Origin: a virus
Lineage: Duplodnaviria; Caudoviricetes
IMG/VR virus record: IMGVR_UViG_3300035497_000412
Length of the DNA: 64,000 bases
Reading direction: 5' to 3' (one strand)
Shown: positions 1 to 64,000 of the stretch, in pieces
How the letters are laid out: every line of letters starts with the position of its first letter
How positions within the stretch are numbered: the first letter of the stretch is position 1
Notes under the pieces: model-generated
Told to the model about the DNA's origin: nothing
The model's input: the letters and a program-made list of their open reading frames with translations, nothing else
Databases searched by the model: none
Position numbers and translations under genes: made by a program

Positions 1-644
1 AAATTTTACTCTAATAAGGAAGAAAGAGATAGACAAATTGAACGGAACAAAAAGAATGCGGCCTTCCTAAATTTAATGCAAGAAGATATCAATGCCGCAA
101 GAAAGCGAGCTAGCGAAGAAATCGCAACTGCTGCTACTATTAGCGAAAGACTAATCAAAGAAACAATTGACCAGCAAATTAATAATGCGCTTAGTCGTTT
201 ATAAAAGGAAGTGTAATGAAATGTCGATAATCCATATATTAGTATTTACCTTAAAATTAGCTGCTATATTCATTATTCCTTTAATTTGTATATATATTAG
301 TTTTATTCTTGATTACATCGTAGATGATTATAAAGCTAATTATCGTTATAATCATTACGATGATAAACCTATCTATATATCTTTTGGAAAATTTTTGAAA
401 TTTTATAATAAGCATCCAGACAAATGCCACTGCTATTTATATAACGTATATATAAAAGAAAAACGTTTTAAATATGTTGTTTTTTTTAAATCTAATCTTA
501 GCATCTTACTATATTATGAATGGTATAGCATAAAACACCCTCATCTAAAAGAAAAAAAAGTAGAAAGACCAAATTATACTAAAGAATTTTTAAATAAGTT
601 TAAATAACAAAAAGCTCTCTTATATCATTATAAGAGAGCTTTTT

Positions 645-683
645 TGATTTTTATATATAAATATTGTATAATATTTATAGAAA
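645..683 (+). promoter_or_regulatory. representative of a recurrent sigmaA-type promoter TTGAY-N17-TATAAT-ATWTATAGAAA (about 20 copies, e.g. near 947, 1766, 4789, 7424, 8348, 12200, 13217, 14866, 21674, 40044, 42488, 48967)
   Basis: Near-consensus -35 and extended -10 with a conserved downstream ATAGAAA, usually right after a terminator hairpin. Confidence 0.8.
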
Positions 684-997
684 CTTAAAGGAGTGGTAGA
701 TATGTATTTCCGTTATGATGTTTATACCCCATACAATGACCATTTTGTTCATTACTTAATTGCGCCGACTCCCGATCGGGTCAATGAATTTTCTGATAGC
801 CTATTGGCAGCTGCTTCTAATATCGTTGCTCTTGAACATCCAGAAGTTGACATTGACGAAGTTCGTTCCAATTGTACCATTACTGTAACCGAACTTTCCC
901 GCAAAGAATACAACAGAGAAGTTTTTAACCACTAAAAAATAATTTCTTGATATTTCTATAAAAATATATTATAATATATATAGAAATTGAGAAAGGA

Positions 998-1723
998 TTG
1001 ATAAATATGCCTACTGCTAAAACTTATCAAACTTGGGAAACTGTAAGCGAAGTTTATAGTTCTTCTGGACGTCAGTATATTAATGTTCGTAATCCCAAGA
1101 CTAATGCCATTAAGACGGTACGTTGGTATTCCGAGAAAGAAGCCAGTAAAAAGACCGCCGTAACCGTGCAAGACGCCTATCATCGCCCAACAAAACTCGT
1201 TTTTGGCTTTGATAAAGGCTATATTACTATTTTTAAAGGCAATACTTATCAAAATCTTGAATGGTTTAAAACTTCCGTCGCGCGCTATTGCCGCACTTGG
1301 GGATGGTACATCGTCTCTACTGAAGCTCTTCCAGAAGATATTCCCGCTGATATTACTCCCGTGCAGCTCTCTTGGGATAGTATTGGAAATGAAGATGGAA
1401 CCCTCAAGCCAGATGAACAGATTAAGAATGTTGTTGACTCTTTAATCTATGATGAAGGGAATTCCTCTTATGTCGGCTCTGTTGGAGATCGTCTTGAGCT
1501 TGCCGTTACAATTACTCGTGTTATTGCCCTCGAAGGTAATTATGGTACTAGTAATATGTATATTATGAAAGACGCCGATGAAAACATCTTTGTTTGGACT
1601 ACTTCGACTTCCAAGAATTGGAAGGAAGGAGAGATAAAGAATATTCGCGGAACTGTAAAAGCTCATAAGAAGTATAAAAACGAAAATCAAAATATTTTAA
1701 CTAGATGCGCGGAGGTAAAATAA
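998..1723 (+). CDS. hypothetical protein with a probable C-terminal OB-fold
   Basis: Follows a TTGAT...TATAAT promoter and an AAAGGA RBS; C-terminus YVGSVGDRLEL...YGTSNMYIMKD...FVW resembles phage OB-fold domains. Confidence 0.5.
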   Translation: MINMPTAKTYQTWETVSEVYSSSGRQYINVRNPKTNAIKTVRWYSEKEASKKTAVTVQDAYHRPTKLVFGFDKGYITIFKGNTYQNLEWFKTSVARYCRTWGWYIVSTEALPEDIPADITPVQLSWDSIGNEDGTLKPDEQIKNVVDSLIYDEGNSSYVGSVGDRLELAVTITRVIALEGNYGTSNMYIMKDADENIFVWTTSTSKNWKEGEIKNIRGTVKAHKKYKNENQNILTRCAEVK

Positions 1724-1816
1724 TGGCAATTTACAGAAAATTGCCAAACCGCATTTGACTTTGTTGATTTTCTATAAAAAATAATGTATAATATTTATAG
1801 AAAATAAAGAAGGGGA

Positions 1817-3343
1817 TTGATAGATATGGAACCGATTATGCTTGTAACGGACGGAGAAAAAGAGGCTTTTTCTTCTATGATTAGAGATTATGGCTCAATC
1901 ACTGGAAGAGATATTACTCCTTCCGTCTCAATCGAAAAGATCCTTCAACCGTGGAATCAGAATAAAAGTCAATATCTCTTTAAACTTTTGGGAAATAAGC
2001 TTATTCTGTCTCGTGATATCACCTATGAGCGCAGTGAACAGGAAGTCCGAGAAGAACTCTCTTTAAAGCTTCTTGCCTATAATAACGAGTTTCAAAAGAA
2101 CTTCTACGAAGAGACCGTTACTAAGAGAGGTTTATGGGAATTGCAGTATCTTATGGATAGTAAGCTTCTTTATTCCACTATTAATACCAGCAGATCTGTT
2201 TCGTTTAAAGATGACAGCGGAAAGGTTATCAAGATTCCAAAAGGCTGTAAGATTATGAAGGGCCTGCGCAAGGTCGCAAACGCATTTAACATTGACGGAT
2301 TTGAAGATTTCCGTCTGGAGCACTCCCGCATTCTCAATCGCAAGTATCTTGAAGGTAATCTGCGTCTCTCTATCCACCCTCTTGACTATGCAACTATGAG
2401 TTTTAACGAATGTCGTTGGAGTTCCTGCATGACGTGGGATGGCGGAGAGTATAGACAAGGGACTGTTGAGATGATGAACTCCCCCTGCGTTGTAATGGCA
2501 TACCTCACCGCGAATAAAGATATGATTGTTGGACCTATTCATTGGTCGAACAAGAAATGGCGCGAGTTATTTATCGTTGATGAAGATATTATTTGTAATA
2601 TTAAGGGTTATCCATACGCGCATGATGGACTAGAAAAAATTGTTATTGACTGGCTAAAAGAGCTGTCTAAAGTAAATCTTAACTGGAACTCTTGGACTGA
2701 AGAATCTTATAAGATCTATAATAACACTCCTGTGACAATCGGTCCTTTGTCTCGCGCAGTAACATTCGACTTCTCTACTGGCTATATGTATAACGACATT
2801 TATGCTAATAGCTCTACTCCAGTGCTGGGCTATATTAGTTTGGACGCTGGAGAATATAGAGTAATTCATTACTCTGGGCCAAGTGAGTGCATGAGTTGCG
2901 GTGAAACAGAAATTGAAATTGACAATGAGCAATTCCTTCTTTGTCAAGATTGCGAACCAGTGCCTTGTTGCTCTTGCTGTGGTGAATATTACTCAGAGAA
3001 TGATTTAATTTACTATAATGGCGATAAATATTGTGAAGACTGCTTTAATGAGCATTTCTTCTGCTGTGAGATTTGTGAAGATTATGCTTCAGTGGAAGAT
3101 TGTAAAGAACTTTATCTCGCAGAAGATCGTGATGTTTTCTTTTCAAACCCCTGTTATATCTGTAGCGATTGCGCGACCGATGATAGATTTGATAAAATTT
3201 ATATTTATGGCAACTCCGCGGTATCTCTCCAGATTTCCAAATGCAGCCCGCAAATGATGAGACGATTCGGCTTTAAAGATATCAACGATTGGATTCATAC
3301 AAGAATGTCTTCTGCAAACGAATTTGAGACAATTGACAATTAA
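1817..3343 (+). CDS. hypothetical protein, HPLDY/KKWR motifs with Cys-rich Zn-ribbon tail (paralog of 5728..7116)
   Basis: LSIHPLDY..S...W.SC, SNKKWR and repeated CxxC, all shared with 5728..7116. Confidence 0.6.
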   Translation: MIDMEPIMLVTDGEKEAFSSMIRDYGSITGRDITPSVSIEKILQPWNQNKSQYLFKLLGNKLILSRDITYERSEQEVREELSLKLLAYNNEFQKNFYEETVTKRGLWELQYLMDSKLLYSTINTSRSVSFKDDSGKVIKIPKGCKIMKGLRKVANAFNIDGFEDFRLEHSRILNRKYLEGNLRLSIHPLDYATMSFNECRWSSCMTWDGGEYRQGTVEMMNSPCVVMAYLTANKDMIVGPIHWSNKKWRELFIVDEDIICNIKGYPYAHDGLEKIVIDWLKELSKVNLNWNSWTEESYKIYNNTPVTIGPLSRAVTFDFSTGYMYNDIYANSSTPVLGYISLDAGEYRVIHYSGPSECMSCGETEIEIDNEQFLLCQDCEPVPCCSCCGEYYSENDLIYYNGDKYCEDCFNEHFFCCEICEDYASVEDCKELYLAEDRDVFFSNPCYICSDCATDDRFDKIYIYGNSAVSLQISKCSPQMMRRFGFKDINDWIHTRMSSANEFETIDN

Positions 3344-3397
3344 AAAAAATAAGATTATAATATATATACAAACTTAAAAAAAGGAGCATGATTTTTT

Positions 3398-3847
3398 ATG
3401 AAGAAGATTTCTAAGCGCAATATGTATGAGGCCCTTATTAACTGGGCTAATGGTGATGACCTGGCTTTTACCTCTCAGGATGAGAATGGTAATGCTACCC
3501 TTTATGTCGTCACGAATGACGATCTTATGAATTTTGCTGAGAATGAGATCGCTCTGCTGGATAAGAAGGCGACGAAGGCCAAGGAGACTGCGGCTAAGAA
3601 GAAGGCTGAGTCTGATGTACTGACTAATCTGGTTGCGGCAGCCCTGACTGATGAGTTTGAGCCTGTCTGCGACATCGCAATTCGTGTTAACGCAGATGAT
3701 CCTGATGCAACGGTTGGTAAGATTTCTTATCGTCTGCGCAGTCTGATTGAATCTGGTCTTGCTGAGAAGGAGCAGATTACCATTGAAGACGAAGATGGTA
3801 AGAAGAAGAAGGTAATGGGCTATCGCACTCTGGTTGTGGTGGAGTAA
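3398..3847 (+). CDS. small basic/acidic protein, probable winged-helix DNA-binding protein
   Basis: Promoter and RBS upstream; KISYRLRSLIESGLAEK is wHTH-like; terminator hairpin follows. Confidence 0.45.
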   Translation: MKKISKRNMYEALINWANGDDLAFTSQDENGNATLYVVTNDDLMNFAENEIALLDKKATKAKETAAKKKAESDVLTNLVAAALTDEFEPVCDIAIRVNADDPDATVGKISYRLRSLIESGLAEKEQITIEDEDGKKKKVMGYRTLVVVE

Positions 3848-4021
3848 AATTAAAGTGGAGACTTTCAATTGAGGAAGTCTCCACTTTTTTATAGGTTTTC
3901 AGCCGGCCGGTATTGAGCGCAAGTCTTCGCCAACCTAAAAACAAAGAGCCTTTTAGAATTTTTATATTGACTTTAGCAGACAATTATGTTATAATAAAAA
4001 CAAAAAGGAGTTTGCGCCACT

Positions 4022-4792
4022 ATGAATTATTGCGTCTCTGGTCGCCAACCTAAATCAGTTATTAAATTGGCTGATGAGGTCATGGTTGATTATAAAGATA
4101 TTGAAATTTTATTTGATTTTATGAAAGATTTTCCAAACAAGAAATATATTATTCGAGTGCCGCGCGCGCAAGAGATTGACTGGAAACAGATTAAATTATT
4201 TAAAGATACAATTGATTTAACCATAGCTTTAGAGGATTTAAGAAACTATAAAGAATGCGTTAATCATAATATTCCTTTTTATTGGGCTTATACAATTACT
4301 ACTTATGAAGATTTAAATTGTATTGCGGGCATCGGTGCTAGTCAAGCTCTTATTTCTGGTCCTTTATATTTCGATCTCAAAGAAGTCTCCAAGAGAGGAC
4401 TAAAAATTCGATTAATTGCAAATCTCTGTTATGACGGTTTTATTCCCCACTTAAATGGCATTAATGGAACATATGTGCGGCCGGACGATGTTCCAGCCTA
4501 TGAGCCATATGTATCTACTTTAGAATTTAGAACAGATGCTTTGTCTAAAGAGGCCACCTTGTTAAATATTTATTCCCAAATGAAGGAATGGAAGGGAAAT
4601 CTTAATCTTCTTCTTTCTAATTTTAACTTCGATGTTGATAATAGAGCTATTCCTGTGGAATTCGCAGAAGCTCGAATTCAATGCCGTCAAGACTGCCAAA
4701 GAGCAGGAAGATGTCGCTTCTGTTTTACTGCAATGGACTTCTCACGCGCTATTGACAAAAACCGCAAACAATGGGTCGTAGGAGATAATTGA
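4022..4792 (+). CDS. peptidase U32-like protein with Cys-cluster C-terminus
   Basis: RLIAN, YVRPDD, GNLNLLL, DNRAIP and terminal CRQDC..AGRCRFC resemble U32-like families. Confidence 0.45.
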   Translation: MNYCVSGRQPKSVIKLADEVMVDYKDIEILFDFMKDFPNKKYIIRVPRAQEIDWKQIKLFKDTIDLTIALEDLRNYKECVNHNIPFYWAYTITTYEDLNCIAGIGASQALISGPLYFDLKEVSKRGLKIRLIANLCYDGFIPHLNGINGTYVRPDDVPAYEPYVSTLEFRTDALSKEATLLNIYSQMKEWKGNLNLLLSNFNFDVDNRAIPVEFAEARIQCRQDCQRAGRCRFCFTAMDFSRAIDKNRKQWVVGDN

Positions 4793-4847
4793 CTTTTATA
4801 TAAAAATTTGTTATAATATATTTAGAAACCTAAGGAAGTGATATATT

Positions 4848-5741
4848 ATGACAAAAAAGGAATACTGTTTGATGGAAACTTTGGTAAAATTTGAAGAAAT
4901 CCCCCTTCTTAATTACCTAACAAACCAGCTCAAACGATATTATTCAACAATTGATAGAGATAAAAACAATAACTATGTGTATGCGGCTGGTGATATCCCC
5001 ATTTTGCTGGTCGCGCACGTAGACACTGTTTTTGAGACTCCTCCCGACGAGCTTTTTTATGACAAGCGCAAACAAGTTATATTTACTCCATTTGGCGCAG
5101 GATTTGATGATAGAGCAGGTGTTTTTGCTATTCTTAAAATCCTTCATAAAGGCTACAAACCCCATATTCTTTTTACTAATGGAGAAGAACTTGGCGGTAT
5201 TGGAGTAAAAGCATTTTTAGAAAATTACCCTAAAAATGAACATATTAATTATGTTATCCAATTGGATCGTTCTGGATATTGCGATTGCGTCTTTTATCAA
5301 TGCGATAATCCAGATTTTACCAAATACATCTCTTCTTTTGGATTTGTGGAAGATTCTGGAAGCTTTACTGATATTAGTTTCATTTGTCCCATGTGGAAAA
5401 TTGCTGGTGTAAATCTCTCTGTTGGGTATTTGAATGAGCATAGCGCCAGTGAAATTCTATATGTCCGCCCCTTGTTTGCAACAATTGAAAAAGTTTGTCA
5501 TTTATTGGATGAAGTTACCATTCCGCGTTTTGAATATATTGCTCGGCGCAGAATTGTTACTTGTGATAAATGCGGCAGGTCTTTTTCTGATAAACAATCT
5601 TATTTTGTTGCAAGCAAAAACTGTATAGTTAAGACATTGTGCGGTTCATGCTTTGTAAAAAGCAAATTGAGCGTTTGTGATAAATATCATATATACTGCG
5701 AAAACAAGTGCAAAGAGGAGCTTTTTAATGGAACTAGATAA
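4848..5741 (+). CDS. M28/M20-family zinc peptidase-like protein
   Basis: AHVDTV, GFDDRAG, GEELGG, QLDR, FTD and GYLNEH metal-binding motifs. Confidence 0.75.
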   Translation: MTKKEYCLMETLVKFEEIPLLNYLTNQLKRYYSTIDRDKNNNYVYAAGDIPILLVAHVDTVFETPPDELFYDKRKQVIFTPFGAGFDDRAGVFAILKILHKGYKPHILFTNGEELGGIGVKAFLENYPKNEHINYVIQLDRSGYCDCVFYQCDNPDFTKYISSFGFVEDSGSFTDISFICPMWKIAGVNLSVGYLNEHSASEILYVRPLFATIEKVCHLLDEVTIPRFEYIARRRIVTCDKCGRSFSDKQSYFVASKNCIVKTLCGSCFVKSKLSVCDKYHIYCENKCKEELFNGTR

Positions 5742-7116
5742 GATTAAAGATCAGTTTGAAGCTGTCGTGTCTTATTCTCAAGGAATTGAAAATCCAAATG
5801 CTGATGAGTTACTTGAACAATGGTATGAAAATAAGAAAGATTTTATTTCTTTGTTTAATGGCCAGTTGATTTATGAATGTCCTGAAAAAGTTACTTTTCA
5901 TCTTAAACCTGAGACACGACAGAACCATGTTTATGATGTAATCGATATGATTATAAATACTTGGGATAATAGAGTATTAAGCGACTTTATTCTATTCTGT
6001 AAAGATAGCTTTTTCCAGAATGTCGTTCCAAATGATTATTATTATTCTAAATTTGATATCGTTATTCCAAAAGGTTCTAAAATGGTAAGGTCTTTTAAGT
6101 ATTTTGAAAAAGACAAAGAAGTTTTAACCGATATTCAAAATTATGTAAGTCGTATTATCCAAGAGGATAAAGTTGAGGGTCATTTATGCTTTTCAGTTCA
6201 CCCTCTTGATTATCTTTCTTCTAGTGAAAATACTTACCAATGGCGCTCTTGTCACGCACTTGATGGAGATTATAGAGCTGGCAATTTGAGCTATATGGTT
6301 GATAATAGCACAATTATTTGCTATTTAAAGGGAGACAAAGAGGAAAAGCTACCTTGTTTCCCCGAGGAAGTTAAATGGAATTCTAAAAAGTGGAGAATGC
6401 TATTGTTCTTTTCCAATGATCGCTCTATGATGTTTGCAGGCCGCCAATATCCTTTTGAAGCAACTTCAATTTTGAATTTTATTAAAGAGCAAGACGTCAT
6501 TAAGAAATTCTCCCCTGACGCGCAATGGTCGTGGGGAGAATGGTCTGATGAAAGAGTAGATAAGGTTGGAGAATGCGATTTAGATGTAGCATATTATCCG
6601 GTTAATGGAAAATTAATTTCTGCCAACGAACTAATTCAAGACAATAAAGATTCTTTGCAATGGAATGATTTGCTTCATTCTAAGAAATACAAGCCTTGTT
6701 ATTCCTATTTATATAAGACTAAAACACATTTTTTTAATAGCAAAAAGAAGTATATTTTTCTTGCAACTTCAGAATATACTCGTTTTCATATCGGCGGTAG
6801 AGTATCGTGTTTGCGCTGTGGTAAGAGTACAATTGAATATTCTTCATCATTCCAGTGTAAAGAATGTGATTTGATATATGGTAAAATTGAAGATGATCGA
6901 TTTGGCTATTGTAGCAATTGCGGCCAGCGCATTTTTATTGAAGATGGATACTTTGTTGGAGATGAATTGATTTGTGAAGCTTGTTATGAAACTGAAGTCA
7001 GGGAATGCGAATTGTGTGGAGCATTAGTTTATAATACTGAAATCAGTTATGATAGAAAAACGGGAAAATATATTTGTTATAATTGTAAAGAATATTTAGA
7101 AGAAGAGGAGGAATGA
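5728..7116 (+). CDS. hypothetical protein, HPLDY/KKWR motifs with Cys-rich tail
   Basis: FSVHPLDY..S...WRSC, NSKKWR, GRQYP; ATG at 5728 follows an AGAGGAG RBS. Confidence 0.6.
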   Translation: MELDKIKDQFEAVVSYSQGIENPNADELLEQWYENKKDFISLFNGQLIYECPEKVTFHLKPETRQNHVYDVIDMIINTWDNRVLSDFILFCKDSFFQNVVPNDYYYSKFDIVIPKGSKMVRSFKYFEKDKEVLTDIQNYVSRIIQEDKVEGHLCFSVHPLDYLSSSENTYQWRSCHALDGDYRAGNLSYMVDNSTIICYLKGDKEEKLPCFPEEVKWNSKKWRMLLFFSNDRSMMFAGRQYPFEATSILNFIKEQDVIKKFSPDAQWSWGEWSDERVDKVGECDLDVAYYPVNGKLISANELIQDNKDSLQWNDLLHSKKYKPCYSYLYKTKTHFFNSKKKYIFLATSEYTRFHIGGRVSCLRCGKSTIEYSSSFQCKECDLIYGKIEDDRFGYCSNCGQRIFIEDGYFVGDELICEACYETEVRECELCGALVYNTEISYDRKTGKYICYNCKEYLEEEEE

Positions 7117-7119
7117 CTT

Positions 7120-7410
7120 ATCGCAAGAGGTAGTACAGCTAAGCAGTCTGTTGAGTCAAAGATTGCGCAAGTTTTTGGAAATGATTATATTGGTAATATT
7201 GGTGGTAAGGTGTATGTATGGGCAGATGATGGTGGAGAGCGGGTTCAGATTGCCATCGCAATGACGTGTCCGAAGACCTTTGTCGAAGATGAAACGAGGC
7301 CGAAGCCCGCAAGTAACACTTTAGATTTTGAGATAGAAAAACCAAGAGCAGAGATTACCAAAGAGGAAAGAGCTACTATTAATGAACTCCTGGCGGCTCT
7401 TGGCTTGTAA
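7120..7410 (+). CDS. hypothetical protein, probable ATC start
   Basis: GGAGG RBS, then ATC GCA AGA GGT in frame with the 7210 ORF. Confidence 0.5.
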   Translation: MARGSTAKQSVESKIAQVFGNDYIGNIGGKVYVWADDGGERVQIAIAMTCPKTFVEDETRPKPASNTLDFEIEKPRAEITKEERATINELLAALGL

Positions 7411-7896
7411 TAATATCTTTTCTTGATTTTTGTATAAAAATTTGTTATAATATATATAGAAAGTGAGGAGGGGATAAAGCCCCCTCCTCATAAGAAAGGA
7501 TTGATATTATGGATATGTATCTGGCTCGTGTTAAGCACCAGCAGGAAATGGAAGATATCGTTACTAACATTTGTAAGGGAAATACTTCGATTTTTCTTGA
7601 TGACGATTTCTCTAGTGAAGATTTACGTTGGATCGAAAAAGAGGTCGAGCGCAAGACTGGTTTGAAATGTTCTTTAGCTCAGGGTTAAGAATTTCTTTGA
7701 TTTTCTTTTAAAAATATGATATAATATATAAAGAGGTTGATAATATATGAAGTTCAGTAAGATAAAGAATGGACTATTTCGCTGGAAAGGGTTAGTTTAT
7801 TCTAAAATTAGTGATACGCAAGCGGTTGCTATTACTTCTGGAAAAATTATTGACTTTTCACCGGATGAAGAGGTTGAAGAATGGTAAATTAAATAT

Positions 7897-7981
7897 GTTG
7901 TGATGCTGGAATAGGTAGACAATTTTCCCTTAGAAGGAAAAGCCGCAAGGCGTGGGGGTTCAAATCCCCCTCACAACACCA
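7897..7981 (+). tRNA. tRNA-Leu(TAG)
   Basis: Acceptor GTTGTGA/TCACAAC, loop CT-TAG-AA, long variable arm, encoded CCA. Confidence 0.9.
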
Positions 7982-8258
7982 GTAGGTTCTCTAGTCACCG
8001 GAGATAAAGACTAGAAAGAGGGTTAAAGGTCTACCTCTATAATAGGCCCATCTATTGACTGGTTCATTTGGAAGGTTCTCTATCCAGTAATAGAATGTAA
8101 GAAAACGGAACCTCTCCCTCCAGATGGCGCCAAAACTCAGGGGACATTGAGAGATTAAGATACTGGTGCTTAATCATAAAATTGCCTTTTGCCAGGGTTA
8201 AATAAAGACAACTGGCGACTCTGCCAGATGAAGGGTACACACTTCTGAAATGAGATTA
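7982..8258 (+). ncRNA. candidate structured RNA (hairpins and tandem pseudoknots) between two tRNAs
   Basis: TCTAGTC/GACTAGA hairpin; AGAGG/CCTCT with GGTCTA/TAGGCC pseudoknot; TCTATT-ACTGG/CCAGT-AATAGA stem whose loop AGGTTC pairs with downstream GAACCT. Confidence 0.45.
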
Positions 8259-8259
8259 T

Positions 8260-8336
8260 GCGGGGGTGGCGCAATCGGTAGACGCGGCTGTCTCAAAAAC
8301 AGTTTATTACGGGTTCAAATCCCGTCTCCCGCACCA
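8260..8336 (+). tRNA. tRNA-Leu(CAA) with short variable loop
   Basis: GCTGT-CTCAAAA-ACAGT anticodon arm, GGTTCAAATCC T arm, ACCA end. Confidence 0.85.
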
Positions 8337-8479
8337 AAAATTCTTTTTGATTTTTATAAAAAATATGATATAATATTTATAGAAAATTAAGAAAGGAATT
8401 GATAATATGTTTGATGATTTTGATACCCAGATTCAGAGTGATGAATTGGCTTATTACTATGAAAATTGGGAGGAGATCA

Positions 8480-8617
8480 ATGAAGAAGAATATTTTTAAG
8501 AAGTCTTCTGAAGAACTTCAAGAGTATTTGCAATTCCGTAAGAGAGGATTTAAAGTAGAGCCTAAGAAAGGTAAAGGTTCTTATAAAAGAAAAAGTAAGT
8601 ATAATAAGCTCCCTTAA
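8480..8617 (+). CDS. ArfA-like alternative ribosome-rescue peptide
   Basis: FRKRGFKVEPKKGKGSYKRK matches the ArfA KKGKGSYxR motif; GGAGGAG RBS. Confidence 0.65.
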   Translation: MKKNIFKKSSEELQEYLQFRKRGFKVEPKKGKGSYKRKSKYNKLP

Positions 8618-8619
8618 AT

Positions 8620-8694
8620 GGCGCATTAGTCAAGCGGCTAAGACGGCTGACTTTCGATCAGCAAACAGGAGTTCGATTCTCCTATGCGCTACCA
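8620..8694 (+). tRNA. tRNA-Glu(TTC)
   Basis: GCTGA-CTTTCGA-TCAGC anticodon arm, T arm, ACCA. Confidence 0.9.
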
Positions 8695-8723
8695 TGAACC
8701 TTTGTTTTGGTTTTCTTTACGTT

Positions 8724-8752
8724 AAGACCTGGGCAAGTCTTGAAACTACCCA
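8724..8752 (+). ncRNA. H-type pseudoknot motif, copy 1 of 3
   Basis: AAGAC-CTGGGCA-A-GTCTT-GAAAC-TACCCA; covarying homolog of 13156 and 13870. Confidence 0.55.
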
Positions 8753-8786
8753 TTCCTCAATTTTGAAGAAAGGTATGGTAAGATTT

Positions 8787-9014
8787 ATGAAAATTACAAA
8801 TATCAATCAGATCCATACAGTGCTTGCGACTATTGATAACTGTAAGGGTGATGTGCAGCTGAGATTTAATAATGGCGATTGGTTTAGTCTGAAGTCTCGG
8901 TTTAGTCGTTATGTTGCCATGGACGCTCTTATCAGAGATTGCAATGAAGAGCTTGAGCTTTATTGCTGCAATCAGCAGGATGAAGAATATCTTTATAAGA
9001 TTCTTCAAGGTTAA
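8787..9014 (+). CDS. small HPr-fold-like protein
   Basis: IDNCKGDVQL...FSLKS pattern resembles Clostridial HPr-like proteins. Confidence 0.45.
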   Translation: MKITNINQIHTVLATIDNCKGDVQLRFNNGDWFSLKSRFSRYVAMDALIRDCNEELELYCCNQQDEEYLYKILQG

Positions 9015-9021
9015 AAAAAAT

Positions 9022-9169
9022 GAGCTAGTGGCGCAATGGTAGCGCAACGCACTTGTCATAATAGTATAAGAAATATAGTTCTTATTTATAAGAAAAGATA
9101 TAAGTCCAAATCTTATTTATGGCACCATTAATGCGTGGGTTGCGGGTTCAAATCCCGCCTAGCTCACCA
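9022..9169 (+). tRNA. tRNA-Lys(TTT) split by a 73-nt tRNA-like insertion (exons 9022-9054 and 9128-9169)
   Basis: Acceptor GAGCTAG/CTAGCTC+ACCA; anticodon stem ACGCA/TGCGT; joining the exons gives loop CTTTTAA. Confidence 0.8.
9055..9127 (+). ncRNA. degenerate tRNA-like element nested in the tRNA-Lys anticodon
   Basis: GTCATAA/TTATGGC acceptor stem + A + CCA; T arm ATAAG-TCCAAAT-CTTAT; AT-drifted D and anticodon arms. Confidence 0.75.
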
Positions 9170-9344
9170 AATAAAGACCAGCTAATAGGGAACCTAGAAT
9201 ATTGCGTCTATGGCTGCTGGAATCCGCTACCTTTGCTATATATATAGCACAAAAGACCTTTTTCCTAAGAGGAGTCTTTTACGTTAGGCGAAACATTATG
9301 TGGAATTTTTCGTTTGTTTTTCTTTCCTCTTAGTTTATATATTT

Positions 9345-9434
9345 GCAGAAGTACTCAAGTGGTGAAGAGGTCGCTCTGCTAAAGCGATAGAACGAGTAAT
9401 CGTTGCGAGAGTTCAAATCTCTCCTTCTGCGCCA
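9345..9434 (+). tRNA. tRNA-Ser(GCT)
   Basis: TCGCT-CTGCTAA-AGCGA, long variable arm, GCCA end. Confidence 0.9.
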
Positions 9435-9437
9435 TAT

Positions 9438-9527
9438 GCTCAGTAAACCGGACAAGCGCGCCGGAGCTGTCTTGAAAACAGTTAGTAGGGTGAAACCTAT
9501 GGGGGGCGGGACCTCTGCTGAGCGCCA
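9438..9527 (+). tRNA. tRNA-Ser(TGA) with non-canonical D and T loops
   Basis: GCTGT-CTTGAAA-ACAGT, long variable arm, GCCA end; T loop lacks TTC. Confidence 0.8.
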
Positions 9528-9532
9528 TATAT

Positions 9533-9606
9533 TTCCTGGTAATTTAATGGTAAAATGGCCAACTTATAATTGGTTCACGATAGTTCAATTCTATCCCAGG
9601 AAACCA
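9533..9606 (+). tRNA. tRNA-Ile(TAT)
   Basis: TTCCTGG/CCAGGAA acceptor, GCCAA-CTTATAA-TTGGT anticodon arm, ACCA. Confidence 0.85.
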
Positions 9607-9607
9607 A

Positions 9608-9680
9608 GAATAAAGACCTTAACAGCAATACTTTATTTGAAAGTAGGAGTTTATTAAACTTTTTATATAAGGTCTTGTTC
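9608..9680 (+). ncRNA. Y-RNA-like stem, copy 1 (AGAC-N5-CAGCAA...GTCTTG)
   Basis: Terminal helix AAGACCTTA/TAAGGTCTT followed by the conserved CAGCAA. Confidence 0.6.
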
Positions 9681-9684
9681 TATA

Positions 9685-9754
9685 GAGGATGTAGTGTAAA
9701 AGTAACACGCCATGTTTGGGACATGGAGTAGCGGGGCAGTACCGACATCTTCTA
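9685..9754 (+). tRNA. tRNA-Pro(TGG), atypical T arm, no encoded CCA
   Basis: CCATG-TTTGGGA-CATGG anticodon arm; acceptor GAGGATG/CATCTTC; followed directly by a ribozyme. Confidence 0.7.
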
Positions 9755-9811
9755 GGTTCACAATGGAAAATACCTTCACGCGGTGTGAACTGTTTAATAC
9801 TAAATTTTTCC
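9755..9811 (+). ncRNA. minimal HDV-like (theta-type) self-cleaving ribozyme
   Basis: P1 GGTTCAC/GTGAACT (G.U at the cut), P2 GGAAAA/TTTTCC, P3 ACC/GGT, L3 TTCACGC, J4/2 CTAA. Confidence 0.85.
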
Positions 9812-9933
9812 AAAAGACGCAACCAGCAATTTATTTTTTTTAATGGAGTTATATGTCACAAGTTCGAGTCTTGTCAATCAGCGGGATTGTAGCTCAGAAG
9901 GTAGAGCAATAACATAAAAAATGTGTCTTGTTT
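9812..9933 (+). ncRNA. YrlA-like Y RNA with a circularly permuted tRNA module
   Basis: Closing helix AAGACGC/GTGTCTT plus CAGCAA; inside, T arm 9858-9874, loop-closed acceptor-like stem 9875-9889, D arm 9892-9907, all closed by GTTAT/ATAAC. Confidence 0.75.
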
Positions 9934-9938
9934 CATAT

Positions 9939-10013
9939 AGGGGTGTAGCATAAAGGCTAGTGCGGCAGGCTTTGACCCTGAAGATAAGTGTTCGATTCAC
10001 TTCATCCCTGCCA
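9939..10013 (+). tRNA. tRNA-Gln(TTG)
   Basis: CAGG-CTTTGAC-CCTG anticodon arm, T arm, GCCA end. Confidence 0.85.
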
Positions 10014-10044
10014 TACAAAGATAAAAATAGAAAGGAAGAGAGAT

Positions 10045-10794
10045 GTGGCCGCAATTACTTTTAATGGCGCTGTATCAACTTGGTACAGTGGTTCCGCAAG
10101 AGTGTGGAGTTGCAGTAGTAGTTCTAATATAACCTATTCAAATCTTAGTGAAGGTTATATTGGTTATTATAAACCTAGTTCTACTGGATACCCATATGTT
10201 ACTTGTATTCGATTCACAGTAAGTGACTCAGGTTCTTTGGCCTTTTCTCCATCTTCACTTACGTTATGCCGGTAGAGCGGATATCCAACTTCTGGAACTG
10301 TTCGATGGCTTGTAAGTAAGACTGGAATAAGTTCTAGTAATGTTGATAGTATCTCAAGTTTAAGCAATAAGATTATCACAGAGCAAACCGCTTCCTGGAG
10401 TAGTAGCGATTTAGAAAAGTTTACTTTAAATATTGGTACTGCGACGGGCACTTTTGCTACTGATACTACTTACTATTTATGGATATATGGTTCATCTACA
10501 TCAGATGGACGTCTTTAGATTTATAATCCGACAAGTGCCACTTATTAGACAGTAACAACTCGTCCGGCTTTTACTTGGTCCAGTCTTACTGCGACAGATG
10601 CTAACACGTTAGCTGGATATGTTAATACTTATGTCAAATCTGGAGGAGCCACCACAGTTACGCAAGGCAGTAAGATTACAGCAACTTGGTATAATAAAAT
10701 TGCAGGAACTCTTGGGGTTTCCACAGTTACTACTGGCACGAAAATCACTAAAACTTTGCTGACTGCGTTAGCAACTGCATACAATTCCTATTAA
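10045..10794 (+). CDS. Ser/Thr-rich putative virion protein (3 in-frame TAG=Gln)
   Basis: Continuous frame from GTG 10045 to TAA 10794 when TAG is read through; beta-rich composition. Confidence 0.65.
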
Positions 10795-10806
10795 GGAGGC
10801 ACGTAC

Positions 10807-12198
10807 ATGAGTTTACAAATTTGGATGCCTCTTAATGGACATTTAAAAAATTTTGGATTAAGTAATGTAACTATAACCAACCATGGAGCAACGGCTAATA
10901 GCGATGGAAAAACTGGTTCATGTTACTATTTTGATGGAACCGACGATTATATAGAGATTTCCATCCCATCAACTATCACTTCTTTAAAGAACACTTCTTT
11001 AGCTATGTGGGTTAAAGGTAATTAGGCTTTTGGAGGTTTCTCCACTGATGGTACTGGAGTAGCTATTATGACCGCTTTTAATGCCAATTGGCATTTTTAT
11101 GCTTCTACTTGGGCCTATGTATCGGGTGGCAATATCGTAGATGGCGATTGGCATCATATAGCTTGCACGGTTGATGATGATACAATTACGACTTATCGCG
11201 ATGGTGTAAAAGTCGCAACTGCTTCAATCGCTTCTACTGGAATTTTAACTGATTTAACTTCTTCTAATTTTATTGAACTTGGTGCCGATCACCCAGGCGG
11301 TGATGAGTTTGGTACTGATTATATTAATGATTTTAGAGTATATGATCATTGTTTGTCTCCAAAAGAAGTGAAAGAACTTAGTAAAGGATTAATATTGCAT
11401 TACAAACTTGCGGACGCCGGCACTACTGAATATGATTGTTCTGGCTATATGCGTAATGGAACTAAATCTAGCGCTATTACTGCGAGTACCGACTCTCCTA
11501 GATATGATGGTTGCTGTGTTTTTGATGGGTCTAGTACATATATTGCCGCAGGTGAAGATGCAAAAGTTACAGATGAGATTTCAGTTTGCTGGTGGGGTTA
11601 TATGAGTGATTGGAGCGCATATCAAACTGCTATCAGTTGCACTGAAAATGCTGGTTGGAACTTTCAGCCATACAGTAATAATACTTTACTCTGTTGGATG
11701 GCGGGAACAGGTTCTTCTTCTAATACGTATAAACAAACCACTTACTCTCTTTCTAAATTGAGTTCTGGCTGGCATCATATCGTTGGCACTTATGATGGTT
11801 TACTTTTAAAATTATATGTAGATGGTGCTTTAGTTTCCTCTCTTACCGCTTATACGACAAAAACTCCGCTTTATTATAATTCTGCTAATGGCATTTTTGT
11901 CGGCAGCGAAGCTGGAAGTAATACGACAACACCAACAGGCCCTTATTTTAGTGGAAGCCTATCTGACTTCCGTATTTACGCTACAGCACTTTCCGCAGAT
12001 GATGTGGCAGAGTTATATCATACTTCTGCCATTGCGGATAATTCAGGAAATTTTTATGGTTATGAATTATCCGAAGGTGATAACTTAAATATTAGTAAAA
12101 CTGGTGTTATAAATGGTTCCGTCTTCCAAGAAGAAGATGGAAAGACAAAAATTGGTAGCGATGGAACTATTTATGCGAACATTTTTTATGAATATTAA
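10807..12198 (+). CDS. double LamG/ConA-like domain protein (TAG=Gln at 11023)
   Basis: FDGTDDYI, WHHIA/WHHIVGTYDG and INDFRVY/LSDFRIYATALS LamG repeats; the two track ORFs are in frame. Confidence 0.8.
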
Positions 12199-12266
12199 TT
12201 TGACTTTTTAAAAATTTTTTGATATAATATATATACAGTTAAGGAAGAAATTATTCTTCCTTACAT

Positions 12267-12340
12267 GGTCGATTAGTTTAATGGTAGAACAGGATACTTG
12301 TAATATTCAGGCGCGGGTCCGATTCCTGCATTGACCTCCA
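12267..12340 (+). tRNA. tRNA-Thr(TGT)
   Basis: GGATA-CTTGTAA-TATTC anticodon arm, TCCA end. Confidence 0.85.
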
Positions 12341-12385
12341 TGTGGTTACGTAATCTAAAAAATAAGAGAAAGAAGGCTTATACTA

Positions 12386-12739
12386 ATGGGCAATTATCCC
12401 ATCGACAAGTATAAATTTGTTGAAAGGACAACTAAGGAAGGAGTCCAGTAGGTTATAGCAATCTCTACATATGCGGGCAAGACAGTGAAAGGTGTCGCTA
12501 ATTGCGATCCAAGTGATAGATATTCATTTGAAGCAGGTAAAGCTCTAGCGGCGGCCCGCTGTGACTTAAAGGTTGCTACGAAGAGGGCTGCTCACGCAGA
12601 GCAGAGACGCCAAGAGGCACTTGAAGCATTAATTGTTGCGGAGAACGATGTTTCTCGTATGACAGATTATGTAAATGACGCTATTGTTGAAGCCGCGGTT
12701 GCGGAAGAGCGATTAAAGTCATTGATTGAAAAGTATTAA
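12386..12739 (+). CDS. hypothetical protein (one TAG=Gln)
   Basis: ATG 12386 is in frame through TAG to AISTYAGKTVKGVANCDPSD. Confidence 0.65.
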
Positions 12740-12785
12740 TAATTTTATAAGGGATAAGTATTACCTTATCCCTTATAAATCTTAT

Positions 12786-13099
12786 AGTGGCATGGTGTAA
12801 TGGTAGCACAGCGGTCTCTTGAAAATTGGACACCTAGCGTCGAAAGTGCTAGTGTGAATGGAGCCTAAAACGGGGAAACCCTAAGTGAATTTTTCATATG
12901 GCAATCCCGTGCTAAACTTCTACTTGTCAGTAGAAGAAATGTGTAGAGACTATATAGTTCCAATCTAACCCAAATTTTGGTATGATTAAGAGATAGTCCA
13001 GACCACAACAATTATTTTGGCTATGGAAACATAGTGTGGTAAGAAAACCGTATCCCCCTGAAGGAGTAAGTGAAAGTTCGAATCTTTCTGCCACTGCCA
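12786..13099 (+). tRNA. amber suppressor tRNA(CTA) with group I intron (exons 12786-12819 and 13044-13099)
   Basis: AGTGGCA/TGCCACT+GCCA; stem GCGGT/ACCGT; spliced loop CT-CTA-AA; long variable arm. Confidence 0.8.
12820..13043 (+). mobile_element. group I intron in the suppressor tRNA anticodon
   Basis: Core AAAACGGGGAAA, AATCCCGTG, GTAGAGACTA and AAGAGATAGTCC; follows U, ends in G; IGS ATTGGA pairs with TCT|AA. Confidence 0.9.
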
Positions 13100-13155
13100 G
13101 AAGTCTTCACGTTGGCGATGATGTTTTGACTAATTCTGTTAAAATAGATAGTTTT

Positions 13156-13183
13156 TGTCCTGAGTATGACATTAAACTGCTCA
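13156..13183 (+). ncRNA. H-type pseudoknot motif, copy 2 of 3
   Basis: TGTC-CTGAGTA-T-GACA-TTAAAC-TGCTCA. Confidence 0.6.
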
Positions 13184-13403
13184 TATTTATAAAAAGACTT
13201 GAAAAAAAAATAAAATTTGATTTTTCTTAAAATTTATAGTATAATATATATAGAAAGTGAGAGAGAGGATAAGATTTATATGAGAACTGTAGAATCTATT
13301 CAGAATAGAATTCATCTCCTTGAGAGTCGCGATCCGGTAACTAACGCAAATATTATTCGTAAGCTAAAGCGACAACTGAGAAAGCTTTCTTAATATAATA
13401 TTT

Positions 13404-13465
13404 AAAGGCGCAACCAGCAAATTTATTGTTATTTTATTAAGGGTTATAAATAACGCGCCTTGTTT
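13404..13465 (+). ncRNA. Y-RNA-like stem, copy 3
   Basis: AAGGCGC-AAC-CAGCAA...GCGCCTTG, with compensatory changes relative to the other copies. Confidence 0.6.
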
Positions 13466-13472
13466 TTTATAT

Positions 13473-13823
13473 GCCGCCGTGGTGGAATAGGTAGACACCA
13501 CAGACTTTTTGGAATACACAAGGACAACTTCATTAAAATCTTCCAAAAAAGTGTATTCTTAATAGAGCCATAAGATAGGAAACTTCTTATGGGATGTGCG
13601 CTAATTCGGCGAAACTCTCTTTGAGACAACGCCGAGCTAAGTTCAGATTTATCTGATAAATGTGTAGAGATCATATACGCACCTCCTAAGTCAGTATAAC
13701 TGATATGGAGAAGACATGATCCAGACTACAACGGTTTTGTCCAACCGGCTATGGCGACATAGAGTAGTAGGAAAATCTGTTATTGGAAACAATGTGCCGA
13801 TTCGAATTCGGCCGGCGGCACCA
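13473..13823 (+). tRNA. tRNA-Leu(TAA) with group I intron (exons 13473-13507 and 13772-13823)
   Basis: Stem ACAGA/TCTGT; spliced loop CT-TAA-AA; long variable arm; ACCA. Confidence 0.88.
13508..13771 (+). mobile_element. group I intron after U34 of tRNA-Leu(UAA)
   Basis: AATTCGGCGAAA, AACGCCGAG, GTAGAGATCA and GACATGATCC (P7); terminal G. Confidence 0.88.
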
Positions 13824-13869
13824 GCCCCTTGGGTCGGGGTATGAAAATAATACTTCACACAGTTACCTC

Positions 13870-13896
13870 TGTCCTGAGCATGACATTAAACTGCTC
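13870..13896 (+). ncRNA. H-type pseudoknot motif, copy 3 of 3
   Basis: TGTC-CTGAGCA-T-GACA-TTAAAC-TGCTC. Confidence 0.6.
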
Positions 13897-13942
13897 TTCG
13901 GGTTTATTAAATCCTGAACAAAGGAGCGTTACCTCTGTATAT

Positions 13943-14018
13943 GCGGTAGTAGTTCAATTGGTAGAGCACTTGCCTTCCAAGCAAGTTGTTGCGAGTTCAA
14001 GTCTCGTCTATCGCTCCA
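13943..14018 (+). tRNA. tRNA-Gly(TCC)
   Basis: CTTGC-CTTCCAA-GCAAG anticodon arm, TCCA end. Confidence 0.9.
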
Positions 14019-14046
14019 AATGAAAAAAAGAAAGGAGCCGTTTTTA

Positions 14047-14343
14047 ATGAGTAGATCCTATAAAAAGACTCCTCGGGCAGGAGATACTAAAAATAAGTTC
14101 TTGAAGCATTATGCTAATAAGCAGCTGCGAAAAAAAGATTTTGATACAGATTTATCCCATAATAACTATAAGAAGTTTTCTGAAAGCTGGAATATTTGCG
14201 ATTTCGAAGTCGTTGGAACTGATTTTAGTGACTATTGGAGAAACGTCGTACGCCAGTGGCATAGTTGGAAATATAGATATGATTCTTTCCCAGATAAAAA
14301 GCAAGCTTATAAAGAATGGTATAAGCATTTTAGGCGTAAGTGA
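14047..14343 (+). CDS. basic hypothetical protein (MSRSYKKTP N-terminus)
   Basis: AAGGAG RBS before ATG 14047. Confidence 0.55.
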   Translation: MSRSYKKTPRAGDTKNKFLKHYANKQLRKKDFDTDLSHNNYKKFSESWNICDFEVVGTDFSDYWRNVVRQWHSWKYRYDSFPDKKQAYKEWYKHFRRK

Positions 14344-14356
14344 GAAGGTCTGTTAA

Positions 14357-14569
14357 GTGGAAAATCAAGATAGTTGGTTAGCAACTTTAGCTAATCTTTG
14401 TTAGATTGCTTCATTTGATATGAATGTTACTGAAGTATCAAATGATGAAATTATGAAAAGACTTGAAAAATAGGATTTAGTTTTAGATCAATAGACTAAT
14501 GATTATTTAAAGAAAATAATCGAATAGAATGAGGAAATTTTAGAAATATTGCGGTCTTCCAGAAAATAA
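14357..14569 (+). CDS. small coiled-coil protein (4 TAG=Gln), absent from the ORF track
   Basis: 70-codon frame GTG...TAA that is open only when TAG is sense. Confidence 0.55.
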
Positions 14570-14859
14570 CCAATAAAAAGGAAAATTTTTGGAAGATCGC
14601 ATTTTTTTTGTAATTATTATATTATAGAAAATAAAATAGGAGTTATTACTATGACAATCAAGGAATTGATAGATGTGTTATCTAAAATGCCTCCAAATGT
14701 AGAGGTAGTTATTTTCAACGAAGATGGATTGCAAGACGAGTTTGATGTTGAGCTTTTTTATGGAGGAACTACTTGCATAATTACTCCTTATTCATATGAT
14801 TAATGGTTGCGGTTTTCCAGAAAAGAGTCAGTAAAAAGGAAATATTCTGGAAAACCGCA
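14549..14859. repeat. two related 53-nt hairpins (14549-14601, 14807-14859) flanking ORF 14651..14803
   Basis: TTGCGGTYTTCCAGAAAA...AAAAAGGAAA..TTYTGGAARAYCGCA occurs twice, each followed by a T-run. Confidence 0.7.
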
Positions 14860-14980
14860 GTTTTTTGATTTTTTTGTAAAATTATTATATAATATATATA
14901 GAAAAAGAGATATTGCAGCAATTTAATAATCAATTTACAGTCTTGCAAAAGACCAAGAGAAAAAGGAGATAATTATTATA

Positions 14981-16534
14981 ATGAATAGTTTTATTAATGG
15001 ATTGAAGAACGCTACTAATTTCACTTTTACGGAAAATCATGCAATCACACATAAAACCTCTAACTCTGATCTTCTGGATATGTTTGCTATGGGTGGCGCA
15101 TATAGAACCCGTTCTGATGAAGATTGTATTCTTCTTTTTAAGAACGCTCTTGAAGAAAATGAAGAGTATGCTATGAAGTGTTTGTTTTACCTCAGAGACG
15201 TTCGCGGAGGCCAGGGCGAACGCAGATTTTTCCGGGTATGTATGCGCTGGCTGGTCTCTGCGCGCCCTGAGACCGCTCGCCGCAATCTTCAGTATATTAG
15301 TGAGTATGGTAGATGGGATGATTTGATTTATATTTGCTATAAAACTCCTCTTTGGAAGGATTGCGTAGCTATTGTCAAGCATCAGCTGGCTTTGGATTGT
15401 GAAGATGTAATTATGAACAATGGCGCCGTGAGCCTGCTTGCAAAGTGGATGCCGAGTGAAAATACTTCTAGTGCCAAAACTAGAGAAGTAGCTTCTGCTC
15501 TGAGAAAGGGTCTTGGTATGACTTCTAAGCAGTACCGCAAGACTCTTTCTACCCTGCGTGAGCGTATCAATGTTCTTGAGCGTCTTATGTCCGCTGGAGA
15601 ATGGGATAAAATCGACTTTTCTAAGATTCCTTCTAAGGCTGGATTGAAGTATAAGAACGCTTTTGCAAAGCATGATCTTGACCGTATGGCTCTTGGAAAG
15701 CAGACTTATGAAGATTTTGCTAAAGATAAGAATACTACAGTAAATGCTGATACTCTTTATCCTTATGAAGTTGTTGCAGAAGTTATGAAGGTTTTTGGCG
15801 GCGTATATTCTCTTCGTTTTAATGCAGGCAAAGTTCCTTTGAATGACACTAATCGTTTGATGGTTAACAAATACTGGGACAATCTTTATGACTATTTCCA
15901 AGGGGCATCTTTGAATGCTATGGCGGTGGTTGATGTGTCTGGAAGTATGTTCGGTGATTGCGCTTCTGCCCCTCTCAATGTAGCTATTTCTCTTGGAATG
16001 TATTGCGCCGAGAAAGCAAAAGGTCCTTATGCTGGTCATTTTATGACTTTTAGTTCTAAGCCCGACTTCGTAAAAGTAGAAGGTGTTGATTTTTACGATA
16101 AGGTTGTTAGAATGACTAGAACTGATTGGGGTGGATCTACCAATATTGAAGCTTGTTTTGACTTGATGCTGAAGGTCGCTATTGATAATAATCTTTCTCA
16201 AGACGAAATTCCGGCAAGTTTGATTATTATCAGCGATATGGAATTTGACGACTGCGCTACTTCAAAAAGATGTAGACTCCGTCATGTCGGTGATACAGCC
16301 ACGTTGATGGAAATGATTGAAAAGAGATGGAATCAAGCTGGTTATAAAATGCCTTGCCTTACTTTCTGGAATGTTGATGCTCGTCACAACAATATTCCTA
16401 TGAAAGTTAAAGATGGCGTTCAGTTCGTTTCTGGTATGTCTCCTTCAATTTTCCAGATGGTGATGGAAAACAAGAATGCTTTCGATTTGATGTACTCTGT
16501 ACTTGATTCTGAAAGATATTCTGCAATTAAGTAA
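14981..16534 (+). CDS. DUF2828 (TROVE/Ro60-like) protein with vWA domain
   Basis: TEN, LRDVRGGQGER, EYGRWDDL, AKWMPSE, YRK, and vWA motifs DVSGSM and ISDMEFD. Confidence 0.8.
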   Translation: MNSFINGLKNATNFTFTENHAITHKTSNSDLLDMFAMGGAYRTRSDEDCILLFKNALEENEEYAMKCLFYLRDVRGGQGERRFFRVCMRWLVSARPETARRNLQYISEYGRWDDLIYICYKTPLWKDCVAIVKHQLALDCEDVIMNNGAVSLLAKWMPSENTSSAKTREVASALRKGLGMTSKQYRKTLSTLRERINVLERLMSAGEWDKIDFSKIPSKAGLKYKNAFAKHDLDRMALGKQTYEDFAKDKNTTVNADTLYPYEVVAEVMKVFGGVYSLRFNAGKVPLNDTNRLMVNKYWDNLYDYFQGASLNAMAVVDVSGSMFGDCASAPLNVAISLGMYCAEKAKGPYAGHFMTFSSKPDFVKVEGVDFYDKVVRMTRTDWGGSTNIEACFDLMLKVAIDNNLSQDEIPASLIIISDMEFDDCATSKRCRLRHVGDTATLMEMIEKRWNQAGYKMPCLTFWNVDARHNNIPMKVKDGVQFVSGMSPSIFQMVMENKNAFDLMYSVLDSERYSAIK

Positions 16535-16542
16535 AAAAAAAT

Positions 16543-16575
16543 AAGCCCGTTGAGTTAATTCTCAACGGGCTTTTA
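16543..16575. terminator. bidirectional intrinsic terminator
   Basis: AAGCCCGTTGAG-TTAATT-CTCAACGGGCTT between convergent genes. Confidence 0.85.
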
Positions 16576-16582
16576 ATTTTTA

Positions 16583-18109
16583 TTATGAAATAACTTTGTA
16601 TCTCAAATTTGTATAAGTAATAGTAACGGGGAAAGATCCACCATTTGAACTAAAACGAGAAGAAGAGTTAAATTGAATACCAGGATAAGTTGAACTCAAT
16701 CCTGCGGTTACACCACTTGTATTATCATAATTAGAACCATTATAGATACCAATATAGGTCTTAGCTGTATCTGTTAAAGTCTGACTATATGTCACTTCAT
16801 CAAAATATACCTTAACAGTTTCGCTACCAGTTAGACTTCCATCCGTAAAGAGGACGCCTTGAGACTTTGCAGTAAAGGTGATTGTTAAAGTATGAGTATC
16901 ATCATCAACAGTAAATGATTCACCACCGGCTTTTTCAGTATTGGTAGAAATCATGCTAGTAGTAACATATACGCTGTCATCAGTAGGAGTTTCAGTACCA
17001 GAATCCCCTCCGCTAGAAGTTTCAGTCTCAGGTTCTGTATATAATCTATATTGACCAATAGGGATATACTTTTTAGAATAGTCTGTATCTCCAGTGTCTT
17101 TAAAAACAATTGCTCTAATGTCAATATAATCTTCATATACATCAATTATAGCACCCTCAGACTCATTTGGCATACTCACTCGGGTTGAAGAAAGAGAAGA
17201 ATTACCAACACTTGAATCAATAGGATAAGCGCAAGAAGGTATATGAACGCACCAAGCAGAAGTTCTATTTACATTAGTGAGAGGCCAGACATTTGCTTTC
17301 TCCTCCCAATTTTGCAAATACCATTTCCAGTGACTATGACCATTAAACCATATAACTCTAGGGTAGGCGTCTCTTAATGCTTTTAATGACGTCAGCATGG
17401 TGCCGCTTAACCAGTTGCCGCTGGGGTAAATTTGCTAAAAATTTCCAGAAGCGTCTGGGAAAAACATATGCGTAATAACAAAACATCTATCATTTTTATA
17501 AGCTTCTAATTTATTTCCAAGCCAAGTGATATCAGCTGTGGCATATGTATTAGAACTAAATTCATATCTCTTCATTCCTAAAAATAGGAAATGATCAGTA
17601 ACATTATTGTGCGTTTTTGTAACTTCGTAAGAGTAAGTCGCGTCTGTAGACGTATATAAATCCGCAGTTCCAGTATACGTTTTCCAAGTAGCAATATCAA
17701 TATCGCTACTATTAGGACAATCATGATTACCGGTTGTAGGATAAACTGGAGTATTATTTGAAATTGCATTTAAGTTCTCTTGATATAAAGCTAATTCAGA
17801 ACTTAAATCGCCAGTGCTATAACTTGTTTGAGTGAGGTCGCCGCAAATTACTGTAAATTCTACATCTTCTTTTTCGTTGAAGAAAGTTAGAGCATTACGA
17901 ATGTCGTCCTGGTTTTCGTCAGCCTGACTTGTCTCATTATGGACGTCAGAAAGAACACCAAAACGATATAATCTTTCTCCAAAAGAGGGCTTAAATGAGC
18001 TGAGCGGGATCGCTCCAACTCGATTTCCATTTGAGTCATATACACCAATCTTTTTGGCAGCATATGGCGCAATATTTTGTTTATTAAAACCAGTGTAAGT
18101 ATTCGCCAT
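16583..18109 (-). CDS. calcineurin-like metallophosphoesterase with C-terminal beta domain (TAG=Gln at 17435-17437)
   Basis: SDVH, CGDL, GNHD, ITH and GHSH are split between two in-frame track ORFs. Confidence 0.8.
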
Positions 18110-18510
18110 TATGACACCTCCATAGTAGTGATTGGCTTCCAATCCTCTAGTTTTTCATTATTATCATCTTCGTAATACAAAGTGTAAGTTCCTGCATCTA
18201 GGTTTTCAAGAGTAATAACATTCTCAGAAGAGATATTACCAATATCTTTAGTATTTTGGAGATAAGATTGAAGATAAGCCTGAATGGCCTATTGGACAAA
18301 AGCAGTAGTAGCAATTTGCTCACTACTATCATCTGCGGCAGGTGTTGGAGCTTTTGGAGTTCCAGTTAAGGTGGGGCTATCTAAATCAGCCTTAGCCTCA
18401 TCAACTGCCTCAACGACTGCGGTTAGCTCATCTCCGGTTACGAAATTTCCAGAAATCTTATTCCATAATAAACCTAAACCAGTCTAATCTAAAAATTTCT
18501 TAATTTCCAA
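18109..18510 (-). CDS. tail-fibre-related protein (2 TAG=Gln), absent from the ORF track
   Basis: KKFLD*TG matches KKFLDQTG of the neighbouring gene; SPTLTGTPKAPT...QIATTAFV tail-fibre motif. Confidence 0.75.
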
Positions 18511-18575
18511 TATTTATACCTCCTAAATGGGAAAAAATAAAGGGGAAAATAATTCCCCTTTATTTAATACTCATA

Positions 18576-19256
18576 TTAGTTAGTGGCAGTTTGATCTGTA
18601 ACTGCATCAATTTCAGCGGAAGAAAGGGCAATAATGTTATTATAAACAGCTTCAGCGGAGCCAGCAGAATCGTAAGAGCCAGCAGCGACAGTATCCCAAT
18701 TAGAAATCTTCTCAGCAGTAATACCAAGGTCTTCAATAGCTTTGACTCGAGCGGCTAACGCAGTCAACTCAGAAGCCAGCGCATATTTGTCAACACCATC
18801 AGTTTGTAGAGCCGCAGTAATCTGTGCGGCAACACTAGTGCTACCAACTAAATCCTGTAAAGCTTCAATTGCGGTGCCATTGGCAGTGATATCACTACTC
18901 ATTTTAGCAGCGCCAGTGGTGTCACTGACAATCCAAGCAGCAATTTCGTTTAGAGTATCAATAGAACCGTTATTATTCTCATTAACGATTTCAGCAATTT
19001 GATAAGCCACAGAGCCTTCAGTGGTACTACCAGCATTTAACTTTGTAATTGCATTGGTGTTATCTTGAATTAACGCACGGACCGCAGTATCATCATATGT
19101 GCCCTTTTCCAGAGCATCAATTTTCCCCTCGGCCACAGTAACTCTTTCGTCAATAGCAGAAACAGTGGCGGTGTCAGCTTTATTACTCAGCTTAGACTGA
19201 ATCTTTTGCCATAAATAACCAGTACCGGTTTGGTCTAAAAACTTCTTAGTATCCAT
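18576..19256 (-). CDS. putative virion/tail-associated coiled-coil protein
   Basis: GSVAYQIA and DTLNEIAAWI motifs typical of fibre-associated proteins. Confidence 0.55.
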   Translation of the reverse strand: MDTKKFLDQTGTGYLWQKIQSKLSNKADTATVSAIDERVTVAEGKIDALEKGTYDDTAVRALIQDNTNAITKLNAGSTTEGSVAYQIAEIVNENNNGSIDTLNEIAAWIVSDTTGAAKMSSDITANGTAIEALQDLVGSTSVAAQITAALQTDGVDKYALASELTALAARVKAIEDLGITAEKISNWDTVAAGSYDSAGSAEAVYNNIIALSSAEIDAVTDQTATN

Positions 19257-19277
19257 TTAAATTATTTCCTCCTTAAA

Positions 19278-19763
19278 TTACTCAAATAATTTATCAATGT
19301 CATCTTCACTCATCGCCGCAATTTCACTCTTTTTAACATAATCAGTTAAATCGAAAGTGGCTCCAAGAGCATCCCAAGCAAGAGCATCATCTTCTGAGAT
19401 AATCGCCGCATAATTCATTCCATCAGACAGCACATTATATACGTCGCCATTTTTAACGTCTACTTCTGGAAGATCTTCATAAGTATCAACAGAACCTTTA
19501 TAACTATACACACTATTAATTGCGGCAGCCAGGTCATCTTGAGAAACAAGATTAGCTTTCTCAATAGCAGTAATGGTAGCATTAGTTACATCTGTGGCGG
19601 TTAAGAAAGAAGGTTTATTAGCGACACTTTCCCAATCAATTTCAGTAGTAACAAGTTTGCCATCTTTAATTTTTAGGCCATCGCCAAGGTTTGATTTGCT
19701 AATAAATAGCTCATCTAAGTTAGCTTTGAACCTAGCTAAGTTTGCATCTGAAACAAAAGCCAT
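19278..19763 (-). CDS. putative virion structural protein
   Basis: WESVANKP and YKGSV..Y.DLP...GDVYNV motifs. Confidence 0.55.
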   Translation of the reverse strand: MAFVSDANLARFKANLDELFISKSNLGDGLKIKDGKLVTTEIDWESVANKPSFLTATDVTNATITAIEKANLVSQDDLAAAINSVYSYKGSVDTYEDLPEVDVKNGDVYNVLSDGMNYAAIISEDDALAWDALGATFDLTDYVKKSEIAAMSEDDIDKLFE

Positions 19764-20128
19764 TATTCATTTTCCTCCTTTTCAAATAGGGTATCTACAT
19801 CAGAGTTTGTCATAGAAGTAATACCTATATCAGAAATATCTAAATCGCCTTTTAATTCGGCGCCATTGATAGTGGGAGTATCGGTTAATGTATCATAACT
19901 AATTGATGGAGTAGCTGTAACTCCAGTATCCTCTTCTCCAACATACCAATTACCATTTTCTCCGATATAAGGCTGTAAACTTTTAAGCCAAGTTTTTTCA
20001 TCTCCAACAAAGCCGTTATTCACAGCAATTTCATAGGCAGAGAGACCGGGATCGCCTTTAAGCACACCAGATTCCGATAGAGCGGCCTATATATTTTTTT
20101 TCATTAAAGCTAAAGTAATAATATCCAT
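19763..20128 (-). CDS. collagen-associated-type structural protein (TAG=Gln at codon 14)
   Basis: MDIITLAL N-terminus; SAYEIAV.NGF.G.E..WL.SL and PYIGENGNW motifs. Confidence 0.65.
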
Positions 20129-20313
20129 TATATTTCAATCCATTCCCCTGAGCTATTTAACATATATACAGCGCCAGTGGAGATAACAATGGCAGAACTG
20201 CCCATAGCAGCATTAGTTGGTAAAGATGTTAAGTCTTGTGGTGTATCAATGACAAATTCTTTTACATCGTAGGAGGTTTTGCCGTTTTGCGAAATGATGT
20301 TAATCATATACAT
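20128..20313 (-). CDS. small hypothetical virion-associated protein
   Basis: LP...AMGSSA.VISTG.VYMLNS.GEW pattern; RBS present. Confidence 0.55.
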   Translation of the reverse strand: MYMINIISQNGKTSYDVKEFVIDTPQDLTSLPTNAAMGSSAIVISTGAVYMLNSSGEWIEI

Positions 20314-20470
20314 ACTCTCCTTTCTTCCTTAAACTTAAAAATCTTTAAAGTTAAATTTTCCCTATCCAACCAAAAATTTCAATTTGATTTTTAATGTTAT
20401 TTATGGTATAATATTTATATTCTGCTAAGCTCCTTTACTTTTTTTTAGTTAAAAGGAGGAAGATAAAATA

Positions 20471-21334
20471 ATGAAGAGACTATTTAATCTTGGAATTATA
20501 TTAACAGTATTACTGAGTATACTTACTATGCAATGTTATGCAGAGAATCTTAGAGAAAATCCAAATTTTGAAGCAAATATTATAGATAATTTACCCGAAG
20601 AGGCCGAGGTAAAAGTCTTATCTATGGATGGGCACTGGTATTATATTTTTTATAATGGTAATTATGGATATCTTTATAATCCATATGCAGAGACTGTTAA
20701 ACTAACAGGAACTGTTAGCGCCCAAATAGCATTAATTCGTCAGAGTCCCGATGATGAAAGCGAGATTATTGGAGTCTTAGCAGAAAATGAAGTTGTTGTA
20801 ATTGAAGAAATTACAGACGATTGGTATAAATTGGAAGATGGATATATACGACGAGATTTTCTTTAGTTAGAAGAAAATGATAATGATACCGCAGAGCAAG
20901 AAATAATTACTATAGTAGAAGAAGACTTCGTTCCAATAGAAGAATTAATTGATCCTAATATAAACATTATAATTACTCCTAAAATAGTATCTATAACTAA
21001 GAAATATTTAGGAGTCCCTTATATTTGGGGTGGAACTACTCCAACAGGATTTGATTGTTCAGGATTTACTCAATATGTAATGCGCCAATGCGGTTACTCG
21101 ATCAATCGAACGGCCGCAAACCAGTATAGCAATGGGACATATGTTGCTTATAGTGATTTACAGGCAGGAGATTTAGTATTTTTCTCTTCTGGAGGTAAAA
21201 TTAATCACGTTGGCATCTATATTGGAGATGGACAATTTATCCACTCGCCGCATACTGGAGACGTAGTAAAAATTTCTAGTTTATCTGAAACATATTATAC
21301 CAATCACTATTATGGTGCAAGACGAGTATCATAA
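20471..21334 (+). CDS. secreted SH3b + NlpC/P60 peptidoglycan peptidase (TAG=Gln at 20864)
   Basis: Signal peptide, two SH3b-like repeats, YLGVPYIWGG..GFDCSG and HVGIY. Confidence 0.85.
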
Positions 21335-21744
21335 CTTTAAAGAGGACCAAATAAGGTCCTCTTTTTTGATTTTTCATAAAAAATATAATATAATATTTAT
21401 ATGAATAAAATAAAAACAATTGAAATTAAACCAGAAGTAACGGTTGAGATTAAAGATTGTAAAGTTTGCGGTCAGGGAAAAATTTATAAGTTTTTATGGG
21501 ATAAAAATAGAAAAAGCGCAATATTCTTGAGGTGTAAGTGTGTATAATAAACTAGTAGAAGAAATTATATTATATAAGCCAGATTTTTCCATTAAAAATG
21601 ACATTACCATTTGGACATATGAAATGATTAAAACACTGGTAGAAAGAGAAAAAGATTAATCTTTTTCTCTTCCTTGATTTTTTCATAAAAATTTGTTATA
21701 ATATATATAGAAAGTTAAGGAATAACTTACTTGGAGGTGTTCAT

Positions 21745-22017
21745 ATGGCTTATAAGAAAAGCAAATACTCAGCCACTGCTAATGGAGATTTGAGATTTAG
21801 AACTATCGATGTTTTAGTTAGCACGCAAGACGCTCTATGTATTGCAGATATTCAACAGTCTGATATTATTTTAGGACAGCAAACTTCACAAAAACTTACT
21901 AGAGTTCTTGGTGAGCTTATTGAAATGGGACTTGTAGTAAAAAGCAAGTCAAAGGCAAAAAATAGAATGGTTTATAAATCTGTCGCTGTAATGGAACAAC
22001 AGGGGTATGAAGTATGA
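21745..22017 (+). CDS. small winged-helix-like protein
   Basis: TSQKLTRVLGELIEMGLVVK...MVY. Confidence 0.45.
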   Translation: MAYKKSKYSATANGDLRFRTIDVLVSTQDALCIADIQQSDIILGQQTSQKLTRVLGELIEMGLVVKSKSKAKNRMVYKSVAVMEQQGYEV

Positions 22018-22352
22018 TTAAGGTAAAGATGCACGTTGAAAAAGATATCGAGATGGAAGTCTCTTATCCTTTAAATATTCATGATGAAATCTCCAAATGG
22101 GAGCAAGAACATGGACTAAAAGATTCTGTTGTCTATTTTGAATACAATGAGCCTTTTGTTGTTAAAATTAATGATATTGATTTGGGTATTTGTATTCCTG
22201 ACAATAATGTAGTATATACGCCTGAAGCTTTTGGCTATGTTCAAACCAGAGATGCTTACAATGACGCTTATCTATATAATCCTAAAGATTCTTCAGAAAA
22301 AATGTATTTTGAAGGAGATACTATTCCTTTTATAGAAAGAGAGTGATATACT

Positions 22353-23648
22353 ATGGCTTATTTTGCATATGTAACTACTTTACAGAATCTGCGGCCACAT
22401 CCTAATGCTGATCGTCTTCAGTTAGGAGATTGCTTTGGTAATACTGTTTGCGTTAGCATGGAATATACTGAGGGGCAGATTGGAATTTATTTTCCGGTAG
22501 ATGGACAGTTGTCTGAGGAGTTTGCTGAAAAGAATAATTTGATTCGACACAAGGATGAAAATGGCAATAACATTGGTGGCTATATGTCGGATAAGCGCAA
22601 TGTTACTGCAATCAAGCTGCGAGGTCAGAAGTCCGATGGACTGTTTCTTCCGATTTCTTGCTTAGCATATGCTGGTAATACTTCCAAGTTGCAAATTGGC
22701 GATGCTATTAGTGTATTCAATGGGCATGAGATTTGTCAGAAGTATATTCCTAAGAAGAATTCTCGACAGAATGTTTCTGCTGGCAACCGCACCCGTAAGA
22801 AGAAGGTTCCTATGGCCCCTCTTTTTATTGAACACGTTGATACTGAACAGCTTGCTTATCATATGAGCGACTTCCAGCCTGGTGATGATGTAGAAATTAC
22901 TTTGAAGATGCACGGAAGTTCACAGCGAACTGGGCATTTGCCTGTTTTCAAGGGATATAAGCGTTCTTTCTGGGACAAGATTACCCATAAGGAAGGAACT
23001 CCTATTTATGACTGGGGTTATGTGACTGGAACTCGGCGTACTGTCCTTAATGAGGATTCTGAAGGATACTATGGTTCTAATGAATTTCGTAAGGTTCATA
23101 GCGATTTCCTAGAAGGTAAGCTTTGGAAAAATGAGGAAATCTTTTACGAAGTGGTTGGTTATATTGACGATAGAATTTCTATTATGCCTTCTGGAACCGT
23201 TCCTAATGAATATCGCCAACAATATGGAAAGATTATGGAATTCTCTTATGGTATGACTGCACCCAACTCTGATATGTATGTATATAGAATGACTATGACC
23301 TCCCCCGATGGAGAAATTGTTGAGTACTCTCCTGAGTTTATGCGTTATCGCTGTAAGCAGATTGGAGTAAAGTGCGTTCCCGTCTTATGGCGCGGACGTA
23401 TTCCAGAAGACATTGATATTCCTGCTGGTGAGTGGATTAAGAATATCGCTGAGCGGTATTATGATGGTCCTGATCCTATTGGTAAGACTCATGTGCGCGA
23501 AGGTGTCGTCTGCCGCATTGTGAATCGTCCGAAGTTTGCTGGTTACAAGCATAAGAATTGGCTGTTTAAGTACGTATCTGGTATTATTGTAGAAAAAATT
23601 GCTGATAGCGATGAAACTTATGATGCAGATATTCTTTCGGAGATGTAA
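22353..23648 (+). CDS. ATP-dependent RNA ligase (Rnl2/DRB0094-type) with N-terminal OB domain
   Basis: HPNADRL, KLRGQKSDG, motif I TLKMHGSS, REGVV, YKHKN. Confidence 0.8.
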   Translation: MAYFAYVTTLQNLRPHPNADRLQLGDCFGNTVCVSMEYTEGQIGIYFPVDGQLSEEFAEKNNLIRHKDENGNNIGGYMSDKRNVTAIKLRGQKSDGLFLPISCLAYAGNTSKLQIGDAISVFNGHEICQKYIPKKNSRQNVSAGNRTRKKKVPMAPLFIEHVDTEQLAYHMSDFQPGDDVEITLKMHGSSQRTGHLPVFKGYKRSFWDKITHKEGTPIYDWGYVTGTRRTVLNEDSEGYYGSNEFRKVHSDFLEGKLWKNEEIFYEVVGYIDDRISIMPSGTVPNEYRQQYGKIMEFSYGMTAPNSDMYVYRMTMTSPDGEIVEYSPEFMRYRCKQIGVKCVPVLWRGRIPEDIDIPAGEWIKNIAERYYDGPDPIGKTHVREGVVCRIVNRPKFAGYKHKNWLFKYVSGIIVEKIADSDETYDADILSEM

Positions 23649-24750
23649 TAATGAAAATGAAAATTGATAAAGCTAGTTTTGCTAATATGATAAAGGTTAT
23701 GGAAAAATACAAAGAGCAATCTGAGAACTTGTCTAAAATAGGTATTAGTGTTTGGAATCCTGTAATGAATAATTTAGAGGCTTATTATCTAATTACGTTA
23801 AAAGTTATTATGAACGACACAGGAGATTTAATTAGGTACTTTTGTTACACTTTGAATTTTGGTAAAAATTGGAAACCTGGTTGCTATCTTGGTAGAGGTG
23901 GAAAAGATATCTCTTTGAAGGATTCAAATGATTTATGGAATGCGCTAGTAGGAGAAAATGAATGAAGATGATTATTATTGCAGTAGTTGCTTTTATCGTT
24001 GGGTTTGGCTTTGGTGCTATGATTATGTCACTGATGGCAGTAAAGGAGGAAAATTAATGAACGAAAATAATAATAATAGTATTTTTGAAGTTCTTACGGA
24101 AGCACTTGCATCTGTTATTGCTGGAATTATTATTTTATTTGTTGACGCTGCACTTGCGACATGGCTTTGGAATCTTATTGTAGTTTTAGTGTTTCATGCC
24201 CCCGCACTCGTTTTTTGGCAGGCATTTGGCCTTATCGCTTTGGTAAGAATTATTTTAAATTTGGAGACTATTACGTTCAGTACAGATACAAATGAAGAAT
24301 AATAAAAAAATCAAGGATTCTAATAAAAAGAGAATCCTTGTTTTTTTTATAAAAATATGCTATAATATATATATAAAATAAAGGAGATGTTAAGTATGAA
24401 ATTTAAGCATCGAAAGAGTGCTCAGCGCAAGATTAACAAGGCAGTTAAGAATATGAATAAGAGCATTGCCGTTGACCCTCTGTGGAGAGGAAGATTTTGT
24501 GCCCATCAGACTTACTCAAGTTGGGAGAGTTTTACAGATGGCTCTGGTGGAATTCTAAATGTAAATATTGAGTTTAAGGATAAAAAGACTGGTTACACAA
24601 AGTTGTTTCTTTTTGATAGCTGCGGTAGAATTGAATGGTATCTTTTTCTTGCTATGAATGATTTCATTGTAACAGATTGTCACGATTCTACTTGGGGCGA
24701 TAGAGAGGCTATTTTAGCAGATACTACTGATTATACAAAGATTAATTAAT

Positions 24751-25443
24751 ATGATATATGTAACTTCAGATTGGCATGGTTATTTAGCTTTATATGACGA
24801 AGCTAAAAAAATATTATCTCCAGATGATACCGTGTATTTTTTAGGAGATATTATTGATAGAGGTCCAGAGCCTTGGAAAATTTTTAAAACCCTTTATAAA
24901 GACCCCCAATTTATTCTGCTTTGCGGTAATCATGAAGATATGCTTATTAAAGCTTTGAATAATCAATTAAAGTCTATAGAACTTCTCCGTCAAAATGGAG
25001 GATATGAAACTTATATGCAAGTTCTTCAAGAAAAAGACGTTGAAAAGTGGGTAAAGCGTTTACAGTCTTTACCATTAATGACATCTTTAAACAATGAAAA
25101 AGGACAAAATTTGATTTTATGTCATGCAGGGTATACTCCAAAAGAAGGCTTCATTCCCACCTCAGATGATTTGTTATGGAATCGAAATCATATTTACAAT
25201 AATTGGAGTGGTGATGATAATACCATTGTAATTCATGGACACACCCCCATTGCAAGTATGAATAAAAGATTTAAAAAAGCAAATGACTTTTATGAAACAG
25301 AAAGATTTACCACATTGCAAACTTCAGCAGTTTTATATTATTGTGACAAGCATAAAATCGATGTAGATATGGGCACAGTAAAAACTCATATGGCAGTTCT
25401 TCTAAATATAGACACTTTTGAAGAAATTATTTTAAAAATCTAA
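24751..25443 (+). CDS. Ser/Thr protein phosphatase-like metallophosphoesterase
   Basis: SDWHG, LGDIIDRG, GNHE, HAG, HGHTP. Confidence 0.85.
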   Translation: MIYVTSDWHGYLALYDEAKKILSPDDTVYFLGDIIDRGPEPWKIFKTLYKDPQFILLCGNHEDMLIKALNNQLKSIELLRQNGGYETYMQVLQEKDVEKWVKRLQSLPLMTSLNNEKGQNLILCHAGYTPKEGFIPTSDDLLWNRNHIYNNWSGDDNTIVIHGHTPIASMNKRFKKANDFYETERFTTLQTSAVLYYCDKHKIDVDMGTVKTHMAVLLNIDTFEEIILKI

Positions 25444-25725
25444 ATATAGAGTAGGTGGTTTATATGGCTAGGAAAAACATTGTTGAGCATGATTTTTATT
25501 GTCTGAATTGCGGCAAGCGCGCTTTGACTCTCCCGCGCAAGCAAGGACATCAGCATGAGAGATTTCATAGAAAAAAACTTTATTGCCCTTGGTGCCAAAT
25601 GAAAGTCAATGCGATTGAATGTAAAACTTGGGAAGATAGAATTGAATTTCAGGAAAATTTTGAAAAAGGAATTTATAAGGAAGAGGCTGCCGCAAGTATT
25701 GAGTATGCGCTAAATGAGAGGAAAT

Positions 25726-26199
25726 ATGATTAAAACGTCCAAGAATTTATATTTACTTTGCGGGATTCCAGGATCTGGGAAATCGACTTTTGTTAAGAAC
25801 GACCTTGCGCGTACTCATGGCAAATGGATTTCACGAGATGAGGTAAGATTCAGTATTGTTAATGATGATGAAGAATACTTTTCTCATGAGGATGAAGTTT
25901 TTAATACTTTTATCATTTGGATTAATGAAGCTCTTAATAATTATGATGATGTCTATGTAGATGCTACTCATTTAAATGAAAGAGCTAGAAATAAAGTTCT
26001 GAAGCGTCTTAACTTATTTGATGTAAATATTATTGCTGTCAACTTTAATGTAAATGTTAATATCTGTTTAGAACGTAATTCCAAGCGAGAAGGTAGAGCT
26101 TGCGTTCCTGAGAAGGCCATCCGCAATATGTATGCAAGTTGGCATCCTGCTAAAAAGGGAGAGCTATTTAATTATACAGAAATTATTAATATTGAGTAA
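25726..26199 (+). CDS. AAA_33 P-loop kinase (polynucleotide kinase-like)
   Basis: GIPGSGKST, ISRDEVR, DATHL, CLERNSKR. Confidence 0.8.
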   Translation: MIKTSKNLYLLCGIPGSGKSTFVKNDLARTHGKWISRDEVRFSIVNDDEEYFSHEDEVFNTFIIWINEALNNYDDVYVDATHLNERARNKVLKRLNLFDVNIIAVNFNVNVNICLERNSKREGRACVPEKAIRNMYASWHPAKKGELFNYTEIINIE

Positions 26200-26215
26200 A
26201 AAGAGGGTGATTTTT

Positions 26216-26783
26216 ACGATCTGGTTTACTTCAGATTGGCATTAGCCACTTTAATCATAACAAGGACTTCATTTGGAAATCAAGAGGATTTTCAAGCGTT
26301 GAAGAGATGAATAAGGAAATTGTGTTTCGACATAATCTTTTTGTTTCTCTGTGGGATGATGTCTATGTACTTGGTGATCTTTGTCTTGGCGCGGATGACG
26401 TTTATGAAGATAATAAACGTCTTATTGAATCTTTGAATGGCAGACTTCATATTGTGCTGGGAAACCATGATAGCCAAAAGCGCATTGAAATGTATAAAAC
26501 TTGCAAGAATGTTGTTGAAATTTGCGGCTATGCTACAATGCTAAAGTATAAGAAATACATTTTTTATATTAGCCATTATCCAACTTTGACAAGTAACTTT
26601 GATAATACTAAGCCGCTAAAAGCAAAAACTATCAATCTGTGTGGACATGGTCATGTTGAAGACAAGTTTGCGGATATTGATAAAGGCTTGATTTATCATG
26701 TGGAAATGGACGCACACAGTTGCTACCCTATTGCCCTTGATGATATTATTGAACAACTTAAATATAGATATTTAGAGGTATGA
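26216..26783 (+). CDS. metallophosphoesterase; ACG start and a 7-nt out-of-frame insertion at 26243-26249
   Basis: FTSDWH|FNHN is restored by skipping 7 nt; LGDL, GNHD, SHYP and GHGH downstream. Confidence 0.7.
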
Positions 26784-26949
26784 GCTTTTCTCATACCTCT
26801 TTTTTTTTAATTCAATTTTCGTTAGGCTAGACACGCTCGCTTGCTGATTTTTCACCCGTATAGCATTTTTTTAACCAAAAAGTTGGATTTGCTTTTTCCG
26901 GTTTTTTTTAGTATAATAATATTAATAGATTAGAAGAAAGGAGAATCTT

Positions 26950-27390
26950 ATGGTAAAGGAAAAAATTGAATTTAACTGGATTGAAGAATTGAGTATGGCT
27001 ACTTGCAACCTTGAAGTTAATGGCCATGTTTTCCATGGATCTGCTACTTGCCATCCAAAAGATAAAGATATGTGTAGTGAAAAAACTGGAGAAGAAATTG
27101 CCTATCGTCGTGCCACAATTAGTTATCTGTAGTATTTAAAGGAAAATTACCAAGGACGAATTCAAGGTTTAAAACAATTTTATTATTCAATTAATCAAAG
27201 TAAAAAATATAATGCGGATAGTTATGAAGCTATTATGCTACGGCGTCAAATACGTCTTCTTGAAGAAGAATTAGATATTATTAAAGAAATGATTATTGAA
27301 GAAAAACATGGTTTAAGAACTTATATTTCTTTAAAAGATGATTTTTATAATACAGTTCGTTCTATTAGGGGTAAGGACAAGAACTATTAA
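26950..27390 (+). CDS. hypothetical protein (TAG=Gln at 27130)
   Basis: G.A.CHP.D....KTG.EIA motif; frame continues to TAA 27390. Confidence 0.65.
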
Positions 27391-27691
27391 TTTTATATTA
27401 ATAAAATACTACTATTAATAGAAGGATTCATATCTTCAAGTAAAAAAGGAGTGTGGTTTATATCGTTTCGTTATTATTTTTTTTACTGGGGATAATTTTT
27501 ATTATTTTTGTTTATCCTATAATTGACGGAGTGTGTTCTATTATATTAACGCAAATAGAATACATTAAGGGGATATATGCTCTTAAAATTTCTAAGTTAA
27601 ATTTGCAGATATCGTCTTTGGATGAAGACAAAGAAACAATGAATCCAATAGGTTTTGTGATTAGTTCAGACAAAGATGAAGGAGGAAACAA

Positions 27692-29228
27692 ATGAAACGC
27701 AATTTCTATGATACAAGCAGTCTACTATTAAGAGCTGATGATTTATTTTCAAAAGAAGAAAATATAGCCTTTTCTTCCATAACTTTACAAGAATTGGAAA
27801 GCATTAAAAGTTCAACGAGTAAAGATTTAGATATAAAATTTGCAGCTCGAAAACTTCTTCATCTTTTTATTAGACATCCAAACGAATATGAAGTTTTTAT
27901 TTATAATGATAATATGAATACTCCTATTTGCAAAAAGGGGCTAGAATTAACAAATGATACCAAAATTCTAGCAACTGCTATAGCATATGATCAAGCATAT
28001 CCAGATGAAGTTATATTTATTACTAATGATTTAGCTTTATACAATATTGCCAATCTATTTTTTGGTAATGATAGTATTGATATGGTTGAAGAGGATAAAG
28101 CAGATGATTACACTGGATATTTACAGGTCAATATGAGTGAATAGGAAATGGAATATTTTTATTCTAATATGAATAAAAATATTTATGATTTATTAGTAAA
28201 TCAATATTTAGTCATTTGTGATAAAGATAATAATTTTGTTGATAGCTATTGCTGGACGGGTGAAAATTATCGTCCTTTAAATTATGATGCTTTTAATTCT
28301 ATTTGGTTTGGTAAGGTTAAACCTTATAAGAATGATGTATATCAAAGACTGCTATTTGATAGCTTATATAATAATGATATGACTATCATTAGAGGTCCAG
28401 CTGGATGCGGTAAGAGTTTTTGCGCAATGAGCTATTTAATGTATGCGCTTGATAAAGGCATTATTGATAAGATTTATATTTTTTGTAATCCAGTAGCTAC
28501 AAAAGATTCCGCTCGACTTGGGTTAATTTAAATTAGGGTAAGGCTCAAGTATAAAACTCCGTGAATTGCTGGAACCTCCTTAGAGCTATACAAACCACAA
28601 CATAAACATGAAATAAGGTTAAATGTGAAGGTTTAAGAATTGTGTAGATTGGACAATCAGCAGCGAAGCCTCGAATAGAGGAACGTTCATCGACTATCGA
28701 AAAGCGCATATGCGAACTTAGTAGAGTAGGATAATTATCCGAAGCGCGGAGATTCTATTTTTAGAATAAGATATAGTCAGGCTTTTGATGAAAGTCAAAA
28801 GGTTAAATGTTTACCCTGGCGATAAGAACATGAAGCTTTTAGATTCTCAGATTGGAAATTTTTTAGTCGGTAAATTTGGAGGAATGGAAGCCGTAGATGA
28901 ATTAATTGAAAAAGGTCAATTGATTTTAGCACCAATTTCAGATTGCAGAGGAACCGATTTAAGTGGAAAAATTGGAGTTTATATGACTGAAGCGCAAAAT
29001 ACAACTGTTGATATAATGCAATTAGTTCTCCAAAGAGTTGGCAGTAATTGTAAAGTTATCATTGAAGGTGACGATAAAGCACAAGTTGATTTAAATGCTT
29101 ACTCCAATGGAAACAATGGTCTAAGAAAAGCTTCTCAAGTTTTTAGAGGACAAGATTATTATGGAGAAATTACACTAAATGCTTGCCATAGATCAAAAAT
29201 TGCTAGACAAGCAGAATTAATGACCTAA
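27692..29228 (+). CDS. phoH: PIN-PhoH protein (TAG=Gln at 28142; intron 28524-28809)
   Basis: PIN YDTS/ELE/NDTKI/TND; Walker A GPAGCGKS; spliced LG|FYPGD; RG, EAQN, GD..QVD. Confidence 0.85.
28524..28809 (+). mobile_element. group I intron in phoH
   Basis: AATTGCTGGAA, AATCAGCAG, CATCGACTA and AAGATATAGTC; removal restores the frame. Confidence 0.9.
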
Positions 29229-29288
29229 CCAAAAGAAGGCAATTATTTGCCTTCTTTTATTTTTTCGATTTTTAAGGAGAGATTAGTT

Positions 29289-30365
29289 ATGAAATATACT
29301 TCAAGTAATAAACCTTTAGTTTGTATGTAGACTAATTCTACTTGTTACAAAGGAACAAAAACTATGACTATTAAAGGAGTACTTTGGCATAGCACAGGGG
29401 CTGCTAACCCTACTTTAAAGCGTTATGTACAACCTAGTTCCGACGATGCAAATTATGATAAGTTAATTAAACTTTTGGGGAAAAATACAAACGGAAATGA
29501 CTGGAATCACATTTCTCATAGTGCAGGATTAAATTGTTGGATTGGTCAACTAGCTGATGGGACTGTTACAACAGTACAAACCATGCCTTGGAATTATCGT
29601 CCTTGGGGGTGCGGTTCTGGCTCTAAAGGTAGTTGTAATGACGGTTGGATTCAATTTGAGATCTGTGAGCCGACCGCATTAACTGATGCAACTTATTTTA
29701 ATAAAGTTTATACAGAAGCTTGTGAAATTACTGCTTATTTATGCAAGCTTTATAATATTGACCCAAAAGGCACCGCAACTGTTAATGGAGTAAAGGTTCC
29801 TACTATTTTATGCCATCAGGATAGCTATAAACTCGGTCTTGGCACGAACCATTCTGATGTCTATAACTGGTTTAATAAACATGGAAAGACTATGGACGAT
29901 GCGCGATCGGACGTCGCAAAATTAATGGGAGTTTCTACTTCTGAAAATAAGGACTCTAGCTCATCTGGGACTAGTTCTAGCGAAGTTACAGTTAATTATA
30001 CGGTTACTGTATCATCTAGCTCAAATTTAAACTGTAGAAAAGGGCCAGGAACTAATTTTGCTATTGTGACATCTTATCCAAAAGGAACCAAATTAACCAT
30101 CACTAAGGAAAATAACGGCTGGGGATATACTGGCAAAGGCTGGGTTTCATTATCTTATGTTACTAAAGTTGTTACTTCTTCTAGCTATCAAGTGCGCGTG
30201 ACCGCAAGTTCTTTAAATATTCGTAAAGGCCCAGGCACCTCATACGCAATTACTGGGGTTATTAAAGATAAAGGAACTTATACTATTACTAAGACTTCTG
30301 GCGGATGGGGATATTTGCGTAGTGGTGCTGGATGGATTAATCTTAGCTATACTAAAAAGGTATAA
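29289..30365 (+). CDS. endolysin, amidase_2-type with two SH3b domains (TAG=Gln at codon 14)
   Basis: WHSTG, QFEICE, CH and H.D zinc ligands; LN.RKGPGT SH3b repeats; true start at 29289. Confidence 0.85.
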
Positions 30366-30367
30366 TT

Positions 30368-30778
30368 ATGGATACCGAAAAAGAGATTACTAAAGAAGAA
30401 GAAAAATGGTCACAAGAAAAAGAAATTCTTGAAAGAAAATATAAATTAAAGCAAGATAAAGCAGAATTTCATAAATCTTTTAAGAAAAAACCTTCTACTT
30501 CAAAACTTTTAGTTGCTTTTTTGTTTTTAAACTGCGTTATTGTTGAAATTTTTACTGGTTGGGTTACTATCCAAAGTATTAGATTGGCAGAAATTAATGA
30601 AATCATGCCAGATTTTACCCCATTAGTAACTTTAATTGGGGCTGTAATTGGAGAGGTAATTGGATTTGCGGTTTATGCTTTAAAGGCAGCAAAAGAGAAT
30701 AGCGCGGGCGGATTAATATATGAAACTACTATGTCAGAATTAAAAAGTTTTGAAGACGACACAGATAGTGTTGGTTAA
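30368..30778 (+). CDS. putative holin (two transmembrane helices)
   Basis: Two hydrophobic segments, directly after the endolysin. Confidence 0.5.
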   Translation: MDTEKEITKEEEKWSQEKEILERKYKLKQDKAEFHKSFKKKPSTSKLLVAFLFLNCVIVEIFTGWVTIQSIRLAEINEIMPDFTPLVTLIGAVIGEVIGFAVYALKAAKENSAGGLIYETTMSELKSFEDDTDSVG

Positions 30779-30919
30779 AATTATAAAGGCTTCTGAGTGT
30801 AATAGCTCAGAAGCCTTTTATTTTTTTTCTCAAAAACTTGACTTTTACAAAAAATTTTAGTATAATTATAATAGTAAATATGAAAAGTTATTTATATAAT
30901 ACTTTAATTAGGAGGAAAT

Positions 30920-32803
30920 ATGAATAATTTATATGATGAAAACAGCATACAAAGTCTAACTCCTTTGGAATTTACAAGACTTAGACCTGGTGTGTATGTT
31001 GGTTCAACAGAATATTCAACTCAACTATTAATTGAAATTGTTTCAAATGCAGTTGATGAATTCAAAGCTGGTCATGGAGATACAATTAAGGTTGATATTT
31101 TAGATGATGATACTGTTATTGTAGAAGACAATGGCCAAGGATTTTTAGTTAATTCCAAAAGAGATGATGGAAAAACTATCCTAGAAGCTTCTTTTAGCGT
31201 TTTAAATACTTCTGGCAAGTATAGTGAAGATGGAGTATATGAAGGTACTGCACTTGGCTTGAATGGAATTGGGTCTAAACTTCCCACGTTTTTAAGTCAT
31301 TGGCTTGAAGTAACAAGCTTTAGAGATGGCAAATATGAACATATTTGGTTTGAAGAAGGTGTTTTTAAAAAGCGAGAAATCGGAGATTGGCAAAATGGGA
31401 CTTCTGGTACTATTGTTCAATGGAAACCGAGTGAAGAATTTTTTGAACATACTGAAGTAGAACTGAGTGTTATTGCCCATCTTTTTAAAGTTCTTGTTTG
31501 TTTGTGCCCTGGATTAACTATTAATTTTAATTTTAAGGGGACTGAAAATTCTTATTATTCCAAAAGAGGATTAAATGATCTGGTTGATGAATCAGTAAAA
31601 GATAAAGAACTTTTAAAGAATAGATTTAATTTTAACTATTCTAAAGGTAAGTATCAAATGAATATGGCGTTAACTTATGTAGATCATTATTCTTCTACTA
31701 TTATTCCATATGTCAATACTGGTTTGACAGATAGCGGTCCGCATATTACACAGATTAAGACTATTTTGACTAGAGAATTTAATAAATTCTTTAGAGAAAA
31801 GAAATGGCTTAAAGAAAAAGAAGATAATCTTTCTGGTGATGATATTCAAGAAGGACTGTTTATGGTCTTTAACATCACTGCTCCAGGGGTGTCTTATAAT
31901 GCTCAGACCAAAGCTTATGTGGTAAAAATTGATATGACACCTTTCACAAGTGAGTTGGCTAAATGTTTACAAATTTGGTTTAAAAATAACGAAAAAGAAA
32001 TTAAAATTATTGCTGACAAAGCACTTGCAGCAAGGCGTGCTAGAGAAGCTGCGAGGAAAGCAAGAGAAAATGCTAGAAAACCAAAAGAAACTGGTTTAAA
32101 AGCTAAAATGTCATTAAGCAATAAATTCATTGATTGTTCTAGCAAAAATCCAAAGGAGCGTAATCTTCTCTTAGTCGAGGGTTTAAGTGCAGCTGGATCA
32201 ACTCTTGAAGCGAGAAATGTTAAAACAGATTGTATCTATATGCTAAGAGGTAAAATCATTAGTCCATTAAAACAAACAGTAGATAAAATTTTAGCAAATC
32301 AAGAGATGAGCGATATTGTTCGTGTTATCGGCGCTGGATTTGGAAATGACAATTTTGATTTGAATAAAATGATGTTTGATAAAATTGTCATCACAAGTGA
32401 CCAGGACAGTGATGGGTTAGATATTGAACTTTTGCTTATTACTTTTTTCTATACCTATATGCGGCCGCTGGTTGAAGCTGGTAAACTATATAGAGCTGTA
32501 ACACCACTGTATATTATTAGCACTAAGAAAGATCGTATTTATTGCTATACTGAAAAAGAGTTAGAGGAATGGAAAAACCAAAATACAGAAAAGTATGATT
32601 TGGTGCATTGCAAGGGCTTAGGCGAATTAGATGCTGCTACATTAAAAGAAGTTTGTTTTGAACACCAAAGATATAAACGAATCACTGTTAGTGATGCAAA
32701 AGCCACTACAGAACTGTTGGAAATTTTGCAAGGTCAATCTGTAGCACCTCGTAAACAATTTATTTATGATAATGCTACTCAACTTGGCTTTAATTTTATG
32801 TAA
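30920..32803 (+). CDS. gyrB: type IIA topoisomerase subunit B
   Basis: RPGVY, EIVSNAVDE, EDNG.G, EGLSA, LRGK, DQDSDG, KGLGE. Confidence 0.9.
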   Translation: MNNLYDENSIQSLTPLEFTRLRPGVYVGSTEYSTQLLIEIVSNAVDEFKAGHGDTIKVDILDDDTVIVEDNGQGFLVNSKRDDGKTILEASFSVLNTSGKYSEDGVYEGTALGLNGIGSKLPTFLSHWLEVTSFRDGKYEHIWFEEGVFKKREIGDWQNGTSGTIVQWKPSEEFFEHTEVELSVIAHLFKVLVCLCPGLTINFNFKGTENSYYSKRGLNDLVDESVKDKELLKNRFNFNYSKGKYQMNMALTYVDHYSSTIIPYVNTGLTDSGPHITQIKTILTREFNKFFREKKWLKEKEDNLSGDDIQEGLFMVFNITAPGVSYNAQTKAYVVKIDMTPFTSELAKCLQIWFKNNEKEIKIIADKALAARRAREAARKARENARKPKETGLKAKMSLSNKFIDCSSKNPKERNLLLVEGLSAAGSTLEARNVKTDCIYMLRGKIISPLKQTVDKILANQEMSDIVRVIGAGFGNDNFDLNKMMFDKIVITSDQDSDGLDIELLLITFFYTYMRPLVEAGKLYRAVTPLYIISTKKDRIYCYTEKELEEWKNQNTEKYDLVHCKGLGELDAATLKEVCFEHQRYKRITVSDAKATTELLEILQGQSVAPRKQFIYDNATQLGFNFM

Positions 32804-32808
32804 GGAGT

Positions 32809-35184
32809 TTGTCAATGGAACTAATTACTGAGATTGATATTTTAGATGAAAGTAGAGAATGTTTTCTTACATATGCAGAGGAAGTGCTTACTGATAGAGC
32901 TATTCCATCAGCTGAAGATGGATTGCTAAGTGTACAAAGAAAGCTTATTTGGACAATGGAAAATATTCTTAAAATGGATAGCAAATCAAAGTTTAAGAAA
33001 AGCAATTCCATTGTCGGATCAACCCTAGCATCAAGTTACTATCACGGTGATAGTAGCTGCTATGGCGCTTTATGTAAAATTGCTCAGCTTTATTTGATGC
33101 GTTATCCCCTTATTGAGGGCGAAGGAAACCTTGGTACTCAAGAAGGTAACGGCATGGAAGCGGCTAGTAGATATACTAATGCAAGACCGTCTCGATATGC
33201 TGATTTAATGATGAATGACTTTTCTAAAGGAGTTGTACCATTAAAAGAAACTTATAATAATGAATATATGGAACCTGTAGTTCTACCTTCGTTATTTCCA
33301 AATGCTCTTGTTAATGGTAGAGAAGCCATTGGAATTTCTATGGCACATAATAGCCAGCCAATGAATCTTACAGAAGTTTGTAATGGCATTATTGCTTATA
33401 TCAAAGATAACAATATTACTATTGATGGACTAATGGAATATATTAAAGGTCCAGATTATCCTCTTGCTGGACGGATTATTAATAAGAAAGATATTAAAAC
33501 CGCTTTTGCAACAGGACGATCCGCCGTTTCTTTAAAAATCCAAGGTGATTATGAAATTGAAGGTAATAAGATTATCTTCACAACAATTCCATATAGAACT
33601 TATCGTAACAAAATTAAAGAGCAAATTGATAGAAATATTGAAGAATTTGATAAAATCCTTGAAGATTTTAATGATGAATCAAATGTTGGAAAAAATAGAC
33701 TGGTATTTACTCTAAAGTCAGGAATTTCTCATAAGTTAGCTCTTAATAAAATCTTTGCGTTTACTGATTTACAAACTTCAATCTCTTATAATATGAATTT
33801 TATTGTAAATGGTACCCCTAAACTTTGTTCTTTAAAAGATCTTATTGTCGCTTATGTAGATCATCAAATTGATGTTCTACTTAAAGCAACAGAATACGAT
33901 AAGAACAAAGCTGAAAAACGTGCTCATATTTTAAGAGGATTAATTATTGCTACTGATAAAATTAATGAAGTTATTGAACTCATTAAGACCAGCAGCGATA
34001 AAACCGAGGCACAGAATAAATTAATAGACTTTTTGGATATTGATGAAATTCAAGCTAATGCTATTTTGGATATGAAATTGGCTAAGCTCACTCGTATTGA
34101 TAAAGATGAATTGAAGAAAGAGCTTCAAGAAAAAGAAAATATTGTTGCTGAGTGCATAAAAATTATTACTGATTCAGAACATCGTAATGATGTTTTGATT
34201 TCTAAAATTGAAACTATGAGAGACAAATATGGCGATGAACGTCGTACTCAGCTTCTTGATCTAGAAGAGCCAAAGAATGAGGAAAAAGAAATCATCAATG
34301 TTGAGCCTGAAAAGTGTGTTGTTGTTATGACAGAAAGTGGTTTGATTAAGCGTATTCCTAGCACTTCTTTTAAGACGCAACGCCGCAATGGTAAAGGCGT
34401 TAAAACAGTTGATGATATTATTGATTGCGTCATCCGCACAAATACAATTGATAACCTTATGATTTTTACAAATAAAGGAAGGATGTATCGTATCCTTGTG
34501 GATAATATTCCAGTAGGAACTAATACTTCAAAGGGACAGCCAATTAAGTCTTTAATTGAAATGGAATCTGATGAAGAGGCCACTGTAATGTATTCTATTT
34601 ATAGAGACACTAGTGCTAAGTATGTATTATTTGTTACTAAGAGCGGTCTAGTTAAGAAAACTGCATTGGAAGAGTATCTTAAAACAAAGAAAAAGAGCGG
34701 TATTGCAGCCATTAATCTGAAAGAAAACGATAGTCTCGCGTCTGTAACACTCGTCGATAATGAAGATTTGATTGTCCTTACTAAGAATGGAATGGGAATT
34801 AGATTTAGTTCTAATGATGTTGCTCCTTCTGGTAGAACTACTATGGGAATTAAAGCTATTACTCTAAAGAGTGGAGATGAAGTACTTACTGCTCTTCCCA
34901 TTAGAGATATAAATGATACTCTAGCTATTTTTGGACGAAGTGGCTTTGGAAAGAAATTTTCCCTGACTGAGCTAGCTAGACAGAACAGAGGTGGAAAAGG
35001 TCTAATCGTTTATAAAGAAGAAATTGCAGCCGCCGCACTTGTATCAGATGAAGATAGAATTTTAGTCATTGGCACTAATAATAGTATTTGTATTTCTGCA
35101 AAAGAAATTCCTCTTATGAGTAGAACTGCTATTGGAAATCAGATTATTAGAAACACTCGAATTGAAGGAGTTAGTAAAGTATAA
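32809..35184 (+). CDS. gyrA: type IIA topoisomerase subunit A with GyrA-box
   Basis: DGL..VQR, HGDS, AASRYT, QRRNGKG GyrA-box and pinwheel repeats. Confidence 0.9.
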   Translation: MSMELITEIDILDESRECFLTYAEEVLTDRAIPSAEDGLLSVQRKLIWTMENILKMDSKSKFKKSNSIVGSTLASSYYHGDSSCYGALCKIAQLYLMRYPLIEGEGNLGTQEGNGMEAASRYTNARPSRYADLMMNDFSKGVVPLKETYNNEYMEPVVLPSLFPNALVNGREAIGISMAHNSQPMNLTEVCNGIIAYIKDNNITIDGLMEYIKGPDYPLAGRIINKKDIKTAFATGRSAVSLKIQGDYEIEGNKIIFTTIPYRTYRNKIKEQIDRNIEEFDKILEDFNDESNVGKNRLVFTLKSGISHKLALNKIFAFTDLQTSISYNMNFIVNGTPKLCSLKDLIVAYVDHQIDVLLKATEYDKNKAEKRAHILRGLIIATDKINEVIELIKTSSDKTEAQNKLIDFLDIDEIQANAILDMKLAKLTRIDKDELKKELQEKENIVAECIKIITDSEHRNDVLISKIETMRDKYGDERRTQLLDLEEPKNEEKEIINVEPEKCVVVMTESGLIKRIPSTSFKTQRRNGKGVKTVDDIIDCVIRTNTIDNLMIFTNKGRMYRILVDNIPVGTNTSKGQPIKSLIEMESDEEATVMYSIYRDTSAKYVLFVTKSGLVKKTALEEYLKTKKKSGIAAINLKENDSLASVTLVDNEDLIVLTKNGMGIRFSSNDVAPSGRTTMGIKAITLKSGDEVLTALPIRDINDTLAIFGRSGFGKKFSLTELARQNRGGKGLIVYKEEIAAAALVSDEDRILVIGTNNSICISAKEIPLMSRTAIGNQIIRNTRIEGVSKV

Positions 35185-35186
35185 CA

Positions 35187-37115
35187 ATGATTAATACTGA
35201 ACAAGATTATCAGAATGCTATAGACACTTTAAATATTGCAACTGCATTTTACGATCAAGGAATCCCTACAATTTCAGACCGGGAATGGGATAATCTTTAT
35301 TTTCAGGTACAAGAATATGAGAAGCGAACTGGGGAGCCAAATCCCCAGTCGCCTACTCAATCTATTCAATACCAAAAAGTAAGTGAATTAGAAAAAGTCA
35401 CCCATAATCATTGGATGGGTTCACTTGATAAAACTAAAAATTGGGATGACTTTTGTAATTATTTTGGTTCTAAACCTGTTGTTGGTATGCTTAAATTAGA
35501 CGGTCTTACCTGTAGTTTAAGATATTTAGATGGTAAGTTAGTTTCTGCTGAAACTAGAGGTAACAGTCAAGTAGGTGAAAATATTCTTCATAATGCTTTG
35601 GTAATTTCTTCCATCCCCAATAGAATTCCATATGACAAAGAATTGATTGTAGATGGAGAAATTGTTTGTAAATATGACGATTTTGAATCTTTTTCAACCA
35701 CTTATCGCAATCCAAGAAATTTTGCGGCTGGTAGTATTAGGCTTCTTGATTCTAGTGAATGTGCTAAACGTAAACTTACCTTTGTCGTTTGGAATGTAGT
35801 AAAAGGTTTTAATGAAACAAATAGTTTTCAAACTAAACTAACTTTAGCGGATAAAATTGGGTTTATCGTTGTGCCATGGACTTCTTCTTTAGACTTTGGT
35901 GCAAAAGATTTTCTTAAAGAGCAGGCACAAGAACTTAAATATCCAATTGATGGGTTAGTGGGAAGGTTTGATGATATTGCATATGGTGCAAGTCTGGGCG
36001 AAACAAGCCATCATGCTAATGCCGCATATGCCTTTAAATTTTATGATGAACAATATGAAACTGAACTATTAGATATTGAATATGGACTAGGAAGAACCGG
36101 ACAGCTTACTCCTGTAGCTATTTTTACTCCAGTAGAGATTGAAGGAACTATTGTTGAAAAAGCTTCACTTCATAATTTGAATATTTTGAAGAACACACTT
36201 GGACGGCCTTATATTGGTCAAAAGGTACAAGTGGCAAAAATGAATATGATTATTCCCCAAATCCTTTCTGCTGAAGAGTGGCAAGAAGGAGCTATTGAAA
36301 TTATCCCTCCTTCTATTTGCCCTGTCTGCGGCCAGCCTGTAAAGATTATTACCTCTGATAGCGGAGTAGAAACTTTAATGTGTAATAATGACCAATGCCA
36401 AGGACAGTTAATTAACGTACTTGAACATTATTATGGTAAAAAGGGTCTTGATATAAAGGGATTGTCTAAAGCCACGCTTGAGAAGCTAATTGATTTAAAC
36501 TGGCTTAATAGTCCTGAAGACATCTTTTCCTTATATTTACATAGAGACTCTTGGATTAAGCAGCCTGGTTTTGGAGAAAAGTCTGTAGACAAGATTTTGA
36601 ATACTATCAGTGATGTTGCAGAAGGTATTGACTTATGGCGTGTTATTTCTGCGGCTGGTATTCCTTTAATTGGTTCTACTATTGCTAAACAATTAGCTAA
36701 TTATTTTAAAACATATAAAGCTTTTAGAGAAGCAGTAGATAATAAATTTGATTTTAGTTGTTTAGAAGGTTTTGGCCCTAATATGACTGATTCTGTGCTT
36801 AATTTTGATTATACTGTTTTAGATAAGATAGCATACTACTTAACTATTAAAGAGCCAAAAGAACAAGATACCACTTCTTTAGAGGGACTTAAATTTGCGA
36901 TTACTGGAAAGCTTCATATGTTTAAAAACCGATCGGAGTTGAAAACCATCGTTGAGAATAGCGGTGGAAAGGTTGTTGATAGTGTCAGCAAAAATACGAG
37001 TTATTTAATCAATAATGATACAGAAAGTAATTCAAGTAAGAATAAAGCTGCTAAATCATTAAATATCCCTATTATTACTGAAGAAAAATTTATCGAAATT
37101 TTCTTGACAAAATAA
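35187..37115 (+). CDS. ligA: NAD-dependent DNA ligase
   Basis: KLDGL, TRG, NPRN.AAGS, GRTG..TP, Zn finger, BRCT. Confidence 0.92.
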   Translation: MINTEQDYQNAIDTLNIATAFYDQGIPTISDREWDNLYFQVQEYEKRTGEPNPQSPTQSIQYQKVSELEKVTHNHWMGSLDKTKNWDDFCNYFGSKPVVGMLKLDGLTCSLRYLDGKLVSAETRGNSQVGENILHNALVISSIPNRIPYDKELIVDGEIVCKYDDFESFSTTYRNPRNFAAGSIRLLDSSECAKRKLTFVVWNVVKGFNETNSFQTKLTLADKIGFIVVPWTSSLDFGAKDFLKEQAQELKYPIDGLVGRFDDIAYGASLGETSHHANAAYAFKFYDEQYETELLDIEYGLGRTGQLTPVAIFTPVEIEGTIVEKASLHNLNILKNTLGRPYIGQKVQVAKMNMIIPQILSAEEWQEGAIEIIPPSICPVCGQPVKIITSDSGVETLMCNNDQCQGQLINVLEHYYGKKGLDIKGLSKATLEKLIDLNWLNSPEDIFSLYLHRDSWIKQPGFGEKSVDKILNTISDVAEGIDLWRVISAAGIPLIGSTIAKQLANYFKTYKAFREAVDNKFDFSCLEGFGPNMTDSVLNFDYTVLDKIAYYLTIKEPKEQDTTSLEGLKFAITGKLHMFKNRSELKTIVENSGGKVVDSVSKNTSYLINNDTESNSSKNKAAKSLNIPIITEEKFIEIFLTK

Positions 37116-37250
37116 AAAATGTATGTTATAATATATTCATGAAGTTGAGGGAGACAAAAAAGACTAGATGGAATCTAAAGAATCTTTTTTGACAAACAAA
37201 AAACTTTATGTTAAAATAATTGTTGTAAGGATTAGAAAGAAAAAATTTTT

Positions 37251-37442
37251 ATGAAGAGAAAAGAACTTAAAAATTTAGCTTAGAAAATTGCTAAGTTGGA
37301 AAATATCGTCCAAACAAGCGATGATCAAAAAGCTATTAGTAGAGCGCAAGATGAAATTATGACATTATCTGGACATATTCAGTCGATAGAAGATATGGTT
37401 TTGCTGGATGATTTGATCCAAGAGTTAATGAACAAATCTTGA
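37251..37442 (+). CDS. small hypothetical protein (TAG=Gln at codon 11)
   Basis: ATG...TGA frame open with TAG readthrough, after a promoter. Confidence 0.5.
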
Positions 37443-37538
37443 CAAACAAAAAATTTTTTGATATAATGTTTACATAAGCTAGGTGAAAACCTAAAAATAA
37501 AAATTTATTATTAATATGAAAAAGGAGAAATTTTAATT

Positions 37539-37805
37539 ATGGCTATGAGTGAGAAGAGCGTTAAGGTTCTGGAGTATATGAAGACTGTGGCGGGTCAGGA
37601 TGTGACCTCTGCCGATGTGGCAACTGCCCTGGGTATGGAGAAGAAGTCTGTGGATGGTGTGTTTACTTCTCTGCAGAAGAAGCATCTTGGCATTCGCACC
37701 CCTGCTGAGATTGAGCTGGCGGACGGCTCCCATAAGAAGGTTAATTTCCTGTCTCTGACTGATGCTGGCATGACTTTTGATCCTGCTGCTGAGAGCGCTG
37801 AGTAA
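37539..37805 (+). CDS. small HTH-like DNA-binding protein
   Basis: TSADVATALGMEKKSVDGVFTSL; codon bias typical of highly expressed genes. Confidence 0.55.
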   Translation: MAMSEKSVKVLEYMKTVAGQDVTSADVATALGMEKKSVDGVFTSLQKKHLGIRTPAEIELADGSHKKVNFLSLTDAGMTFDPAAESAE

Positions 37806-37866
37806 TTATAAATTAAAAGGAGGATTAGAATAAAGGAGTTCTAATCCTCCTTTAAATCTCTTTATT

Positions 37867-38811
37867 ATGATTATTATTGGAATTATTTGCCTTATTATTG
37901 GACTTGTGGTCGGTTATGCCGTTTAGCGGCCAAAAGTTAAGGCAACGCAGATTTTAGATAAAGAAACGGCCCAAAAGAATCAACAACTTTAGATTGAACT
38001 TGCGCAATTAAGCGCACAAAGAGATGAATTTAAAGACTCTATCCAAATCTTAGAAAATTAGTCTAAAGAAGCTGGAGAAAAATTTCTTGCGCAAGCAAAA
38101 CGAGCAGCAGAACTTAACTTTGAGCAACAAACTGAGGCTTTAGCACGGTCTTACCAAGAGAACAAAGAACAAAGTGATGCTGAATATCTAAATGTTCTTG
38201 AAGATTTAGCTGCTAATGCACAAAAGCAAATCCAAGAGTATCAAAGAAAGATTTCTGATTGTAAAGAAGAATTCATAGAGCTTAATAGAACTTTAGAGCT
38301 AAAAGCTTCCGAAGTGGCAGCCGCAGTTGAAGCGAGTAAAAGAGCTGAAGAAATGGAAAATAAAAAAGATTTTTATCGGCTTGTATTAAGTGACGAAGAT
38401 ATTTCAGAGATTAAGCGCTTGCGTGAAGTAACAGCCTATTTGCGTAATAGTGAACCTATTAACAAGGTTATTTGGAAAACTTATTATGAAAAACCTTATA
38501 CTGATTTAGTTGGTAGAGTAGTAGGAACTGGCGTTCATACTGGTATTTATAAAATTACAAATATTGAGAATGGTAAGTGTTATGTGGGACAAGCTCGTAA
38601 CATTGCTGAACGCTTTCGCCAACACATTAAAAGAGGTATCGGTGCGGAGACCCCTACGCGCAATAAACTCTATCCAGCTATGTTAGCTATTGGAGTAGAA
38701 AATTTTACTTTTGAAGTAATTGAAGAATGTGATGCGTCTATGCTGAATGAAAGAGAAGACGCATGGCAGCAGTATTTTAAAAGTATTGAATATGGATATA
38801 GCATTAAATAA
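37867..38811 (+). CDS. membrane-anchored coiled-coil protein with C-terminal GIY-YIG domain (3 TAG=Gln)
   Basis: N-terminal TM helix, heptad region, GIYKITN...YVGQA..I.ERF.QH. Confidence 0.7.
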
Positions 38812-39102
38812 GGAGTTATGAATGAAAAGAATTATTGGTAATAGAGGTTCAGGTAAAACTCGTGAACTTATGGAGTTTGCTAAGGAAAATAATGCAATTT
38901 TTGTCTGTAGTAATCCATATGCAATGAGAAATAAAGCAGAAGCTTATGGTATTACTGGGCTTGAATTCTTGTCTTATGAAGATTATTTTTATTTTAACCA
39001 TAATGATGACACAGTTGTTATTGATGAGATTGAAGTATTCCTTAAACAATGCAATAGTCCATATATTATTGGTTATTCTTTAAGTAATGAGGATTAATAA
39101 AT

Positions 39103-39867
39103 ATGAAATGTGAAAATACAAGAGTATATAATTTTGAGAATAGTTTTCGAGGAATGAGAAATCCTAAGAACAGTTGGCATTTAAGTGATAGTGAATATGG
39201 GTTTTGCCCAATCGATAATATCACAGATATTGTATTAACTACTTATCAAAAATATCATGGTGAAGGAACCAGTCCAACTGGGGACGAGTATTTAGAGCTA
39301 GAGAAAAATATTGTAATTAGAGAAGACAATGGAATTTGCGAGTATGCGGCGGTTGGGCCAAAGGATATGAAATTAGCCCAGACTCTTGTCGCGGCAGGTC
39401 AAGAACATCGTAAATTTTTGAGGTAGGTTTTTGTAAGCGTTGATATTACAGCTCCTTTATATGTTTGGAAAGAGATATCAACTTATAAGGTAAGCACAGT
39501 CGCAAACTCTACTTCTACTATGCACAAACTTACCAGTAAGCCAATTACTATTGATTGCTTTGAAAGTGATGATTATGAGGATATTGAAGTTGAAGGTGGT
39601 ATTACTACTGGAGATTTCTTTATGCAAACGATTGGATATTGTGAAGAGCTACGACAGAAGTATTTAGAGACAAAGGATGTTCGGTATTGGAAAGAATTGG
39701 TAAGACTTCTTCCCGAATCGTGGCTTCAGACTCGCACTTGGACAGGCAATTATGAAACTTTGCGTTCAATGTATCATCAGCGCAAAAATCATAAGTTAAC
39801 CGAATGGCATACTTTTTGCTCTTGGATTGAAAGTCTACCTTATGCGAAGGAGCTTATTTGTATATGA
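39103..39867 (+). CDS. ThyX-like (FAD-dependent thymidylate synthase fold) protein (TAG=Gln at 39424)
   Basis: GMRNP, HRKFLR*V, DITAPLY.WKE..TY, NSTSTMH, RKNHKL.EW. Confidence 0.7.
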
Positions 39868-40099
39868 AAAGTGTGGAAAATATCATAAAAGACAAATCAA
39901 CTATTAAAATTAATACTAATAAATTTTTATTTATAGAAGATAATCAAATTGGTTTGTTAGTCTTAGAACTTACTGGAACAGAATTTTTTAGATTATATGG
40001 CGATGCTATTAAAGATTAGCTTTTTTAAACATAAATTCCTAACTTGATTTTTAAAATAAAATATTGTATAATATTTATAGAAATTAAGGAAAGGTCGTT

Positions 40100-40453
40100 A
40101 TGAAAATGACTAAGAAGGAAGCGTTTATTGAATATGTCGAAGCATTGATTACTCATTCTGATATTGAGATGAGCGATGATGCTAAAATCTATTGGGATTC
40201 ATTTAAAAACAAGACCGAAGTAGAAAAGCCCGTTTTTACAGATAATGGAAAGCTTGTTCTTCAGTGCATGAAAGACAAGCCGGACATCGTTACGTGGAAG
40301 GCAAGGGATATTGCAGAAGAACTTTTTATTTCTTCTCGTACTGTCAGTGGAGCGATGAGGAAGCTTGTTAGTGACGGTTATGTTGAAAAGGTGAGCCAAG
40401 AGCCGGTTTTGTATATGTTAACTGAAAAGGGAAAAATTACTGAGATTATTTAA
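40100..40453 (+). CDS. winged-helix transcription regulator
   Basis: ARDIAEELFISSRTVSGAMRKLVSDGYVEK. Confidence 0.7.
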   Translation: MKMTKKEAFIEYVEALITHSDIEMSDDAKIYWDSFKNKTEVEKPVFTDNGKLVLQCMKDKPDIVTWKARDIAEELFISSRTVSGAMRKLVSDGYVEKVSQEPVLYMLTEKGKITEII

Positions 40454-40477
40454 TTTTAAAGGAGAAAATTTTATTTT

Positions 40478-41428
40478 ATGGCAAAGAAGAATTTTATTAA
40501 TGAGGTCCATCTTGAAGGTTTTCTGTATGAGCATGACCTGAAGCTGCGGGTTACTGGAGCTAATTCAAAGAAGCCCGGCACCGAGTTTATTTCTGGTAGC
40601 ATTAGTATTGCTACTGATAATGATCGAGTGAATATTGTTCCTGTTTATTATACTTATGTTACTGAGATTACTTCCTCAGGCAAGCAGAATGCCACATTCG
40701 CAGTTCTGAAGAAGATTTTTGATGGTGAATATGGGACTCAGATGAAGGATGGTATTGATAAAGCGGTTAAGCTGAGAGTTGATACTGCTCTTGGTCTGAA
40801 TGATTTCTATACTGATAAGAATGGTACTGAGGAACTGGTTAGCACCAAGCGCAATGAGGGTGGTTTTATTCATGTGATTGATGATTTTAATCCTGATGAG
40901 AGTAAGCGTAATACTTTCACAACTGACGTTCTAATTACTGGTGTCACTCGTATGGATGAGGATGAGGAGCATAATCTGCCTGAGCGAGTTACAATTAAGG
41001 GCGCAATTTTTGATTTCCGCGGTGCTTTGCTCCCTTATGATTTTATTGCTACCAATCCCAAGGCCATGGATTATTTTGAGAGTCTTGAGGCTTCTTCTTC
41101 TAATCCTATTCCTACTAAGATTTATGGACGTTTTATTTCTCAGACAACTTCTCGCACAGTTGTTGAAGAGTCTGCTTTTGGCGAGCCTATTGTGCAGGAG
41201 ATTCAGGGTCGTCCTCGTCGGAGTCTGCTGATTTATAATGCGGCTCGAGATACTTACACTTGGGATGATGAAAGCTTCCTGACAGCAACTGAACTGAAGG
41301 AAAAGATTAGTGAGCGTGAGGTTAAGCTTGCTACTGAAAAGCAGCGTAGCGCTGAATGGAAGAGCAATCGTAATACTACTACTGTTACAGCCACTAGTGG
41401 ACCTGCTAAGGGACAGTTTGATTTTTAA
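40478..41428 (+). CDS. putative single-stranded DNA-binding protein
   Basis: N.V.LEG OB-like start, acidic-aromatic FDF C-terminus, next to a Sak4-like ATPase. Confidence 0.6.
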   Translation: MAKKNFINEVHLEGFLYEHDLKLRVTGANSKKPGTEFISGSISIATDNDRVNIVPVYYTYVTEITSSGKQNATFAVLKKIFDGEYGTQMKDGIDKAVKLRVDTALGLNDFYTDKNGTEELVSTKRNEGGFIHVIDDFNPDESKRNTFTTDVLITGVTRMDEDEEHNLPERVTIKGAIFDFRGALLPYDFIATNPKAMDYFESLEASSSNPIPTKIYGRFISQTTSRTVVEESAFGEPIVQEIQGRPRRSLLIYNAARDTYTWDDESFLTATELKEKISEREVKLATEKQRSAEWKSNRNTTTVTATSGPAKGQFDF

Positions 41429-41452
41429 TAGAAATAAAGTAGAGGTAAAAAT

Positions 41453-42448
41453 ATGGCAATTGATTTGAAAAAAATTTCTCCGCACGCTGTTTCAAAGGAT
41501 TTGTCAGGATATATTACTTATATTTATGGGGCAGAAAAGACAGGCAAGACCACTTTTGCATCACAAATGCCCAGTCCGCTAATTCTTGCATTCGAGAAAG
41601 GATATAATGCGCTACCTGGTGTAATGGCACAGGATGTTACCACTTGGGGAGAAATGAAGCAAGTTCTACGTCAGCTAAAAGACGAAGAAGTTAAAGGAAT
41701 GTTTAAGTCTATCATTATTGATACTATTGATATTGCTGGTGGATTGTGTGAACGATATATTTGTTCTCAAGCTGGTGTTGATTCTATCGGTGATATTCCT
41801 TATGGTCAAGGATGGACAAGAGTGAAGAAAGAATTTGAAGATACTTGTCGTACTATTACTCAACTTGGATATGCTTTGATGTTTATTTCTCATTCTAAAG
41901 ATAAAACTTTTAAGACGAAAAATGGTGTTGAATATAACCAAGTTGTTCCTACTTGCTCTTCTTCTTTTAATAATATCGCAAAAGACATGGCGGACATTTA
42001 CGCTTATGCAGAGAAATATACCGGCGAGAATGGTGAGGGTAAAGTCAGATTGGTAATGCGCTCTCCTGATAATAGCGCAGAGACAGGTTGTCGATTTAAA
42101 TACATTAAGCCTATTATTGAAGATTTTAGCTACGATAGTGTTGTCCAAGCTTTGAACGAAGCCATTGATAAAGAAGCTGCATTAAATGGTGGTCGATATA
42201 TCACAAATGCTCGTGAAAATACTGTCACTAAAGCTGAATATGATTATGATGCTTTGATGAAAGAGTTCCAAGAGTTAGTTGGTACACTTATGAATGAAAA
42301 TCCTACCTATTATAGTCCTAGAATTACTCAGATTGTTGATAAATATTTGGGCAAGGGAAAGAAGATTTCTGATGCTACGATTGACCAGGCTGAATTAATC
42401 AGTCTTGTAGTGACTGAAATTAAAGATGAGCTTGTTAATAAAAAGTAA
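41453..42448 (+). CDS. Sak4-like AAA_24 recombinase/ATPase
   Basis: YGAEKTGKTT, IIIDTID, YG.GW, FISH. Confidence 0.75.
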   Translation: MAIDLKKISPHAVSKDLSGYITYIYGAEKTGKTTFASQMPSPLILAFEKGYNALPGVMAQDVTTWGEMKQVLRQLKDEEVKGMFKSIIIDTIDIAGGLCERYICSQAGVDSIGDIPYGQGWTRVKKEFEDTCRTITQLGYALMFISHSKDKTFKTKNGVEYNQVVPTCSSSFNNIAKDMADIYAYAEKYTGENGEGKVRLVMRSPDNSAETGCRFKYIKPIIEDFSYDSVVQALNEAIDKEAALNGGRYITNARENTVTKAEYDYDALMKEFQELVGTLMNENPTYYSPRITQIVDKYLGKGKKISDATIDQAELISLVVTEIKDELVNKK

Positions 42449-42549
42449 ATATTAATATTAGTCAAGCCGAAGTTAATAAGCTTCGGCTTGACTTTTTATA
42501 AAAAATATGTTATAATATTTATAGAAAACAATGAAAGGAGGAAACTACG

Positions 42550-43206
42550 ATATCTCATATTGTAATATGTCCTTATTGTAAAGAAAAATTTGATAGGGAT
42601 AAAACTCAATACGCGCTTGTTGGCACTCGAAGATATGCTCATAGTGAATGTGCAGAAAAAGAAGCAAAAGAAAAAGGAATGTCAAAACCGCAAATTATTG
42701 ATCCAACAGATACAGTTCTTTGCGTATATTGCAAAAAACCTTTAAGCAAAAGTAGCGATGATTGCGTTAATGTTACTTCTAAATCATATGCTCATAAGCA
42801 TTGTGCAGAATTAGAAAGCCAACGAGAATTAACCGATTCAGAAAAGTTAGATAAGTATATTATGAAACTATTTGATGTAGAGTTTGTTCCTCCTTCTGTA
42901 AGAAAACAAATTAATAAATTTGTAGATGAATATAATTATACTTATTCTGGTATCCAAAAATCTTTAATTTATTTTTATGAAGTAAAGAAGAATTCAATTG
43001 AAAATGCGCGTGGCATGATTTCAATTGTGCCATATATATATCAAGACGCATATAGGTATTATTATTCATTATGGGAAGCTCGTCAAAAGAACGAGCGCAA
43101 GCAAATTAAAGACTATATTCCAGAAGTAAAAGAAATTATAATTCCAGTTCCCCATACAGAAACTAAAAGAAGAAAATTGTTTTCTTTTTTAGATGAAGAG
43201 GAGTGA
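42550..43206 (+). CDS. double Zn-finger protein upstream of the helicase (probable ATA start)
   Basis: Two CxxC...YAHxxC repeats; AAGGAGG RBS precedes ATA 42550. Confidence 0.6.
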   Translation: MSHIVICPYCKEKFDRDKTQYALVGTRRYAHSECAEKEAKEKGMSKPQIIDPTDTVLCVYCKKPLSKSSDDCVNVTSKSYAHKHCAELESQRELTDSEKLDKYIMKLFDVEFVPPSVRKQINKFVDEYNYTYSGIQKSLIYFYEVKKNSIENARGMISIVPYIYQDAYRYYYSLWEARQKNERKQIKDYIPEVKEIIIPVPHTETKRRKLFSFLDEEE

Positions 43207-43210
43207 ATAA

Positions 43211-45055
43211 ATGTCAAGTAAATTTGTTGATACAACTGCTATCCTCCAAATCATTGGGGGAGTATACAATAATCCACAACTTTTAGATTTTACTGATAAG
43301 TATACTATTACAGACGAGGATTTTCCTGATGAATTTCATCGAATTGCTTTTGGCGCTATTTATAAACTCCATGAACTGGGCGCAGAAAAAATTAATCTAA
43401 AAAGTATTTCAGATTTTTTATCCAGTAGGCCAAAAAGTGAAGCCGTTTTTAAGAAGCAAAAAGGTGAAGAATGGTTGCTTAAAGCTTCTGAAAATAGTAT
43501 GCCTAATGCTTTTGATTATTATTATGGACGTTTAAAGAAATTCTCTTTACTTAGAGCTTATGATAATTGTGGCATTAATGTTTCAGATATTTATGACCCA
43601 GATAATATCTTTGATTCTAAAAAGAAACAACAGCAAGAAGATATTTTAGACAATTCTTCATTGGAACAGTTGGCTGATAAAGTCGATGCTAAAATTGATT
43701 CCATTAGAATGAAATATGTTGAAGATGAATTTGGGGAAGCTTCTCAAGCCGGTGAAGGTATCACTGAATTAATTGATAAGTTTAAAGATACCCCAGAAGT
43801 AGGAGTTCCATTATATGGACCATTGGTCAATACGGTAACTCGAGGGGCAAGATTAAAAAAGTTGTATTTGCGGTCAGCCGCTACGGGTATTGGTAATTAA
43901 TTGCCGTGCTTAAATGAAATTTTAAGTATTATTATAGGAGAAAAAAGCTGGAAAGCTAAATCAGAAATGATATGCTAATCAGAGGTGAAGGTTAAGATTA
44001 AAAAACTAACCAGCCGCAACGCATAGAAGGTGAAACTCGAAAGAGAATATAATCCTTCCAAGAGGCTCCTACATAATAGTTTATAGAACTATTTGAGATA
44101 GATTAACCCACTATCAACACCTAACGTTAAACGAGGATGAAAAGATATGCTGAGCTTATAGGAAACTATAAGAAGTAAGAGATAAAAAGCTTTTACGATA
44201 ACAAAACTGAAAACCCGCAGTATGATCGCAGATTCCTGTTATATTGCTTGTGATAAAATTTATGATGAAGCTTTTGGCTGGATTAGTTGTGGAATTAGTC
44301 AGCCAACATTATTTATTGCAACAGAACAAGATTTAAGTGAAGTCCAAACTATGATGTTGGCTTTTGTAGCTAATGTTAATGAAGAGCATATTTTAAATGG
44401 TTCATATGAAGGCGACGAAGAAGAGCGTGTGCGGCAGGCCGCAAAAATTATTAAAGCAGCTCCTTTGTACGTTGAAGAATTGCCAGATTTTTCTCTTCAA
44501 GACGTCGAAAACAAAATTAAAAAGAATATTCGTGACCATGATATTAAGTATTGTTTTTATGATTACTTACATTCTAGTATGAAAATCCTTGAAGAAATTA
44601 CTAGGCGTAGTGGTGGAGTTAAATTAAGAGAAGATAATATTCTTTTTATGATTTCAGCTAAGCTAAAAGATATTTGTAATATTTATGGTATTTTTATTAT
44701 GACGGCAACTCAATTGAATGGAAGCTACGTTGATTCAGAAACGCCAGACCAGAACTTGCTTCGTGGCGCGAAGTCGATCGCCGATCGGGTAGACTGGGCA
44801 TCAATCCTCCTCGGAGTGACATCAAAAGACATTGAGTCACTTCAAACAATTCTTTCGGCAAATGTATTTGATCGTCCAACAATTAAGATGTCTGTCTATA
44901 AAAATAGACGTGGACGATATAAAGGCATATATTTATGGTGTAAAGCTGATTTAGGTACCTGCCGCATCCAACCTATGTTTTGCACAACATATGATTATGA
45001 ATTAGTCAGTATGAATGACGTAAAAATCATTGTAAAAGATGAATATGCTATTTAA
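43211..45055 (+). CDS. dnaB: replicative DNA helicase (intron 43895-44209)
   Basis: Spliced Walker A RSAATGIG|KTRSM; ATE, YDYLH, TQLN, KNRRG. Confidence 0.85.
43895..44209 (+). mobile_element. group I intron in the dnaB Walker A motif
   Basis: Follows U and ends in G; GCAACGCATA/GATATGCT P7 variant; removal restores the frame. Confidence 0.85.
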
Positions 45056-45260
45056 TTTAAAGGAGACAGTAAAATGATTAACAACAGTAAGATTTATAAC
45101 GGATATATCGAGTATAAGATGCCTGCGGCAATGGCTAAGGAGTATCTAAAGAACCGAAAGGGTGCTGACGCAAAGATGTCTCCTAATGATTATCTCTGCA
45201 AGGTCGTCAATGAAGGTTTTGGTCTGAAGGGCTATTGTGTAAGAGTTATTCAGTATTAAT

Positions 45261-46367
45261 ATGCTGGTCTTCGACAAAGATGAAGTTCGTAATGAGCTAA
45301 ATATTGAAGATATATATAATCTATTAATGGATTGGGGCGGAGAACCAGAATATACAAATTTTGGTATTATCTCCGCCACAATCTGTCACAACGACCCAGG
45401 AGTAGGAAGTAGAAAATTATATTATTACGATAACAGTAATCTTTTTTATTGTTATAGCGGATGCGAAGATCCTTGTTTTGATATATTCCAATTGGTCATT
45501 AAAGTAATGGAAATCCAAAAGCATCAGGTACTAAATTTAAATGATGCTATTAGATGGATTGCGCAAAAATTTAATATCTCTGGTAAATTAGAAGAGACTC
45601 CAGAAGTGGAAGAATTAGACGATTGGAAATATTTGTCAAATTATGACCGCATTCAAGATATTGAAATAGATACAAGTAGAGTTGTTTTAAAAGAATATGA
45701 TATTAAAATTTTATCTCGTTTTAATTACAAGGTCAAGATTGAACCTTGGTTAAAAGAAAATATTTCTCAAGACGTAATGGATAGGGCTTTCATTGGTTAT
45801 TATCCAGGTGGAGACCAAATTACCATTCCTCATTTTGATGTAGACGGACGTTTTATTGGGTTGCGCGGTCGCGCACTGTCCGCTGAGGACGCAGAAAAAT
45901 ATGGTAAGTATCGTCCACTAAAAATTAACCAACAATTATATTCTCATCCTCTTGGAATGAATCTATATGGTTTAAATTGGAATAAAGAACATATTAGAGT
46001 TATGAAAAAAGCTATTATAGTGGAGTCAGAAAAAAGTGTGTTAAAATTTGCCAGTTATTACGGTTGGGAAAATAATATTTGCGTAGCCTGTTGCGGCAGT
46101 ACAATTTCTTCTCATCAAATTCGTTTTCTTTTGGATTTGGGTGTAGAAGAAATTATAATAGGTTTTGATAAACAGTATAAAGAATTAAATACAGATGAAA
46201 GTAAAACTTGGAAAAATAAATTATTAAAAATTTATAATAAATATCATCAGTATTGCCTCATTTCTTTTATATGGGATAAAAAAAATCTACTTGGTTATAA
46301 AGATTCTCCTCTAGATAGAACTGCTGATATTTTTTTGCAGCTTTTTAAAGAGAGAATTGTATTATAA
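45261..46367 (+). CDS. DNA primase (Zn finger + TOPRIM)
   Basis: TICHN, CYSGC, ITIPH, GLRGR, VESEKS, GFD, KDSP.D. Confidence 0.75.
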   Translation: MLVFDKDEVRNELNIEDIYNLLMDWGGEPEYTNFGIISATICHNDPGVGSRKLYYYDNSNLFYCYSGCEDPCFDIFQLVIKVMEIQKHQVLNLNDAIRWIAQKFNISGKLEETPEVEELDDWKYLSNYDRIQDIEIDTSRVVLKEYDIKILSRFNYKVKIEPWLKENISQDVMDRAFIGYYPGGDQITIPHFDVDGRFIGLRGRALSAEDAEKYGKYRPLKINQQLYSHPLGMNLYGLNWNKEHIRVMKKAIIVESEKSVLKFASYYGWENNICVACCGSTISSHQIRFLLDLGVEEIIIGFDKQYKELNTDESKTWKNKLLKIYNKYHQYCLISFIWDKKNLLGYKDSPLDRTADIFLQLFKERIVL

Positions 46368-46393
46368 AATTTATAAAAGGAGTTTGATATCTT

Positions 46394-48157
46394 ATGGATT
46401 ATTAGCTGATAGTCTCTGACATTCCGCAGGCACAATCGCTATCTGCGGTTGAAAGAGTATTAACTAATAGAGGAATAAGCTTAAATAATGTGCATCATTA
46501 TTTAAATACGACTGATGATGATATTTTAAGCCCTTTGCTGCTTGACCATATGGAAGAAGGAGCAAAGATGTTGGTTAATCATATTTCTAATAATGATAAG
46601 ATTATGATTATAGTGGATAGTGATGCAGATGGATTCACTAGCTCAGCTATTCTTATCAATTATTTGCATTCTTTATTCCCTAGCTTTGTAGAAAATAATA
46701 TTTCTTATTATCTTCATTCTGGAAAACAACATGGATTGGATGATTGCGCCGACCGGTGTACCAACCGCAATGATATTAAATTGGTAATTGTTCCAGATGC
46801 TGGGAGTTCAGATATTAAAGAACACAAAAATTTGCATGATGCTGGTATTGATGTTTTAGTTCTAGATCACCATAATGCGGATGAGCAGTCTGCATATGCT
46901 TGCATTATTAATAATCAGACTTGTGATTATCCTACTAAATCCCTATCTGGCGCCGGAATTGTCTATAAGTTTTGTTCTTATCTTGACAGTTTATTAAATA
47001 TCCATCAAGCTGATAATTATTTAGATTTAACTGCTCTTGGAATGGTTGCTGATATGGTATCTTTACAAGATTTTGAAACTCGTAGATTAATCACCAAGGG
47101 AATTGAAAATATTCAGAATCCATTTTTCGCAGCAATGGTTGAAAAACAAGAATATTCACTAAAAGGAGAGGTAACTCCTTTTGGAATTTCTTTTTATATT
47201 GCACCTTTTATTAATGCTACTATCCGCATGGGAACGCAAGAAGAAAAAACTCTGTTATTTGAGTCCATGTTGGAGCATAAAGCATATCAGACAATCCCTT
47301 CGACTAAGAGAGGTTGTAAAGGTCAAATGGAAACTAAGGTGGAACAAGCTTGCCGCAATTGTACTAACATTAAAAATCGGCAGACTAAAGAAAGAGACAC
47401 TACATTAGAATTGGTTGAAGAAGTTATTGAAGAAAATAACTTGTTAGAAAATAAAGTTTTAATTATTCAATTGCCTTTTGTAACTAATAGAAATTTAACA
47501 GGCTTAATTGCCAATCAATTAATGTCGAAATACCAACGTCCTGTATTGCTTCTTAATAGAGTAAATAAAGATGACGGAAGCATATGTTGGGAAGGTTCTG
47601 GCAGAGGATGTAATAAATCTAAATTAAATGACTTTAGAGGATTTCTCTTAGACAGTGGTCTAACAGAATATTGTCAAGGGCATAATCAAGCATTTGGTTC
47701 TGGCATTTTGGATAATAATATTTCAACTTTAATTCAATATGCTAATAACGAGTTAAAAGACTTTGATTTTTCTCCTAGTTACAAAGTTGATTTTATTACA
47801 AATAGTTATGCTTTAAATCCAAATGATGTTATTGAATTAGCTAATCTAAATTATCTTTGGGGACAATCTGTAGAAGAGCCTTTAGTCGCAATTGAAGACA
47901 TTAAAGTAACTAAAGATATGGTTAAATTAATGTCTGCTGACAAAAATCCCACTATTAAAATTAGTCTTCCAAATGGAATCAGTATTATTAAGTTTAAAAG
48001 CAATAAAGAAGAATATGAAAATTTATTGAGCGAAATGGGTTGCGTAATTATCAACGTAGTTGGAAAATGTGAGAAGAACGTATGGAATGGAGAAGTCAAT
48101 CCTCAAATCTTAGTTGAAGATTATGAGATTGTTTCTAAGATTGGATACTATTTTTAA
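46394..48157 (+). CDS. recJ: RecJ-like DHH exonuclease (TAG=Gln at codon 4)
   Basis: DSDADG, HG, PDAG, LDHH, SGAG, ADM, GSGR, GH..AFG. Confidence 0.85.
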
Positions 48158-48899
48158 AAGTTTTAAACTTTTTATAATAACTATTCTTCTTTTATGCGTT
48201 ACGATTTTGCCAGTTTCAGCTTTAAATAATGATTTGATATTTACTTATAGCTTATTGCCGCAAGTAGAAACAACTGATCGCAGTGAACTAAAGAAGCTTA
48301 TAAATGAATGTCAAGACCAAATGGACAAAGCAGAAAATTTAAAGATTGTAATTAATGAATTAAATTATTCTAATAACCATTTAATTAGTATAATAGCTGA
48401 AAAAGAATATAATAAAGCTTATGAACGTTATTGCTATTATGAAAATGAATATAACAATATTGTTCAAAGTTTATATGACGCATATCCAGCCGCAAGTCAA
48501 ATTTGGCTCTATTTAAAAGAGTATGGCTATAATGACTATGTTTGCGCTGGGATTATGGGTAATATTATGGCTGAAGTTGGCGGCCAAACGCTTAATATAC
48601 AGTACACACTTAGCACAAATAATTATTATGGAATCTGTCAATGGAGTTCAAATTATTCTTCTGTTTGGGGCACTAGTCTTCAAACTCAATTAGACTTTTT
48701 AACGTCAACAGTTGAAAAAGAACTTAATACATATGGACGTTTATATTCTTCTGGATTTGATTATGACGATTTTATCAATTTAACAGATGAAAAAGCTGCG
48801 GCTTTGGCCTTTGCTAAATGCTATGAACGATGCGGCTCTGGAAGCTATTCCATAAGACAGCAAAACGCCACCGCAGCTTACAATTATTTTGTTGATTAA
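48114..48899 (+). CDS. secreted protein with a phage-tail-lysozyme-type domain
   Basis: Signal-like N-terminus; AGIMGNIMAE, YGICQW, QLDFL, FAKCYER. Confidence 0.7.
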   Translation: MKIMRLFLRLDTIFKSFKLFIITILLLCVTILPVSALNNDLIFTYSLLPQVETTDRSELKKLINECQDQMDKAENLKIVINELNYSNNHLISIIAEKEYNKAYERYCYYENEYNNIVQSLYDAYPAASQIWLYLKEYGYNDYVCAGIMGNIMAEVGGQTLNIQYTLSTNNYYGICQWSSNYSSVWGTSLQTQLDFLTSTVEKELNTYGRLYSSGFDYDDFINLTDEKAAALAFAKCYERCGSGSYSIRQQNATAAYNYFVD

Positions 48900-49310
48900 G
48901 CTCCGGGCGGGGACAGACGTTTTGCTCGACTTTCTAATTTAAAAAGCGTTTTAGAATTTTTCATATTGACTTTTCCATAAAAATTTGTTATAATATATAT
49001 AGAAAATAGAAAGGAATCAATATGATGAAGAAGACTCTAGAAAATCTGAATCCAGATCCTTTTTTAACCCAACTAAAAAAGAGCGCTGATTATATTAATC
49101 AGCGTAGAATCAATGGATATATTTATGAAATTTTATGCTTGAGATATAAAATTGCTAGAGATGCTCAAGCAAGATATGAAATAGATACTTGTTATGATGG
49201 TAATATAAAGAAAGCTTTAGCGGTTGCTAAAAAAGAGGAGCTGGATTTTTGTCAGATGTTGGATAAAGTAATGGGGCCGCATTATTTTTAAGGGGAGGAG
49301 GAAGTAAAGC

Positions 49311-50497
49311 TTGGTTCTTACTAATAAGCAAGAAGCGGGATTGAAAGAGATTGTAGCCAGATACAACGCAGGAGAAAAATATACTGTTGTATCTGGCTAC
49401 GCCTGAAATCCGGCGTAGGAAAATCAACATTGGTAAAATTTGCCATTGAAGCACTTGATGCTTCTTCAAAGGCTGTGGCTTTTTGTGCCTACACCGGCAA
49501 AGCCGCAGAAGTCTTGCGAAAGAAAGGCAATAAAGGAGCAATGACACTTCATAGACTTCTTTATGATAGCTATCCTCGTAAAGGCGGAGGTTTTTATAGA
49601 AAACCGAAACCTAAATTAGAGTATAATATAGTGGTCGTTGATGAAGCATCAATGATTCCTAAAACTATGATAGATCTTTTACTCTCTCATAAAATTTATG
49701 TAATTTTTTTAGGTGATCCTTTCCAATTGGATGTTATAAATAAGGAAGAGGCCCATGATTTACTTGACCATCCCCATGTTTTTCTAGATGAAGTTATGCG
49801 TCAAGCTGCTGAATCAGAAATTATTCGCATGACCATGAAAATTCGTAATATGGAAAATATTCCATATCAAAATGGTTCAGAGGTAATGGTTATGCGCAAG
49901 TCTCAATTAGTTGATGGCTGTTACACTTGGGCAGATCAGATTCTTTGTGCTACCAACAGAAAAAGAAAAGAAATTAATGATTATGTGCGGCAGATGCTTG
50001 GTTTTAGCGGGCTACCACAAGAGGGCGACCGCATGATTTGCCTAAGAAACTACTGGGATGAATGCGCTTCTAATGGTGATGCCCTTGTTAATGGTTCTAC
50101 TGGAATTATTCATCAGCCGATGGAGGGAGAAGTGCGAGTCCCCCGCTGGTTACAAATAGAAAATAATGCTCTTCAAACTATTGACTGTTCTTTTGAAACA
50201 GAAGAGGGGTCTTACTTTGGAGGTATCCGTATGGATAGGTGCATGATTGAGACTGGTGAAAAATGCGTTGATTGGAGAACTTCTTACAGATTAGGCCAAT
50301 TGAAAAGCAGAATTGGAGATATTGTCCCAAGAGAATTTGATTTTGGTTATGCTGTTACAACATGGAAAGCGCAGGGTTCAGAATGGCCAAAAGTTCTAGT
50401 TATAGAAGAAAACTTCCCTTTTGACAAAATGGAACACGCACGATTTTTATATACTAGTTGTACAAGAGCTAGTGAAAAATTAGTACTAGTGAGGTAA
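49311..50497 (+). CDS. RecD/Dda-like SF1B helicase with an 8-nt out-of-frame insertion at 49404-49411
   Basis: LT.KQ; SGYA|GVGKST restored by skipping 8 nt; TGKAA, DEASM, GD..QL, RQ, KAQGSEW, YT..TRA. Confidence 0.8.
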
Positions 50498-50854
50498 AAT
50501 ATGGAATATAATTATTATTGGTACCATCATATGATTGATGACGCTTATCGTGAAAATGTCCAAAACGCAATTGACAATCATGATTTTGAAACATTCATCT
50601 ATTGGTATAAAAAGTTGAATAGTAAGGGAATTCTGGAAGGATACATTGATTCAGAATTTAATTGTTTTATTCCTCTTATTTATTTGCCTGATAGTATTTA
50701 TGTACCAGAACAAAATGATTATATTTCGGTATTAGATAGAAATAATTTCAATAAAATTACATTTAGTGAATCCGAATGCGGATGAATTGATTTTTCTTAA
50801 AAAATATGGTATAATATAGTATATTATATAAGAAGGGGGATGGTTAGTAATATT

Positions 50855-53800
50855 ATGAAGAGTAAAACTTTCCCAGGAAGTCTTCATAATCATTAGTGGA
50901 GTATACCCAATACAGTAACACAAGACTTCGTGATTGTATTATTAAAGAAAATGATTTAATCGATTATGCGATTGAATTAGGACATGAAGTGGTAGCTATT
51001 ACCGACCATGAATGTATTAGTAATGCCATTAAAGTCCAAAAGTATTATAACAAAATTAAAAAAAACCATCCTAATTTTAAAGTAATTTTAGGTAATGAGA
51101 TTTATCTTTGTCGTAATGGTTTAACAAAAGACAATTTTATTAAAGGGCAAGACAAGTTTTGGCACTTTATTCTCTTGGCGAAAGATGCTATTGGTCATCA
51201 ACAAATTAGAGAAATTTCTACAAGAGCATGGTATCGTTCATGGATGACAGGTAAAATGCGGCGAGTGCCAACTTACTATCAAGACATTAAAGAAATTATT
51301 GGCGCCAATCCGGGCCATGTGATTGGGTCAACGGCCTGCCTGGGCAGCTTTTTATCCTCTTTAGTCCTGCAATATGAATCTTCTGACCAAAAAGAAGAAT
51401 ATTTAAATCAGATTCGTTATTGGGTTGAAGGTATGGAAAAATTCTTCGAAAAAGGGAATTTCTTCTTTGAACTTCAGCCCTCTGCTTCAAAAGAACAAAC
51501 TTATGTAAATCAGTTTTTAGTTTCTCTTTCTTCTGAAATGAATATTCCATATATTATTACAACAGACAGTCATTATCTTACTAAAAAAGATAGACCTATT
51601 CATAAAGCTTATTTAAATGCACAAGAAGGTGAGCGTGAAGTTGACAGCTTTTATGCCACCACTTATATGATGAATACAGAGGAGTTAGAGAGTTATTTAG
51701 ACTTAAATGAAGAGCAATTAGAAATAGCATATCAAAATATTAGAAAAATTAAAGATATGTGTTCTGATTACGATTTGCAAAAACCATTAAGAATCCCAGA
51801 ATTAACATGGAAAAAGCCAAAAAATTTGGTTAATCCTGAACAATATTATAGTCAGATTCCCTATCTAAAAGCTTTTATCAATTCAGACTACAATGGAGAT
51901 AAAATACTTGCACAGCATATTGTAGACAGACTTTTTTGGGATGAAACGCTTCAAAATCAAAAGACTTACGAAGCAGTAGATGAATGTCTTAAAATGACCT
52001 GGGAATCTTCTCTTGTCAATAAAACGCATTGGAGTGCTTATTATTTAAATCTACAAAAAATTATTGATACAGTGTGGGATGCAGGGAGTTTAGTTGGTCC
52101 GGGTAGAGGTTCTGGTGTTGGGTTAAAAGTTAGGCTCAACTAAAAATTCGTGAACTATATTGCTTATAGGTGTCTAGTATAAAATACTAGGCTAACGGTT
52201 CAGAAGGTAGTAATACCATTATGAGTAAGGGAACCTAAGTCTTTTTTACTAAAAAGATAAGGAAATACCGTGTCAAGTTTGTTTAATAAAGGTTCATCCT
52301 TTTTTATATATAATAGGAAGATTAGTAATAATTAACTTAATTTATATATAAAAAAAGGAGAAGATAAAGTGGGTTTTATTTATAAAGCAACAAATAATAT
52401 AAATAAAAAAGTCTATATTGGAAAGACCACAAGAACCCTTAAAGATAGAAAAAAGGAACATATTAGTCACGCCAAATCAGAAGATTATTATTTTCATAAC
52501 GCTTTAAGAAAATATGGTGCTGAGAATTTTACTTGGGAAATAATAGAAGAGGTAGAACTAGATAAAATAAACGAACGAGAATGTTATTGGATTGAATATT
52601 ATAAAAGCTATAAAGATAAAAGTAAAGGATATAATTTAACTCCTGGCGGTGAAGGATTTAAATTATCAGAAGAAACCAAAAGGAAAATATCTGCGGCTAA
52701 CGCCGGTAAAGTAAGGACTCCTGAAATGAGACAGCATTTAAGTGAAGTTAAAAAAGCGTTACATTTTAGGCATACAGAAGAAACAAAGAAAAAAATGAGT
52801 GCAGCAAGAAGAGGAAGAAAGCTTTCTCCTGAAACAATAGAAAAATTAAAACAAATAGAAAGAACTTCAGAATGGAGAGAAAAAATTAGTAAAGCACTTA
52901 AAGGAAGAACTTACTCGGAGGAGACAAAAATAAAAATGAGTGAAGCCGCAAAAGACCATTTTACTTTTTATACTTCTAACGATTTAATTTTTCATACTTG
53001 GGGAGAAATTTTCCGGTATCTTAAAGATAATAATCTAATAACTACCGATGATATTGCGGTTTGTAGAAATTGTATTAGACCAGCAATAGATAATCTAGAA
53101 CTTGTTCGTTACGGAATGAAATGGAAAACTTCAATTTTTACAGAGGAAGAAAAAATTATTGCTCCTAGAAAATGTTCTGAAAAAACCAAGAAAAAAATTG
53201 GTGCAGCAAATAGCAATAAAAACGAAATTGTTATGATGATTCGATTTGACGGAGATAAACAAGAATTTGCTTCAAGAAGAGAAGCTTATGACTATTGTAT
53301 TAAACAAAAATACATTCCTAATACACAAGTTTATTCAAAATTTTCTTCAAAAATAGGAGAAGCTTCAAAAACAGGCAATAAATTTAAGGGAATGAACTGG
53401 ATTATTAAACAAAAAGATGTAGAGACTATCGAAAAGTAAAAAAAATTTTTTACCGAGTAGAGTAGGGCGGAAGATAAGCTACCGTTCGAAGTGCGAATTG
53501 CTTATATGTTAAGTAAAGAGATAGTCCATACTATATAGAAATATATAATAAATAGTTATACTTTTATATATCCTCGATATTACACAAATAAATCCCTTGC
53601 GGGAAACTACTAAGACATATAGCTGGAGATTTCTTAATCCCAGTCGTGTATCTGTGTTGGATTAATATAAAATTTTAAAAAGAAATTTTAATAGTCCCCT
53701 TACATTGGAAGATGTAAAGGAAAAACTCTGAATATCAGGGAAAGCCCTTAGAGCTTTTATTACCAAGCGTTAATGAAAATGAAACGTGGCTGAAGTAATT

Positions 53801-56755
53801 ACTCAGGTATGGTAACAAGATAAAAGATTGGGTAATCCTGAGACATAGCCCTAAGTCTTTAAGGATAAGGGAAGGTCGCAACGACTACCAAGGAGAGCCG
53901 AGAAACGGTTATGGTATAGTCTATTCCCCTAGTTAAATATCGGGAAACCGAGGGTATAAAAGGTTGACTTTGATATCGAAGGAGGCAGACGTCCGCAAGT
54001 TTTGGCGAAGTTCCGAGAAGTGTATGGTGAAGATAGAGTAGCTAACGTTATTACTTTTGGAACAGAAAAATCTAAATCAGCCATTTTAACTGCGGCTAGA
54101 GGTTTAAATATTGAACACGATGATGCACAATATTTAGCTTCTTTAATTCCAGCAGATAGAGGTATTACAAGAACTCTTAAACAATGTTATTATGGAGATC
54201 AAGAAAGCGGATTTGCTCCAATAGCTCAGTTTGTAAAAGAAATGGATAATTATCCCGAGTTATGGGAAGTTGCTCAAAAAATCGAAGGTCTGGTTTGTCG
54301 ATCTGGAATTCATGCAGGCGGTGTTATTTTTGTTGATGAATCTTTTACTAATTCAACTGGATTAATGCGCGCGCCAGATGGTACTATTGTAACAGCATAT
54401 GACCTTCATGATTCAGAAGATGTGAGTCAGCGAAAGCTAAGGCTCCTAAATACCTAATCACTTATCAGTGATGTTATATAGGCTCTTAGAAATAAGGTAA
54501 GTAAAAAATACCTATATAGCACCGGGGAAACCTAAGTAATAAAAAATTATATGGCGATCCCGGACTAAATTGGGTATTACCCATAAATGTCTATCGACTA
54601 TCCCCCAGAAGGGGAGTAAGGTTACTATTGATACGTAATCTGAAACGGTATTCTCTCAAAAAGAGTAAGAGATAGTCAGTACCATTGGAAACAATGGAAT
54701 AATACGCTAATTAAATACGATGCACTTTCTGTTGAAGCAGAAGATAAAATTCATTTATGCTTAGACCTGTTATGCAATGCTGGATATATTGAGCGTAAAC
54801 CTACTTTAAAAGAAACATATGAAAACGCTTTGAATATTTATTCTCTTGAAAGAGATGACCCTAAAATGTGGGAAATGACATGGAAACATGAGATTCTTTC
54901 TTTGTTCCAAATGGAGAAGCAAAGTGGTATTCAAGGCATTGCATTAACAAAACCTAAAAGTGTTGAAGATTTAGCCCACCTTAACTCTGTAATTCGTCTA
55001 ATGGCTCAAGAAAAGGGTGGCGAACAGCCTCTTCAAAAATTTGCTAGATTTAAACAAAATATTAATCTTTGGTATAAAGAAATGAATAGATATGGCTTAA
55101 CTAAAGCAGAGCAAGAATTATTAAAGCCATATCTCAGTAGTTCTTATGGTATTTGTGAAGCGCAGGAAACTTTTATGATGCTTGTTCAGATTCCTGAGTG
55201 CGGCGGGTTTGATCTAAACTGGGCCGATCGGCTCCGCAAGAGCATCGCAAAGAAGAATCCTGCGGAGTTTGATCAATTGACAAAAGAATATTTCGTTAGA
55301 GCCAATGAAAAAAATTTAAGTAAAAATTTATGTAATTATGTGTGGAATGTTCTAGTGTCTACTAGTCGCGGGTATGGATTTAATCTATCTCATACATTAG
55401 CATATTCTCTAGTAGCTCTTCAGGAAATGAATTTAGCTTATAAATATCCTACCATTTATTGGAATTGTGCTTGTCTTATTAATGATAGTGGTAGTATTGA
55501 ATATGATAAAGATGTAGATGCAGAAGACCAAAATACCAATTATGACAAAATTGCCCAAGCTATTGGTAAAATGCGTGAAGCTGGAGTTAAAATTAGCCTT
55601 GTAGATATAAACAAATCAAGTTATACTTTTATTCCAGATGAAAAGAATAATCAAATTCTTTATGGAATGAAAGGTCTTGTAAATGTTAGCGATGATTTAG
55701 TAGAACAAATTATTGCAAACCGTCCTTATACTTCTATTAAAGACTTTTACTATAAAGTAAAGCCCAAAAAACAGTCAATGATTTCATTGATTAAAAGTGG
55801 TGCTTTTGATACAATGGAAGACAGAAAATTTGCGATGGCCTGGTTTATTTGGGAAACGTGTGATAAAAAGAGTAGACTTACTCTCCAAAATATGCCAGGA
55901 TTAATTAAATATAACCTCCTGCCGCAAGATACTAATGAGCAAGTTATGGCTCGTAGAGTATATGAATTTAACAGATATTTAAAAGCAGTTTGTAAAAATT
56001 CTAGAGATACAGAAAATTATATTCTAACAGATAGAGCCATTAATTTCCTTGATGAATTAGAAATAGATTATAATGCTGATAGAACTTTATCTATTAAAAA
56101 ATGGGATAAGCATTATCAAAAATGGATGGATATTTTTAGAAATTGGATTACTGCTGATAAAGAAAATATCCTAAAATCTTTGAATCAAATCATTTTTATG
56201 GAAGAGTGGAATAAATACGCTAAAGGTAATATTTCAGCTTGGGAAATGCAAGCAATGTGTTTCTATTATCATGAACACGAACTGGCGCATTTAAACACAT
56301 CAAAATATGGGATTGTAGATTTCAATAAGCTTCCAGAAGAGCCAATTATTGAAAAGTCTTTCTCAAGAGGCGGAAAAACAATTAATATGTTTAAGCTATT
56401 TAAAATTTGCGGCACTTGCATTGCGAAAAATAAGGCAAAAGCTACTGTTACGTTACTTACTACTTCTGGAGTCGTAGAAGTTAAGTTCCGTAAAGAGTAC
56501 TTTAGTTTATTTGATAAGCAAATTTCCATAAAGAATGATGATGGAACTAAAACTATAGTCGAGCGCAGTTGGTTTAATCGAGGAAGTATGATTGTTGTCC
56601 AAGGTATCCGCTCTGGTGATAACTTTATTGTAAAAAAATATGCTTCTTCTGTTGGGCATCAACTTTATAAAATTCTTGAAGTTATTAATGGAACTGACCT
56701 AAAATTAACTAGTGAAAGATTCCAAGGGGGTGAAGAATCTGAAGACGAAGAATAA
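50855..56755 (+). CDS. dnaE: DNA polymerase III alpha subunit (3 group I introns plus an 11-nt insertion at 50894-50904)
   Basis: HNH|TQYS, AITDH, TDSHY, GRGSGVG|F, RFLN..R..LD|VDFD, HAGG, S|LIKYDAL, YGFNLSH. Confidence 0.9.
52124..53555 (+). mobile_element. group I intron 1 of dnaE, carrying a GIY-YIG homing endonuclease
   Basis: GCTAACGG/ATACCGTG, GTAGAGACTA and GAGATAGTCC; removal restores the frame. Confidence 0.9.
52369..53439 (+). CDS. GIY-YIG homing endonuclease with NUMOD3 repeats
   Basis: FIYKATN...YIGKT, GYNLTPGG, repeated SEETK.K(I/M)S. Confidence 0.9.
   Translation: MGFIYKATNNINKKVYIGKTTRTLKDRKKEHISHAKSEDYYFHNALRKYGAENFTWEIIEEVELDKINERECYWIEYYKSYKDKSKGYNLTPGGEGFKLSEETKRKISAANAGKVRTPEMRQHLSEVKKALHFRHTEETKKKMSAARRGRKLSPETIEKLKQIERTSEWREKISKALKGRTYSEETKIKMSEAAKDHFTFYTSNDLIFHTWGEIFRYLKDNNLITTDDIAVCRNCIRPAIDNLELVRYGMKWKTSIFTEEEKIIAPRKCSEKTKKKIGAANSNKNEIVMMIRFDGDKQEFASRREAYDYCIKQKYIPNTQVYSKFSSKIGEASKTGNKFKGMNWIIKQKDVETIEK
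53663..53962 (+). mobile_element. group I intron 2 of dnaE (no ORF), in the catalytic Asp motif
   Basis: AATATCAGGGAA/AATCCTGAG, CAACGACTAC and GTATAGTC; removal restores the frame. Confidence 0.9.
54428..54706 (+). mobile_element. group I intron 3 of dnaE (no ORF)
   Basis: CCGGGGAAA/ATCCCGG, TATCGACTA and GAGATAGTC; removal restores the frame. Confidence 0.9.
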
Positions 56756-57290
56756 ATATTCTATTATTGCTTTAATTGGTAAATCGGCTTCTGGTAAAGA
56801 TTCCCTTTTGCACCAGATAGTTGCAGAAAATCCAAATTTAAACAAAATCGTAAATTACACGTCTCGTCCTCAAAGAGAGGGCGAAATAGATGGTGTAGAC
56901 TATCGTTTTGTCAACAAGTCAGAAATTTATGACCTTATTTTTGGACATCGAATGCTGTTATATACTTGGTTTAATCATTGGTTTTACGGAACTCCAATTA
57001 GTACCTTGTCAAGGGATAAGATCAATATTGGAATTTTTAATCCTGCTGGAATCCAAGAATTGTATGAAGATGAAGATGTAGATTTGCAAGTTTATTATAT
57101 TACAGCTTCTGATAAAACTCGTCTATTGCGGCAGCTCGATAGAGAGGAAAATCCAGACATAAAAGAAATTATCCGACGTTGGCAAACCGATGATGAAGAT
57201 TTTGCGGACTTACCTTTTGAATATACAGAAATTTCTAATGATGGGACTATAGAAGAAGCTTTGACGCAACTACGGGACAAAATGTTGTAA
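56712..57290 (+). CDS. gmk: guanylate kinase
   Basis: GKSASGKD, TSRPQREGE.DGVDY.FV, YGT. Confidence 0.85.
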   Translation: MKDSKGVKNLKTKNKYSIIALIGKSASGKDSLLHQIVAENPNLNKIVNYTSRPQREGEIDGVDYRFVNKSEIYDLIFGHRMLLYTWFNHWFYGTPISTLSRDKINIGIFNPAGIQELYEDEDVDLQVYYITASDKTRLLRQLDREENPDIKEIIRRWQTDDEDFADLPFEYTEISNDGTIEEALTQLRDKML

Positions 57291-57370
57291 TTAACCTATA
57301 AGAAATACTAAATATAGTAGAATGGCCTAAAAACCATTCTACTATATTACAAAATGGAGGATAAGTTTAT

Positions 57371-60300
57371 ATGCTTGAAGTTATTAAACGAGATGGTTCT
57401 ACTGTCCTATTTGATAAAGAAAAAATTATAAACGCAATTAATAAAGCCTTTATCGAAGTGGATAATGAGCTATATGAAACAGATACCGCAGAAGATATTG
57501 CTTCAGAAATTGAAGTCGAAATTACTAAAAGCCCCATCAAGGTATCAGTTGAAACAATTCAAGACTGGATTGAAGAATCTTTAATGGAATCTGAGCGAAA
57601 AGATGTCGCTAGAGCTTATGTTAGATATAGATACAAGAAGGAAAAAGAGCGAGCTTTACAGGCCGATTTGGATTATCGTTTTAATAAATTTAGTGCTCTT
57701 ATCGCCGGAAAAGACGAAGAATCAAAAAAAGAGAATAGCAATAAAGACACTCGTATTATTCCTACGATGAGAGACTATATTGCAGGTTTTTCATGTAGAG
57801 ATATTGCTAAAAATTATTTTCCTAAAGAGATCTGGGAGGCTCATGAAAATGGGCTTATTCACATTCATGATACTGATTATAGTCCAGCAATGCCTATGTA
57901 TAATTGTAGTTTAATTAATCTTGAAGATATGCTACAAAATGGTACTGTAATTAGTAAGACTAAAATCGAAAAGCCTAAATCTTTTAGAACCGCCTGTACT
58001 GTTGCAACTCAAATTATTACACAAGTAGCATCATGTTAGTACGGCGGTAATACCATAAATCTTGCTCATTTGGCTCCGTTTGTTGATGTTTCTCGTCAAA
58101 AAATACATGAGCAAGTAAAACAAGAGCTTGAGTCTATTGTAACATATCCAAATGAAGTGATAGATAAAATCATTGAACAACGAGTTCTTGAAGAAATTAA
58201 AGATGGTATTCAGACTATTCAATATCAACTTATTACTATGAGCACAACTAATGGTCAAGCCCCATTTACTTCAATTTTTATGTGGATTGATCCTGATTAT
58301 GATGAAAATTTTCAACATGATTTAGCTTTAGTAATTGAAGAAGTTTTAAAGCAACGTATTGAAGGAGTAAAAAATGAACAAGGGGTTCCTGTTACTACAG
58401 CCTTTCCAAAGCTCCTTTATGTACTTGATGAAAATAATACTCATGAAAATAGTAAATATTGGTATCTCACTGAGCTTGCGGCTGAGTGTAGTGCCAAGCG
58501 TCTAGTACCAGATTATATTTCAGCAAAAAAAATGAGAGAACTTAAAAATGGAAATGTCTTTGGTTGCATGGGATGTAGATCATTCTTGCAAGATTATATA
58601 GATCCAGATACTGGAAAGCATAAATTTTGGGGTCGGTTGACTGCTTAAAGGTTAAGCCGACATTAAATTGCGTGAACTCATGACAAAGAGGTGTCTAACT
58701 TTTAGTTAGGCTAACGGTGAAAGCCGAAAGGACAATACCGTGCCAAGCCTTAAATAGGAAGGTGTAACGACTATGGGCGATGAATGTAACCCAGTAGAGC
58801 AGAGTTTGTCACTGTTCGAAGCGCGCAACTATTCTTAAATTGAGAATAGAAGAGATAGTCTAATTTTTGTTAACCAAGGCGTCTGCACATTAAATCTCGT
58901 GGATGTAGCACTTTCTTCTCAGGGCAATATGGAAAAGTTCTGGGAAATTCTAGATGAGCGTTTACAGATGTGTTATGATGTATTAATGATTCGTCATAAT
59001 GCTCTTAAAGGAACAAAATCTGATGTAGCGCCTATTCTGTGGCAACATGGTGCGATTGCGAGATTAAAGCCAGGAGAAACAATTGATTCTTTACTTTATA
59101 ATAATTATAGTTCTATTTCTCTTGGATACGCTGGGCTTTATGAATGTATTCATTACATGACTAATAGTTCTCAGTTAGAGCCAGAAGGCAAAGATTTTGG
59201 TTTAAAGGTCATGCAGACTCTTAAAAATGCTACCGATGAATGGGCAGCAAAAACCAATATAGGGTTTTCACTTTATGGTTCTCCTAAAATTAAAAACGTA
59301 GATTCTATGGGAGCTTATACAGTAATGTATAATGAAAAAACTGCTTAAAACGGGGAAGGATAAATTCTAATCCCGTGCTAAATTGCTATTATTCATAAAA
59401 AAAATAAAAAAGAGGTGAGAAAAACTGTCTATTTATTTAAAAGAATTGCCAAAAGATGCTAAAAAAATTAAAGGAACTTTAAATTGGTGCACACCAGATG
59501 GTATTATATATGGTCAAGATACTAGAATGGTACCAAATCGTTGGCGTCCAGATATGAAAACTCCAACAAAACATTATATGGAATATTTTAAAAATGCCAC
59601 CACAAAGAACCAAGGGTATATTTATGTTACTTTAAAATATATTAATCCTGATGGGACTTATACAAAAAAAACAAGGCGCGCGCATATCGTTATCGCAGAA
59701 ACTTTTCTTGATAATCCAAATAATTTGCCTGTTGTAGGACATAAAAATAATATAAAAACAGATAATAGATTAGAAAATCTTTATTGGACTACTTATCAAG
59801 AAAATACTAAAAAAGCAGTGGCAGATGGATTATTAGTAAACGATAAAGGTTATGATGATAGTCAATCTAAACCTGTTATTATGTATGACACTTACACTAA
59901 TAAAGAACTTGGAAGATATGGATCTATCTCAGAAGCTGCGAGAATTACTGGGTATTCTATAGCAACGATTGGACGTCAAGCTAAGTATAAACGTCCAGTG
60001 CGCAAACCCTGGTATTTTAGATATCAAGATGAATTTGAATAATAGCATAAATGTGTAGAGACTATCGAACGGTGATAAGCCTAGTAGAGTAGCGAAAGCG
60101 AAAGAGCAGTTTCCTTTGAGAAAAAGGATAAAAAGATAGTCCAAAACGATAAATGATAGAATCAACTACTTATAAATTTGCAGCTTGCTTAAAGAAGAAA
60201 TTTGGTATTATTCCTGGCGTAACTGATAAAAACTACATTACCAATAGTTACCATTAATTGATAGTGGCTTAATATAATAACATATTAAGAAAAACTTTGT

Positions 60301-61754
60301 GAACCATAATAATTATGGGTGTCTAATTAATAAATTAGGCTAACGGTTTAGAAGATAGTAATATCATTATAAGTAAGAGAGTCTAAATCCTTTTTTAAGG
60401 ACAAGATAATACCGTGCCAAGTATTTTTTTACTTTTTATCAAAAATAATATAAAATATAAATAAGGGGGGTGAAAAAATGAGCAAACAAAGAAATACTGG
60501 ATTTACTATAGAAGAAAATGCTCTTTATGGAGATTTTAAATGCATTGGTACAATTCAAGATAATGGCTTTAGATATATTATGGAATGTCAAAAATGTGGT
60601 AAAATAAAACATATGCTAAAAAGCACAATACGATTAAATAAAGGCCTAAATCATAAAAGCTGTGGAAAAGGCCTTGGTATTAGTTATGATAAAGATTTCT
60701 ATAATAGATGGCAAGCTATGAGAGCAAGAACTTCAATAAAATCTATTCATAGGGAAAATTACTACGATAGAGGAATTAACAGTAATGCCTTTGAAAGTTT
60801 TATTGATTTTTATAATGCTTTATATCCTTCGTGGGTAGAACATAAAATTCGCTTTGGAGCAAATGATACTTCTTTAGATAGAATAGATGTTGATAAATCT
60901 TACACTCCAGAGAATTGTCAATGGGTATGCTTAGACGAGTAGAAAGGTAATATGCAAAAAACATTGTATTTTACAGTAAAAGATTTAGCAACTGGTGAAA
61001 TAAAATATTGCAAAAATGCTCATAAATATGCACTTGAAAATAAATTGCCTTATTACATACAAGAAGTTATAAATAAAAATGGTATATATAAAAATAAGCA
61101 ATACACTAGAATAACTAAAGAAGATTATGCAAATTTTAATTTAGTAAATCATGTTTTTGATAAGTAAAAAAGATAAAGGTGTAACGACTACCGAAAGTAT
61201 AATATAAAAGAAACTTTTATATGAATAAACAAGTAGGGTACATTATAAGTGAAAATCTTATAGTGGAAGCGCAAAGGTTCTATGTTTTGGTTATAGAAAT
61301 ATAGAATATGAGATAGTCTATTCCCCTAATAAATATCGGGAAACCGAGGGTATAAAAGATTCACGTCACTGAACCGATCGATGCTTTCAATAAAATTTCT
61401 TTGGAATCTGAGTTCCAGGCTCTAAGTCCTGGTGGAGCAATTACTTATGTAGAAGTACCCAATTTAAATAAAAATATTCCTGCTGTTTTAGAGGTTATTA
61501 AATACATTTATGACCATATTATTTATGCAGAATTAAATACAAAATCTGATTATTGTCAAGAGTGCGGATTTGATGGTGAAATTCAGATTGTAGAAGATGA
61601 AGAGACTCATAAGTTAGTTTGGGAATGTCCGCAATGTGGCAATCGTAATCAAGACAAGATGAATGTCGCACGCCGGACTTGTGGATATATAGGGTCAAAC
61701 TTTTGGAATCAAGGAAGAACCCAAGAAATAAAAGAAAGAGTTTTACATTTATAA
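57371..61754 (+). CDS. nrdD: anaerobic ribonucleoside-triphosphate reductase (TAG=Gln at 58037; 3 introns)
   Basis: ATP cone; ENSNK, HIHD, AS.*YGG, MGCRS, GR|FNQG, YGSP|IES, NSYH|IHV, RRTCGYIG. Confidence 0.92.
58638..58869 (+). mobile_element. group I intron 1 of nrdD (no ORF)
   Basis: GCTAACGGTG/ATACCGTG, GTAACGACTA and GAGATAGTC. Confidence 0.9.
59286..60155 (+). mobile_element. group I intron 2 of nrdD, carrying an HNH endonuclease
   Basis: AAACGGGGAA/AATCCCGTG, GTAGAGACTA and AAGATAGTCC. Confidence 0.9.
59425..60042 (+). CDS. HNH homing endonuclease with NUMOD1-like tail (probable CTG start)
   Basis: HIVIAETF..NP.NLP.V.HKN.IKTDNRLENL.W...EN; SISEAAR. Confidence 0.85.
   Translation: MSIYLKELPKDAKKIKGTLNWCTPDGIIYGQDTRMVPNRWRPDMKTPTKHYMEYFKNATTKNQGYIYVTLKYINPDGTYTKKTRRAHIVIAETFLDNPNNLPVVGHKNNIKTDNRLENLYWTTYQENTKKAVADGLLVNDKGYDDSQSKPVIMYDTYTNKELGRYGSISEAARITGYSIATIGRQAKYKRPVRKPWYFRYQDEFE
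60255..61358 (+). mobile_element. group I intron 3 of nrdD, carrying an HNH-like endonuclease
   Basis: GCTAACGG/AACCGTG, GTAACGACTA and GAGATAGTC; 3' end nearly identical to dnaE intron 2. Confidence 0.9.
60478..61167 (+). CDS. HNH-like homing endonuclease (TAG=Gln at 60940)
   Basis: W.AM..R, NYYDRGI, SLDRID.D..Y.PENC.W...E*..N. Confidence 0.8.
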
Positions 61755-61827
61755 TCTTTATAGGGCTGTAGCTAATTTGTTGTTAACTACAGCCCTAATA
61801 AAACTTTAAAAACGGAGAGAAATTCAT

Positions 61828-62316
61828 ATGCAATATGCAGAATTAAAACTTAATGATGTTGCAAACGCTCCAGGAGTAGCAGTATCTTTTTATACTCAAG
61901 GTTGTCCTCATTGCTGTCCTGGATGCTTTAATCCAGGTACCTGGGATTTTGATGGCGGAAAAGAATTTACTACTGAAACGTTAAATACTATTATTAAAGG
62001 TTTAACTGCAAATGGTATTAAACGTTCTCTATGTATTTTAGGCGGAGAGCCTTTATGTGAGGATAACGCCTTTTTAACAGATTTAATAATTACAACTGTC
62101 CGCAAAGAATTACCAGATACAAAGATTTATGTCTGGACAGGATATCTATATGAAGAAGTTCAACAAAATCCTAATTCTCACATAAAAAATATTTTAAATA
62201 ATATTGATTGTCTCATTGATGGTCCATTTATTGAAGCTGAAAAAGATTTATCTCTAACAATGAGAGGCAGCCGCAATCAAAGAGTAATTTATTTTGACAA
62301 AGAATTAAATATATGA
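61828..62316 (+). CDS. nrdG: anaerobic RNR activating radical-SAM protein
   Basis: GCPHCCPGCFN, LGGEP, WTGY, DG.F, RGS.NQR. Confidence 0.92.
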   Translation: MQYAELKLNDVANAPGVAVSFYTQGCPHCCPGCFNPGTWDFDGGKEFTTETLNTIIKGLTANGIKRSLCILGGEPLCEDNAFLTDLIITTVRKELPDTKIYVWTGYLYEEVQQNPNSHIKNILNNIDCLIDGPFIEAEKDLSLTMRGSRNQRVIYFDKELNI

Positions 62317-62352
62317 TATAATAAATATATAAATAAAAAAGGAGAATATTTA

Positions 62353-62883
62353 ATGGAAAATGTTGCTTCATTTGATTAGCTTCGAATGCTGACTAAGATA
62401 AAAAGAAATACTTATCAGCCTGGTGAAATTGTTCACATCAATGATACAGATACATACGTAGTGTTTAATGGAACAACTTGGGAGTATGTATCTAAGTCTG
62501 ATATTAATACTAATGCGGGACTATCAATGACTATGTATGATTTAAATAAAAGTATTGTTAGTCAACTTCCTTTATTAACTCTTGATTAGCTCCAAGAGGG
62601 AAGAGATGTAATTAATAACCTGCAAGGAGAGCATTTTATGCTCTTGTGCAAAGATATTTCTTACTTTACCATTTTCCAATACAACTGTTTAAATTTCAAT
62701 TATGAATTTAATGATTTGGGCGATGCCGCAATTACTTGCATCCAAGAGTCTATTGGAGACATCGTTAGTATTGATAAAAAAGAATCTGGCGAAATCGAAA
62801 TTTGGATAAAAACTAAAGAAGATTGTACTTATTGTGCGTATTTGTTTAATTGTGAACAAATGATTGTAAATTATGGAGGGTAA
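62353..62883 (+). CDS. hypothetical protein (2 TAG=Gln)
   Basis: Track ORFs 62386 and 62638 fuse in frame; AAGGAG RBS before 62353. Confidence 0.65.
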
Positions 62884-63405
62884 TATATGAATAAAATTAT
62901 TATTTGCCCATTTAACCTATTTGAATTAAAACAATCTATTTATATCGCAAAAGAAGATGGCTCAGGAATTAAGGCAGTAGCAACTGCGACAATGGATGAT
63001 TTGGGTGCGGCGATCGCTGAGACAAGTGCCTCTAACAATATTAGTTTTATTCGCTTAATTGGCCAAGAAGATTATGCTAATAATATTGCCAATGATATTA
63101 AGAAGTATAATATGCAATATTATGAAAATAGAGAATTAGAAATTGAGGTAAATTAAAAATATGAAATATTTGATTAATTCTGTTGATACTTATCGTGTAA
63201 ATACTGTTGAGGAAGTCGAGCGGCTCCATGAGGAGCTAAAAGCGGATAAACACTTCACTCTCGCAGCTTTTAGTTATAAGACTAAGCAGATTAAAAGCAA
63301 GGGCGAAATCATCGATGAGTTTCAACTTGTTACTGCTAAGAAGCTATTTAATGATGAGAAAGAGCCTGGAACTGAGATTGAAATTATGTATGAGGTGGAG
63401 TTTTA

Positions 63406-63903
63406 ATGGAAGAAATTGTAACTACAAGTTCTAGTCATAATGAAGAAATTTCAATGGAATATAAAGATAACAGTGAAATTAAATACACAAATCTACAAGA
63501 GGTTTATTATGAACCCTACATTGGTTCTACGTACGCCGCTGGAGCCGATCTGAAAGCCATTGAAAATTATACTATCTATCCAGGAGAGACAGTTAAAGTA
63601 AGCACTGGTATTGCTATTGAAATTCCTAATGGTTATTTTGGTGCTATTTTTGCGCGCAGTGGACTAGCAACGAAGAAAGGCTTGCGTCCTGCGAATTGTG
63701 TTGGGGTAATCGATTCGGATTACCGGGGCGAGATTATCGTTGCACTCCATAATGATTCCGATGAAAAGCAGGATGTTGAAGTTGGTGAACGAATTGCGCA
63801 GCTTGTTATTATGCCTTATCTACCTGTAACTTACAAATATACAGAATCCTTATCTGAAACAGAAAGAGGAGCCGCGGGTTTTGGCTCTACTGGAAGTAAG
63901 TAA
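63406..63903 (+). CDS. dut: trimeric dUTPase
   Basis: AGADL, RSGL, GVIDSDYRGE, RIAQL, RG..GFGSTG. Confidence 0.95.
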   Translation: MEEIVTTSSSHNEEISMEYKDNSEIKYTNLQEVYYEPYIGSTYAAGADLKAIENYTIYPGETVKVSTGIAIEIPNGYFGAIFARSGLATKKGLRPANCVGVIDSDYRGEIIVALHNDSDEKQDVEVGERIAQLVIMPYLPVTYKYTESLSETERGAAGFGSTGSK

Positions 63904-64000
63904 TGAGTCGTCTACTTGCTTTAGACTAGAGTAGTAAGACTTCAGGCTATGCTATTTTTATAGATGGCGTATTAAAAGATTATGGAAAATTTTCTTTTGA
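63903..64000 (+). CDS. RuvC-like resolvase, N-terminal part (TAG=Gln at codon 9)
   Basis: LLALD*SSKTSGYAIF matches RuvC-like motif I; truncated by the window edge. Confidence 0.65.

Follow-up and report, generated by a model that had tools for sequence, protein, structure and literature searches.

A tRNA-Lys(UUU) gene in an uncultured gut phage is interrupted within its anticodon loop by a stretch of 73 nt that itself has the shape of a tRNA, from G1 to CCA. The best reading of this insert, and one that comparison with related phages strongly supports, is an intron defined by tRNA-like ends. We favor this reading because family members in many tRNAs begin and end exactly at N1 and CCA, because a filled and an empty version of one insertion site can be compared, and because the exons have stayed intact while acquiring compensatory changes. 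What is new here is that both ends of the insert match those of much longer inserts, of 734 to 737 nt, that carry an HNH gene. An earlier inspection of this DNA (the first-pass annotation) had already suggested an intron, and family ends, the filled-versus-empty site, and exon conservation now uphold that part of its interpretation; the enzymology that it attached to the insert is kept below as a proposal.

A split tRNA-Lys gene

The DNA that we analyzed, hereafter the window, is a 64-kb stretch from a large, AT-rich phage genome (~35% GC), in which a tRNA array occupies 7.9 to 14 kb and replication genes come next. The host is probably Gram-positive, since the lysins encoded in the window are of the SH3-amidase and SH3-NlpC/P60 types and the closest tRNA matches are found in phages of Bacillus, Enterococcus, and Listeria.

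The interrupted gene lies on the plus strand. Its 5' exon (9022 to 9054; tRNA positions 1 to 34) comprises the 5' strand of the acceptor stem, the D arm, the 5' strand of the anticodon stem, and C32 U33 U34, while its 3' exon (9128 to 9169) comprises U35 U36 A37 A38, the 3' strand of the anticodon stem, the variable loop, the T arm, the 3' strand of the acceptor stem, A73, and CCA. The first-pass annotation had described an intact tRNA body split after U34 by 73 nt (9055 to 9127), and the Rfam tRNA model agrees, scoring 58 bits from end to end across 9022 to 9166 with a 76-nt insertion in the anticodon loop. All four stems are complete (GAGCTAG/CTAGCTC, GCGC/GCGC, ACGCA/TGCGT, and GCGGG/CCCGC), and A73 and CCA follow. 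Excision of the insert from G1 to CCA leaves the loop CTTTTAA, with U33 and a purine at position 37, and ARAGORN types the product as tRNA-Lys(ttt), the identity that had been proposed. The predicted spliced exon junction of tRNA-Lys(UUU) is ACGCACUUUUAAUGCGU. The boundaries are fixed without any freedom to slide, because the edge bases differ at both ends: on the left, the last flanking base is T and the first base of the insert is G (T|G), whereas on the right the final A of the insert is followed by T (A|T).

In its default mode, ARAGORN missed the gene altogether; with introns allowed, it reported a tRNA-Thr(tgt) with a 73-nt intron placed one base off, a reading that retains the G of the insert and so yields a UGU anticodon. 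Similarity of the tRNA body alone does not discriminate between Lys and Thr. We nevertheless rejected the Thr reading on the basis of A73, the A2-U71 pair, the boundary rule, and the Lys relatives. Specifically, the interrupted gene has A73 and A2-U71, whereas the tRNA-Thr(tgt) of the window (at 12267) begins with GG and has U73, and the relatives of the insert all reside in tRNA-Lys(UUU) genes with A73. More generally, tRNA finders miss such genes or misname their anticodons, giving Thr for Lys here and Arg for Gln or Gly elsewhere. Phage tRNA inventories, and arguments about codon usage that draw on them, are biased as a result.

The split gene is not an artifact. A Logan contig from run SRR11792166 (L128), which is an independent assembly record, is 100% identical to window positions 8334 to 9234 (901 nt), contradicting the misassembly that the first-pass annotation had held out as a possible objection. 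Nothing similar to the split gene was found among GenBank phages, and searching IMG/VR for either exon as an exact pattern, or for the exon of a related contig described below (L127), returned zero matches. Elsewhere in the array, two neighboring tRNA genes hold group I introns (12809 to 13021 and 13548 to 13744; Intron_gpI model). Endonuclease open reading frames (ORFs) also sit between the parts of the polymerase and reductase genes of the window, which are seemingly interrupted as well.

Anatomy of the insert

The 73-nt insert (9055 to 9127, plus strand) contains no ORF and was delimited with the Rfam tRNA model, a profile of related 3' ends, and alignments. Scored alone against the Rfam tRNA model, it reaches 33.7 bits (E = 3.4e-6; gathering score, 29), in keeping with its original description as a unit-length cloverleaf. 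The 5' strand of its acceptor stem, GTCATAA (9055 to 9061), forms 7/7 pairs with 9117 to 9123 in the closing segment (9117 to 9127), which consists of the 3' strand TTATGGC, the discriminator A, and CCA, so that ACCA occupies 9124 to 9127. The T arm, ATAAG-TCCAAAT-CTTAT (9100 to 9116), was assigned from pairing and alignments; its stem has 5/5 pairs and keeps the closing G53-C61 pair and C56, although U55 is replaced by C. The D arm, GTAT-AAGAA-ATAT (9064 to 9076 in the Rfam covariance alignment from cmscan), has one G.U pair in its stem and a short loop without G18 and G19, as is typical of the family. In the place of the anticodon arm is a hairpin, TTCTTA-TTTA-TAAGAA (9079 to 9094), identified by folding and by comparison with related loci (L130, L132, L134, L138, and L139). 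The acceptor stem is retained in the minimum free energy fold of the insert, for which the fold energy has a z score of -2.4. Among 200,000 shuffled versions of the insert, only 2 had 7/7 acceptor and 5/5 T-stem pairs, and neither of those ended in CCA.

The insert does not qualify as a decoding tRNA, given a D loop of AAGAA, a T loop of TCCAAAT, and a middle consisting of a 6-bp hairpin with a 4-nt loop. The elbow of the inner unit is noncanonical, because it lacks G18 and G19 and has C55. The first-pass annotation attributed such features to drift. While the D loop is indeed noncanonical, random drift does not describe the D arm, which is common to related inserts and recurs among them as GTAT-AAGAA-ATAC or GCAT-AAGTA-ATGC.

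Could the insert be a new small RNA that splices or cleaves itself? Self-splicing introns do invade these genes, as the two group I introns in neighboring tRNA genes of the window make clear. Yet no known class of self-splicing intron is as small as 73 nt, and members of the insert family are as short as 44 nt and have only tRNA features in common. Neither the insert nor positions 2800 to 3750 of the related locus L130 matched any ribozyme or intron family in Rfam. The Intron_gpI model (RF00028), which does find both real group I introns of the window, gave no match to the insert at E values of up to 10, and the last base of the insert is A rather than the terminal G of group I introns. We therefore regard a self-acting RNA as very improbable. 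Inspection of the fold also revealed no bulge-helix-bulge at the splice sites, where CUU faces ACCA plus UUAA around a 7-bp helix; the junctions instead border an internal loop of 3 by 8 nt between the outer anticodon stem and that helix. The suggestion that the insert belongs to neither the group I nor the bulge-helix-bulge class thus holds.

A family of inserts with tRNA-like ends

We gathered 126 related loci by means of a conserved DUF2828/DUF7788 protein (window positions 14981 to 16534), along with further loci by means of other proteins, and tabulated 21 inserts of the N1-to-CCA design in related gut and rumen phages. This family is defined by our analysis and is not a published one. 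Its members interrupt nine kinds of tRNA (Lys, Glu, Gln, Leu, Thr, Asn, Gly, Ile, and Pro) at positions 32|33, 34|35, 35|36, or 36|37, and they measure 44 to 118 nt when they lack an ORF and 734 to 737 nt in the three tabulated cases that bear one. Given such a range of host tRNAs, the idea that the insert shields tRNA-Lys from anticodon nucleases such as PrrC is not supported.

The search of related phages that had been recommended in the first-pass annotation yielded clear covariation. We counted standard pairs in the acceptor and T stems of 16 distinct members and obtained 186 among 192 cells, compared with 110 +/- 7 (maximum, 137) when partners were permuted among members 2000 times. Compensatory variation occurs at all acceptor-stem positions and at 4/5 T-stem positions, while G53-C61 and C56 are invariant. 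In the full set of 21, N1 is G in 17 and a U precedes the insert in 15; the tail is NCCA in 18, GCAA in 1, and the discriminator alone in 2. Some members have no middle arm at all. Pairs were counted by position in a script rather than with a covariance model, which we gave up because MAFFT could not align the 5' acceptor strands of inserts of 44 to 118 nt in columns. The scan for members without CCA was noisy (27 control-strand matches in the combined scan), so just two such members were retained, and the ends of both can slide by one base. An HNH locus of Bacillus phage SDFMU_Pbc (L136) contains tRNA-like pieces, and we set it aside as no clear family member.

A comparison of filled and empty sites indicates that the G1-to-CCA ends are those of the inserted unit. 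An uninterrupted tRNA-Glu(UUC) gene (L035:9638) has two filled orthologues (L037:14418 and L028:12924) with the same flanks and near-identical exons, in which 44 nt lie between CTTT and CAA. Those 44 nt run exactly from G1 to (A/G)CCA and have no sliding freedom, and it is this one tRNA-Glu orthologue set that fixes the ends. We considered a tRNA-Asn set (L033 and L037 versus L035 and L042) as a second empty site, but dropped it as its orthology was not clean. The G1-to-CCA rule also gives, by eye, an anticodon that fits the tRNA body in a Gln gene (L047), a Gly gene (L052), and an Escherichia coli-like Lys gene (L030), all of which ARAGORN misnames in its intron mode.

Removal in silico of N1 to CCA produces a standard tRNA in 21/21 cases. 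Furthermore, six interrupted Lys alleles have kept A73 and 125 of 126 stem pairs despite many compensatory changes, from which we argue that the split genes are under selection and still make tRNA. Decay of the outer tRNA and a lack of conservation in the inner stems, findings that could have told against the intron, are contradicted by intact exons in all 21 genes and by stems that covary.

The same observations bear on the view that the insert is never spliced. It would then be a selfish DNA element that has inactivated a dispensable tRNA gene, and the copy in the window would be a decaying remnant; the tRNA shape would serve the element itself, for example by allowing RNase P and 3' enzymes to release or stabilize the HNH transcript. 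The window copy does lack an HNH ORF and has both the U55C change in its T loop and the G.U pair in its D stem, and it shares the window with other interrupted genes (the two tRNAs and, seemingly, the polymerase and the reductase). Exons that are perfect in 21/21 cases, whose joining re-creates a 7-nt loop of canonical form (U33, purine at position 37), are not what such an element would be expected to leave behind, nor are interrupted Lys alleles that keep A73 and change in compensatory ways. Moreover, the interrupted gene is the sole tRNA-Lys within the 64-kb window of an AT-rich phage, and all 12 acceptor- and T-stem pairs are retained in ORF-less copies. We consider an unspliced element improbable and prefer an intron that is removed from the tRNA precursor.

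HNH-bearing relatives and mobility

A small ORF just upstream of the split tRNA led us to closer relatives. It had none in IMG/VR, but a protein database returned L128 and a 1.5-kb contig, L127, with flanks 85 to 93% identical to those of the window. At the same place in L127, the tRNA 5' half (ending in GGACTT) is followed by GCTGTAA-TC-GTAT-AAGAA-ATAC, a segment homologous to the start of the window insert. Beyond it an HNH gene begins; the insert in L127 is partial. Full-length versions of the HNH protein, of 204 amino acids, are encoded inside the tRNA-Lys(UUU) genes of L130, L132, L134, L138, and L139, in inserts of 734 to 737 nt that lie in the anticodon at 34|35, as in the window (L130, L132, and L138), or at 35|36 (L134 and L139). 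Their layout is consistent: exon 1 is followed by the acceptor strand of 7 nt, the D arm, and a short stem; then come the ORF, the T arm, the 3' acceptor strand, N-CCA, and exon 2. The ORF therefore sits between the D and T arms, where the window insert has its middle hairpin, and at the one locus examined for this feature (L130) the stop codon overlaps the T stem.

Alignments show that the window insert and the HNH-bearing inserts have the same ends and the same D arm. A profile built from the 3' ends of the five HNH-bearing Lys introns matched 9092 to 9127 with an E value of 1.1e-7, the next match in the window having an E value of 0.34; the corresponding 5'-end profile gave a weak match (E = 0.13) at the correct place. 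There is no homologue of the HNH gene in the window. Because both of its ends match HNH-bearing Lys inserts while the window itself has no such HNH gene, the window insert is a member of this mobile intron family in its ORF-less form. In the relatives, the HNH protein may promote homing into tRNA genes that lack the intron; the window copy would have either lost the gene or never had it.

These relatives also weigh against a different origin, in which an anticodon that had been cleaved received a tRNA fragment by ligation and the product then became fixed in DNA. A version of this scenario, a dead fossil of a ligated tRNA, had been offered as the alternative in the first-pass annotation, and the shape of the insert taken alone would suit it. 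However, HNH-bearing inserts in the tRNA-Lys(UUU) anticodons of several phages point to an element that moves at the level of DNA, which contradicts a ligated fossil. Together with misassembly, which the identical contig from a separate assembly opposes, this is the least credible of the explanations that we considered.

A proposed route of excision and sealing

The ends of the insert coincide with the two sites at which every tRNA is matured, which suggests how it might be removed. RNase P accepts minihelices that consist of an acceptor stem and T arm and end in CCA, the CCA being helpful, and the upstream product of its cut carries a 3'-OH. Endonucleases acting at the 3' end of tRNA leave a 5'-phosphate on the downstream piece, and Rnl-type ligases join a 3'-OH to a 5'-phosphate. 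In the scheme that we propose, a 148-nt precursor would be transcribed, in which the tRNA-like unit and the tRNA-Lys around it would both fold. RNase P would read the inner unit as a pre-tRNA and cut at 9054|9055, leaving exon 1 with a 3'-OH, and an endonuclease that recognizes the mature 3' end of tRNA would cut at 9127|9128, leaving exon 2 with a 5'-phosphate. Base pairing would hold the two exons together in a tRNA with a nick between U34 and U35, which an ATP-dependent RNA ligase would seal to give tRNA-Lys(UUU). We give the whole route, in which RNase P, a 3'-end endonuclease, and an RNA ligase are each assigned by their expected activities, about an even chance of being correct.

Support for the individual steps is uneven. 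When CCA is encoded, RNase Z of Thermotoga cleaves directly behind it, and RNase E is able to make a mature CCA end, but RNase Z is usually inhibited by CCA (PMC7479834). Candidates for the cut after CCA include an RNase Z of the permissive kind, RNase E, or an enzyme of the phage. This cut is the weak step of the route, for which there is no secure enzyme, because most RNase Z is inhibited by CCA and Gram-positive hosts of the kind inferred here are not known to have RNase E. Scanned ORFs of the window included none resembling RNase Z or RNase P and none matching a splicing-endonuclease family.

The sealing step has a candidate in the window. As the first-pass annotation noted, a phage RNA ligase begins at 22353 (22353 to 23648, plus strand; PHROG 968, "RNA ligase," E = 5e-65). 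It matches PF21189 at 27.9 bits (cutoff, 27) and PF09414 at 23.7 bits, below that family's cutoff of 27, and its E value against NgrRnl in the PDB is 0.002. We take it to be a candidate Rnl5-like ligase of the Naegleria/Deinococcus type, with an N-terminal OB fold and a nucleotidyltransferase domain, that may function in splicing. Adjoining it on the plus strand are a metallophosphoesterase (24751 to 25443) and a P-loop kinase of the AAA_33 type (25714 to 26199); a second metallophosphoesterase (26307 to 26783) and a PIN-PhoH protein that is read through a TAG codon (27692 to 28531) lie beside it. The ligase, kinase, and phosphoesterases are 13 kb from the split tRNA. The phosphoesterase and kinase could possibly be enzymes that heal RNA ends, a role that would matter only if the cuts generate cyclic-phosphate and 5'-OH ends.

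Relatives of the phage do not help to tie ligase to intron. PF09414 matches occurred in 5/5 of the relatives searched (G002, G003, G005, G006, and G007), exceeding the family cutoff only in G003 and G005, and RtcB was absent from all five. The ligases of these relatives belong to different families, and two of the relatives lack this type of insert in the 20 kb sampled. Since ligase matches are present in all five (weak in two) irrespective of whether inserts occur at the sampled 20-kb loci, co-occurrence is uninformative.

The cassette around the ligase is also what a different scheme of excision would call for. A dedicated endonuclease of the phage or host might use the tRNA-shaped unit as a handle and cut both junctions to leave cyclic-phosphate and 5'-OH ends, which the kinase and phosphoesterases would heal and the ligase would seal, much as in the "heal and seal" pathways of yeast or T4. 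Such a scheme would account for the kinase, the two metallophosphoesterases, and the PIN-PhoH protein beside the ligase, for a cut after CCA that has no secure host enzyme, and for the 5' leader of the Lak megaphage introns discussed below, which RNase P would not remove. It has no candidate endonuclease tied to the introns, however, and a new enzyme would not need ends that match an RNase P site and a mature tRNA 3' end, as they do in 21 members. Defense against anticodon nucleases would also explain a repair cassette. We judge a dedicated endonuclease unlikely and retain RNase P as the preferred agent of the 5' cut.

Relation to known introns and tRNA processing

If the proposed route is correct, then these inserts would constitute a further class of intron: tRNA-shaped, sometimes carrying an HNH gene, and having neither catalytic RNA nor a bulge-helix-bulge, with excision by host RNase P and a 3'-end endonuclease and sealing by a phage ligase. 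We hold this broader claim tentatively, at slightly below an even chance. Full-text searching of the literature turned up nothing published on tRNA-shaped introns or the way they are spliced, and the sole published precedent that we found is a set of "enigmatic" tRNA introns in Lak megaphages (Devoto et al. 2019, PMC6784885, Fig. 4 and Table S6). One of these "itself may encode a tRNA," and the Tyr, Phe, and Gly introns are reported to have "no hit in rfam"; no mechanism is put forward, and an endonuclease ORF within the introns is not mentioned (PMC6784885). The Lak introns resemble ours in that the anticodon loop of a gut-phage tRNA is split by a tRNA-like unit, with the intron ending at the 3' end of the inner tRNA. 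Even the annotation error recurs, in that the Lak Thr(TGT) intron is one base off in tRNAscan (PMC6784885), as the window gene is in ARAGORN. The designs differ at both ends: as tabulated for Lak, the inner tRNA has no CCA, so that the intron ends at the discriminator, and it is preceded by a conserved leader hairpin of 27 to 31 nt that keeps its 5' end from being flush (Table S6, PMC6784885), whereas inserts of the window family are flush and run from N1 to CCA. The Lak leader would not be removable by RNase P alone, so that in the wider family a further nuclease may be involved. Compared with the published classes of intron, a tRNA-shaped insert is a new kind, one that the literature has glimpsed once.

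Group I introns occur in the anticodon loops of tRNA-Leu(UAA) and tRNA-fMet genes, and some of them contain homing endonuclease genes. They share with the present family this location, an ORF in a peripheral loop, the existence of ORF-less and ORF-bearing forms, and mobility. Group I introns, however, are ribozymes at least ~200 nt long, with a P3-P9 catalytic core and a terminal G, in contrast to an insert of 73 nt that ends in A and has no catalytic core. Introns of the bulge-helix-bulge type, found in archaea and eukaryotes, are removed by a splicing endonuclease and rejoined by the RtcB or Trl1 ligase; the motif at their splice sites consists of two 3-nt bulges separated by a 4-bp helix. 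Like our insert, they are small tRNA introns, and the dependence on protein, with endonuclease cuts followed by ligation, is what we propose here as well. Unlike them, the insert lacks a bulge-helix-bulge, belongs to a family with variable insertion sites, and resides in a bacterial virus. If the proposal holds, protein-dependent splicing of a tRNA would have its first example in bacteria or their viruses.

The closest parallel for the cuts themselves may be tRNA punctuation, in which RNase P and RNase Z free a tRNA-shaped unit from a longer RNA, as in mitochondrial transcripts, the mascRNA of MALAT1, and tRNA-guide RNA arrays. As proposed for the window insert, the upstream piece is left with a 3'-OH and the downstream piece with a 5'-phosphate. 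The flanking RNAs are not rejoined in punctuation, whereas rejoining would rebuild a tRNA here, in which case the intron class would be one that mimics the substrate of housekeeping RNases.

For the joining step, the parallel is phage T4, in which Pnkp and Rnl1 repair tRNA-Lys that has been cut by the host anticodon nuclease PrrC. In T4, a phage ligase closes the broken anticodon loop of tRNA-Lys(UUU), as we propose for the window, where a kinase and phosphoesterases likewise stand beside the ligase. What T4 carries out is the repair of damage, while the break proposed here is a programmed step of maturation, and the window ligase appears to be Rnl5-like rather than Rnl1. If such a step exists, it would give phage RNA ligases a routine role besides repair and help to explain their presence in many large phages. 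It would also make the maturation of a phage tRNA dependent on a phage enzyme, an arrangement that could act as a timing switch.

Homing elements and group I introns in the window

Homing elements are abundant in this phage genome. The gene for DNA polymerase III alpha is divided into three or more pieces (50896-52143, 54002-54457, and 54830-56755), and between them sits an open reading frame (ORF) for a GIY-YIG/NUMOD3 endonuclease (52369-53439). An HNH_3/NUMOD1 ORF (59446-60042) follows the NrdD piece in the region 57371-60042, and a further GIY-YIG ORF occupies 38314-38811.

Two tRNA genes are also interrupted. The first, at 12786-13099, has a long variable arm and contains a group I intron at 12809-13021 (Rfam Intron_gpI, 54.5 bits). 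When its exons are joined by eye, the loop reads CTCTAAA with the anticodon CUA, which makes this tRNA a predicted amber suppressor, whereas the intron mode of ARAGORN names it Leu(aag). The second, at 13473-13823, carries a group I-like intron whose match (13548-13744; 28.1 bits) falls under the gathering score. Its exons fit a tRNA-Leu(UAA) with the intron in the classical position, U34|A35, as opposed to the Phe(gaa) label assigned by ARAGORN.

Probable TAG recoding and neighboring genes

At 20471-21334, 27692-28531, 39091-39867, and 57371-58648, reading through in-frame TAG links pieces into coherent proteins, among them SH3 with NlpC/P60, PIN with PhoH, and ATP-cone with NrdD. TAG is probably read as an amino acid by this phage, in agreement with its suppressor tRNA(CUA), a tRNA that is present in many relatives as well. 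In its predicted gene content, the stretch at 22353-28531 resembles an RNA-repair cassette, comprising an Rnl5-like ligase, two metallophosphoesterases, an AAA_33 kinase, and the PIN-PhoH protein.

A DUF2828/DUF7788 protein (14981-16534; PHROG 850, "RNA-binding protein") adjoins the tRNA array in nearly all relatives for which flanking DNA was available, and is a stable neighbor of phage tRNA islands. Directly after tRNA-Glu, the motif GTTAAGACCTGGGCAAGTCTTGAAACTACCCA occurs at 8724-8755. It is found in the contigs L128 and L127 (~893-925), and is kept in the latter although the surrounding sequence diverges by 15%.

Other inserts in the tRNA genes of relatives

A second kind of short insert, distinct from the tRNA-shaped one, was observed in tRNA anticodon arms of relatives. 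Spanning 34-51 nt, it consists of a hairpin followed by a motif resembling GTGACAGCAAT, lacks both an acceptor stem and CCA, and matched no ribozyme family. It occurs at L026:1810-1924, L026:1928-2047, L013:4100-4219, L016:2533-2649, L020:767-885, L025:2187-2306, L043:13853-14106, and L080:4050-4167; both tRNA bodies of L026 have Rfam tRNA scores of 46-47 bits. In another relative (L134:4088-4645), a 481-nt insert carrying a PD-(D/E)XK (PDDEXK_5) ORF interrupts a tRNA-Val(UAC)-like gene after position 36. This insert does not look tRNA-shaped at its ends. Finally, a homolog (34% identity) of the HNH endonuclease encoded within longer tRNA-Lys(UUU) inserts of relatives was found in a Lak megaphage (L137; Lak-B6 128152-130649), directly downstream of the tRNA-Tyr gene that holds the longer "enigmatic" intron (Devoto et al. 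2019, PMC6784885).

Follow-up and report, generated by a model that had tools for sequence, protein, structure and literature searches.

Group I introns of the IC3 type interrupt the genes for tRNA-Leu(UAA) in cyanobacteria and plastids, tRNA-Ile(CAU) in Azoarcus, tRNA-Arg(CCU) in Agrobacterium and tRNA-fMet in cyanobacteria. A catalogue of bacterial tRNA group I introns distinguishes 21 classes, and the words suppressor, phage, Gln and amber are absent from its text (Williams 2020, bioRxiv 10.1101/2020.01.27.920355). All phage group I introns known by 2014 lay in protein genes, according to a review of that year (PMC3984707), and the short tRNA introns of Lak megaphages were later described as “enigmatic” (bioRxiv 10.1101/356790). 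For TAG-recoded phages, a suppressor tRNA was found in only ~40%, and non-canonical tRNAs were suspected in this connection (bioRxiv 10.1101/2021.08.26.457843). With the suppressor missing from well over half of recoded phages, surveys have not settled how the code change is brought about; part of this gap, a concrete and checkable one, consists of intron-split suppressors. Our search of the literature, whose coverage was incomplete, returned no paper on an intron in a suppressor tRNA.

Here we analyze such a gene in a 64,000-nt stretch of a Caudoviricetes genome (IMG/VR record IMGVR_UViG_3300035497_000412), referred to below as the window. Positions 12786–13099 are predicted to be a tRNA(CUA) gene with a small group I intron inside its anticodon. 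On the basis of the comparisons below, we consider it likely that an amber suppressor tRNA gene is interrupted by a small intron without an ORF, inserted between anticodon positions 35 and 36, and that this intron is a mobile element tolerated by the phage, not a purpose-built regulator. As in the IC3 introns, the insertion falls in the range of ~200–260 nt, has no ORF, a 3-bp P1 with a U•G pair and a tetraloop-receptor motif, and ends in a terminal G followed by the remainder of the anticodon loop; it also passes the RF00028 cut-off, and a sister intron in the window occupies the classical 34/35 site of tRNA-Leu. It differs from them in sitting at 35/36, in a phage stop-codon suppressor tRNA(CUA). 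With the code 15 phages (crAss-like, Lak, Agate, phAss-1 and other clades), the window phage shares the CUA anticodon, low GC content, TAG inside structural and lysis genes where it aligns with Gln, and a suppressor that belongs to a tRNA cluster located where the genome uses the standard code. In contrast to theirs, its suppressor gene is split by a ribozyme, which is why the usual tRNA scans fail here. Lak megaphages likewise carry inserts in the anticodon loops of tRNA genes, one of which, the tRNA-like insert of tRNA-Thr(UGU), resembles a 73-nt insert at 9022–9169 of the window; the Lak introns, however, are short and not classed as group I, whereas the suppressor described here contains a full group I ribozyme.

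The window DNA, which also occurs in JGI sample 3300035498 and in the sequencing runs SRR11792608 and SRR11792166, is identical to part of the JGI metagenome contig Ga0376451_0000032 (155,969 bp) and represents the replication region of a large gut phage, encoding topoisomerase II, NAD ligase, RecJ, a polymerase and an RNA ligase whose best cultured relatives are found in large Bacillus phages (~45–47% identity). The late region was obtained by walking 42 kb upstream of the window start, giving ~106 kb in total, and it contains the SPbeta-type families YonD, YonG, YonB and YomW. A megablast search with positions 12000–20000 returned no match among phage records, and IMG/VR contained no exact copy of the 3′ exon. 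Using the Ro-like protein of the window (14981–16534) as a query, we gathered 46 related phage loci, many of which hold an uninterrupted tRNA(CUA) within the same tRNA cluster.

The two exons, both on the plus strand, were delineated using ARAGORN with introns allowed, RNAfold and the uninterrupted homologues, complemented for exon 2 by reading of the sequence. Exon 1 (12786–12819) comprises the 5′ strand of the acceptor stem, AGUGGCA (12786–12792), a D arm with the stem GUGU/GCAC (12795–12809), the 5′ strand of the anticodon stem, GCGGU (12811–12815), and loop nucleotides 32–35, CUCU (12816–12819). Exon 2 (13044–13099) resumes with loop nucleotides 36–38, AAA (13044–13046), and the 3′ strand of the anticodon stem, ACCGU (13047–13051). 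These are followed by a long variable arm of 20 nt (13052–13071), a T arm with the stem GAAAG/CUUUC (13072–13088), the 3′ strand of the acceptor stem, UGCCACU (13089–13095), G73 at 13096 and an encoded CCA (13097–13099). According to RNAfold, the variable arm folds into a hairpin (13053–13065, plus strand) whose stem UCC/GGA (13053–13055/13063–13065) closes a 7-nt loop, CCCUGAA (13056–13062), resembling the anticodon loop of tRNA-Gln(CUG).

Joining U12819 to A13044 yields a 90-nt molecule with the loop CUCUAAA and the anticodon CUA, which ARAGORN calls tRNA(cta) and for which RNAfold returns a cloverleaf as the minimum-energy structure. Given the fixed stem GCGGU/ACCGU, a U preceding the 5′ splice site and a terminal intron G, CUCUAAA is the sole 7-nt loop available. 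The proposed 3′ end of the intron, GUGGUAAG|AAAA, conforms to the pattern seen throughout the family, GU(A/G)GUA(A/G)G|AAAA. Of the four lines of evidence placing the splice sites at U12819|…G13043|A13044, the strongest are the uninterrupted homologues. The uninterrupted tRNA(CUA) of related phages have the anticodon arm GGUCUCUAAAACC, the one predicted by the join. Beside the same Ro-like gene, L016 carries the arm AGCGGUCUCUAAAACCGU, identical to the predicted join, and L001 and L017 carry the arm CCGGUCUCUAAAACCGU, which is one base off; the long variable arm is common to the window tRNA and all three of these homologues. Other solutions were considered and rejected. ARAGORN's own calls, Leu(aag) for this gene and Phe(gaa) for its neighbor, ignore the group I rules; its remaining splits of tRNA(CUA) produce shifted, mismatched stems with the terminal G inside P9; and splicing after U12817 would give a 5-nt loop through a pairing that is impossible in two homologues, L079 and L078.

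Most of this arrangement had been proposed in a first-pass annotation made from the letters alone. Re-reading of the letters confirmed its exon and intron boundaries (GCGGU-CUCU ending at 12819, the intron ending in G13043, AAA-ACCGU starting at 13044), and loop geometry with the fixed stem bore out CUCUAAA as the only 7-nt loop compatible with the U/G splice rules. The guide it had named, ATTGGA pairing with TCT|AA, is present as AUUGGA at 12825–12830 and agrees with guide–exon covariation in alignment A1 (see below). Its contrast between an insertion at 35/36 here and one at 34/35 in the neighboring tRNA-Leu was reproduced by ARAGORN together with the family comparison.

The intron itself (12820–13043, plus strand) spans 224 nt and lacks an ORF. 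Rfam model RF00028 matched positions 12809–13021 with 54.5 bits and E = 7.5e-13, above the cut-off of 50, in a search of a short stretch. With the core string AUGUGUAGAGANNAUAUA we gathered relatives from at least 119 IMG/VR loci, and alignment A1 was built from 12 phage tRNA introns of like size, 4 of them from CUA tRNAs and 8 from tRNA-Leu. RNAalifold recovered from A1 the anticodon stem, P2, P3, P4, P5, P6, P8 and three P9 helices. For 13 helices, among them P7 as a pseudoknot, 95.6% of the alignment cells were paired, compared with 31–40% when the partners were slid, and changes on both sides of the pair occurred in 42 of the 58 pairs, a number matched by none of 500 shuffles. The core helices P3–P9, including the P3/P7 pseudoknot, are supported by covariation, and the fold is far above chance. 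Mapped from A1 onto the plus strand of the window, the helices are P2 (12830–12855), P3 (12860–12864/12957–12961), P4 (12870–12875/12905–12910), P5 (12880–12881/12900–12901) with a CCUAAG/UAUGG receptor motif, P6 (12918–12922/12931–12935), P7 (12948–12953/12993–12998), P8 (12962–12965/12984–12987) and P9 (13002–13006/13036–13040), along with a P9 hairpin bearing a GAAA loop (13021–13034). P7 reads GACUAU/AUAGUC in the window intron and GAUCAU/AUGAUC, a compensatory exchange, in L126 and in the neighboring Leu intron. An unpaired AAG follows P9, and its last base is the terminal G13043.

The internal guide sequence UUGGA (12826–12830, plus strand), located from the sequence, the Rfam P1 alignment and A1, lies directly 5′ of P2, as in its relatives. 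In P1, GGA pairs with U12817-C12818-U12819, with U12819•G12828 as the splice-site pair; in P10, the guide UU pairs with A13044-A13045 of exon 2. Across A1 the guide covaries with the exon: suppressors combine UUGGA with UCU|AA, and tRNA-Leu genes combine UUGAG with CUU|AA. Both guide types form a U•G pair at the splice site, two Watson–Crick pairs and a two-pair P10. The anticodon-loop site, 3-bp P1 and small size suggest that the intron is IC3-like, the kind found in the anticodon loops of bacterial tRNAs, and its core strings, AAUUCGGCGAAA… and GUGUAGAGACUA…, are presumably close to those of the Azoarcus intron.

We examined Logan contigs of four animal-gut metatranscriptomes that contain relatives 90–95% alike to the window. 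No contig joining 12819 to 13044 was present in the four libraries; mature tRNAs are seldom assembled, and the absence of such a contig is uninformative. In library X1, one contig covers exon 1, intron and exon 2 in unspliced form, and a 95%-alike relative (X1 record 2) has the same split gene. Two studies (X3 and X4) each contain a contig of 261 nt in which the end continues into the start, corresponding to a 231-nt circular or tandem form of the whole intron. Five extra letters (A, U and UCU) stand between G13043 and U12820 in this form, so its junction lies within 5 nt of the predicted ends, and a comparable form, of 214 nt, has its end at 13771, the terminal G of the Leu-type intron. Such end-to-start joined contigs are compatible with excised circular introns, in libraries that may contain DNA; a plain full-length intron circle does not account for the five extra letters of the 231-nt form.

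TAG is a sense codon in the window phage. Treating it as such raised ORF cover in the late region from 0.43 to 0.72, compared with 0.47 when TGA was treated as sense. A single Pfam domain match runs over the in-frame TAG in nrdD (58037), and another over that in a metallophosphoesterase gene (17437, minus strand), while a portal profile match in the late region crosses two TAGs. In the SH3-NlpC/P60 lysin (TAG at 20864), the PIN-PhoH protein (28142) and a LamG-type protein, domains of the same protein flank the codon on both sides. On the plus strand, TAG 11023–11025 separates the ORFs 10807–11025 and 11068–12198, which share a frame and join into a 463-aa lectin-like protein (gene 10807–12198).

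Alignments of these codons argue for glutamine. In nrdD, the TAG falls on the Q of (S/H)QYGG when aligned to the NrdD structures PDB 9d3x and 1h78, and the column of portal residue 378 holds Q in 84, K in 24 and R in 12 of the 120 homologues. Over eight TAG columns, Q is enriched 4.5 times and has the highest likelihood, with K next. The evidence is statistical, drawn from nine sites with several variable columns, and we take Gln as the best estimate of the amino acid most likely inserted at TAG, the assignment that the first-pass annotation had also made. A Ser, Leu or Tyr identity, suggested by the long variable arm, was rejected on the aligned TAG columns. Among the 46 related loci, tblastn found almost no homologues of the TAG-containing window proteins, and PDB contained no relatives of the phosphoesterase or the PIN-PhoH protein.

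Default and intron-aware ARAGORN agreed that the window contains no other CUA tRNA, as the first-pass annotation had stated, and the same held for the 42 kb upstream, so that neither a split nor an unsplit second copy was found within ~106 kb of a genome that is ~50–60 kb larger. The further claim that the TAG code depends on splicing stands in one respect: the anticodon is formed only after intron removal. This is trivially true, as for any interrupted gene, and the dependence would assume that no other suppressor is supplied by the host or by the remaining ~50–60 kb.

We envisage the following course of events. The precursor RNA would fold, and the UUGGA guide would pair both with AA of exon 2 and with UCU of exon 1, where the splice-site pair would be U•G. 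Guanosine-initiated self-splicing would then ligate U12819 to A13044 to produce a 90-nt tRNA with the loop CUCUAAA, an A1-U72 pair, G73, the encoded CCA and the long variable arm. Host enzymes would most likely charge this tRNA with glutamine, and the charged tRNA would read in-frame UAG in portal, nrdD, lysin and other phage genes. The intron family, for its part, would have spread among phage tRNA genes with similar loops (YU|AA). We infer the splicing, the charging with Gln and the absence of regulation from sequence.

The neighboring tRNA-Leu(UAA) gene (13473–13823, plus strand; ARAGORN with introns, Rfam) contains, after nt 34, a related group I intron of 264 nt (13508–13771), the second copy of the family, 370 nt downstream of the suppressor. 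It matched RF00028 at 13548–13744 with 28 bits when a short stretch was searched, and its P1 loop carries a 57-nt insertion 5′ of the guide GAG (13565–13567). The two introns differ by compensatory changes in P7 and P9. Among the IMG/VR matches listed, the family occurs mostly in tRNA-Leu(UAA) after nt 34 and also in tRNA-Arg(UCU), tRNA-Ile(UAU) and a CAU tRNA; the same matches include at least four further CUA tRNAs split after nt 35 (L135, L126, which equals L167, L079 and L078) and at least one intron-split UCA (opal) tRNA, L092. Suppressor introns are 61–79% identical among themselves and 59–76% identical to Leu introns and form no clearly separate group. The target loops are also alike, CUU|AAAA in tRNA-Leu and CUCU|AAA in the suppressor. 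Reverse splicing or recombination, as a route of spread, would produce a site shifted by one position with an altered guide, and these genes offer natural examples of a guide sequence that has changed along with a new target loop, in the way spread by reverse splicing predicts. Classical tRNA-type group I introns, known from bacteria and plastids, are thus common in phage tRNA genes too. When the junction pattern GTGRTAAGAAAACYGT was sought in IMG/VR and genome contigs, the matches listed were chance ones, no new locus among them lay near a group I core, and we accordingly found no prophage or host.

Two alternative readings concern the product of the gene. In one, the tRNA is dead: its intron no longer splices, or splices elsewhere (after U12817 or before U13040), and suppression comes from the host or another gene. 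The exon does hold two overlapping UCU triplets, of which the first-pass annotation had named the one two bases upstream as an alternative splice site, and the alternative P1 register is the more stable as a bare duplex (–2.1 kcal/mol for GUCU/GGAC versus +0.6 kcal/mol for UCU/GGA); ARAGORN offers other split points, and the ligated-exon RNA was not seen in the four gut RNA libraries. L079 and L078, however, have A or G at nt 31, which rules out the register after nt 33 in these homologues, and UCU (33–35)/GGA is retained. The other split points lead to 5-nt loops or mismatched stems or bury the terminal G in P9. Both exons are intact and form a cloverleaf with an encoded CCA, every core helix is kept with compensatory changes, TAG is present in essential genes, and the 95%-alike relative retains the same split gene, all of which makes a dead tRNA very improbable. 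The other reading has the spliced tRNA decode UAG but insert Trp, Lys, or one of Ser, Leu and Tyr. Long variable regions are a hallmark of bacterial Ser, Leu and Tyr tRNAs, and the 20-nt region seen here is atypical of tRNA-Gln; G73 is compatible with Ser and Trp as much as with Gln, and in combination with A1-U72 it recalls tRNA-Trp. The anticodon arm, too, is unusual for tRNA-Gln in its resemblance to that of E. coli tRNA-Trp, and at TAG columns K fits best after Q. On the other hand, Q dominates the conserved TAG columns in NrdD and portal, and S, L, Y and W are rare at TAG columns. The D arm belongs to the short-arm class, A1-U72 and G73 are also found in the tRNA-Gln(UUG) that the phage itself encodes (9939–10013), and the loop of the variable arm reproduces a Gln anticodon loop. 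We therefore regard an amino acid other than Gln as unlikely.

A third alternative concerns the role of the intron. The first-pass annotation had suggested that self-splicing could act as a timer for the code switch: slow or regulated splicing, for example via GTP or a phage protein, would delay the suppressor and so time the late and lysis genes. In keeping with this idea, the gene encodes the sole CUA tRNA within ~106 kb, TAG is concentrated in the late region and occurs in frame in a lysin gene, at least five phage lineages keep an intron at the same 35/36 site, and recoding has been proposed to time late genes (bioRxiv 10.1101/2021.08.26.457843). Yet homologous suppressors in related phages lack the intron, and the same family sits in the tRNA-Leu(UAA) 370 nt downstream and in other ordinary tRNAs, such as tRNA-Arg and tRNA-Ile, where no code switch is at stake, without a clear separation of suppressor from Leu introns (61–79% versus 59–76% identity). 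TAG is also found in nrdD, the phosphoesterase and the PIN-PhoH gene of the replication region, and the intron has no extra domain or ORF able to sense anything. We saw no sequence sign of regulated splicing and do not retain the timer proposal, which we judge to have little chance of being correct. Because intron-free homologous suppressors exist and TAG also occurs outside late genes, we favor viewing the intron as a mobile element that the phage tolerates.

The split gene is easily overlooked. Default ARAGORN did not report the tRNA(CUA) gene at 12786–13099, the Rfam tRNA model gave no match to it, and a whole-window Rfam search at the gathering threshold missed both group I introns, that of the suppressor and that of tRNA-Leu. 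A routine pipeline would consequently miss the tRNA as well as the ribozyme. With introns allowed, ARAGORN found the tRNA body at 12786–13099, which it called Leu(aag) and split by tRNA rules alone. The expectation of the first-pass annotation that intron-unaware scans would be blind to this gene thus proved correct, and an intron-allowing scan is advisable for phages before a suppressor is declared absent.

The variable arm raises a more speculative point. It is conceivable, although we advance it only tentatively from sequence patterns, that the window tRNA belongs to an undescribed, widespread class of phage suppressors that carry, as their variable arm, a copied tRNA-Gln anticodon stem-loop and that are intron-split in several lineages. 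If so, the arm may show the Gln-charging enzymes the anticodon they need while the real CUA reads UAG, and the intron-split lineages would explain part of the missing-suppressor problem; a functional copy would represent a new route to the amino-acid identity of a suppressor. We chose 75 distinct phage tRNA(CUA) genes solely on the basis of the anticodon arm, and the variable region is long in 30 of them. The motif C(U/C)(C/U)UGA(A/C), mostly as CUCUGAA or CUUUGAA, is present in 20 of these 30, with covarying stems, and CUCUGAA and CUUUGAA are the anticodon loops of the co-resident phage tRNA-Gln(CUG/UUG).

The long variable arm of the suppressor tRNA(CUA) (window 13053-13065) is tipped by a 7-nt loop, CCCUGAA, that is a copy of a tRNA-Gln anticodon loop. 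Loops of the form C(U/C)(C/U)UGA(A/C), most commonly CUCUGAA or CUUUGAA, were found in 20 of the 30 long-armed phage tRNA(CUA) genes among loci L411-L526, and in the long-armed genes the stems beneath the tRNA-Gln-like loop show covariation. The variable-arm loop may act as a second “anticodon” seen by glutamine-charging enzymes.

Other tRNAs are interrupted as well. tRNA-Leu(UAA) (window 13473-13823) contains a 264-nt group I intron after nt 34, which is kin of the suppressor intron and carries a 57-nt insertion within its P1 loop; there, GGAAUACAC/GUGUAUUCU and CUUUUUGGAA/UUCCAAAAAG form alternative, mutually exclusive pairings. Each of these two intron-split genes is followed, approximately 50 nt downstream, by one copy of a 27-nt repeat, UGUCCUGAG(U/C)AUGACAUUAAACUGCUC (window 13156-13182 and 13870-13896; copies 96% alike). 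An intron of the same family, 290 nt long and also located after nt 34, splits an opal suppressor tRNA with anticodon UCA (loop CUU|CAAA) in a 232-kb IMG/VR contig (L092:6086-6399). A further tRNA body at window 9022-9169, assigned by ARAGORN to Thr(UGU), with Lys(UUU) also possible, is interrupted by an AT-rich insert of 73 nt, too short to be a group I intron; a similar arrangement, a “tRNA-like intron in tRNA-Thr(TGT)”, has been described in Lak megaphages (bioRxiv 10.1101/356790).

When the 64-kb window was scanned with Rfam in gathering mode, the suppressor's group I intron went unreported; the same intron scored above the family cut-off once a 1-kb stretch was searched. Its absence from the whole-window scan is a filter effect, which matters for annotation pipelines.

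In two animal-gut RNA runs from separate studies (X3 and X4), a 90-95% relative is represented by 261-nt contigs that lead from 13044 via one extra U back to 12817, implying a 231-nt circular or tandem form comprising the intron, A36 and UCU(33-35). This form is not explained by a plain full-length intron circle; it could be an anticodon loop that was cut and ligated, or an artefact of reverse transcription. The window also encodes an RNA ligase (22353-23648), a metallophosphoesterase (24751-25443) and an AAA_33 kinase-like protein (25714-26199), which possibly constitute an RNA repair cassette; such a cassette could repair tRNAs cleaved by host anticodon nucleases.

Protein-coding genes also appear to be interrupted. 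The nrdD reading frame (window 57371-58648) ends after ~270 of 562 profile positions, so that the remainder must lie downstream and the gene is probably interrupted by at least one intron. In L174:2909-5535, which lies 28-30 kb upstream of the window, in-frame fusions join HNH/NUMOD1 endonuclease ORFs to terminase-like sequence. The gene calls around these are split into many fragments, which is consistent with a terminase gene containing several introns.

Finally, the tRNA cluster contains a stretch that weakly matches the Y-RNA-like family YrlA (window 9836-9924; 39 bits against a cut-off of 69) and lies 5 kb from a gene for a Ro/TROVE-like protein (window 14981-16534; DUF2828) that carries the PHROG annotation “RNA-binding protein”.

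Follow-up and report, generated by a model that had tools for sequence, protein, structure and literature searches.

How could a full-length enzyme be made from a gene whose catalytic motif is broken by a stop codon and continues in another reading frame? This question is raised by a phosphoesterase gene in the 64,000-nt stretch of phage DNA that we analyzed (the window; all features are given on its + strand). The window reads GAT TGG CAT, TAG, C, CAC, TTT AAT CAT at 26234-26258, and its sequence confirmed the claim of a first-pass annotation that a 7-nt, stop-led insertion lies in the DxH motif of this gene: taking out 26243-26249 yields SDWHFNHNK, with four equivalent registers for the placement of the gap, owing to a CA..CA repeat. 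The frame-A head (VIFTIWFTSDWH; 26207-26242) carries the DxH metal-binding motif and then runs into the stop. Its last codon, the CAT for the His of DxH (26240-26242; the take-off codon), is followed by the in-frame TAG with an invariant spacer C (26243-26246; TGA and C in two relatives, L066 and L067) and by CAC (26247-26249; the landing codon), a second His codon read by the same tRNA-His; both assignments draw on the sequence and on relatives. Frame B reads HFNHNKDFIW from 26247 (HFNHNKDFIWKSRGF...) and is open to a TGA at 26781-26783, its body (26250-26783) holding FNHNK and then the GD, GNHD and GHGH motifs. Readthrough of TAG as Gln meets a TAA three codons on, as the annotation had also stated; the frame with TAG as a residue runs into 26252-26254, where ribosomes reading it would terminate.

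We identified the gene from its profile match and its motifs. Frame B by itself scores 20.0 bits with Pfam Metallophos (PF00149), below the cut-off of 21.5, with a match that begins at profile position 32; the joined frames score 30.2 bits, above the gathering threshold of 21.5, with a match from profile position 1. Moreover, the metallophosphoesterase motifs DxH, GD, GNH(D/E) and GHxH are all found, DWH in frame A and GDL, GNHD and GHGH in frame B. Thus, the gene is a calcineurin-like phosphoesterase split over two frames. It directly abuts a P-loop kinase gene (AAA_33; 25714-26199), and a strong intrinsic terminator (11-bp stem and T run; 26774-26808) overlaps its stop codon. The start codon in the window is uncertain: GTG 26207, 8 nt after the kinase stop, is the only in-frame canonical start and abuts the Shine-Dalgarno sequence, and ACG replaces the ATG GCA of the relatives. 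Expression of the phosphoesterase in the window may depend on translational coupling, and could be weaker from this copy, which has neither the ATG nor the nuclease gene described below. A second metallophosphatase gene (24751-25443) lies 800 nt upstream of the phosphoesterase. A megablast search of deposited phages with 25700-27400 returned no match.

Conservation of the gap and its hairpin

Eight assemblies (three Logan runs and five JGI metagenomes, one contig being of 156 kb) match the window at 100% identity across 2-6.5 kb that include the site. Since these assemblies are independent, the gap is no sequencing or assembly artefact. Its recurrence in 11 further distinct homologues is, moreover, far above chance. 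We collected these from homologue contigs, from a pattern scan of metagenomes and from a looser pattern scan of IMG/VR, for a gap-bearing set of 12 genes (the window, L024, L032, L027, L028, L029, L055, L057, L059, L066, L067 and the P0019 contig); DNA was read for 11 of them, the P0019 locus being known from its protein and gene calls alone. Protein identity among the gap-bearing homologues is about 55-65%. In seven of the best 120 database homologues (at most 67% identity) the protein starts with MILWQSGLLQIGISHFNH, which is the frame-B translation of the gap DNA. Gene callers mis-annotate such genes, a point of practical concern: eight database proteins are truncated or carry a false MILWQSGLLQIGISH head through gene-caller errors, and in the eight assemblies of the window allele the prediction is a 158-residue ORF from ATG 26307.

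The gap-bearing genes share a common form, which consists of a start codon, GCA ATC TGG NNN ACT TCA GAT TGG CAY, a stop, C, CAY, and then TTT/CTA AAT/AAC CAT. [quoted passage not shown] Nine of these 11 genes have TAG immediately 3' of the take-off codon and two, L066 and L067, have TGA (10 and two over the set of 12), and the next base is C in all 11. Among termination contexts in E. coli, C after the stop is the weakest, and the prfB shift site has it too. A ribosome shifted to +1 would meet AGC in the genes with TAG and GAC in those with TGA; since this codon differs between the variants, what is conserved is the stop and no inserted residue.

We found that frame B is open in 11/11 genes with DNA read. 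In the nine gap-bearing genes that we tested for selection, frame B has no internal TAG (0/9) and the catalytic motifs are all intact, with dN/dS values of 0.07 for L024/L032 (dS about 2) and 0.12-0.39 for other pairs. Thus, frame B of the phosphoesterase is under purifying selection, and the gene is not dead.

For comparison we assembled 15 uninterrupted genes, thirteen of them IMG/VR homologues and the other two L030 and L031. The uninterrupted homologues read SD(W/L)H(F/L)xH with exact spacing (...GATTGGCATTTTAATCAT... in the DNA of one such allele), and are collinear with the product obtained by skipping 7 nt. Two short proteins that were suspected of being broken, P0082 and P0098, turned out to come from uninterrupted genes with non-ATG starts. 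The pattern scans also returned L053, L054 and L060-L065 (the last six from genome contigs), which lie in unrelated contexts and were set aside as chance matches, with no host identified. A gap of another kind is present in L005 and L010, IMG/VR phosphoesterase genes of a separate clade: 4 nt long (TGT TAG C CAT), it lies two codons downstream of the window site and has no cognate landing codon.

The region before the gap is also distinctive in its predicted RNA fold. In the gap-bearing genes, an 8-9 bp hairpin, C(A/G)AUCUGG ... UCAGAUUG, is formed within the 24 nt that precede the take-off codon, and stops 1 nt short of that codon. In the window this hairpin (CGAUCUGG / UCAGAUUG; 26217-26238) has 8 bp and a 6-nt loop, an energy of about -9 kcal/mol, and ends 1 nt before the take-off codon. 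Folding energies range from -8.8 to -10.2 kcal/mol in 11/11 gap-bearing genes folded, compared to a mean of -2.1 kcal/mol for the same region of 13 uninterrupted genes, where the hairpin is weak or absent (Mann-Whitney p=2e-5). Synonymous sites are fixed by the stem: gap-bearing genes use AUC alone for Ile and UCA alone for Ser, whereas uninterrupted genes vary (ATT/ATC/ATA for Ile; TCA/TCC/TCG/TCT/AGT for Ser). The first-pass annotation had placed the site inside a mini hairpin, TGGC-ATTA-GCCA (26237-26248). This element exists, with 4 bp, but it falls to 3 bp in the TGA variants and thus does not stand as a conserved structure; the conserved one is the 8-9 bp hairpin on the 5' side. We therefore regard the mini hairpin as an unlikely candidate for the main signal, one of its four pairs being lost in the TGA variants.

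Distribution of the gap and an upstream nuclease gene

We built a tree of 58 proteins, including 11 gap-bearing genes, from an alignment with the 12 residues beside the gap removed. Gap-bearing genes require eight changes of state on this tree, and several of them have well-supported uninterrupted sisters. A single gap-bearing clade was rejected in an AU test (lnL difference 276, p=8.5e-7). In one of the gap-bearing genes, L027, the HLNH of its own clade is kept directly after the landing codon, which suggests, from the sequence of this gene, that exchange reached no further than the landing codon.

A gene for a GIY-YIG homing endonuclease lies between the kinase and phosphoesterase genes in 9/12 gap-bearing loci, compared to 0/15 uninterrupted loci (Fisher p=5e-5). 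This link was missed in the first-pass annotation, and is an addition to its interpretation. The gene encodes 307-319 residues, scores 33.7 bits with PF01541 and has a weak NUMOD-like match; its copies are 46-81% identical, and its stop overlaps the ribosome-binding site of the phosphoesterase. The three gap-bearing loci with no nuclease gene upstream of the phosphoesterase are those of the window, L059 and L029. No member of this GIY-YIG family was found in the loci of L005 and L010, which have the 4-nt gap. Elsewhere in the window, a weak GIY-YIG-like match with 35% identity to the L024 nuclease is found at 38542-38760, within an ORF at 38314-38811.

The extent of conservation around the gap is confined. 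Mean pairwise nucleotide identity in the 27 nt before the gap is 0.92 among gap-bearing genes, compared to 0.65 among uninterrupted genes; in the 12 nt after the gap the values are 0.90 and 0.71, and in the next 60 nt they are 0.66 and 0.63. Immediately before this stretch, the 3' end of the nuclease gene shows free variation at third codon positions, in contrast to the invariant hairpin and gap. Thus, the stretch with the hairpin and gap is under a constraint beyond that of shared ancestry. Conservation of the hairpin region could, alternatively, reflect recognition of the DNA by the nuclease.

Stop-led gaps in the helicase and dnaE genes

Two other instances of the same kind had been noted in the window, in the Walker A motif of a helicase and in the HxH motif of dnaE, and we found both to be present as described. 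In the helicase gene, an 8-nt TGA-led gap (TGAAATCC; 49404-49411) forms the loop on a perfect 7-bp stem, and its removal yields GYAGVGKST. We found no relatives of this helicase in IMG/VR. Without the 8-nt gap, 49397-49418 becomes a perfect 14-bp palindrome centred on the insertion point (CTACGCC, then GGCGTAG), which may have a bearing on the origin of the gap or on what cuts there. In the PHP domain of dnaE, an 11-nt TAG-led gap (TAGTGGAGTAT; 50894-50904) follows the HxH motif, and its removal yields SLHNHTQYS.

Among 20 dnaE loci from IMG/VR most are uninterrupted, but four have stop-led gaps of their own. These are 8-nt gaps after the first His in L035 (TGACCCAA) and in L049 (TAGTTCAA), and an 8-nt gap after the Asn in L045 and L046 (TAGGGAGC), so that the relatives add three further gap types at two other positions of the same HxH motif. 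The earlier suggestion that the gaps form a system rather than a set of random errors gains support from these three. Furthermore, a 9-bp hairpin ends 1 nt before the take-off codon in the dnaE genes of L035 and L049. No nuclease gene lies directly upstream of the gap-bearing dnaE in L035, L045 or L049.

In the helicase and dnaE gaps, the final three bases agree with the take-off codon at 2/3 positions (GCC/TCC, CAT/TAT, CAT/CAA). A plain -1/+2 shift at these sites would insert 3-4 residues within the Walker A or HxH motif; therefore, exact skipping is needed at these sites. Further along dnaE, an ORF for an endonuclease with GIY-YIG and NUMOD3 domains (52369-53439) lies between the dnaE pieces at 50905-52143 and 53960-54457, in an intron-like arrangement.

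A proposed hop between two His codons and its rivals

We propose, with a probability of about 0.6 judged from sequence comparison, that the phosphoesterase gap is a miniature counterpart of T4 gene 60 and MobA, an indel that confers immunity to the nuclease and is tolerated through a 7-nt hop of peptidyl-tRNA-His. Having made M..IWxTSDWH, ribosomes would pause, the P site being occupied by CAY and the A site by a stop whose context is poor (UAG-C or UGA-C). The peptidyl-tRNA-His would leave the take-off codon, the mRNA would advance by 7 nt, and the same tRNA would re-pair with the second CAY, after which reading would restart at UUU AAU CAU and give the normal SDWHFNHNK enzyme. Since the 8-9 bp hairpin would re-form only after its RNA leaves the ribosome, its probable role is to drive the advance of the mRNA or to act as its ratchet. 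A hop between the two His codons had already been suggested for this site, and fits the independent variation of the two CAY codons, the switch from TAG to TGA, the lack of conservation of the +1 codon and the collinear sister genes. The nascent chain at take-off has 10-12 residues; thus, a nascent-peptide signal like that of gene 60 could hardly operate. The synthetic stop-hops that Weiss et al. described in 1987, to which we return below, were reportedly inefficient.

In this proposal the gap and the hairpin-forming 5' end of the gene would constitute a mobile segment, linked to the free-standing GIY-YIG gene upstream. The indel most likely disrupts the target of the neighboring nuclease in the conserved DNA that encodes DxH, by analogy with MobA and gene 60, and its carrier would thereby be protected. 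The window phage, which has the gap without the nuclease, would have acquired the immune allele by gene conversion or have lost the nuclease.

We considered four other explanations, and find each of them weaker than the hop. The first, which we regard as unlikely, is a +1 ribosomal frameshift at CAY-UAG-C, whereby AGC and then CAC would be read to give DWH-Ser-His-FNH, two residues longer than the hop product. Shifts to +1 are classically found at stops in a poor context, for which prfB is an example (see also PMC5009743). Moreover, the string T-TAG-C-CA is common to this site and the 4-nt gap of L005 and L010, where such a shift would add one Ser only, and the phage encodes a tRNA-Ser(GCU) that reads AGC. 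Yet a tRNA paired with CAU has no match in the +1 frame (AUU), and no Shine-Dalgarno-like stimulator lies upstream, in UCAGAUUGG. The GAC found as the +1 codon in L066 and L067 in place of AGC also argues against a shift, the stop being conserved and the supposed residue not. Furthermore, a shift would make the 7-nt insert with its duplicated His codon needless, the sister genes have exact DxHxxH spacing, and the helicase and dnaE gaps are insoluble by simple shifting. Quadruplet reading of UAGC by a suppressor tRNA was rejected in view of the TGA-led variants and the unconserved +1 codon.

We hold it equally improbable that the gene is inactivated, at least in the window. On that view the indel would be a scar of nuclease resistance or a mutation in a phosphoesterase that the phage can do without, and the full-length protein would not be produced. 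The window copy itself lends this some weight, as its ATG is missing and GTG 26207 lies right against the ribosome-binding site, and the second metallophosphatase gene at 24751-25443 points the same way. If the gene were dead, however, both frames would hardly be open in eleven diverged genes, the nine tested having dN/dS of 0.07-0.39 (with saturated dS) and intact motifs. In addition, nucleotide-level conservation extends to the stop, His pair and hairpin, and like gaps occur in dnaE and the helicase, each found once in the window.

Removal of the 7 nt before translation appears very improbable. It would occur either as RNA excision (a micro-intron or editing), perhaps by means of phage kinase, phosphatase and ligase, or at the DNA level as variation in the population. 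The helicase gap, which coincides exactly with a loop closed by a 7-bp stem, and the RNA-repair-type genes that adjoin the phosphoesterase site are in keeping with excision, but in every gap an in-frame stop comes straight behind the final sense codon, with a single tRNA fitting the codons on both flanks, features that would be purposeless for excision, and the eight assemblies show gap-bearing DNA only. We know of no enzyme that removes 4-11 nt from mRNA. Least probable of all is a shortened, 158-residue protein from the internal ATG 26307, annotated by gene callers in the eight assemblies, because the DxH metal-binding motif would be missing from it along with 32 conserved residues, and its score without the gene head is below the Pfam threshold, while frame B is conserved upstream of ATG 26307 and frame A up to the stop.

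If the hop is correct, how does it compare with known cases? Gene 60 bypassing involves matched or wobble-matched codons, a stop or a hungry codon in the A site, and a homing-endonuclease cassette (bioRxiv 10.1101/2022.08.31.505936; PMC5009743); the association of the MobA homing-endonuclease cassette with the gene 60 bypass is outlined in PMC5009743, which cites Bonocora et al. 2011, and in Manning and Atkins (bioRxiv 10.1101/2022.08.31.505936). As in T4 gene 60, the phosphoesterase gap is non-coding and interrupts a conserved catalytic region near the 5' end of the gene, with a stop directly after the take-off codon and an RNA structure that adjoins the take-off site. As with gene 60 and MobA, a free-standing homing-endonuclease gene lies just upstream (here in 9/12 gap-bearing loci, the window not among them), some lineages seem to keep the gap after loss of the nuclease, and there has been repeated spread into diverged copies of the host gene.

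The differences from gene 60 are also considerable. The phosphoesterase gap has 7 nt (4 nt between the codons) compared to about 50 nt, has no Shine-Dalgarno sequence, whereas gene 60 has a mini Shine-Dalgarno about 6 nt before landing, and leaves no room for a 46-residue nascent-peptide signal. The take-off stem-loop of gene 60 includes the stop; the phosphoesterase has the 4-bp mini hairpin (3 bp in TGA variants) together with the 8-9 bp 5' hairpin. MobA is an HNH enzyme associated with the large-subunit gene of topoisomerase II, whereas here a GIY-YIG enzyme accompanies an unsplit metallophosphoesterase gene, with no sequence homology between the systems. Unlike the gene 60 bypass, the phosphoesterase hop is a proposal drawn from sequence comparison.

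Three other systems offer partial parallels. In the synthetic stop-hops of E. coli (Weiss et al. 1987, as summarized in PMC5009743), peptidyl-tRNA moves from one codon to a matching one on the far side of a stop; in that summary these are engineered, in-frame hops in which 9 nt encode one residue, unlike the natural, frame-changing gap of 7 nt that is conserved with a hairpin. No natural in-frame stop-hop is known, according to the 2016 review (PMC5009743). The byp elements of Magnusiomyces capitatus mitochondria, in the passages that this review devotes to them (PMC5009743), are numerous short mobile inserts in essential genes that are corrected during translation, as we propose for the gaps here, with landing codons that are sometimes only near-matched. 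Those same passages describe them as 27-55 nt long and mitochondrial, with an unassigned codon rather than a stop in the A site and with no link to a homing endonuclease. The phosphoesterase site resembles prfB +1 frameshifting in its use of stop and C as a slow A-site signal, but has neither a P-site codon that re-pairs in the +1 frame nor an upstream Shine-Dalgarno-like element.

Programmed bypassing in phages has been a single case, T4 gene 60, for over thirty years, and its cassette was called unique in a 2022 preprint (bioRxiv 10.1101/2022.08.31.505936). We found no published description of such a short phosphoesterase gap in the literature, and the papers on TAG-recoded gut phages make no mention of frameshifts or bypassing. 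If true, the proposed hop would be a minimal system of about 45 nt of mRNA, with neither a long nascent peptide nor an internal Shine-Dalgarno, and homing endonucleases would be able to drive frame-breaking indels into essential motifs. The natural variants in both His codons, in the stop and in the hairpin could show what a ribosome needs for hopping.

The state of the genetic code has a direct bearing on the hop. The GIY-YIG genes carry 2-5 in-frame TAG codons aligned with Q, K or E; thus, the phages of those nuclease genes read TAG as a residue. The window phage, too, appears to read TAG as a residue in genes that neighbor the phosphoesterase, where in-frame TAG is found at 27130 and 28142. 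The first of these (27130-27132, in 26950-27390) joins ORFs of 60 and 51 residues, which one pipeline predicts as a single 146-residue gene, and this supports such reading. Because neighboring genes carry in-frame TAG, a suppressor tRNA would compete with the hop; if TAG were read as a residue, ribosomes would go on to the TAA three codons away without a pause, which would count against the hop.

We entertain, as a tentative and rather doubtful extension, that short hop cassettes are a general class, spread by homing endonucleases into the catalytic motifs of early phage genes, and that, in phages which later read TAG as Gln, a TAG-led gap doubles as a switch governed by the state of the code. 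The parts of such a cassette would, speculatively, be a 5' hairpin, a take-off codon, stop and C, and a repeated codon. With the gap as a switch, the enzyme would be made while TAG is unread, and would be turned off once a suppressor tRNA that reads TAG as Gln sends ribosomes to the TAA.

Some other features of the window touch on its TAG codons, possible introns and tRNAs. The PIN-PhoH gene at 27692-29228 is in three pieces, compared to a single 414-residue ORF in relatives. The PIN piece (27692-28144) closes with the in-frame TAG at 28142 and the PhoH head (28148-28531) with TAA, and the PhoH tail (28785-29228) comes after a gap of about 253 nt, which could be an ORF-less intron. A search of the whole window with Rfam at gathering thresholds returned tRNAs only, and no group I intron. 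The tRNA cluster at 7897-14018 has 8-9 genes, including Ser(GCU), Leu(UAG) and Ile(UAU), and one Rfam tRNA match, at 9022-9166, spans 145 nt, which implies a long insert.

Follow-up and report, generated by a model that had tools for sequence, protein, structure and literature searches.

A stop-led 8-nt coding gap in the Walker A motif of a phage Dda-like helicase gene, probably left by an HNH cassette and crossed by translational hopping

To our knowledge, natural translational bypassing comprises very few cases, i.e., T4 gene 60 and its homologues, the byps of yeast mitochondria and, as candidates, the gaps of phage phiHau3. The gene 60 bypass and the mobA cassette were reportedly described in Huang 1988 and Bonocora 2011; the gene 60 gap lies 46 codons into the gene. 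T4 gene 60 and mobA are characterized by an HNH homing-endonuclease cassette, a scattered distribution and "hit and run" loss of the nuclease (10.1101/2022.08.31.505936). The large terminase gene of Streptomyces phage phiHau3, an essential gene, contains two UUA-led gaps of 10 nt; mass spectrometry showed bypass of a 10-nt gap in E. coli and favored it over frameshifting, and a 5' stem-loop and a flanking Shine-Dalgarno sequence were proposed (PMC10732093). In mitochondria of Magnusiomyces capitatus, 81 bypassed inserts (byps) have been reported (PMC5009743). The same 2016 review of recoding knows of no natural in-frame stop hopping and states that shorter counterparts of bypassing had long been expected and not found (PMC5009743); for E. 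coli reporters, it cites low-level stop-hops and +5/+6 hops (Weiss et al. 1987 via PMC5009743). Our literature search returned the systems just named and no family of gaps in a helicase P-loop.

The helicase gaps reported here resemble T4 gene 60 and mobA in that the family has an HNH gene directly upstream, followed by an apparent replacement 5' end and then by the gap, which is located a few dozen codons (31) into the gene and places a stop right after the proposed take-off codon. As in gene 60 and mobA, their distribution is scattered and the nuclease appears to have been lost in some carriers; moreover, a stem-loop in one allele contains the take-off codon, as in gene 60. They differ from gene 60 in gap length (5-8 nt as compared to 50), in the gene concerned (a Dda-like helicase with a P-loop as compared to a topoisomerase) and in a landing triplet that is often merely near-cognate; a search of the helicase family for a conserved stem-loop, for an internal Shine-Dalgarno sequence and for a nascent-peptide signal identified none of them. 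The likeness to the gene 60 cassette is one of arrangement rather than of demonstrated sequence homology. With phiHau3 the helicase gaps share a short gap (10 nt in phiHau3) in a phage gene and a slow-to-decode A-site codon at the gap start; in phiHau3, however, this is the rare sense codon UUA, a regulatory role was proposed and there is no homing endonuclease. The byps are likewise numerous short inserts that are tolerated by hopping and are mobile, with take-off and landing codons that often match in two of three positions, but they are mitochondrial, and their A site is occupied by an unused codon instead of a stop. Finally, the E. coli hops span a similar distance (5-6 nt), with a peptidyl-tRNA that leaves a stop-adjacent codon and re-pairs a few bases downstream; these hops were seen in synthetic or over-expressed constructs, whereas the helicase gaps appear to be conserved natural candidates.

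The interrupted helicase gene in the window

In the window (i.e., the whole stretch of 64,000 nt analyzed here), the insert TGAAATCC parts a gene for a Dda/RecD-like helicase between SGYA and GVGKST, with the reading GTT GTA TCT GGC TAC GCC / TGAAATCC / GGC GTA GGA AAA TCA ACA TTG (Table 1). Given the flanking CC, CCTGAAAT and CTGAAATC would be equally valid delimitations of this insert. The first open reading frame (49311-49406 with its stop) has a TTG start preceded by GAGGAGGAAG, encodes 31 amino acids ending in VVSGYA* and aligns to residues 1-31 of 392-aa orthologues. The frame of the second piece is open from upstream of the insert to 50497, and its earliest ATG, GTG or TTG (49430) is located 3' of GVGKST; the other two frames (0 and +1) are shut within a few codons past the insert. 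When the downstream piece was compared to Pfam, AAA_30 matched from profile position 28 only, and AAA_19 and UvrD_C_2 were also found (E-values for the helicase core and C-terminal domains of 2.9e-19, 1.1e-15 and 1.5e-13). By these predicted domains, i.e., a P-loop NTPase core (AAA_30/AAA_19) together with UvrD_C_2, the gene product is a Dda/RecD-like SF1B helicase; homologues in the nearest isolated phages are annotated as Dda-like or RecD-like helicases, and the protein P0002 is 75% identical to the downstream piece. Intact orthologues have 392-394 aa, corresponding to 31 + 361, and read ...SGYAGTGKST... unbroken; when the window gene is aligned at the DNA level to its closest intact relative, the 8 nt stand out as a clean insertion. 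The open reading frames, the Pfam matches and the unbroken orthologues thus confirm the original prediction that a stop-led 8-nt insertion interrupts the Walker A motif and that skipping it restores SGYAGVGKST. The further claim that the insert opens with an in-frame TGA and ends with TCC, a two-of-three match to the preceding GCC, was also correct, the mismatch being in the first position.

Table 1. Positions of features at and around the helicase gap in the window
Feature	Position	Strand	Detail
GGAGGAAGTA, helicase Shine-Dalgarno region and HNH 3'-end signature	49297-49306	+	motif counts in relatives
Helicase ORF1, coding part; 31 codons, TTG start, encodes MVLTNKQEAGLKEIVARYNAGEKYTVVSGYA	49311-49403	+	first strand and start of Walker A loop
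Conserved take-off context GGC TAC GCC	49395-49403	+	GCC 49401-49403 (Ala), proposed take-off codon
Hairpin with arms CTACGCC (49397-49403) and GGCGTAG (49412-49418), gap as 8-nt loop	49397-49418	+	perfect 7-bp stem
8-nt coding gap TGAAATCC	49404-49411	+	stop TGA 49404-49406, AA, proposed landing triplet TCC 49409-49411
Helicase ORF2; 361 codons and stop, resumes at GGC (GVGKSTLVKF...)	49412-50497	+	AAA_30/AAA_19 and UvrD_C_2

A blastn search of the locus against GenBank phages gave no match. One Logan contig (L001) is 100% identical to the window over 3071 nt; as it probably represents the same sample, it does not provide independent confirmation of the assembly, and the window allele is known from one sample only. 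The open reading frames that flank the helicase gene (89 and 94 aa) showed no match in Pfam or PHROG.

Recurrence and conserved features of the gap

Relatives were collected in two samples picked by protein similarity alone, without reference to a DNA pattern (74 loci from IMG/VR and 78 loci from metagenomes); a search with a single helicase protein found nothing, while a search with a protein alignment as query succeeded. Interruptions at the same codon boundary, i.e., between GYA and GxGKS, were found in 8 of the 74 IMG/VR loci and 6 of the 78 metagenome loci (14/152 overall), and the insert was stop-led every time; the remaining 138 orthologous loci are intact and lack the gap. This recurrence at a single codon boundary is more than chance. 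Two Logan contigs add the alleles GCT TAAGGCT (L003, 7 nt) and GCC TAGGTG (L004, 6 nt), and a scan with a DNA pattern added 56 IMG/VR contigs and 8 contigs from metagenome-assembled genomes (MAGs); among the genome contigs scanned, only MAG-binned phage contigs were hit and no cultured host was found. After removal of duplicates, 42 distinct contexts with 28 insert types remained, with insert lengths of 5 nt (11 contexts), 6 nt (9), 7 nt (13) and 8 nt (9); TAACT, TAAGCT, TAAGGTA and TAAAGGCA are examples. One deep, well-supported clade of nine consists of interrupted alleles only, with gaps of 5-8 nt. An assembly or sequencing artefact would be compatible with the fact that the sole second copy of the window allele probably comes from the same sample; however, as equivalent inserts occur in >60 contigs from many samples and assemblers, and as the cassette signature (see below) is also present upstream in the window, we give this explanation almost no weight.

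Skipping the insert restores GYA-GxGKS in all contexts, and all three frame offsets are represented among the inserts. A single frameshift or readthrough mechanism therefore does not fit all alleles. Frameshifting or readthrough would yield a helicase with two to three extra P-loop residues (e.g., SGYA-KS-GVGKST), which still conforms to [AG]x4GK[ST], and an extension by two residues would put Ala at the first position of Walker A for every insert length. On the other hand, events of -1, 0, +1 or +2 would be needed at one site, even between 7-nt and 8-nt alleles separated by a dS of 0.26-0.5, and the register of the first strand would shift. Moreover, the window has no slippery sequence at 49395-49411 and no Shine-Dalgarno stimulator, and neither a slippery heptamer or prfB-like site nor one fixed frame change, as expected for programmed -1 or +1 frameshifting, was found. 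Overall, such an extended P-loop appears very improbable.

Synonymous sites among the helicase genes are saturated (pS ~0.7), yet several features of the gap are conserved. The first triplet of the insert is a stop in 42/42 contexts (TAA in 27, TGA in 8 and TAG in 7), and TGG was never seen in this position in the 42 contexts although the scan pattern allowed it; a stop directly 3' of the take-off codon, as in programmed bypassing, is thus present throughout. Each of the 42 contexts has GCY as the Ala codon before the insert. As the pattern scan selected loci on GGCTAYGCY, only the 14 pattern-free loci count for the GGC and GCY codons; among these, GCY was found in 14/14 interrupted loci as compared to 31% of the 138 intact loci, and the Gly codon two positions upstream was GGC in 13/14 interrupted loci as compared to 20% of the intact ones. 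In independent sister pairs, some rows of which came from the pattern scan, the GCY and GGC traits were never reversed (sign test, median p of 0.03 and 0.016, respectively). Inserts end in GCN (16 contexts), GTN (13), ACN (12) or TCC (1), and the last triplet thus encodes Ala or is one transition away from an Ala codon in 41/42 contexts; by our own arithmetic, a random triplet would be expected to meet this rule 3 times in 16. The resemblance of the last triplet to the pre-gap codon, together with the stop in the A site, leads us to read the pattern as re-pairing of the peptidyl-tRNA. The N-terminal 31-aa peptide is equally conserved in intact and interrupted alleles, and a comparison of the two classes is thus blind to any nascent-peptide stimulator.

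A split gene, whose C-terminal part would be initiated separately (termination-reinitiation) and would yield a protein that joins the 31-aa peptide without a covalent bond, might be suggested by start codons at or in the gap of some relatives (e.g., TAG-GTG in L004), by a TTG located two codons upstream in some alleles with TGACT and by the dnaE gap of the window, where TAGTG overlaps a GTG. However, 24 of the 42 contexts, including that of the window, have no in-frame ATG, GTG or TTG ahead of the P-loop, and in the window the first such codon follows GKST. As the break also sits between the first strand and the P-loop, and as separate initiation leaves both the near-cognate last triplet and the GCY rule unexplained, we regard a split gene as decidedly improbable, although less so than an extended P-loop.

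Close pairs of interrupted genes showed dN/dS values of 0.03-0.08, indicating strong purifying selection; these pairs include L107/L112 (7 nt, TAAGGTA) against L111 (8 nt, TAAATGCA) at a dS of 0.26-0.5, as well as L091 against L092 (TAG against TAA). These ratios indicate that the interrupted helicase genes are in use.

The window allele is the least typical of the family. It represents one of the eight TGA contexts, its TCC is the sole landing triplet among 42 with a first-position transversion, and a cognate Ala codon (GCG, 49413-49415) occurs 2 nt past TCC in a frame that runs directly into TAG; this downstream GCG could trap the tRNA in the window allele. The aberrant landing triplet and the GCG followed by TAG, as well as a window-branch dN somewhat above that of two intact sisters (0.143 as compared to 0.061 and 0.094) and the recovery of the allele from one sample only, would be consistent with a helicase gene that is dead or nearly so in the window phage, i.e., with a decayed hop device of the family and a helicase that is dispensable or supplied otherwise. 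Against such decay, the 31-codon and 361-codon frames are both intact, dN/dS between the window and its nearest intact sisters (L002 and L008) is ~0.08-0.09, the P-loop is kept, as is every invariant helicase residue, and the GVGKST variant is also present in intact orthologues. We thus consider a dead gene unlikely, while ranking it above the other alternatives.

The upstream HNH gene and the proposed hop

Clustering of neighboring open reading frames identified a single family (165-186 aa, ...CANCHRELH...) whose members immediately precede the helicase start at 13 interrupted loci and at 0/100 intact loci. In the pattern-free sets, tblastn found this open reading frame adjoining upstream in 10 of the 14 interrupted loci (2 of them partial) as compared to 0 of the 138 intact loci. 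The family represents an HNH endonuclease (phrog_2255, E-values of 1e-23 to 1e-26; Pfam HNH_2 in L107), homologues of which are common in phages. Copies are located at L082:490-1047, L003:2422-2940, L107:894-1433 and elsewhere, and carry two N-terminal CxxC zinc-finger-like motifs; the HNH stop overlaps or abuts the helicase start, and the family occurs only beside gapped helicase alleles. The copy of L061 contains an in-frame TAG, which fits amber recoding.

The last HNH codons (...EEVE*) are GGAGGAAGTAGAA and double as the Shine-Dalgarno sequence of the helicase gene. In the 33 nt that precede the helicase start, GGAGGAAGTA was found in 0/52 intact alleles, in 9/14 interrupted alleles with the HNH gene and in 12/26 interrupted alleles without an HNH open reading frame (as judged in the DNA retrieved for each locus), the window being one of these 12. 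Because the motif is the 3' end of the HNH gene in cassette-bearing relatives, its presence in the window is read as a relic, i.e., the window would have lost the HNH gene while keeping its 3'-end signature; a tblastn search of window positions 48801-49420 for an HNH homologue or remnant gave nothing significant.

The history of the 5' end was compared to that of the remaining gene. The interrupted state required 7-11 changes on helicase gene trees, while 6 sufficed when the tree was built from the 5'-terminal 111 nt without the 9-nt context and the gap; this contrast represents informal evidence, although it is better than that of the divergence profiles described below. In the window, the 5' 90 nt showed a mean closeness of 0.645 to interrupted and 0.602 to intact alleles, while the remaining helicase gene showed 0.567 to interrupted and 0.614 to intact alleles. 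Local divergence profiles of sister pairs were merely suggestive of a conversion tract. Overall, a free-standing HNH gene that lies beside gapped alleles and is absent from gap-free ones is found in this family, and by predicted gene content and position it represents a putative MobA-like cassette.

In the helicase of four relatives (L006:1328-3574, also L007, L024 and L062), the P-loop is interrupted between GTGK and T by an intein of ~356 aa that contains a LAGLIDADG_3 domain. The intein begins with Ala (GK/AQP...), ends with THN/T and is located 12 nt downstream of the gap site; the N-extein is gap-free in all four. As the intein inserts only 12 nt from the gap site, the P-loop-coding DNA appears to be a hot spot for homing elements.

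We consider it probable that a mobile HNH cassette left these 8 nt behind as a coding gap and that ribosomes cross it by translational hopping, comparable to T4 mobA and the gene 60 bypass. During co-infection, the HNH nuclease would presumably cut gap-free helicase alleles near the P-loop-coding DNA, and repair would then copy the nuclease gene, a replacement helicase 5' end (~93 nt) and the gap, which presumably shields the carrier from HNH cleavage. In the window, the nuclease gene would later have been lost, leaving the gap, a cassette-type 5' segment and the GGAGGAAGTA signature. As for translation, the comparison of alleles suggests that the ribosome would translate 31 codons and then stall, with GCC paired to peptidyl-tRNA-Ala and the A site occupied by TGA; after unpairing of the tRNA, the mRNA would slide by 8 nt (5-8 nt in the family) and the tRNA would re-pair weakly at TCC (at a cognate or near-cognate triplet in the family), whereupon decoding would restart at the Gly codon GGC. 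The predicted product is a single 392-aa helicase with the Walker A motif SGYAGVGKST and the junction peptide YTVVSGYAGVGK. Window positions 7897-14018 contain eight tRNA genes (Leu x2, Glu, Ser, Ile, Gln, Thr and Gly); as neither tRNA-Ala nor tRNA-His is among them, hops would use host tRNAs.

The hairpin at the gap is a distinctive feature of the window allele. A 61-nt region around the gap folds at -16.4 kcal/mol (z = -2.96), with 3 of 200 shuffled sequences as stable, and without the gap the two arms form a perfect 14-nt palindrome. The stem, which requires the GGC GTA of the P-loop Val variant, is private to the window allele; no stem abuts the insert in any of the 41 other contexts. A conserved gap-bridging hairpin was accordingly rejected, as the best stems of the other contexts barely exceed shuffled controls and their positions vary between alleles. 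The private 7-bp hairpin could, by analogy, sequester the take-off codon after release, like the take-off stem-loop of gene 60 (PMC5462505), and would also bury the resume codon GGC. Given this atypical allele and a hairpin that would cover the resume codon, it is a real possibility that hopping is weak or has decayed in the window phage.

The position of the insert as the loop of a perfect hairpin might also favor removal at the RNA level, i.e., excision of a micro-intron from the mRNA and rejoining of the ends by the phage RNA ligase. Inserts of 5-8 nt, however, are far smaller than introns of any known class, the family has no hairpin in common, and neither a group I or group II intron core nor a bulge-helix-bulge motif or any other shared structure was found at these inserts. 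Excision would, moreover, explain neither the leading stop nor the GCY codon nor a last triplet that resembles the preceding codon, and we therefore see very little chance that the insert is removed from the mRNA.

For translational hopping, which the original prediction had put forward as an alternative to a micro-intron resealed by the phage ligase, the comparison thus yields support from the variable inserts, the conserved stop, the GCY codon, the near-cognate last triplets and the purifying selection, while the micro-intron gained none, as excision predicts neither a leading stop nor a matching last triplet. The check proposed at the time, a search of orthologs for variable short inserts at this site, revealed inserts of 5-8 nt in all three frames. 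An exon-exon hairpin that loops out the insert had also been claimed; it is real in the window (perfect over 7 bp) but specific to this allele (0/41 others). What had been missed was the origin of the gap, for which the HNH cassette upstream (10/14 interrupted and 0/138 intact loci) points to a mobile element.

Other interruptions in the window and in relatives

Two further window genes carry stop-led gaps of matching geometry, which adds to the case for hopping. In dnaE, an 11-nt stop-led insert at 50894-50904 (CAT / TAGTGGAGTAT / ACC) splits the HxH motif of the PHP domain, and the PHP profile matches dnaE only from position 10. At this site 92 relatives are intact, while L138 has a 4-nt insert one codon earlier (AAT / TAGC / CAT). 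As the GTG overlaps the TAG, reinitiation is a fair rival to hopping at dnaE. The first dnaE open reading frame ends at 52143 after ...GPGRGSGVG; between 52144 and 53439 there follows a 356-aa open reading frame (52369-53439) that resembles a GIY-YIG/NUMOD-type endonuclease. Since L003 has a GIY-YIG open reading frame at the same place, an intron in dnaE is likely.

In a metallophosphoesterase gene, a 7-nt insert at 26243-26249 (CAT / TAGCCAC / TTT) is located between His codons and splits SDWH/FNH. Relatives carry CAC / TGACCAT (L222 and L232) and CAT / TAGCTAT (L244), i.e., His-to-His or near-cognate landings. No homing-endonuclease-like open reading frame was found upstream of the phosphoesterase gap in the window; the one located there has the P-loop GIPGSGKST and no HNH motif. 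Two scans for additional gap sites in the window were too noisy to be usable and overlooked even known ones.

A wider reading, which we put forward tentatively and regard as possible but doubtful, is that stop-led micro-gaps of 4-11 nt are a general device of gut and rumen Firmicutes phages, carried by homing-endonuclease cassettes into catalytic motifs, with several replication genes affected in each genome (three in the window), and crossed by efficient short hops that tolerate near-cognate landing. In the window phage, which recodes TAG to Gln, TAG-led gaps (dnaE and phosphoesterase) would then no longer be hopped once the amber suppressor accumulates, which would result in a timed shut-off of early genes. 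Nature provides ~40 versions of the 5-8 nt helicase gap, and as these obey clear rules (an A-site stop, GCY take-off and near-cognate landing), the requirements of short-range hopping become directly testable in reporters. The helicase family would also represent a second link between a hop gap and an HNH homing endonuclease, which would support bypassing as the price of nuclease immunity. In phage genomes, such genes are misannotated as two open reading frames or as pseudogenes. In the cultured Bacillus phage vB_BpuM-BpSp (KT895374.1, 49665-51075), a Dda-like helicase match lies in two pieces over 1411 nt that are annotated as two hypothetical proteins, and this phage may carry another interrupted helicase gene.

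Follow-up and report, generated by a model that had tools for sequence, protein, structure and literature searches.

Few natural systems of translational bypassing have come to light, namely the family of phage T4 gene 60, one yeast mitochondrion and a case proposed for phage phiHau3. The bypass in T4 gene 60 was reportedly described by Huang in 1988. The byp elements of the yeast mitochondrion are 27-55 nt long, and in prfB, the gene for RF2, the ribosome is pushed forward into the +1 frame when the A site holds a stop codon and an RNA duplex upstream lies too near the P-site codon. In the gene 60 family, stop or hungry codons as well as matched codons are conserved (Manning and Atkins, bioRxiv 10.1101/2022.08.31.505936). 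For the Streptomyces phage phiHau3, UUA-triggered 10-nt bypasses have been proposed in the terminase gene, and bypassing of the terminase insert was confirmed by mass spectrometry of the junction peptide, with a UUA→UAA construct in E. coli (PMC10732093). Unexplained frameshifts in conserved motifs have furthermore been noted in zeta crAss-like phages (Yutin et al., 2021; PMC7886860). Our literature search found no description of the family of short, stop-led gaps reported here.

The locus studied in this work is dnaE of an uncultured gut or rumen phage, of which a stretch of 64,000 nucleotides (the window) was analysed. Its frame is broken at codon 13 by 11 nt (50894-50904), which, judging by sequence comparison, is probably a programmed coding gap crossed by a ribosome hop, that is by short translational bypassing. 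Comparable gaps of 4-12 nt are present behind co-varying hairpins in about 60 related phage sequences. As in bypassing in general, two coding segments on either side of an apparently untranslated gap specify one conserved protein, and an undecodable codon, TAG 50894, is located directly 3' of the take-off codon.

The nearest known counterparts are T4 gene 60 and the phiHau3 case. Several traits are shared with T4 gene 60/MobA: two frames and a gap would give rise to a single protein, a stop directly follows the take-off codon, the same tRNA is predicted to read the landing codon, the gap interrupts a motif that is invariant in an essential replication gene, and the gap plus its 5' flank shows signs of having spread horizontally. 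On the other hand, the gap of gene 60 comprises 50 nt with a stem-loop holding the stop, whereas the gaps described here comprise 4-12 nt with no stem-loop inside. Unlike in gene 60, a long nascent-peptide signal is impossible here, because only 11-31 residues have been made when the gap is reached. A homing endonuclease gene (mobA or a replacement) is adjacent in gene 60/MobA and none lies beside the gaps here. In the present family, a 5' hairpin directly adjoining the take-off codon is the conserved RNA element, whereas members of the gene 60 family show no conservation of the 5' stem-loop.

Both the phiHau3 case and ours feature a phage gene with a short gap (about 10 nt), an A-site codon that is decoded slowly or not at all, indications of bypass rather than frameshift, and predicted structures around the site, a 5' stem-loop and a flanking Shine-Dalgarno (SD) sequence having been proposed there. 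In the window, an 11-nt gap is combined with a 10-bp 5' helix, the trigger being a stop and not UUA. The present sites differ in that they carry a true stop instead of a rare sense codon, are located at the very start of the gene, come as dozens of natural variants with co-varying hairpins in three genes and belong to another phage lineage and host group (gut or rumen). The byp elements of Magnusiomyces capitatus are similar with regard to the many bypassed inserts per genome, the undecodable A-site codon and signs of mobility (PMC10732093) but are mitochondrial, whereas the gaps studied here are only 4-12 nt long and preceded by a hairpin made of coding sequence. Finally, prfB involves a one-base shift onto an overlapping codon and an SD:anti-SD duplex, in contrast to 4-12 nt and an intramolecular hairpin in our case.

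Anatomy of the break in dnaE

An 11-nt, stop-led insertion in the HxHT motif of dnaE had been described in an earlier note on this DNA, and this description is confirmed. From ATG (50855) the frame runs to CAT (50885-87), AAT (50888-90) and CAT, followed by TAG, TGG AG and TAT, and the conserved frame is picked up again at ACC (50905-07; Table 1). Omission of 50894-50904 regains the motif GSLHNH/TQYSN. The upstream frame, starting at ATG 50855 or alternatively at the in-frame ATG 50840, encodes M(VSNIM)KSKTFPGSLHNH up to the stop, and the frame opened at 50905 begins with TQYSNTRLRD. The start region aligns with YorL of SPbeta (CHCHTDRSNIRLLD) and with the motif GSLHNHTxYSNxRLRD of about 110 closer relatives. 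An AT/AT repeat allows the edges of the gap to be moved by up to 2 nt; whichever edge is chosen, the zero frame stops at TAG. Reading TAG as a sense codon is of no help, as already pointed out in the earlier note: 20 further codons are followed by TAA at 50957. The pair CAU>UAU is near-cognate for tRNA-His (G.U, A-U and U.G, i.e. two G.U pairs). Folding revealed no hairpin within the 11 nt of the gap. An 8-bp long-range pairing (GAAGUCUU/AAGACUUC) is present in the window and was not seen in relatives.

When the dnaE region was compared with cultured phages by megablast, no match was obtained, and on the protein level the best cultured relatives belong to the SPbeta group with only about 36% identity. 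The ORF upstream of dnaE (50501-50785) had no Pfam match. The 11-nt variant is a singleton found in this contig only, as would be expected of a defective gene copy or an assembly artefact of 11 nt, in which case the dnaE of the window would yield no functional protein. This explanation appears very unlikely. The insert has all features of its family, with the stop in first position and, like L096 and L207, which are interrupted at the same codon, a landing triplet of the form NAT. The 10-bp helix that abuts the take-off codon is absent in the closest relative, and the remainder of dnaE is conserved. A random error is improbable because stop, NAT landing and abutting helix would not arise together.

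The earlier note had also taken the rest of dnaE to be intact, which holds only once three group I introns are taken out; the mature dnaE mRNA needs their removal as well. Searches with Rfam over the whole dnaE region reported no intron, and group I matches were obtained only with short sub-regions. Against RF00028, intron 2 scored 38.7 bits (E 4.6e-8) and intron 3 scored 32.4 bits (E 3.5e-6), both under the gathering score. No support was found for the proposal that the gap is itself a collapsed group I intron: an intron at this site occurs in none of about 120 relatives, Rfam returned no match there, and the likeness of TAGTGG to the nrdD intron, on which the proposal was built, is at chance level (12 near matches versus 11.2 expected).

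Table 1. Positions of dnaE features and of two further elements of the same layout in the window
Feature	Position	Strand	Remarks
Metallophosphoesterase element (third such element)	26217..26249	+	8-bp hairpin ending 1 nt before putative take-off CAT (26240-42)
Metallophosphoesterase gap TAGCCAC, 7 nt	26243..26249	+	putative landing triplet CAC
RecD-like helicase element (second such element): hairpin, take-off codon and gap	49352..49411	+	-25.9 kcal/mol, z -7.6
Helicase hairpin	~49352-49401	+	extends into putative take-off GCC 49401-03
Helicase gap TGAAATCC, 8 nt	49404-11	+	
Alternative dnaE start, in-frame ATG	50840	+	aligns with GTG start of relative L002
dnaE hairpin, 5' arm (AUUAUGAAGA)	50852..50861	+	includes start codon; 10 perfect base pairs with 50881-90
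Probable dnaE start codon ATG	50855..50857	+	Shine-Dalgarno AAGGGGG at 50832-39
dnaE hairpin, 3' arm (UCUUCAUAAU)	50881..50890	+	ends directly before take-off codon; MFE with helix -9.8 kcal/mol
Putative take-off codon CAT	50891..50893	+	second His of PHP HxH motif; codon 13 counted from ATG 50855
Predicted untranslated gap TAGTGGAGTAT, 11 nt	50894..50904	+	not in L002, whose two flanks are homologous
In-frame stop TAG within gap	50894-96	+	
SD-like GGAG within gap	50898-901	+	
Putative landing triplet TAT within gap	50902-04	+	
dnaE exon 1 past gap	50905..52140	+	resume codon ACC, PHP domain, start of pol III alpha domain; 3' end approximate
dnaE intron 1	~52141..53575	+	edges approximate; L002 and L008 interrupted at same residue
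GIY-YIG + NUMOD3 homing endonuclease ORF	52369-53439	+	in dnaE intron 1
dnaE exon 2	53576..53662	+	29 codons
dnaE intron 2	53663..53962	+	no ORF; group I model match 53677-53943
dnaE exon 3	53963..54427	+	
dnaE intron 3	54428..54703	+	no ORF; group I model match 54446-54698
dnaE exon 4	54704..56755	+	finger and HhH domains, C-terminus

Recurrence of stop-led gaps in three genes

Stop-led inserts of 5-12 nt are present in 31 of 110 dnaE relatives, the genes being otherwise intact (about 1320 codons in the carriers L004, L014 and L018). The 17 different inserts occupy four codon positions, after the first His, the Asn, the second His or the Ser of GSLH-N-H-T-x-Y-S, and the uninterrupted motif of the other 79 relatives is the very motif that is regained by skipping the gap of the window. 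Two relatives are interrupted at exactly the same codon as the window, L096 with CAC[TAGCTAT]ACC and L207 with CAT[TGAAT]ACC.

The same layout is found in two further genes of the window. In the RecD-like helicase the gap is led by TGA, and resumption at GGC would restore SGYA/GVGKST; in the metallophosphoesterase, SDWH/FNH is regained with TTT as resume codon. A single-sequence search retrieved no relatives of the helicase and a two-sequence profile was required; the relatives include 21 distinct carriers of a helicase gap. A mechanical scan of the window for the pattern codon, stop, short gap and matched codon (candidates at 7131 and 38051) proved too noisy without homology.

An in-frame TAG, TGA or TAA opens each of the 32 variants (17/17 in dnaE, 13/13 in the helicase, 2/2 in the phosphoesterase), and within one homologous insert family the stop is retained through TGA/TAG/TAA changes. 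In many variants the landing triplet is identical to or synonymous with the take-off codon (CAT>CAT, AAT>AAC, TCT>TCT or TCA, CAT>CAC, GCT>GCT or GCA), and nearly all of the remaining ones match it in two of three positions. A few helicase landings fit only a synonymous Ala codon (GCC>ACT in L144/145/148/151, GCT>ACC in L150). L046 and L060 contain a UAU within their 12-nt gap, where landing would be premature and out of frame if UAU were a good landing site. SD-like elements in the gap, GGAG in the window and GGGAG in L014, are missing from most variants. The idea put forward earlier, a hop from the codon preceding the stop to a triplet matched in two of three positions, thus gains support, since the layout recurs in relatives and in two of them at the same codon. 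Competition by a putative suppressor tRNA late in infection, also suggested in the earlier note, is plausible at a TAG-led gap. It does not provide a general rationale, because the stop at these sites is TGA or TAA in relatives, and TGA also leads the helicase gap of the window.

Gaps of 5, 7 and 11 nt at one dnaE codon lead to the same resume codon, and in one homologous insert family this is also true of an 8-nt gap and a 12-nt gap, the 12-nt one being in frame. Different gap lengths thus reach the same resume codon, which a shift fixed at +1 or -1 cannot achieve. A +2 or -1 frameshift at CAU_UAG in the window would produce HNH-VEY-TQYS with three additional residues. Stop codons occupying the A site are known to promote frameshifting (prfB, antizyme) and the frame from 50896 is indeed open, but a slippery sequence is lacking and tRNA-His cannot re-pair at -1 or +2. 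Moreover, the 5-, 7- and 11-nt gaps at this codon together with in-frame gaps of 6 and 12 nt elsewhere are incompatible with one shared shift. The added residues would come to lie inside the most conserved motif at a cost of 8 bits against the Pfam PHP profile (30.1 bits with the extra VEY as opposed to 38.3 bits, profile positions 2-58, for the hop product). Frameshifting must therefore be considered extremely improbable.

Termination followed by reinitiation would turn the 13-codon ORF into a leader that ends at TAG, with restart at the overlapping GTG 50896 (UAGUG) and a DnaE protein lacking the first strand and the HxH motif. In fact, this GTG shares one base with the stop and opens a long frame, and a TTG or GTG is present near the gap in some relatives (e.g. 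TTG in L004, GTG in L042). However, GTG 50896 is not preceded by an SD sequence, and in many carriers (L014, L018, L053 and the 5-nt helicase gaps) no ATG, GTG or TTG in the landing frame exists near the gap. With restart, HNHTDYS would furthermore be missing from dnaE products of genes with an insert after Ser, and all helicase inserts would cost the strand that precedes Walker A. HxH is nearly invariant across the roughly 110 relatives, and in the window the PHP score would fall to 28.9 bits (profile positions 9-58). The upstream mini-ORFs retain GSLHNHTDYS through synonymous changes and are therefore translated as part of the protein. Altogether, reinitiation is unlikely. Both halves of the gene are conserved. 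A hop remains the preferred reading.

Hairpins at the take-off codon and the predicted hop

Every dnaE carrier possesses a helix of 7-10 bp that is made of the first codons of the gene and ends about 0-2 nt from the take-off codon. The after-Ser inserts of dnaE have five distinct helices. In L207, the co-varying helix pair AUUAUGGAG/CUCCAUAAU is present, with GGAG/CUCC in place of AAGA/UCUU in the window. L002, the nearest insert-free relative, lacks the helix of the window (fold of -2.6 kcal/mol). A helix of at least 8 bp at a given site is seen in only 10-21% of non-carriers; equally long helices in such sequences (about 10-20% of non-carriers) are attributed to chance or ancestry. The helicase helix is retained among the 21 distinct carriers with four compensatory pairs, a result equalled by 1 of 500 shuffles. 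The hairpins are AU-rich and singly of modest stability (z -1.8 for dnaE of the window). The 5' hairpin next to the take-off codon is not mentioned in the earlier note. A hairpin around the gap, of the kind seen in the helicase of the window, was considered as a general feature and rejected, as L004, L014 and L018 showed no folding advantage over shuffled sequence.

The conserved, co-varying hairpin that adjoins every gap could in principle also serve RNA-level removal, in which an unknown nuclease and ligase would recognise it and excise the gap as a micro-intron. The genome is rich in RNA-processing elements, and in the helicase of the window the flanks CTACGCC/GGCGTAG are able to pair around the gap. 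Such pairing of gap flanks is not general among relatives. Excision would neither need an in-frame stop at the start of the gap, yet this is found in 32 of 32 variants, nor a last triplet that matches the preceding codon in codon register. To our knowledge, the removal of 4-12 nt from mRNA has no precedent in bacteria or phages. We thus regard this possibility as highly unlikely.

In the preferred reading, a ribosome hop, translation would begin at ATG 50855 (or 50840) and proceed until the His codon CAU occupies the P site and UAG the A site. Decoding would stall at the stop, peptidyl-tRNA-His would quit CAU, the mRNA would slide by 11 nt, and the tRNA would re-pair with UAU. Decoding would then restart at ACC, giving a single polypeptide (...GSLHNH-TQYSN...) with an intact PHP metal-binding motif. 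The hairpin of the first codons, with its 3' arm reaching to the take-off codon, is predicted to be part of the signal. It would be melted with the ribosome on the take-off codon, and its refolding behind the ribosome would therefore promote movement in the forward direction. A similar role has been proposed for exit-side mRNA pairing in T4 gene 60, and the too-close SD sequence in prfB +1 frameshifting has a comparable effect. In E. coli, non-programmed short hops past stop codons take place with low efficiency (of the order of 1%), which counts against a hop. We infer the hop itself, its efficiency and the part played by the hairpin from sequence patterns.

The gaps may, as we tentatively propose with somewhat less than even confidence, represent a widespread modular recoding cassette of gut and rumen phages in which a 5' hairpin of coding sequence is followed by a sense codon, a stop and another 1-9 bases. 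Hairpin refolding would enable efficient short hops in a manner distinct from gene 60, and the cassette would spread as a patch of about 70 nt. This could permit the DNA of the most conserved motifs to be altered without change to the protein, for example for escape from nucleases or for coupling the output of early genes to the status of release factors or suppressors. A homing endonuclease was not found beside the carriers L004, L014 and L018, where RecJ or a methyltransferase is encoded upstream. In TAG-reassigning phages, a TAG-led gap could tie polymerase synthesis to the early/late switch of the genetic code.

With dozens of natural variants in three essential genes, which cover lengths of 4-12 nt, all three stop codons, landings both cognate and near-cognate, and co-varying hairpins, the gaps constitute a ready-made mutational series that can inform how the ribosome leaves and re-finds the frame at short range. 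Standard gene callers can be expected to annotate replication genes of this sort as truncated or pseudogenes in many phage genomes from metagenomes. The junction peptide expected of a hop in dnaE of the window is TFPGSLHNHTQYSNTR, and that of the common 8-nt CAT...CAA variant would be YPGSLHNHTQYSNLR.

A stop-led insert in the PHP motif of dnaE

The window is part of a low-GC phage genome. No close match to its dnaE region was found among cultured phages, and the encoded protein is 36% identical to SPbeta YorL. From its start codon the gene reads MKSKTFPGSLHNH and then runs into TAG, while the long PHP-domain frame, with the conserved TQYSNTRLRD, lies behind an 11-nt gap. Deletion of these 11 nt yields LHNHTQYSNTRLRD, where SPbeta YorL has CHCHTDRSNIRLLD in the same place; when TAG is taken as a sense codon, TAA follows 20 codons on. 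Since removal of the gap restores the motif and the sense-TAG frame leads to a dead end, the earlier note was correct in describing an 11-nt stop-led insertion that is not remedied by reading TAG as Gln.

Positions of the features in the window (+ strand)
Feature	Position	Remarks
dnaE start	50855 or 50840	ATG, in-frame ATG
dnaE hairpin, 5' arm	50852-50861	AUUAUGAAGA
dnaE hairpin, 3' arm	50881-50890	UCUUCAUAAU
dnaE gap	50894-50904	begins with TAG 50894
PHP-domain frame	open from 50896	conserved part from ACC 50905
dnaE interruption 1, group I intron	about 52141-53575	GIY-YIG/NUMOD3 endonuclease ORF 52369-53439
dnaE interruption 2, group I intron	53663-53962	no ORF; RF00028 match below gathering score, E 4.6e-8
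dnaE interruption 3, group I intron	54428-54703	no ORF; RF00028 match below gathering score, E 3.5e-6
Helicase gap	49404-49411
Helicase alternative pairing	49397-49418	CUACGCC with either of two partners
Phosphoesterase gap	26243-26249
ORFs lengthened or merged under TAG=Q (examples)	16583-18142, 20471-21334, 27692-28531, 57371-58648
Group I intron	12809-13021	RF00028 54.5 bits, above gathering score; in tRNA-like region
Weak tRNA half	13033-13096	adjoins the intron
Weak ssNA-helicase RNA motif match	12743-12792	E 0.011, below gathering score
Rfam tRNA model match	9022-9166	spans 145 nt; no ARAGORN call
Possible fourth stop-led gap	7113-7140
TCT-flanked candidate	38024-38070

About 120 dnaE relatives with 37-78% identity were retrieved from IMG/VR, metagenome contigs and GTDB genomes. 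Of these, 79 have an unbroken GSLH-x-H-T-x-Y-S-N motif, and a short insert splits it in 31 sequences, the window counted. The inserts are of 17 kinds and fall at four codons of the motif; the 11-nt variant of the window is a singleton among the relatives found. The dnaE frames are otherwise open over about 1320 codons in L004, L014/15 and L018, the insert-bearing relatives (carriers) in which the whole gene was examined. This recurrence argues that the insert is neither an error nor decay.

Gap variants in dnaE and helicase carriers (the 11-nt insert of relative L104 was read from the sequence by eye)
Site	Variants (gap in brackets)	Length
dnaE, after His-1	CAT[TGACCCAA], CAT[TAGTGCAA], CAT[TAGTTCAA]	8 nt
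dnaE, after His-1	CAT[TAGTT(T/A/G)ATTCAT]	12 nt, in frame
dnaE, after Asn	AAT[TAGGGAAC], AAT[TAGGGAGC]	8 nt
dnaE, after Asn	AAT[TAAAC]	5 nt
dnaE, after His-2	CAT[TAGTGGAGTAT]ACC (window)	11 nt
dnaE, after His-2	CAC[TAGCTAT]ACC (L096)	7 nt
dnaE, after His-2	CAT[TGAAT]ACC (L207)	5 nt
dnaE, after Ser	TCT[TAGCTCT], TCT[TAGCGTCA], TCT[TAGCGTATCT], TCT[TAGTGTGTCT], TCT[TAGCGAAATCT]	7, 8, 10, 10, 11 nt
Helicase	TAACT, TAACC, TGACC, TGACT	
Helicase	TAAGCA, TGAACT, TAAGCT, TAAGTT, TAAACC	in frame
Helicase	TAAGGCA, TAAAGCT	7 nt
Helicase	TAAGAGTA	8 nt

The rest of dnaE had been considered intact, but alignment of the protein with an uninterrupted relative together with Pfam revealed three further interruptions, all group I introns. 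Such introns occupy conserved sites in the middle of dnaE, instead of short stop-led gaps. The proposal that the gap itself is a collapsed group I intron found no support: none of the approximately 120 dnaE relatives carries an intron or long insert there, Rfam gives no match at the site, and the resemblance of TAGTGG to an intron guide sequence is at chance level. The gene is also interrupted in the relatives L002 and L008, at the residue of intron 1, and in L003 and L010 at a further site.

Hairpin and layout shared by gaps in three genes

In every dnaE carrier the gene's first codons pair with those just before the take-off codon, i.e. the codon preceding the stop, in a helix of 7-10 bp that ends at most about 2 nt from the take-off codon. 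The window's two arms are followed directly by CAU-UAG, and the 54-nt stretch leading to the take-off codon has a predicted fold of −9.8 kcal/mol that includes this helix, compared with −2.6 kcal/mol and no such helix in L002, the closest insert-free relative. The helices are not the same in all variants and show co-variation: in L207, AUUAUGGAG/CUCCAUAAU takes the position of the window's helix, and the after-Ser variants have five different ones (AGUCUGU/ACAGACU, AAUCAGU/ACUGAUU, AUAGUCG/CGACUAU, ACUGAGU/ACUCAGU and AAUAAUCA/UGAUUAUU). Only 10-21% of non-carriers possess a helix of at least 8 bp at a given site.

The same element is present twice more in the window, in genes for a RecD-like helicase and a metallophosphoesterase. 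The helicase reads GGC TAC GCC [TGAAATCC] GGC GTA GGA AAA, giving SGYA|GVGKST when the gap is skipped; the uninterrupted helicase of L003 has SGYAGTGKST. Among 80 IMG/VR helicase relatives, 21 distinct carrier sequences were identified. The helix NGUAGCC(AG)/(CU)GGCUAYG precedes all helicase gaps, reaching the first position of the take-off GCN codon; its core is kept across the 21 carriers with four compensatory pairs, a result equalled by only 1 of 500 shuffles. For the window a hairpin of −25.9 kcal/mol (z −7.6) is predicted. Here, CUACGCC has two mutually exclusive partners, the upstream arm of the 5' hairpin and GGCGUAG behind the gap; the helix with the latter is specific to the window phage. 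Amber readthrough and reinitiation both fail for the helicase, because an amber suppressor cannot read in-frame TAA-led gaps and no start codon is present near the gap in the landing frames. The phosphoesterase reads GAT TGG CAT [TAGCCAC] TTT, or SDWH|FNH with the gap skipped, while its relatives L026 and L029 carry TGT[TAGC]CAT two codons further on, behind predicted co-varying helices (ACCCACU vs ACUCACU, read by eye from the sequences).

In all 17 dnaE, 13 helicase and 2 phosphoesterase variants the last conserved codon is followed immediately by a stop of the upstream frame, with which the insert begins, and in the homologous 8-nt and 12-nt family this stop swaps between TGA and TAG, always remaining a stop. 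Many inserts end in a triplet identical or synonymous to the pre-stop codon (CAT>CAT, AAT>AAC, TCT>TCT/TCA, CAT>CAC, GCT>GCT/GCA). Nearly all others match in two of three positions (CAT>CAA, CAT/CAC>TAT, CAT>AAT, AAT>AGC, GCC>ACC/TCC), the window's landing triplet being only near-cognate, and for a few helicase landings the match is solely to a synonymous Ala codon (GCC>ACT, GCT>ACC). A fixed frameshift cannot be the explanation, since the same downstream codon is resumed despite gaps of 5, 7 and 11 nt at one codon and of 8 vs 12 nt within one family. The varied lengths can be accounted for by a peptidyl-tRNA that detaches from its codon and pairs again further downstream. All gap sites are confined to the first 12-31 codons. 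In the upstream mini-ORFs GSLHNHTDYS is preserved while the codons differ synonymously (ACA GAC, ACT GAT, ACC GAC, ACT CAG), which argues that these ORFs are under selection as protein.

Proposed bypassing and spread of the element

From the observed layout we infer how the hop would proceed. Decoding would stall once CAU occupies the P site and UAG the A site, peptidyl-tRNA-His with only 13-18 residues attached would unpair from CAU, and the mRNA would slide until UAU at +11, which is the first YAY triplet, enters the P site, upon which decoding would resume with ACC. At take-off the 3' arm of the hairpin would reside inside the ribosome and could re-pair with the free 5' arm only if the mRNA advances, so that refolding would provide a forward bias. 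Failure so early in the gene would cost little. The too-close SD of prfB is similar to the role proposed here for the hairpin. For gene 60, the same role has been discussed for mRNA pairing on ribosome exit (bioRxiv 10.1101/2024.12.09.627546).

Among known systems, the closest are T4 gene 60 with its MobA element (bioRxiv 10.1101/2022.08.31.505936), the terminase of Streptomyces phage phiHau3 with 10-nt UUA-led inserts, where mass spectrometry of the junction peptide confirmed bypass for a construct carrying UAA in place of UUA and expressed in E. coli (PMC10732093), and the byp elements of Magnusiomyces mitochondria. What links the gaps described here to these systems is a stop or slow A-site codon together with matched codons. 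They differ in their length of 4-12 nt, in lacking a stem-loop inside the gap, a long nascent-peptide signal and an adjacent endonuclease, and in having a co-varying 5' hairpin as the conserved signal. Our literature search found no published account of such a family of short stop-led hairpin gaps; unexplained frameshifts inside conserved motifs have been noted in zeta crAss-like phages (Yutin et al. 2021, PMC7886860).

Near-identical dnaE bodies differ in the presence of the gap. Downstream of the motif, L060 (with a 12-nt insert) shares about 97% identity with L056, which has none; upstream the two are unrelated, homology breaking exactly at the gap. L042 and L047 differ solely in a patch of some 70 nt that begins at the ribosome-binding site and ends at the gap. 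The 8-nt and 12-nt after-His-1 carriers, on six or more branches of the DnaE tree, have this patch (GGTGATG..ATGAAAACTA..GGTAGTTTRCAT-stop) in common. Hairpin and gap therefore appear to move between genomes as one unit by horizontal exchange. No endonuclease gene adjoining the element was found. Between the window and L002 both flanks are homologous, the difference consisting of the 11 nt and remodelled first codons that create the hairpin.

Possible TAG reassignment and further candidate gaps

Reading TAG as Gln lengthens or merges several ORFs of the window, as would be expected if part of the genome reassigns TAG, and the group I intron with its adjoining tRNA half is consistent with an intron-split tRNA missed by ARAGORN. 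Taken together, merged ORFs and this tRNA-like region make late TAG suppression plausible; it would divert ribosomes into the dead-end zero frame at the dnaE gap. The competition with a suppressor tRNA that the earlier note envisaged is nevertheless not the general purpose of the gaps, because TGA or TAA leads gaps in relatives as well as the one in the window's own helicase. The 145-nt tRNA model match suggests a tRNA with a large insertion. The helicase of L003 (960-2207) contains five in-frame TAG codons and, with TAG=Q, reads as a single conserved protein; even the replication genes of some relatives therefore use reassigned TAG.

A possible fourth stop-led gap consists of a strong SD and ATG ACT TAT CGC AAG AGG, then [TAGT]; the 91-codon frame that follows has no start codon near its 5' end, and no hairpin was seen at this site. 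Finally, TCT[TAGAAAATTAGTCT]AAA follows a 9-codon ORF and precedes a 248-codon frame; it may be a 14-nt gap bearing matched TCT codons, or just a gene with TAG=Gln.
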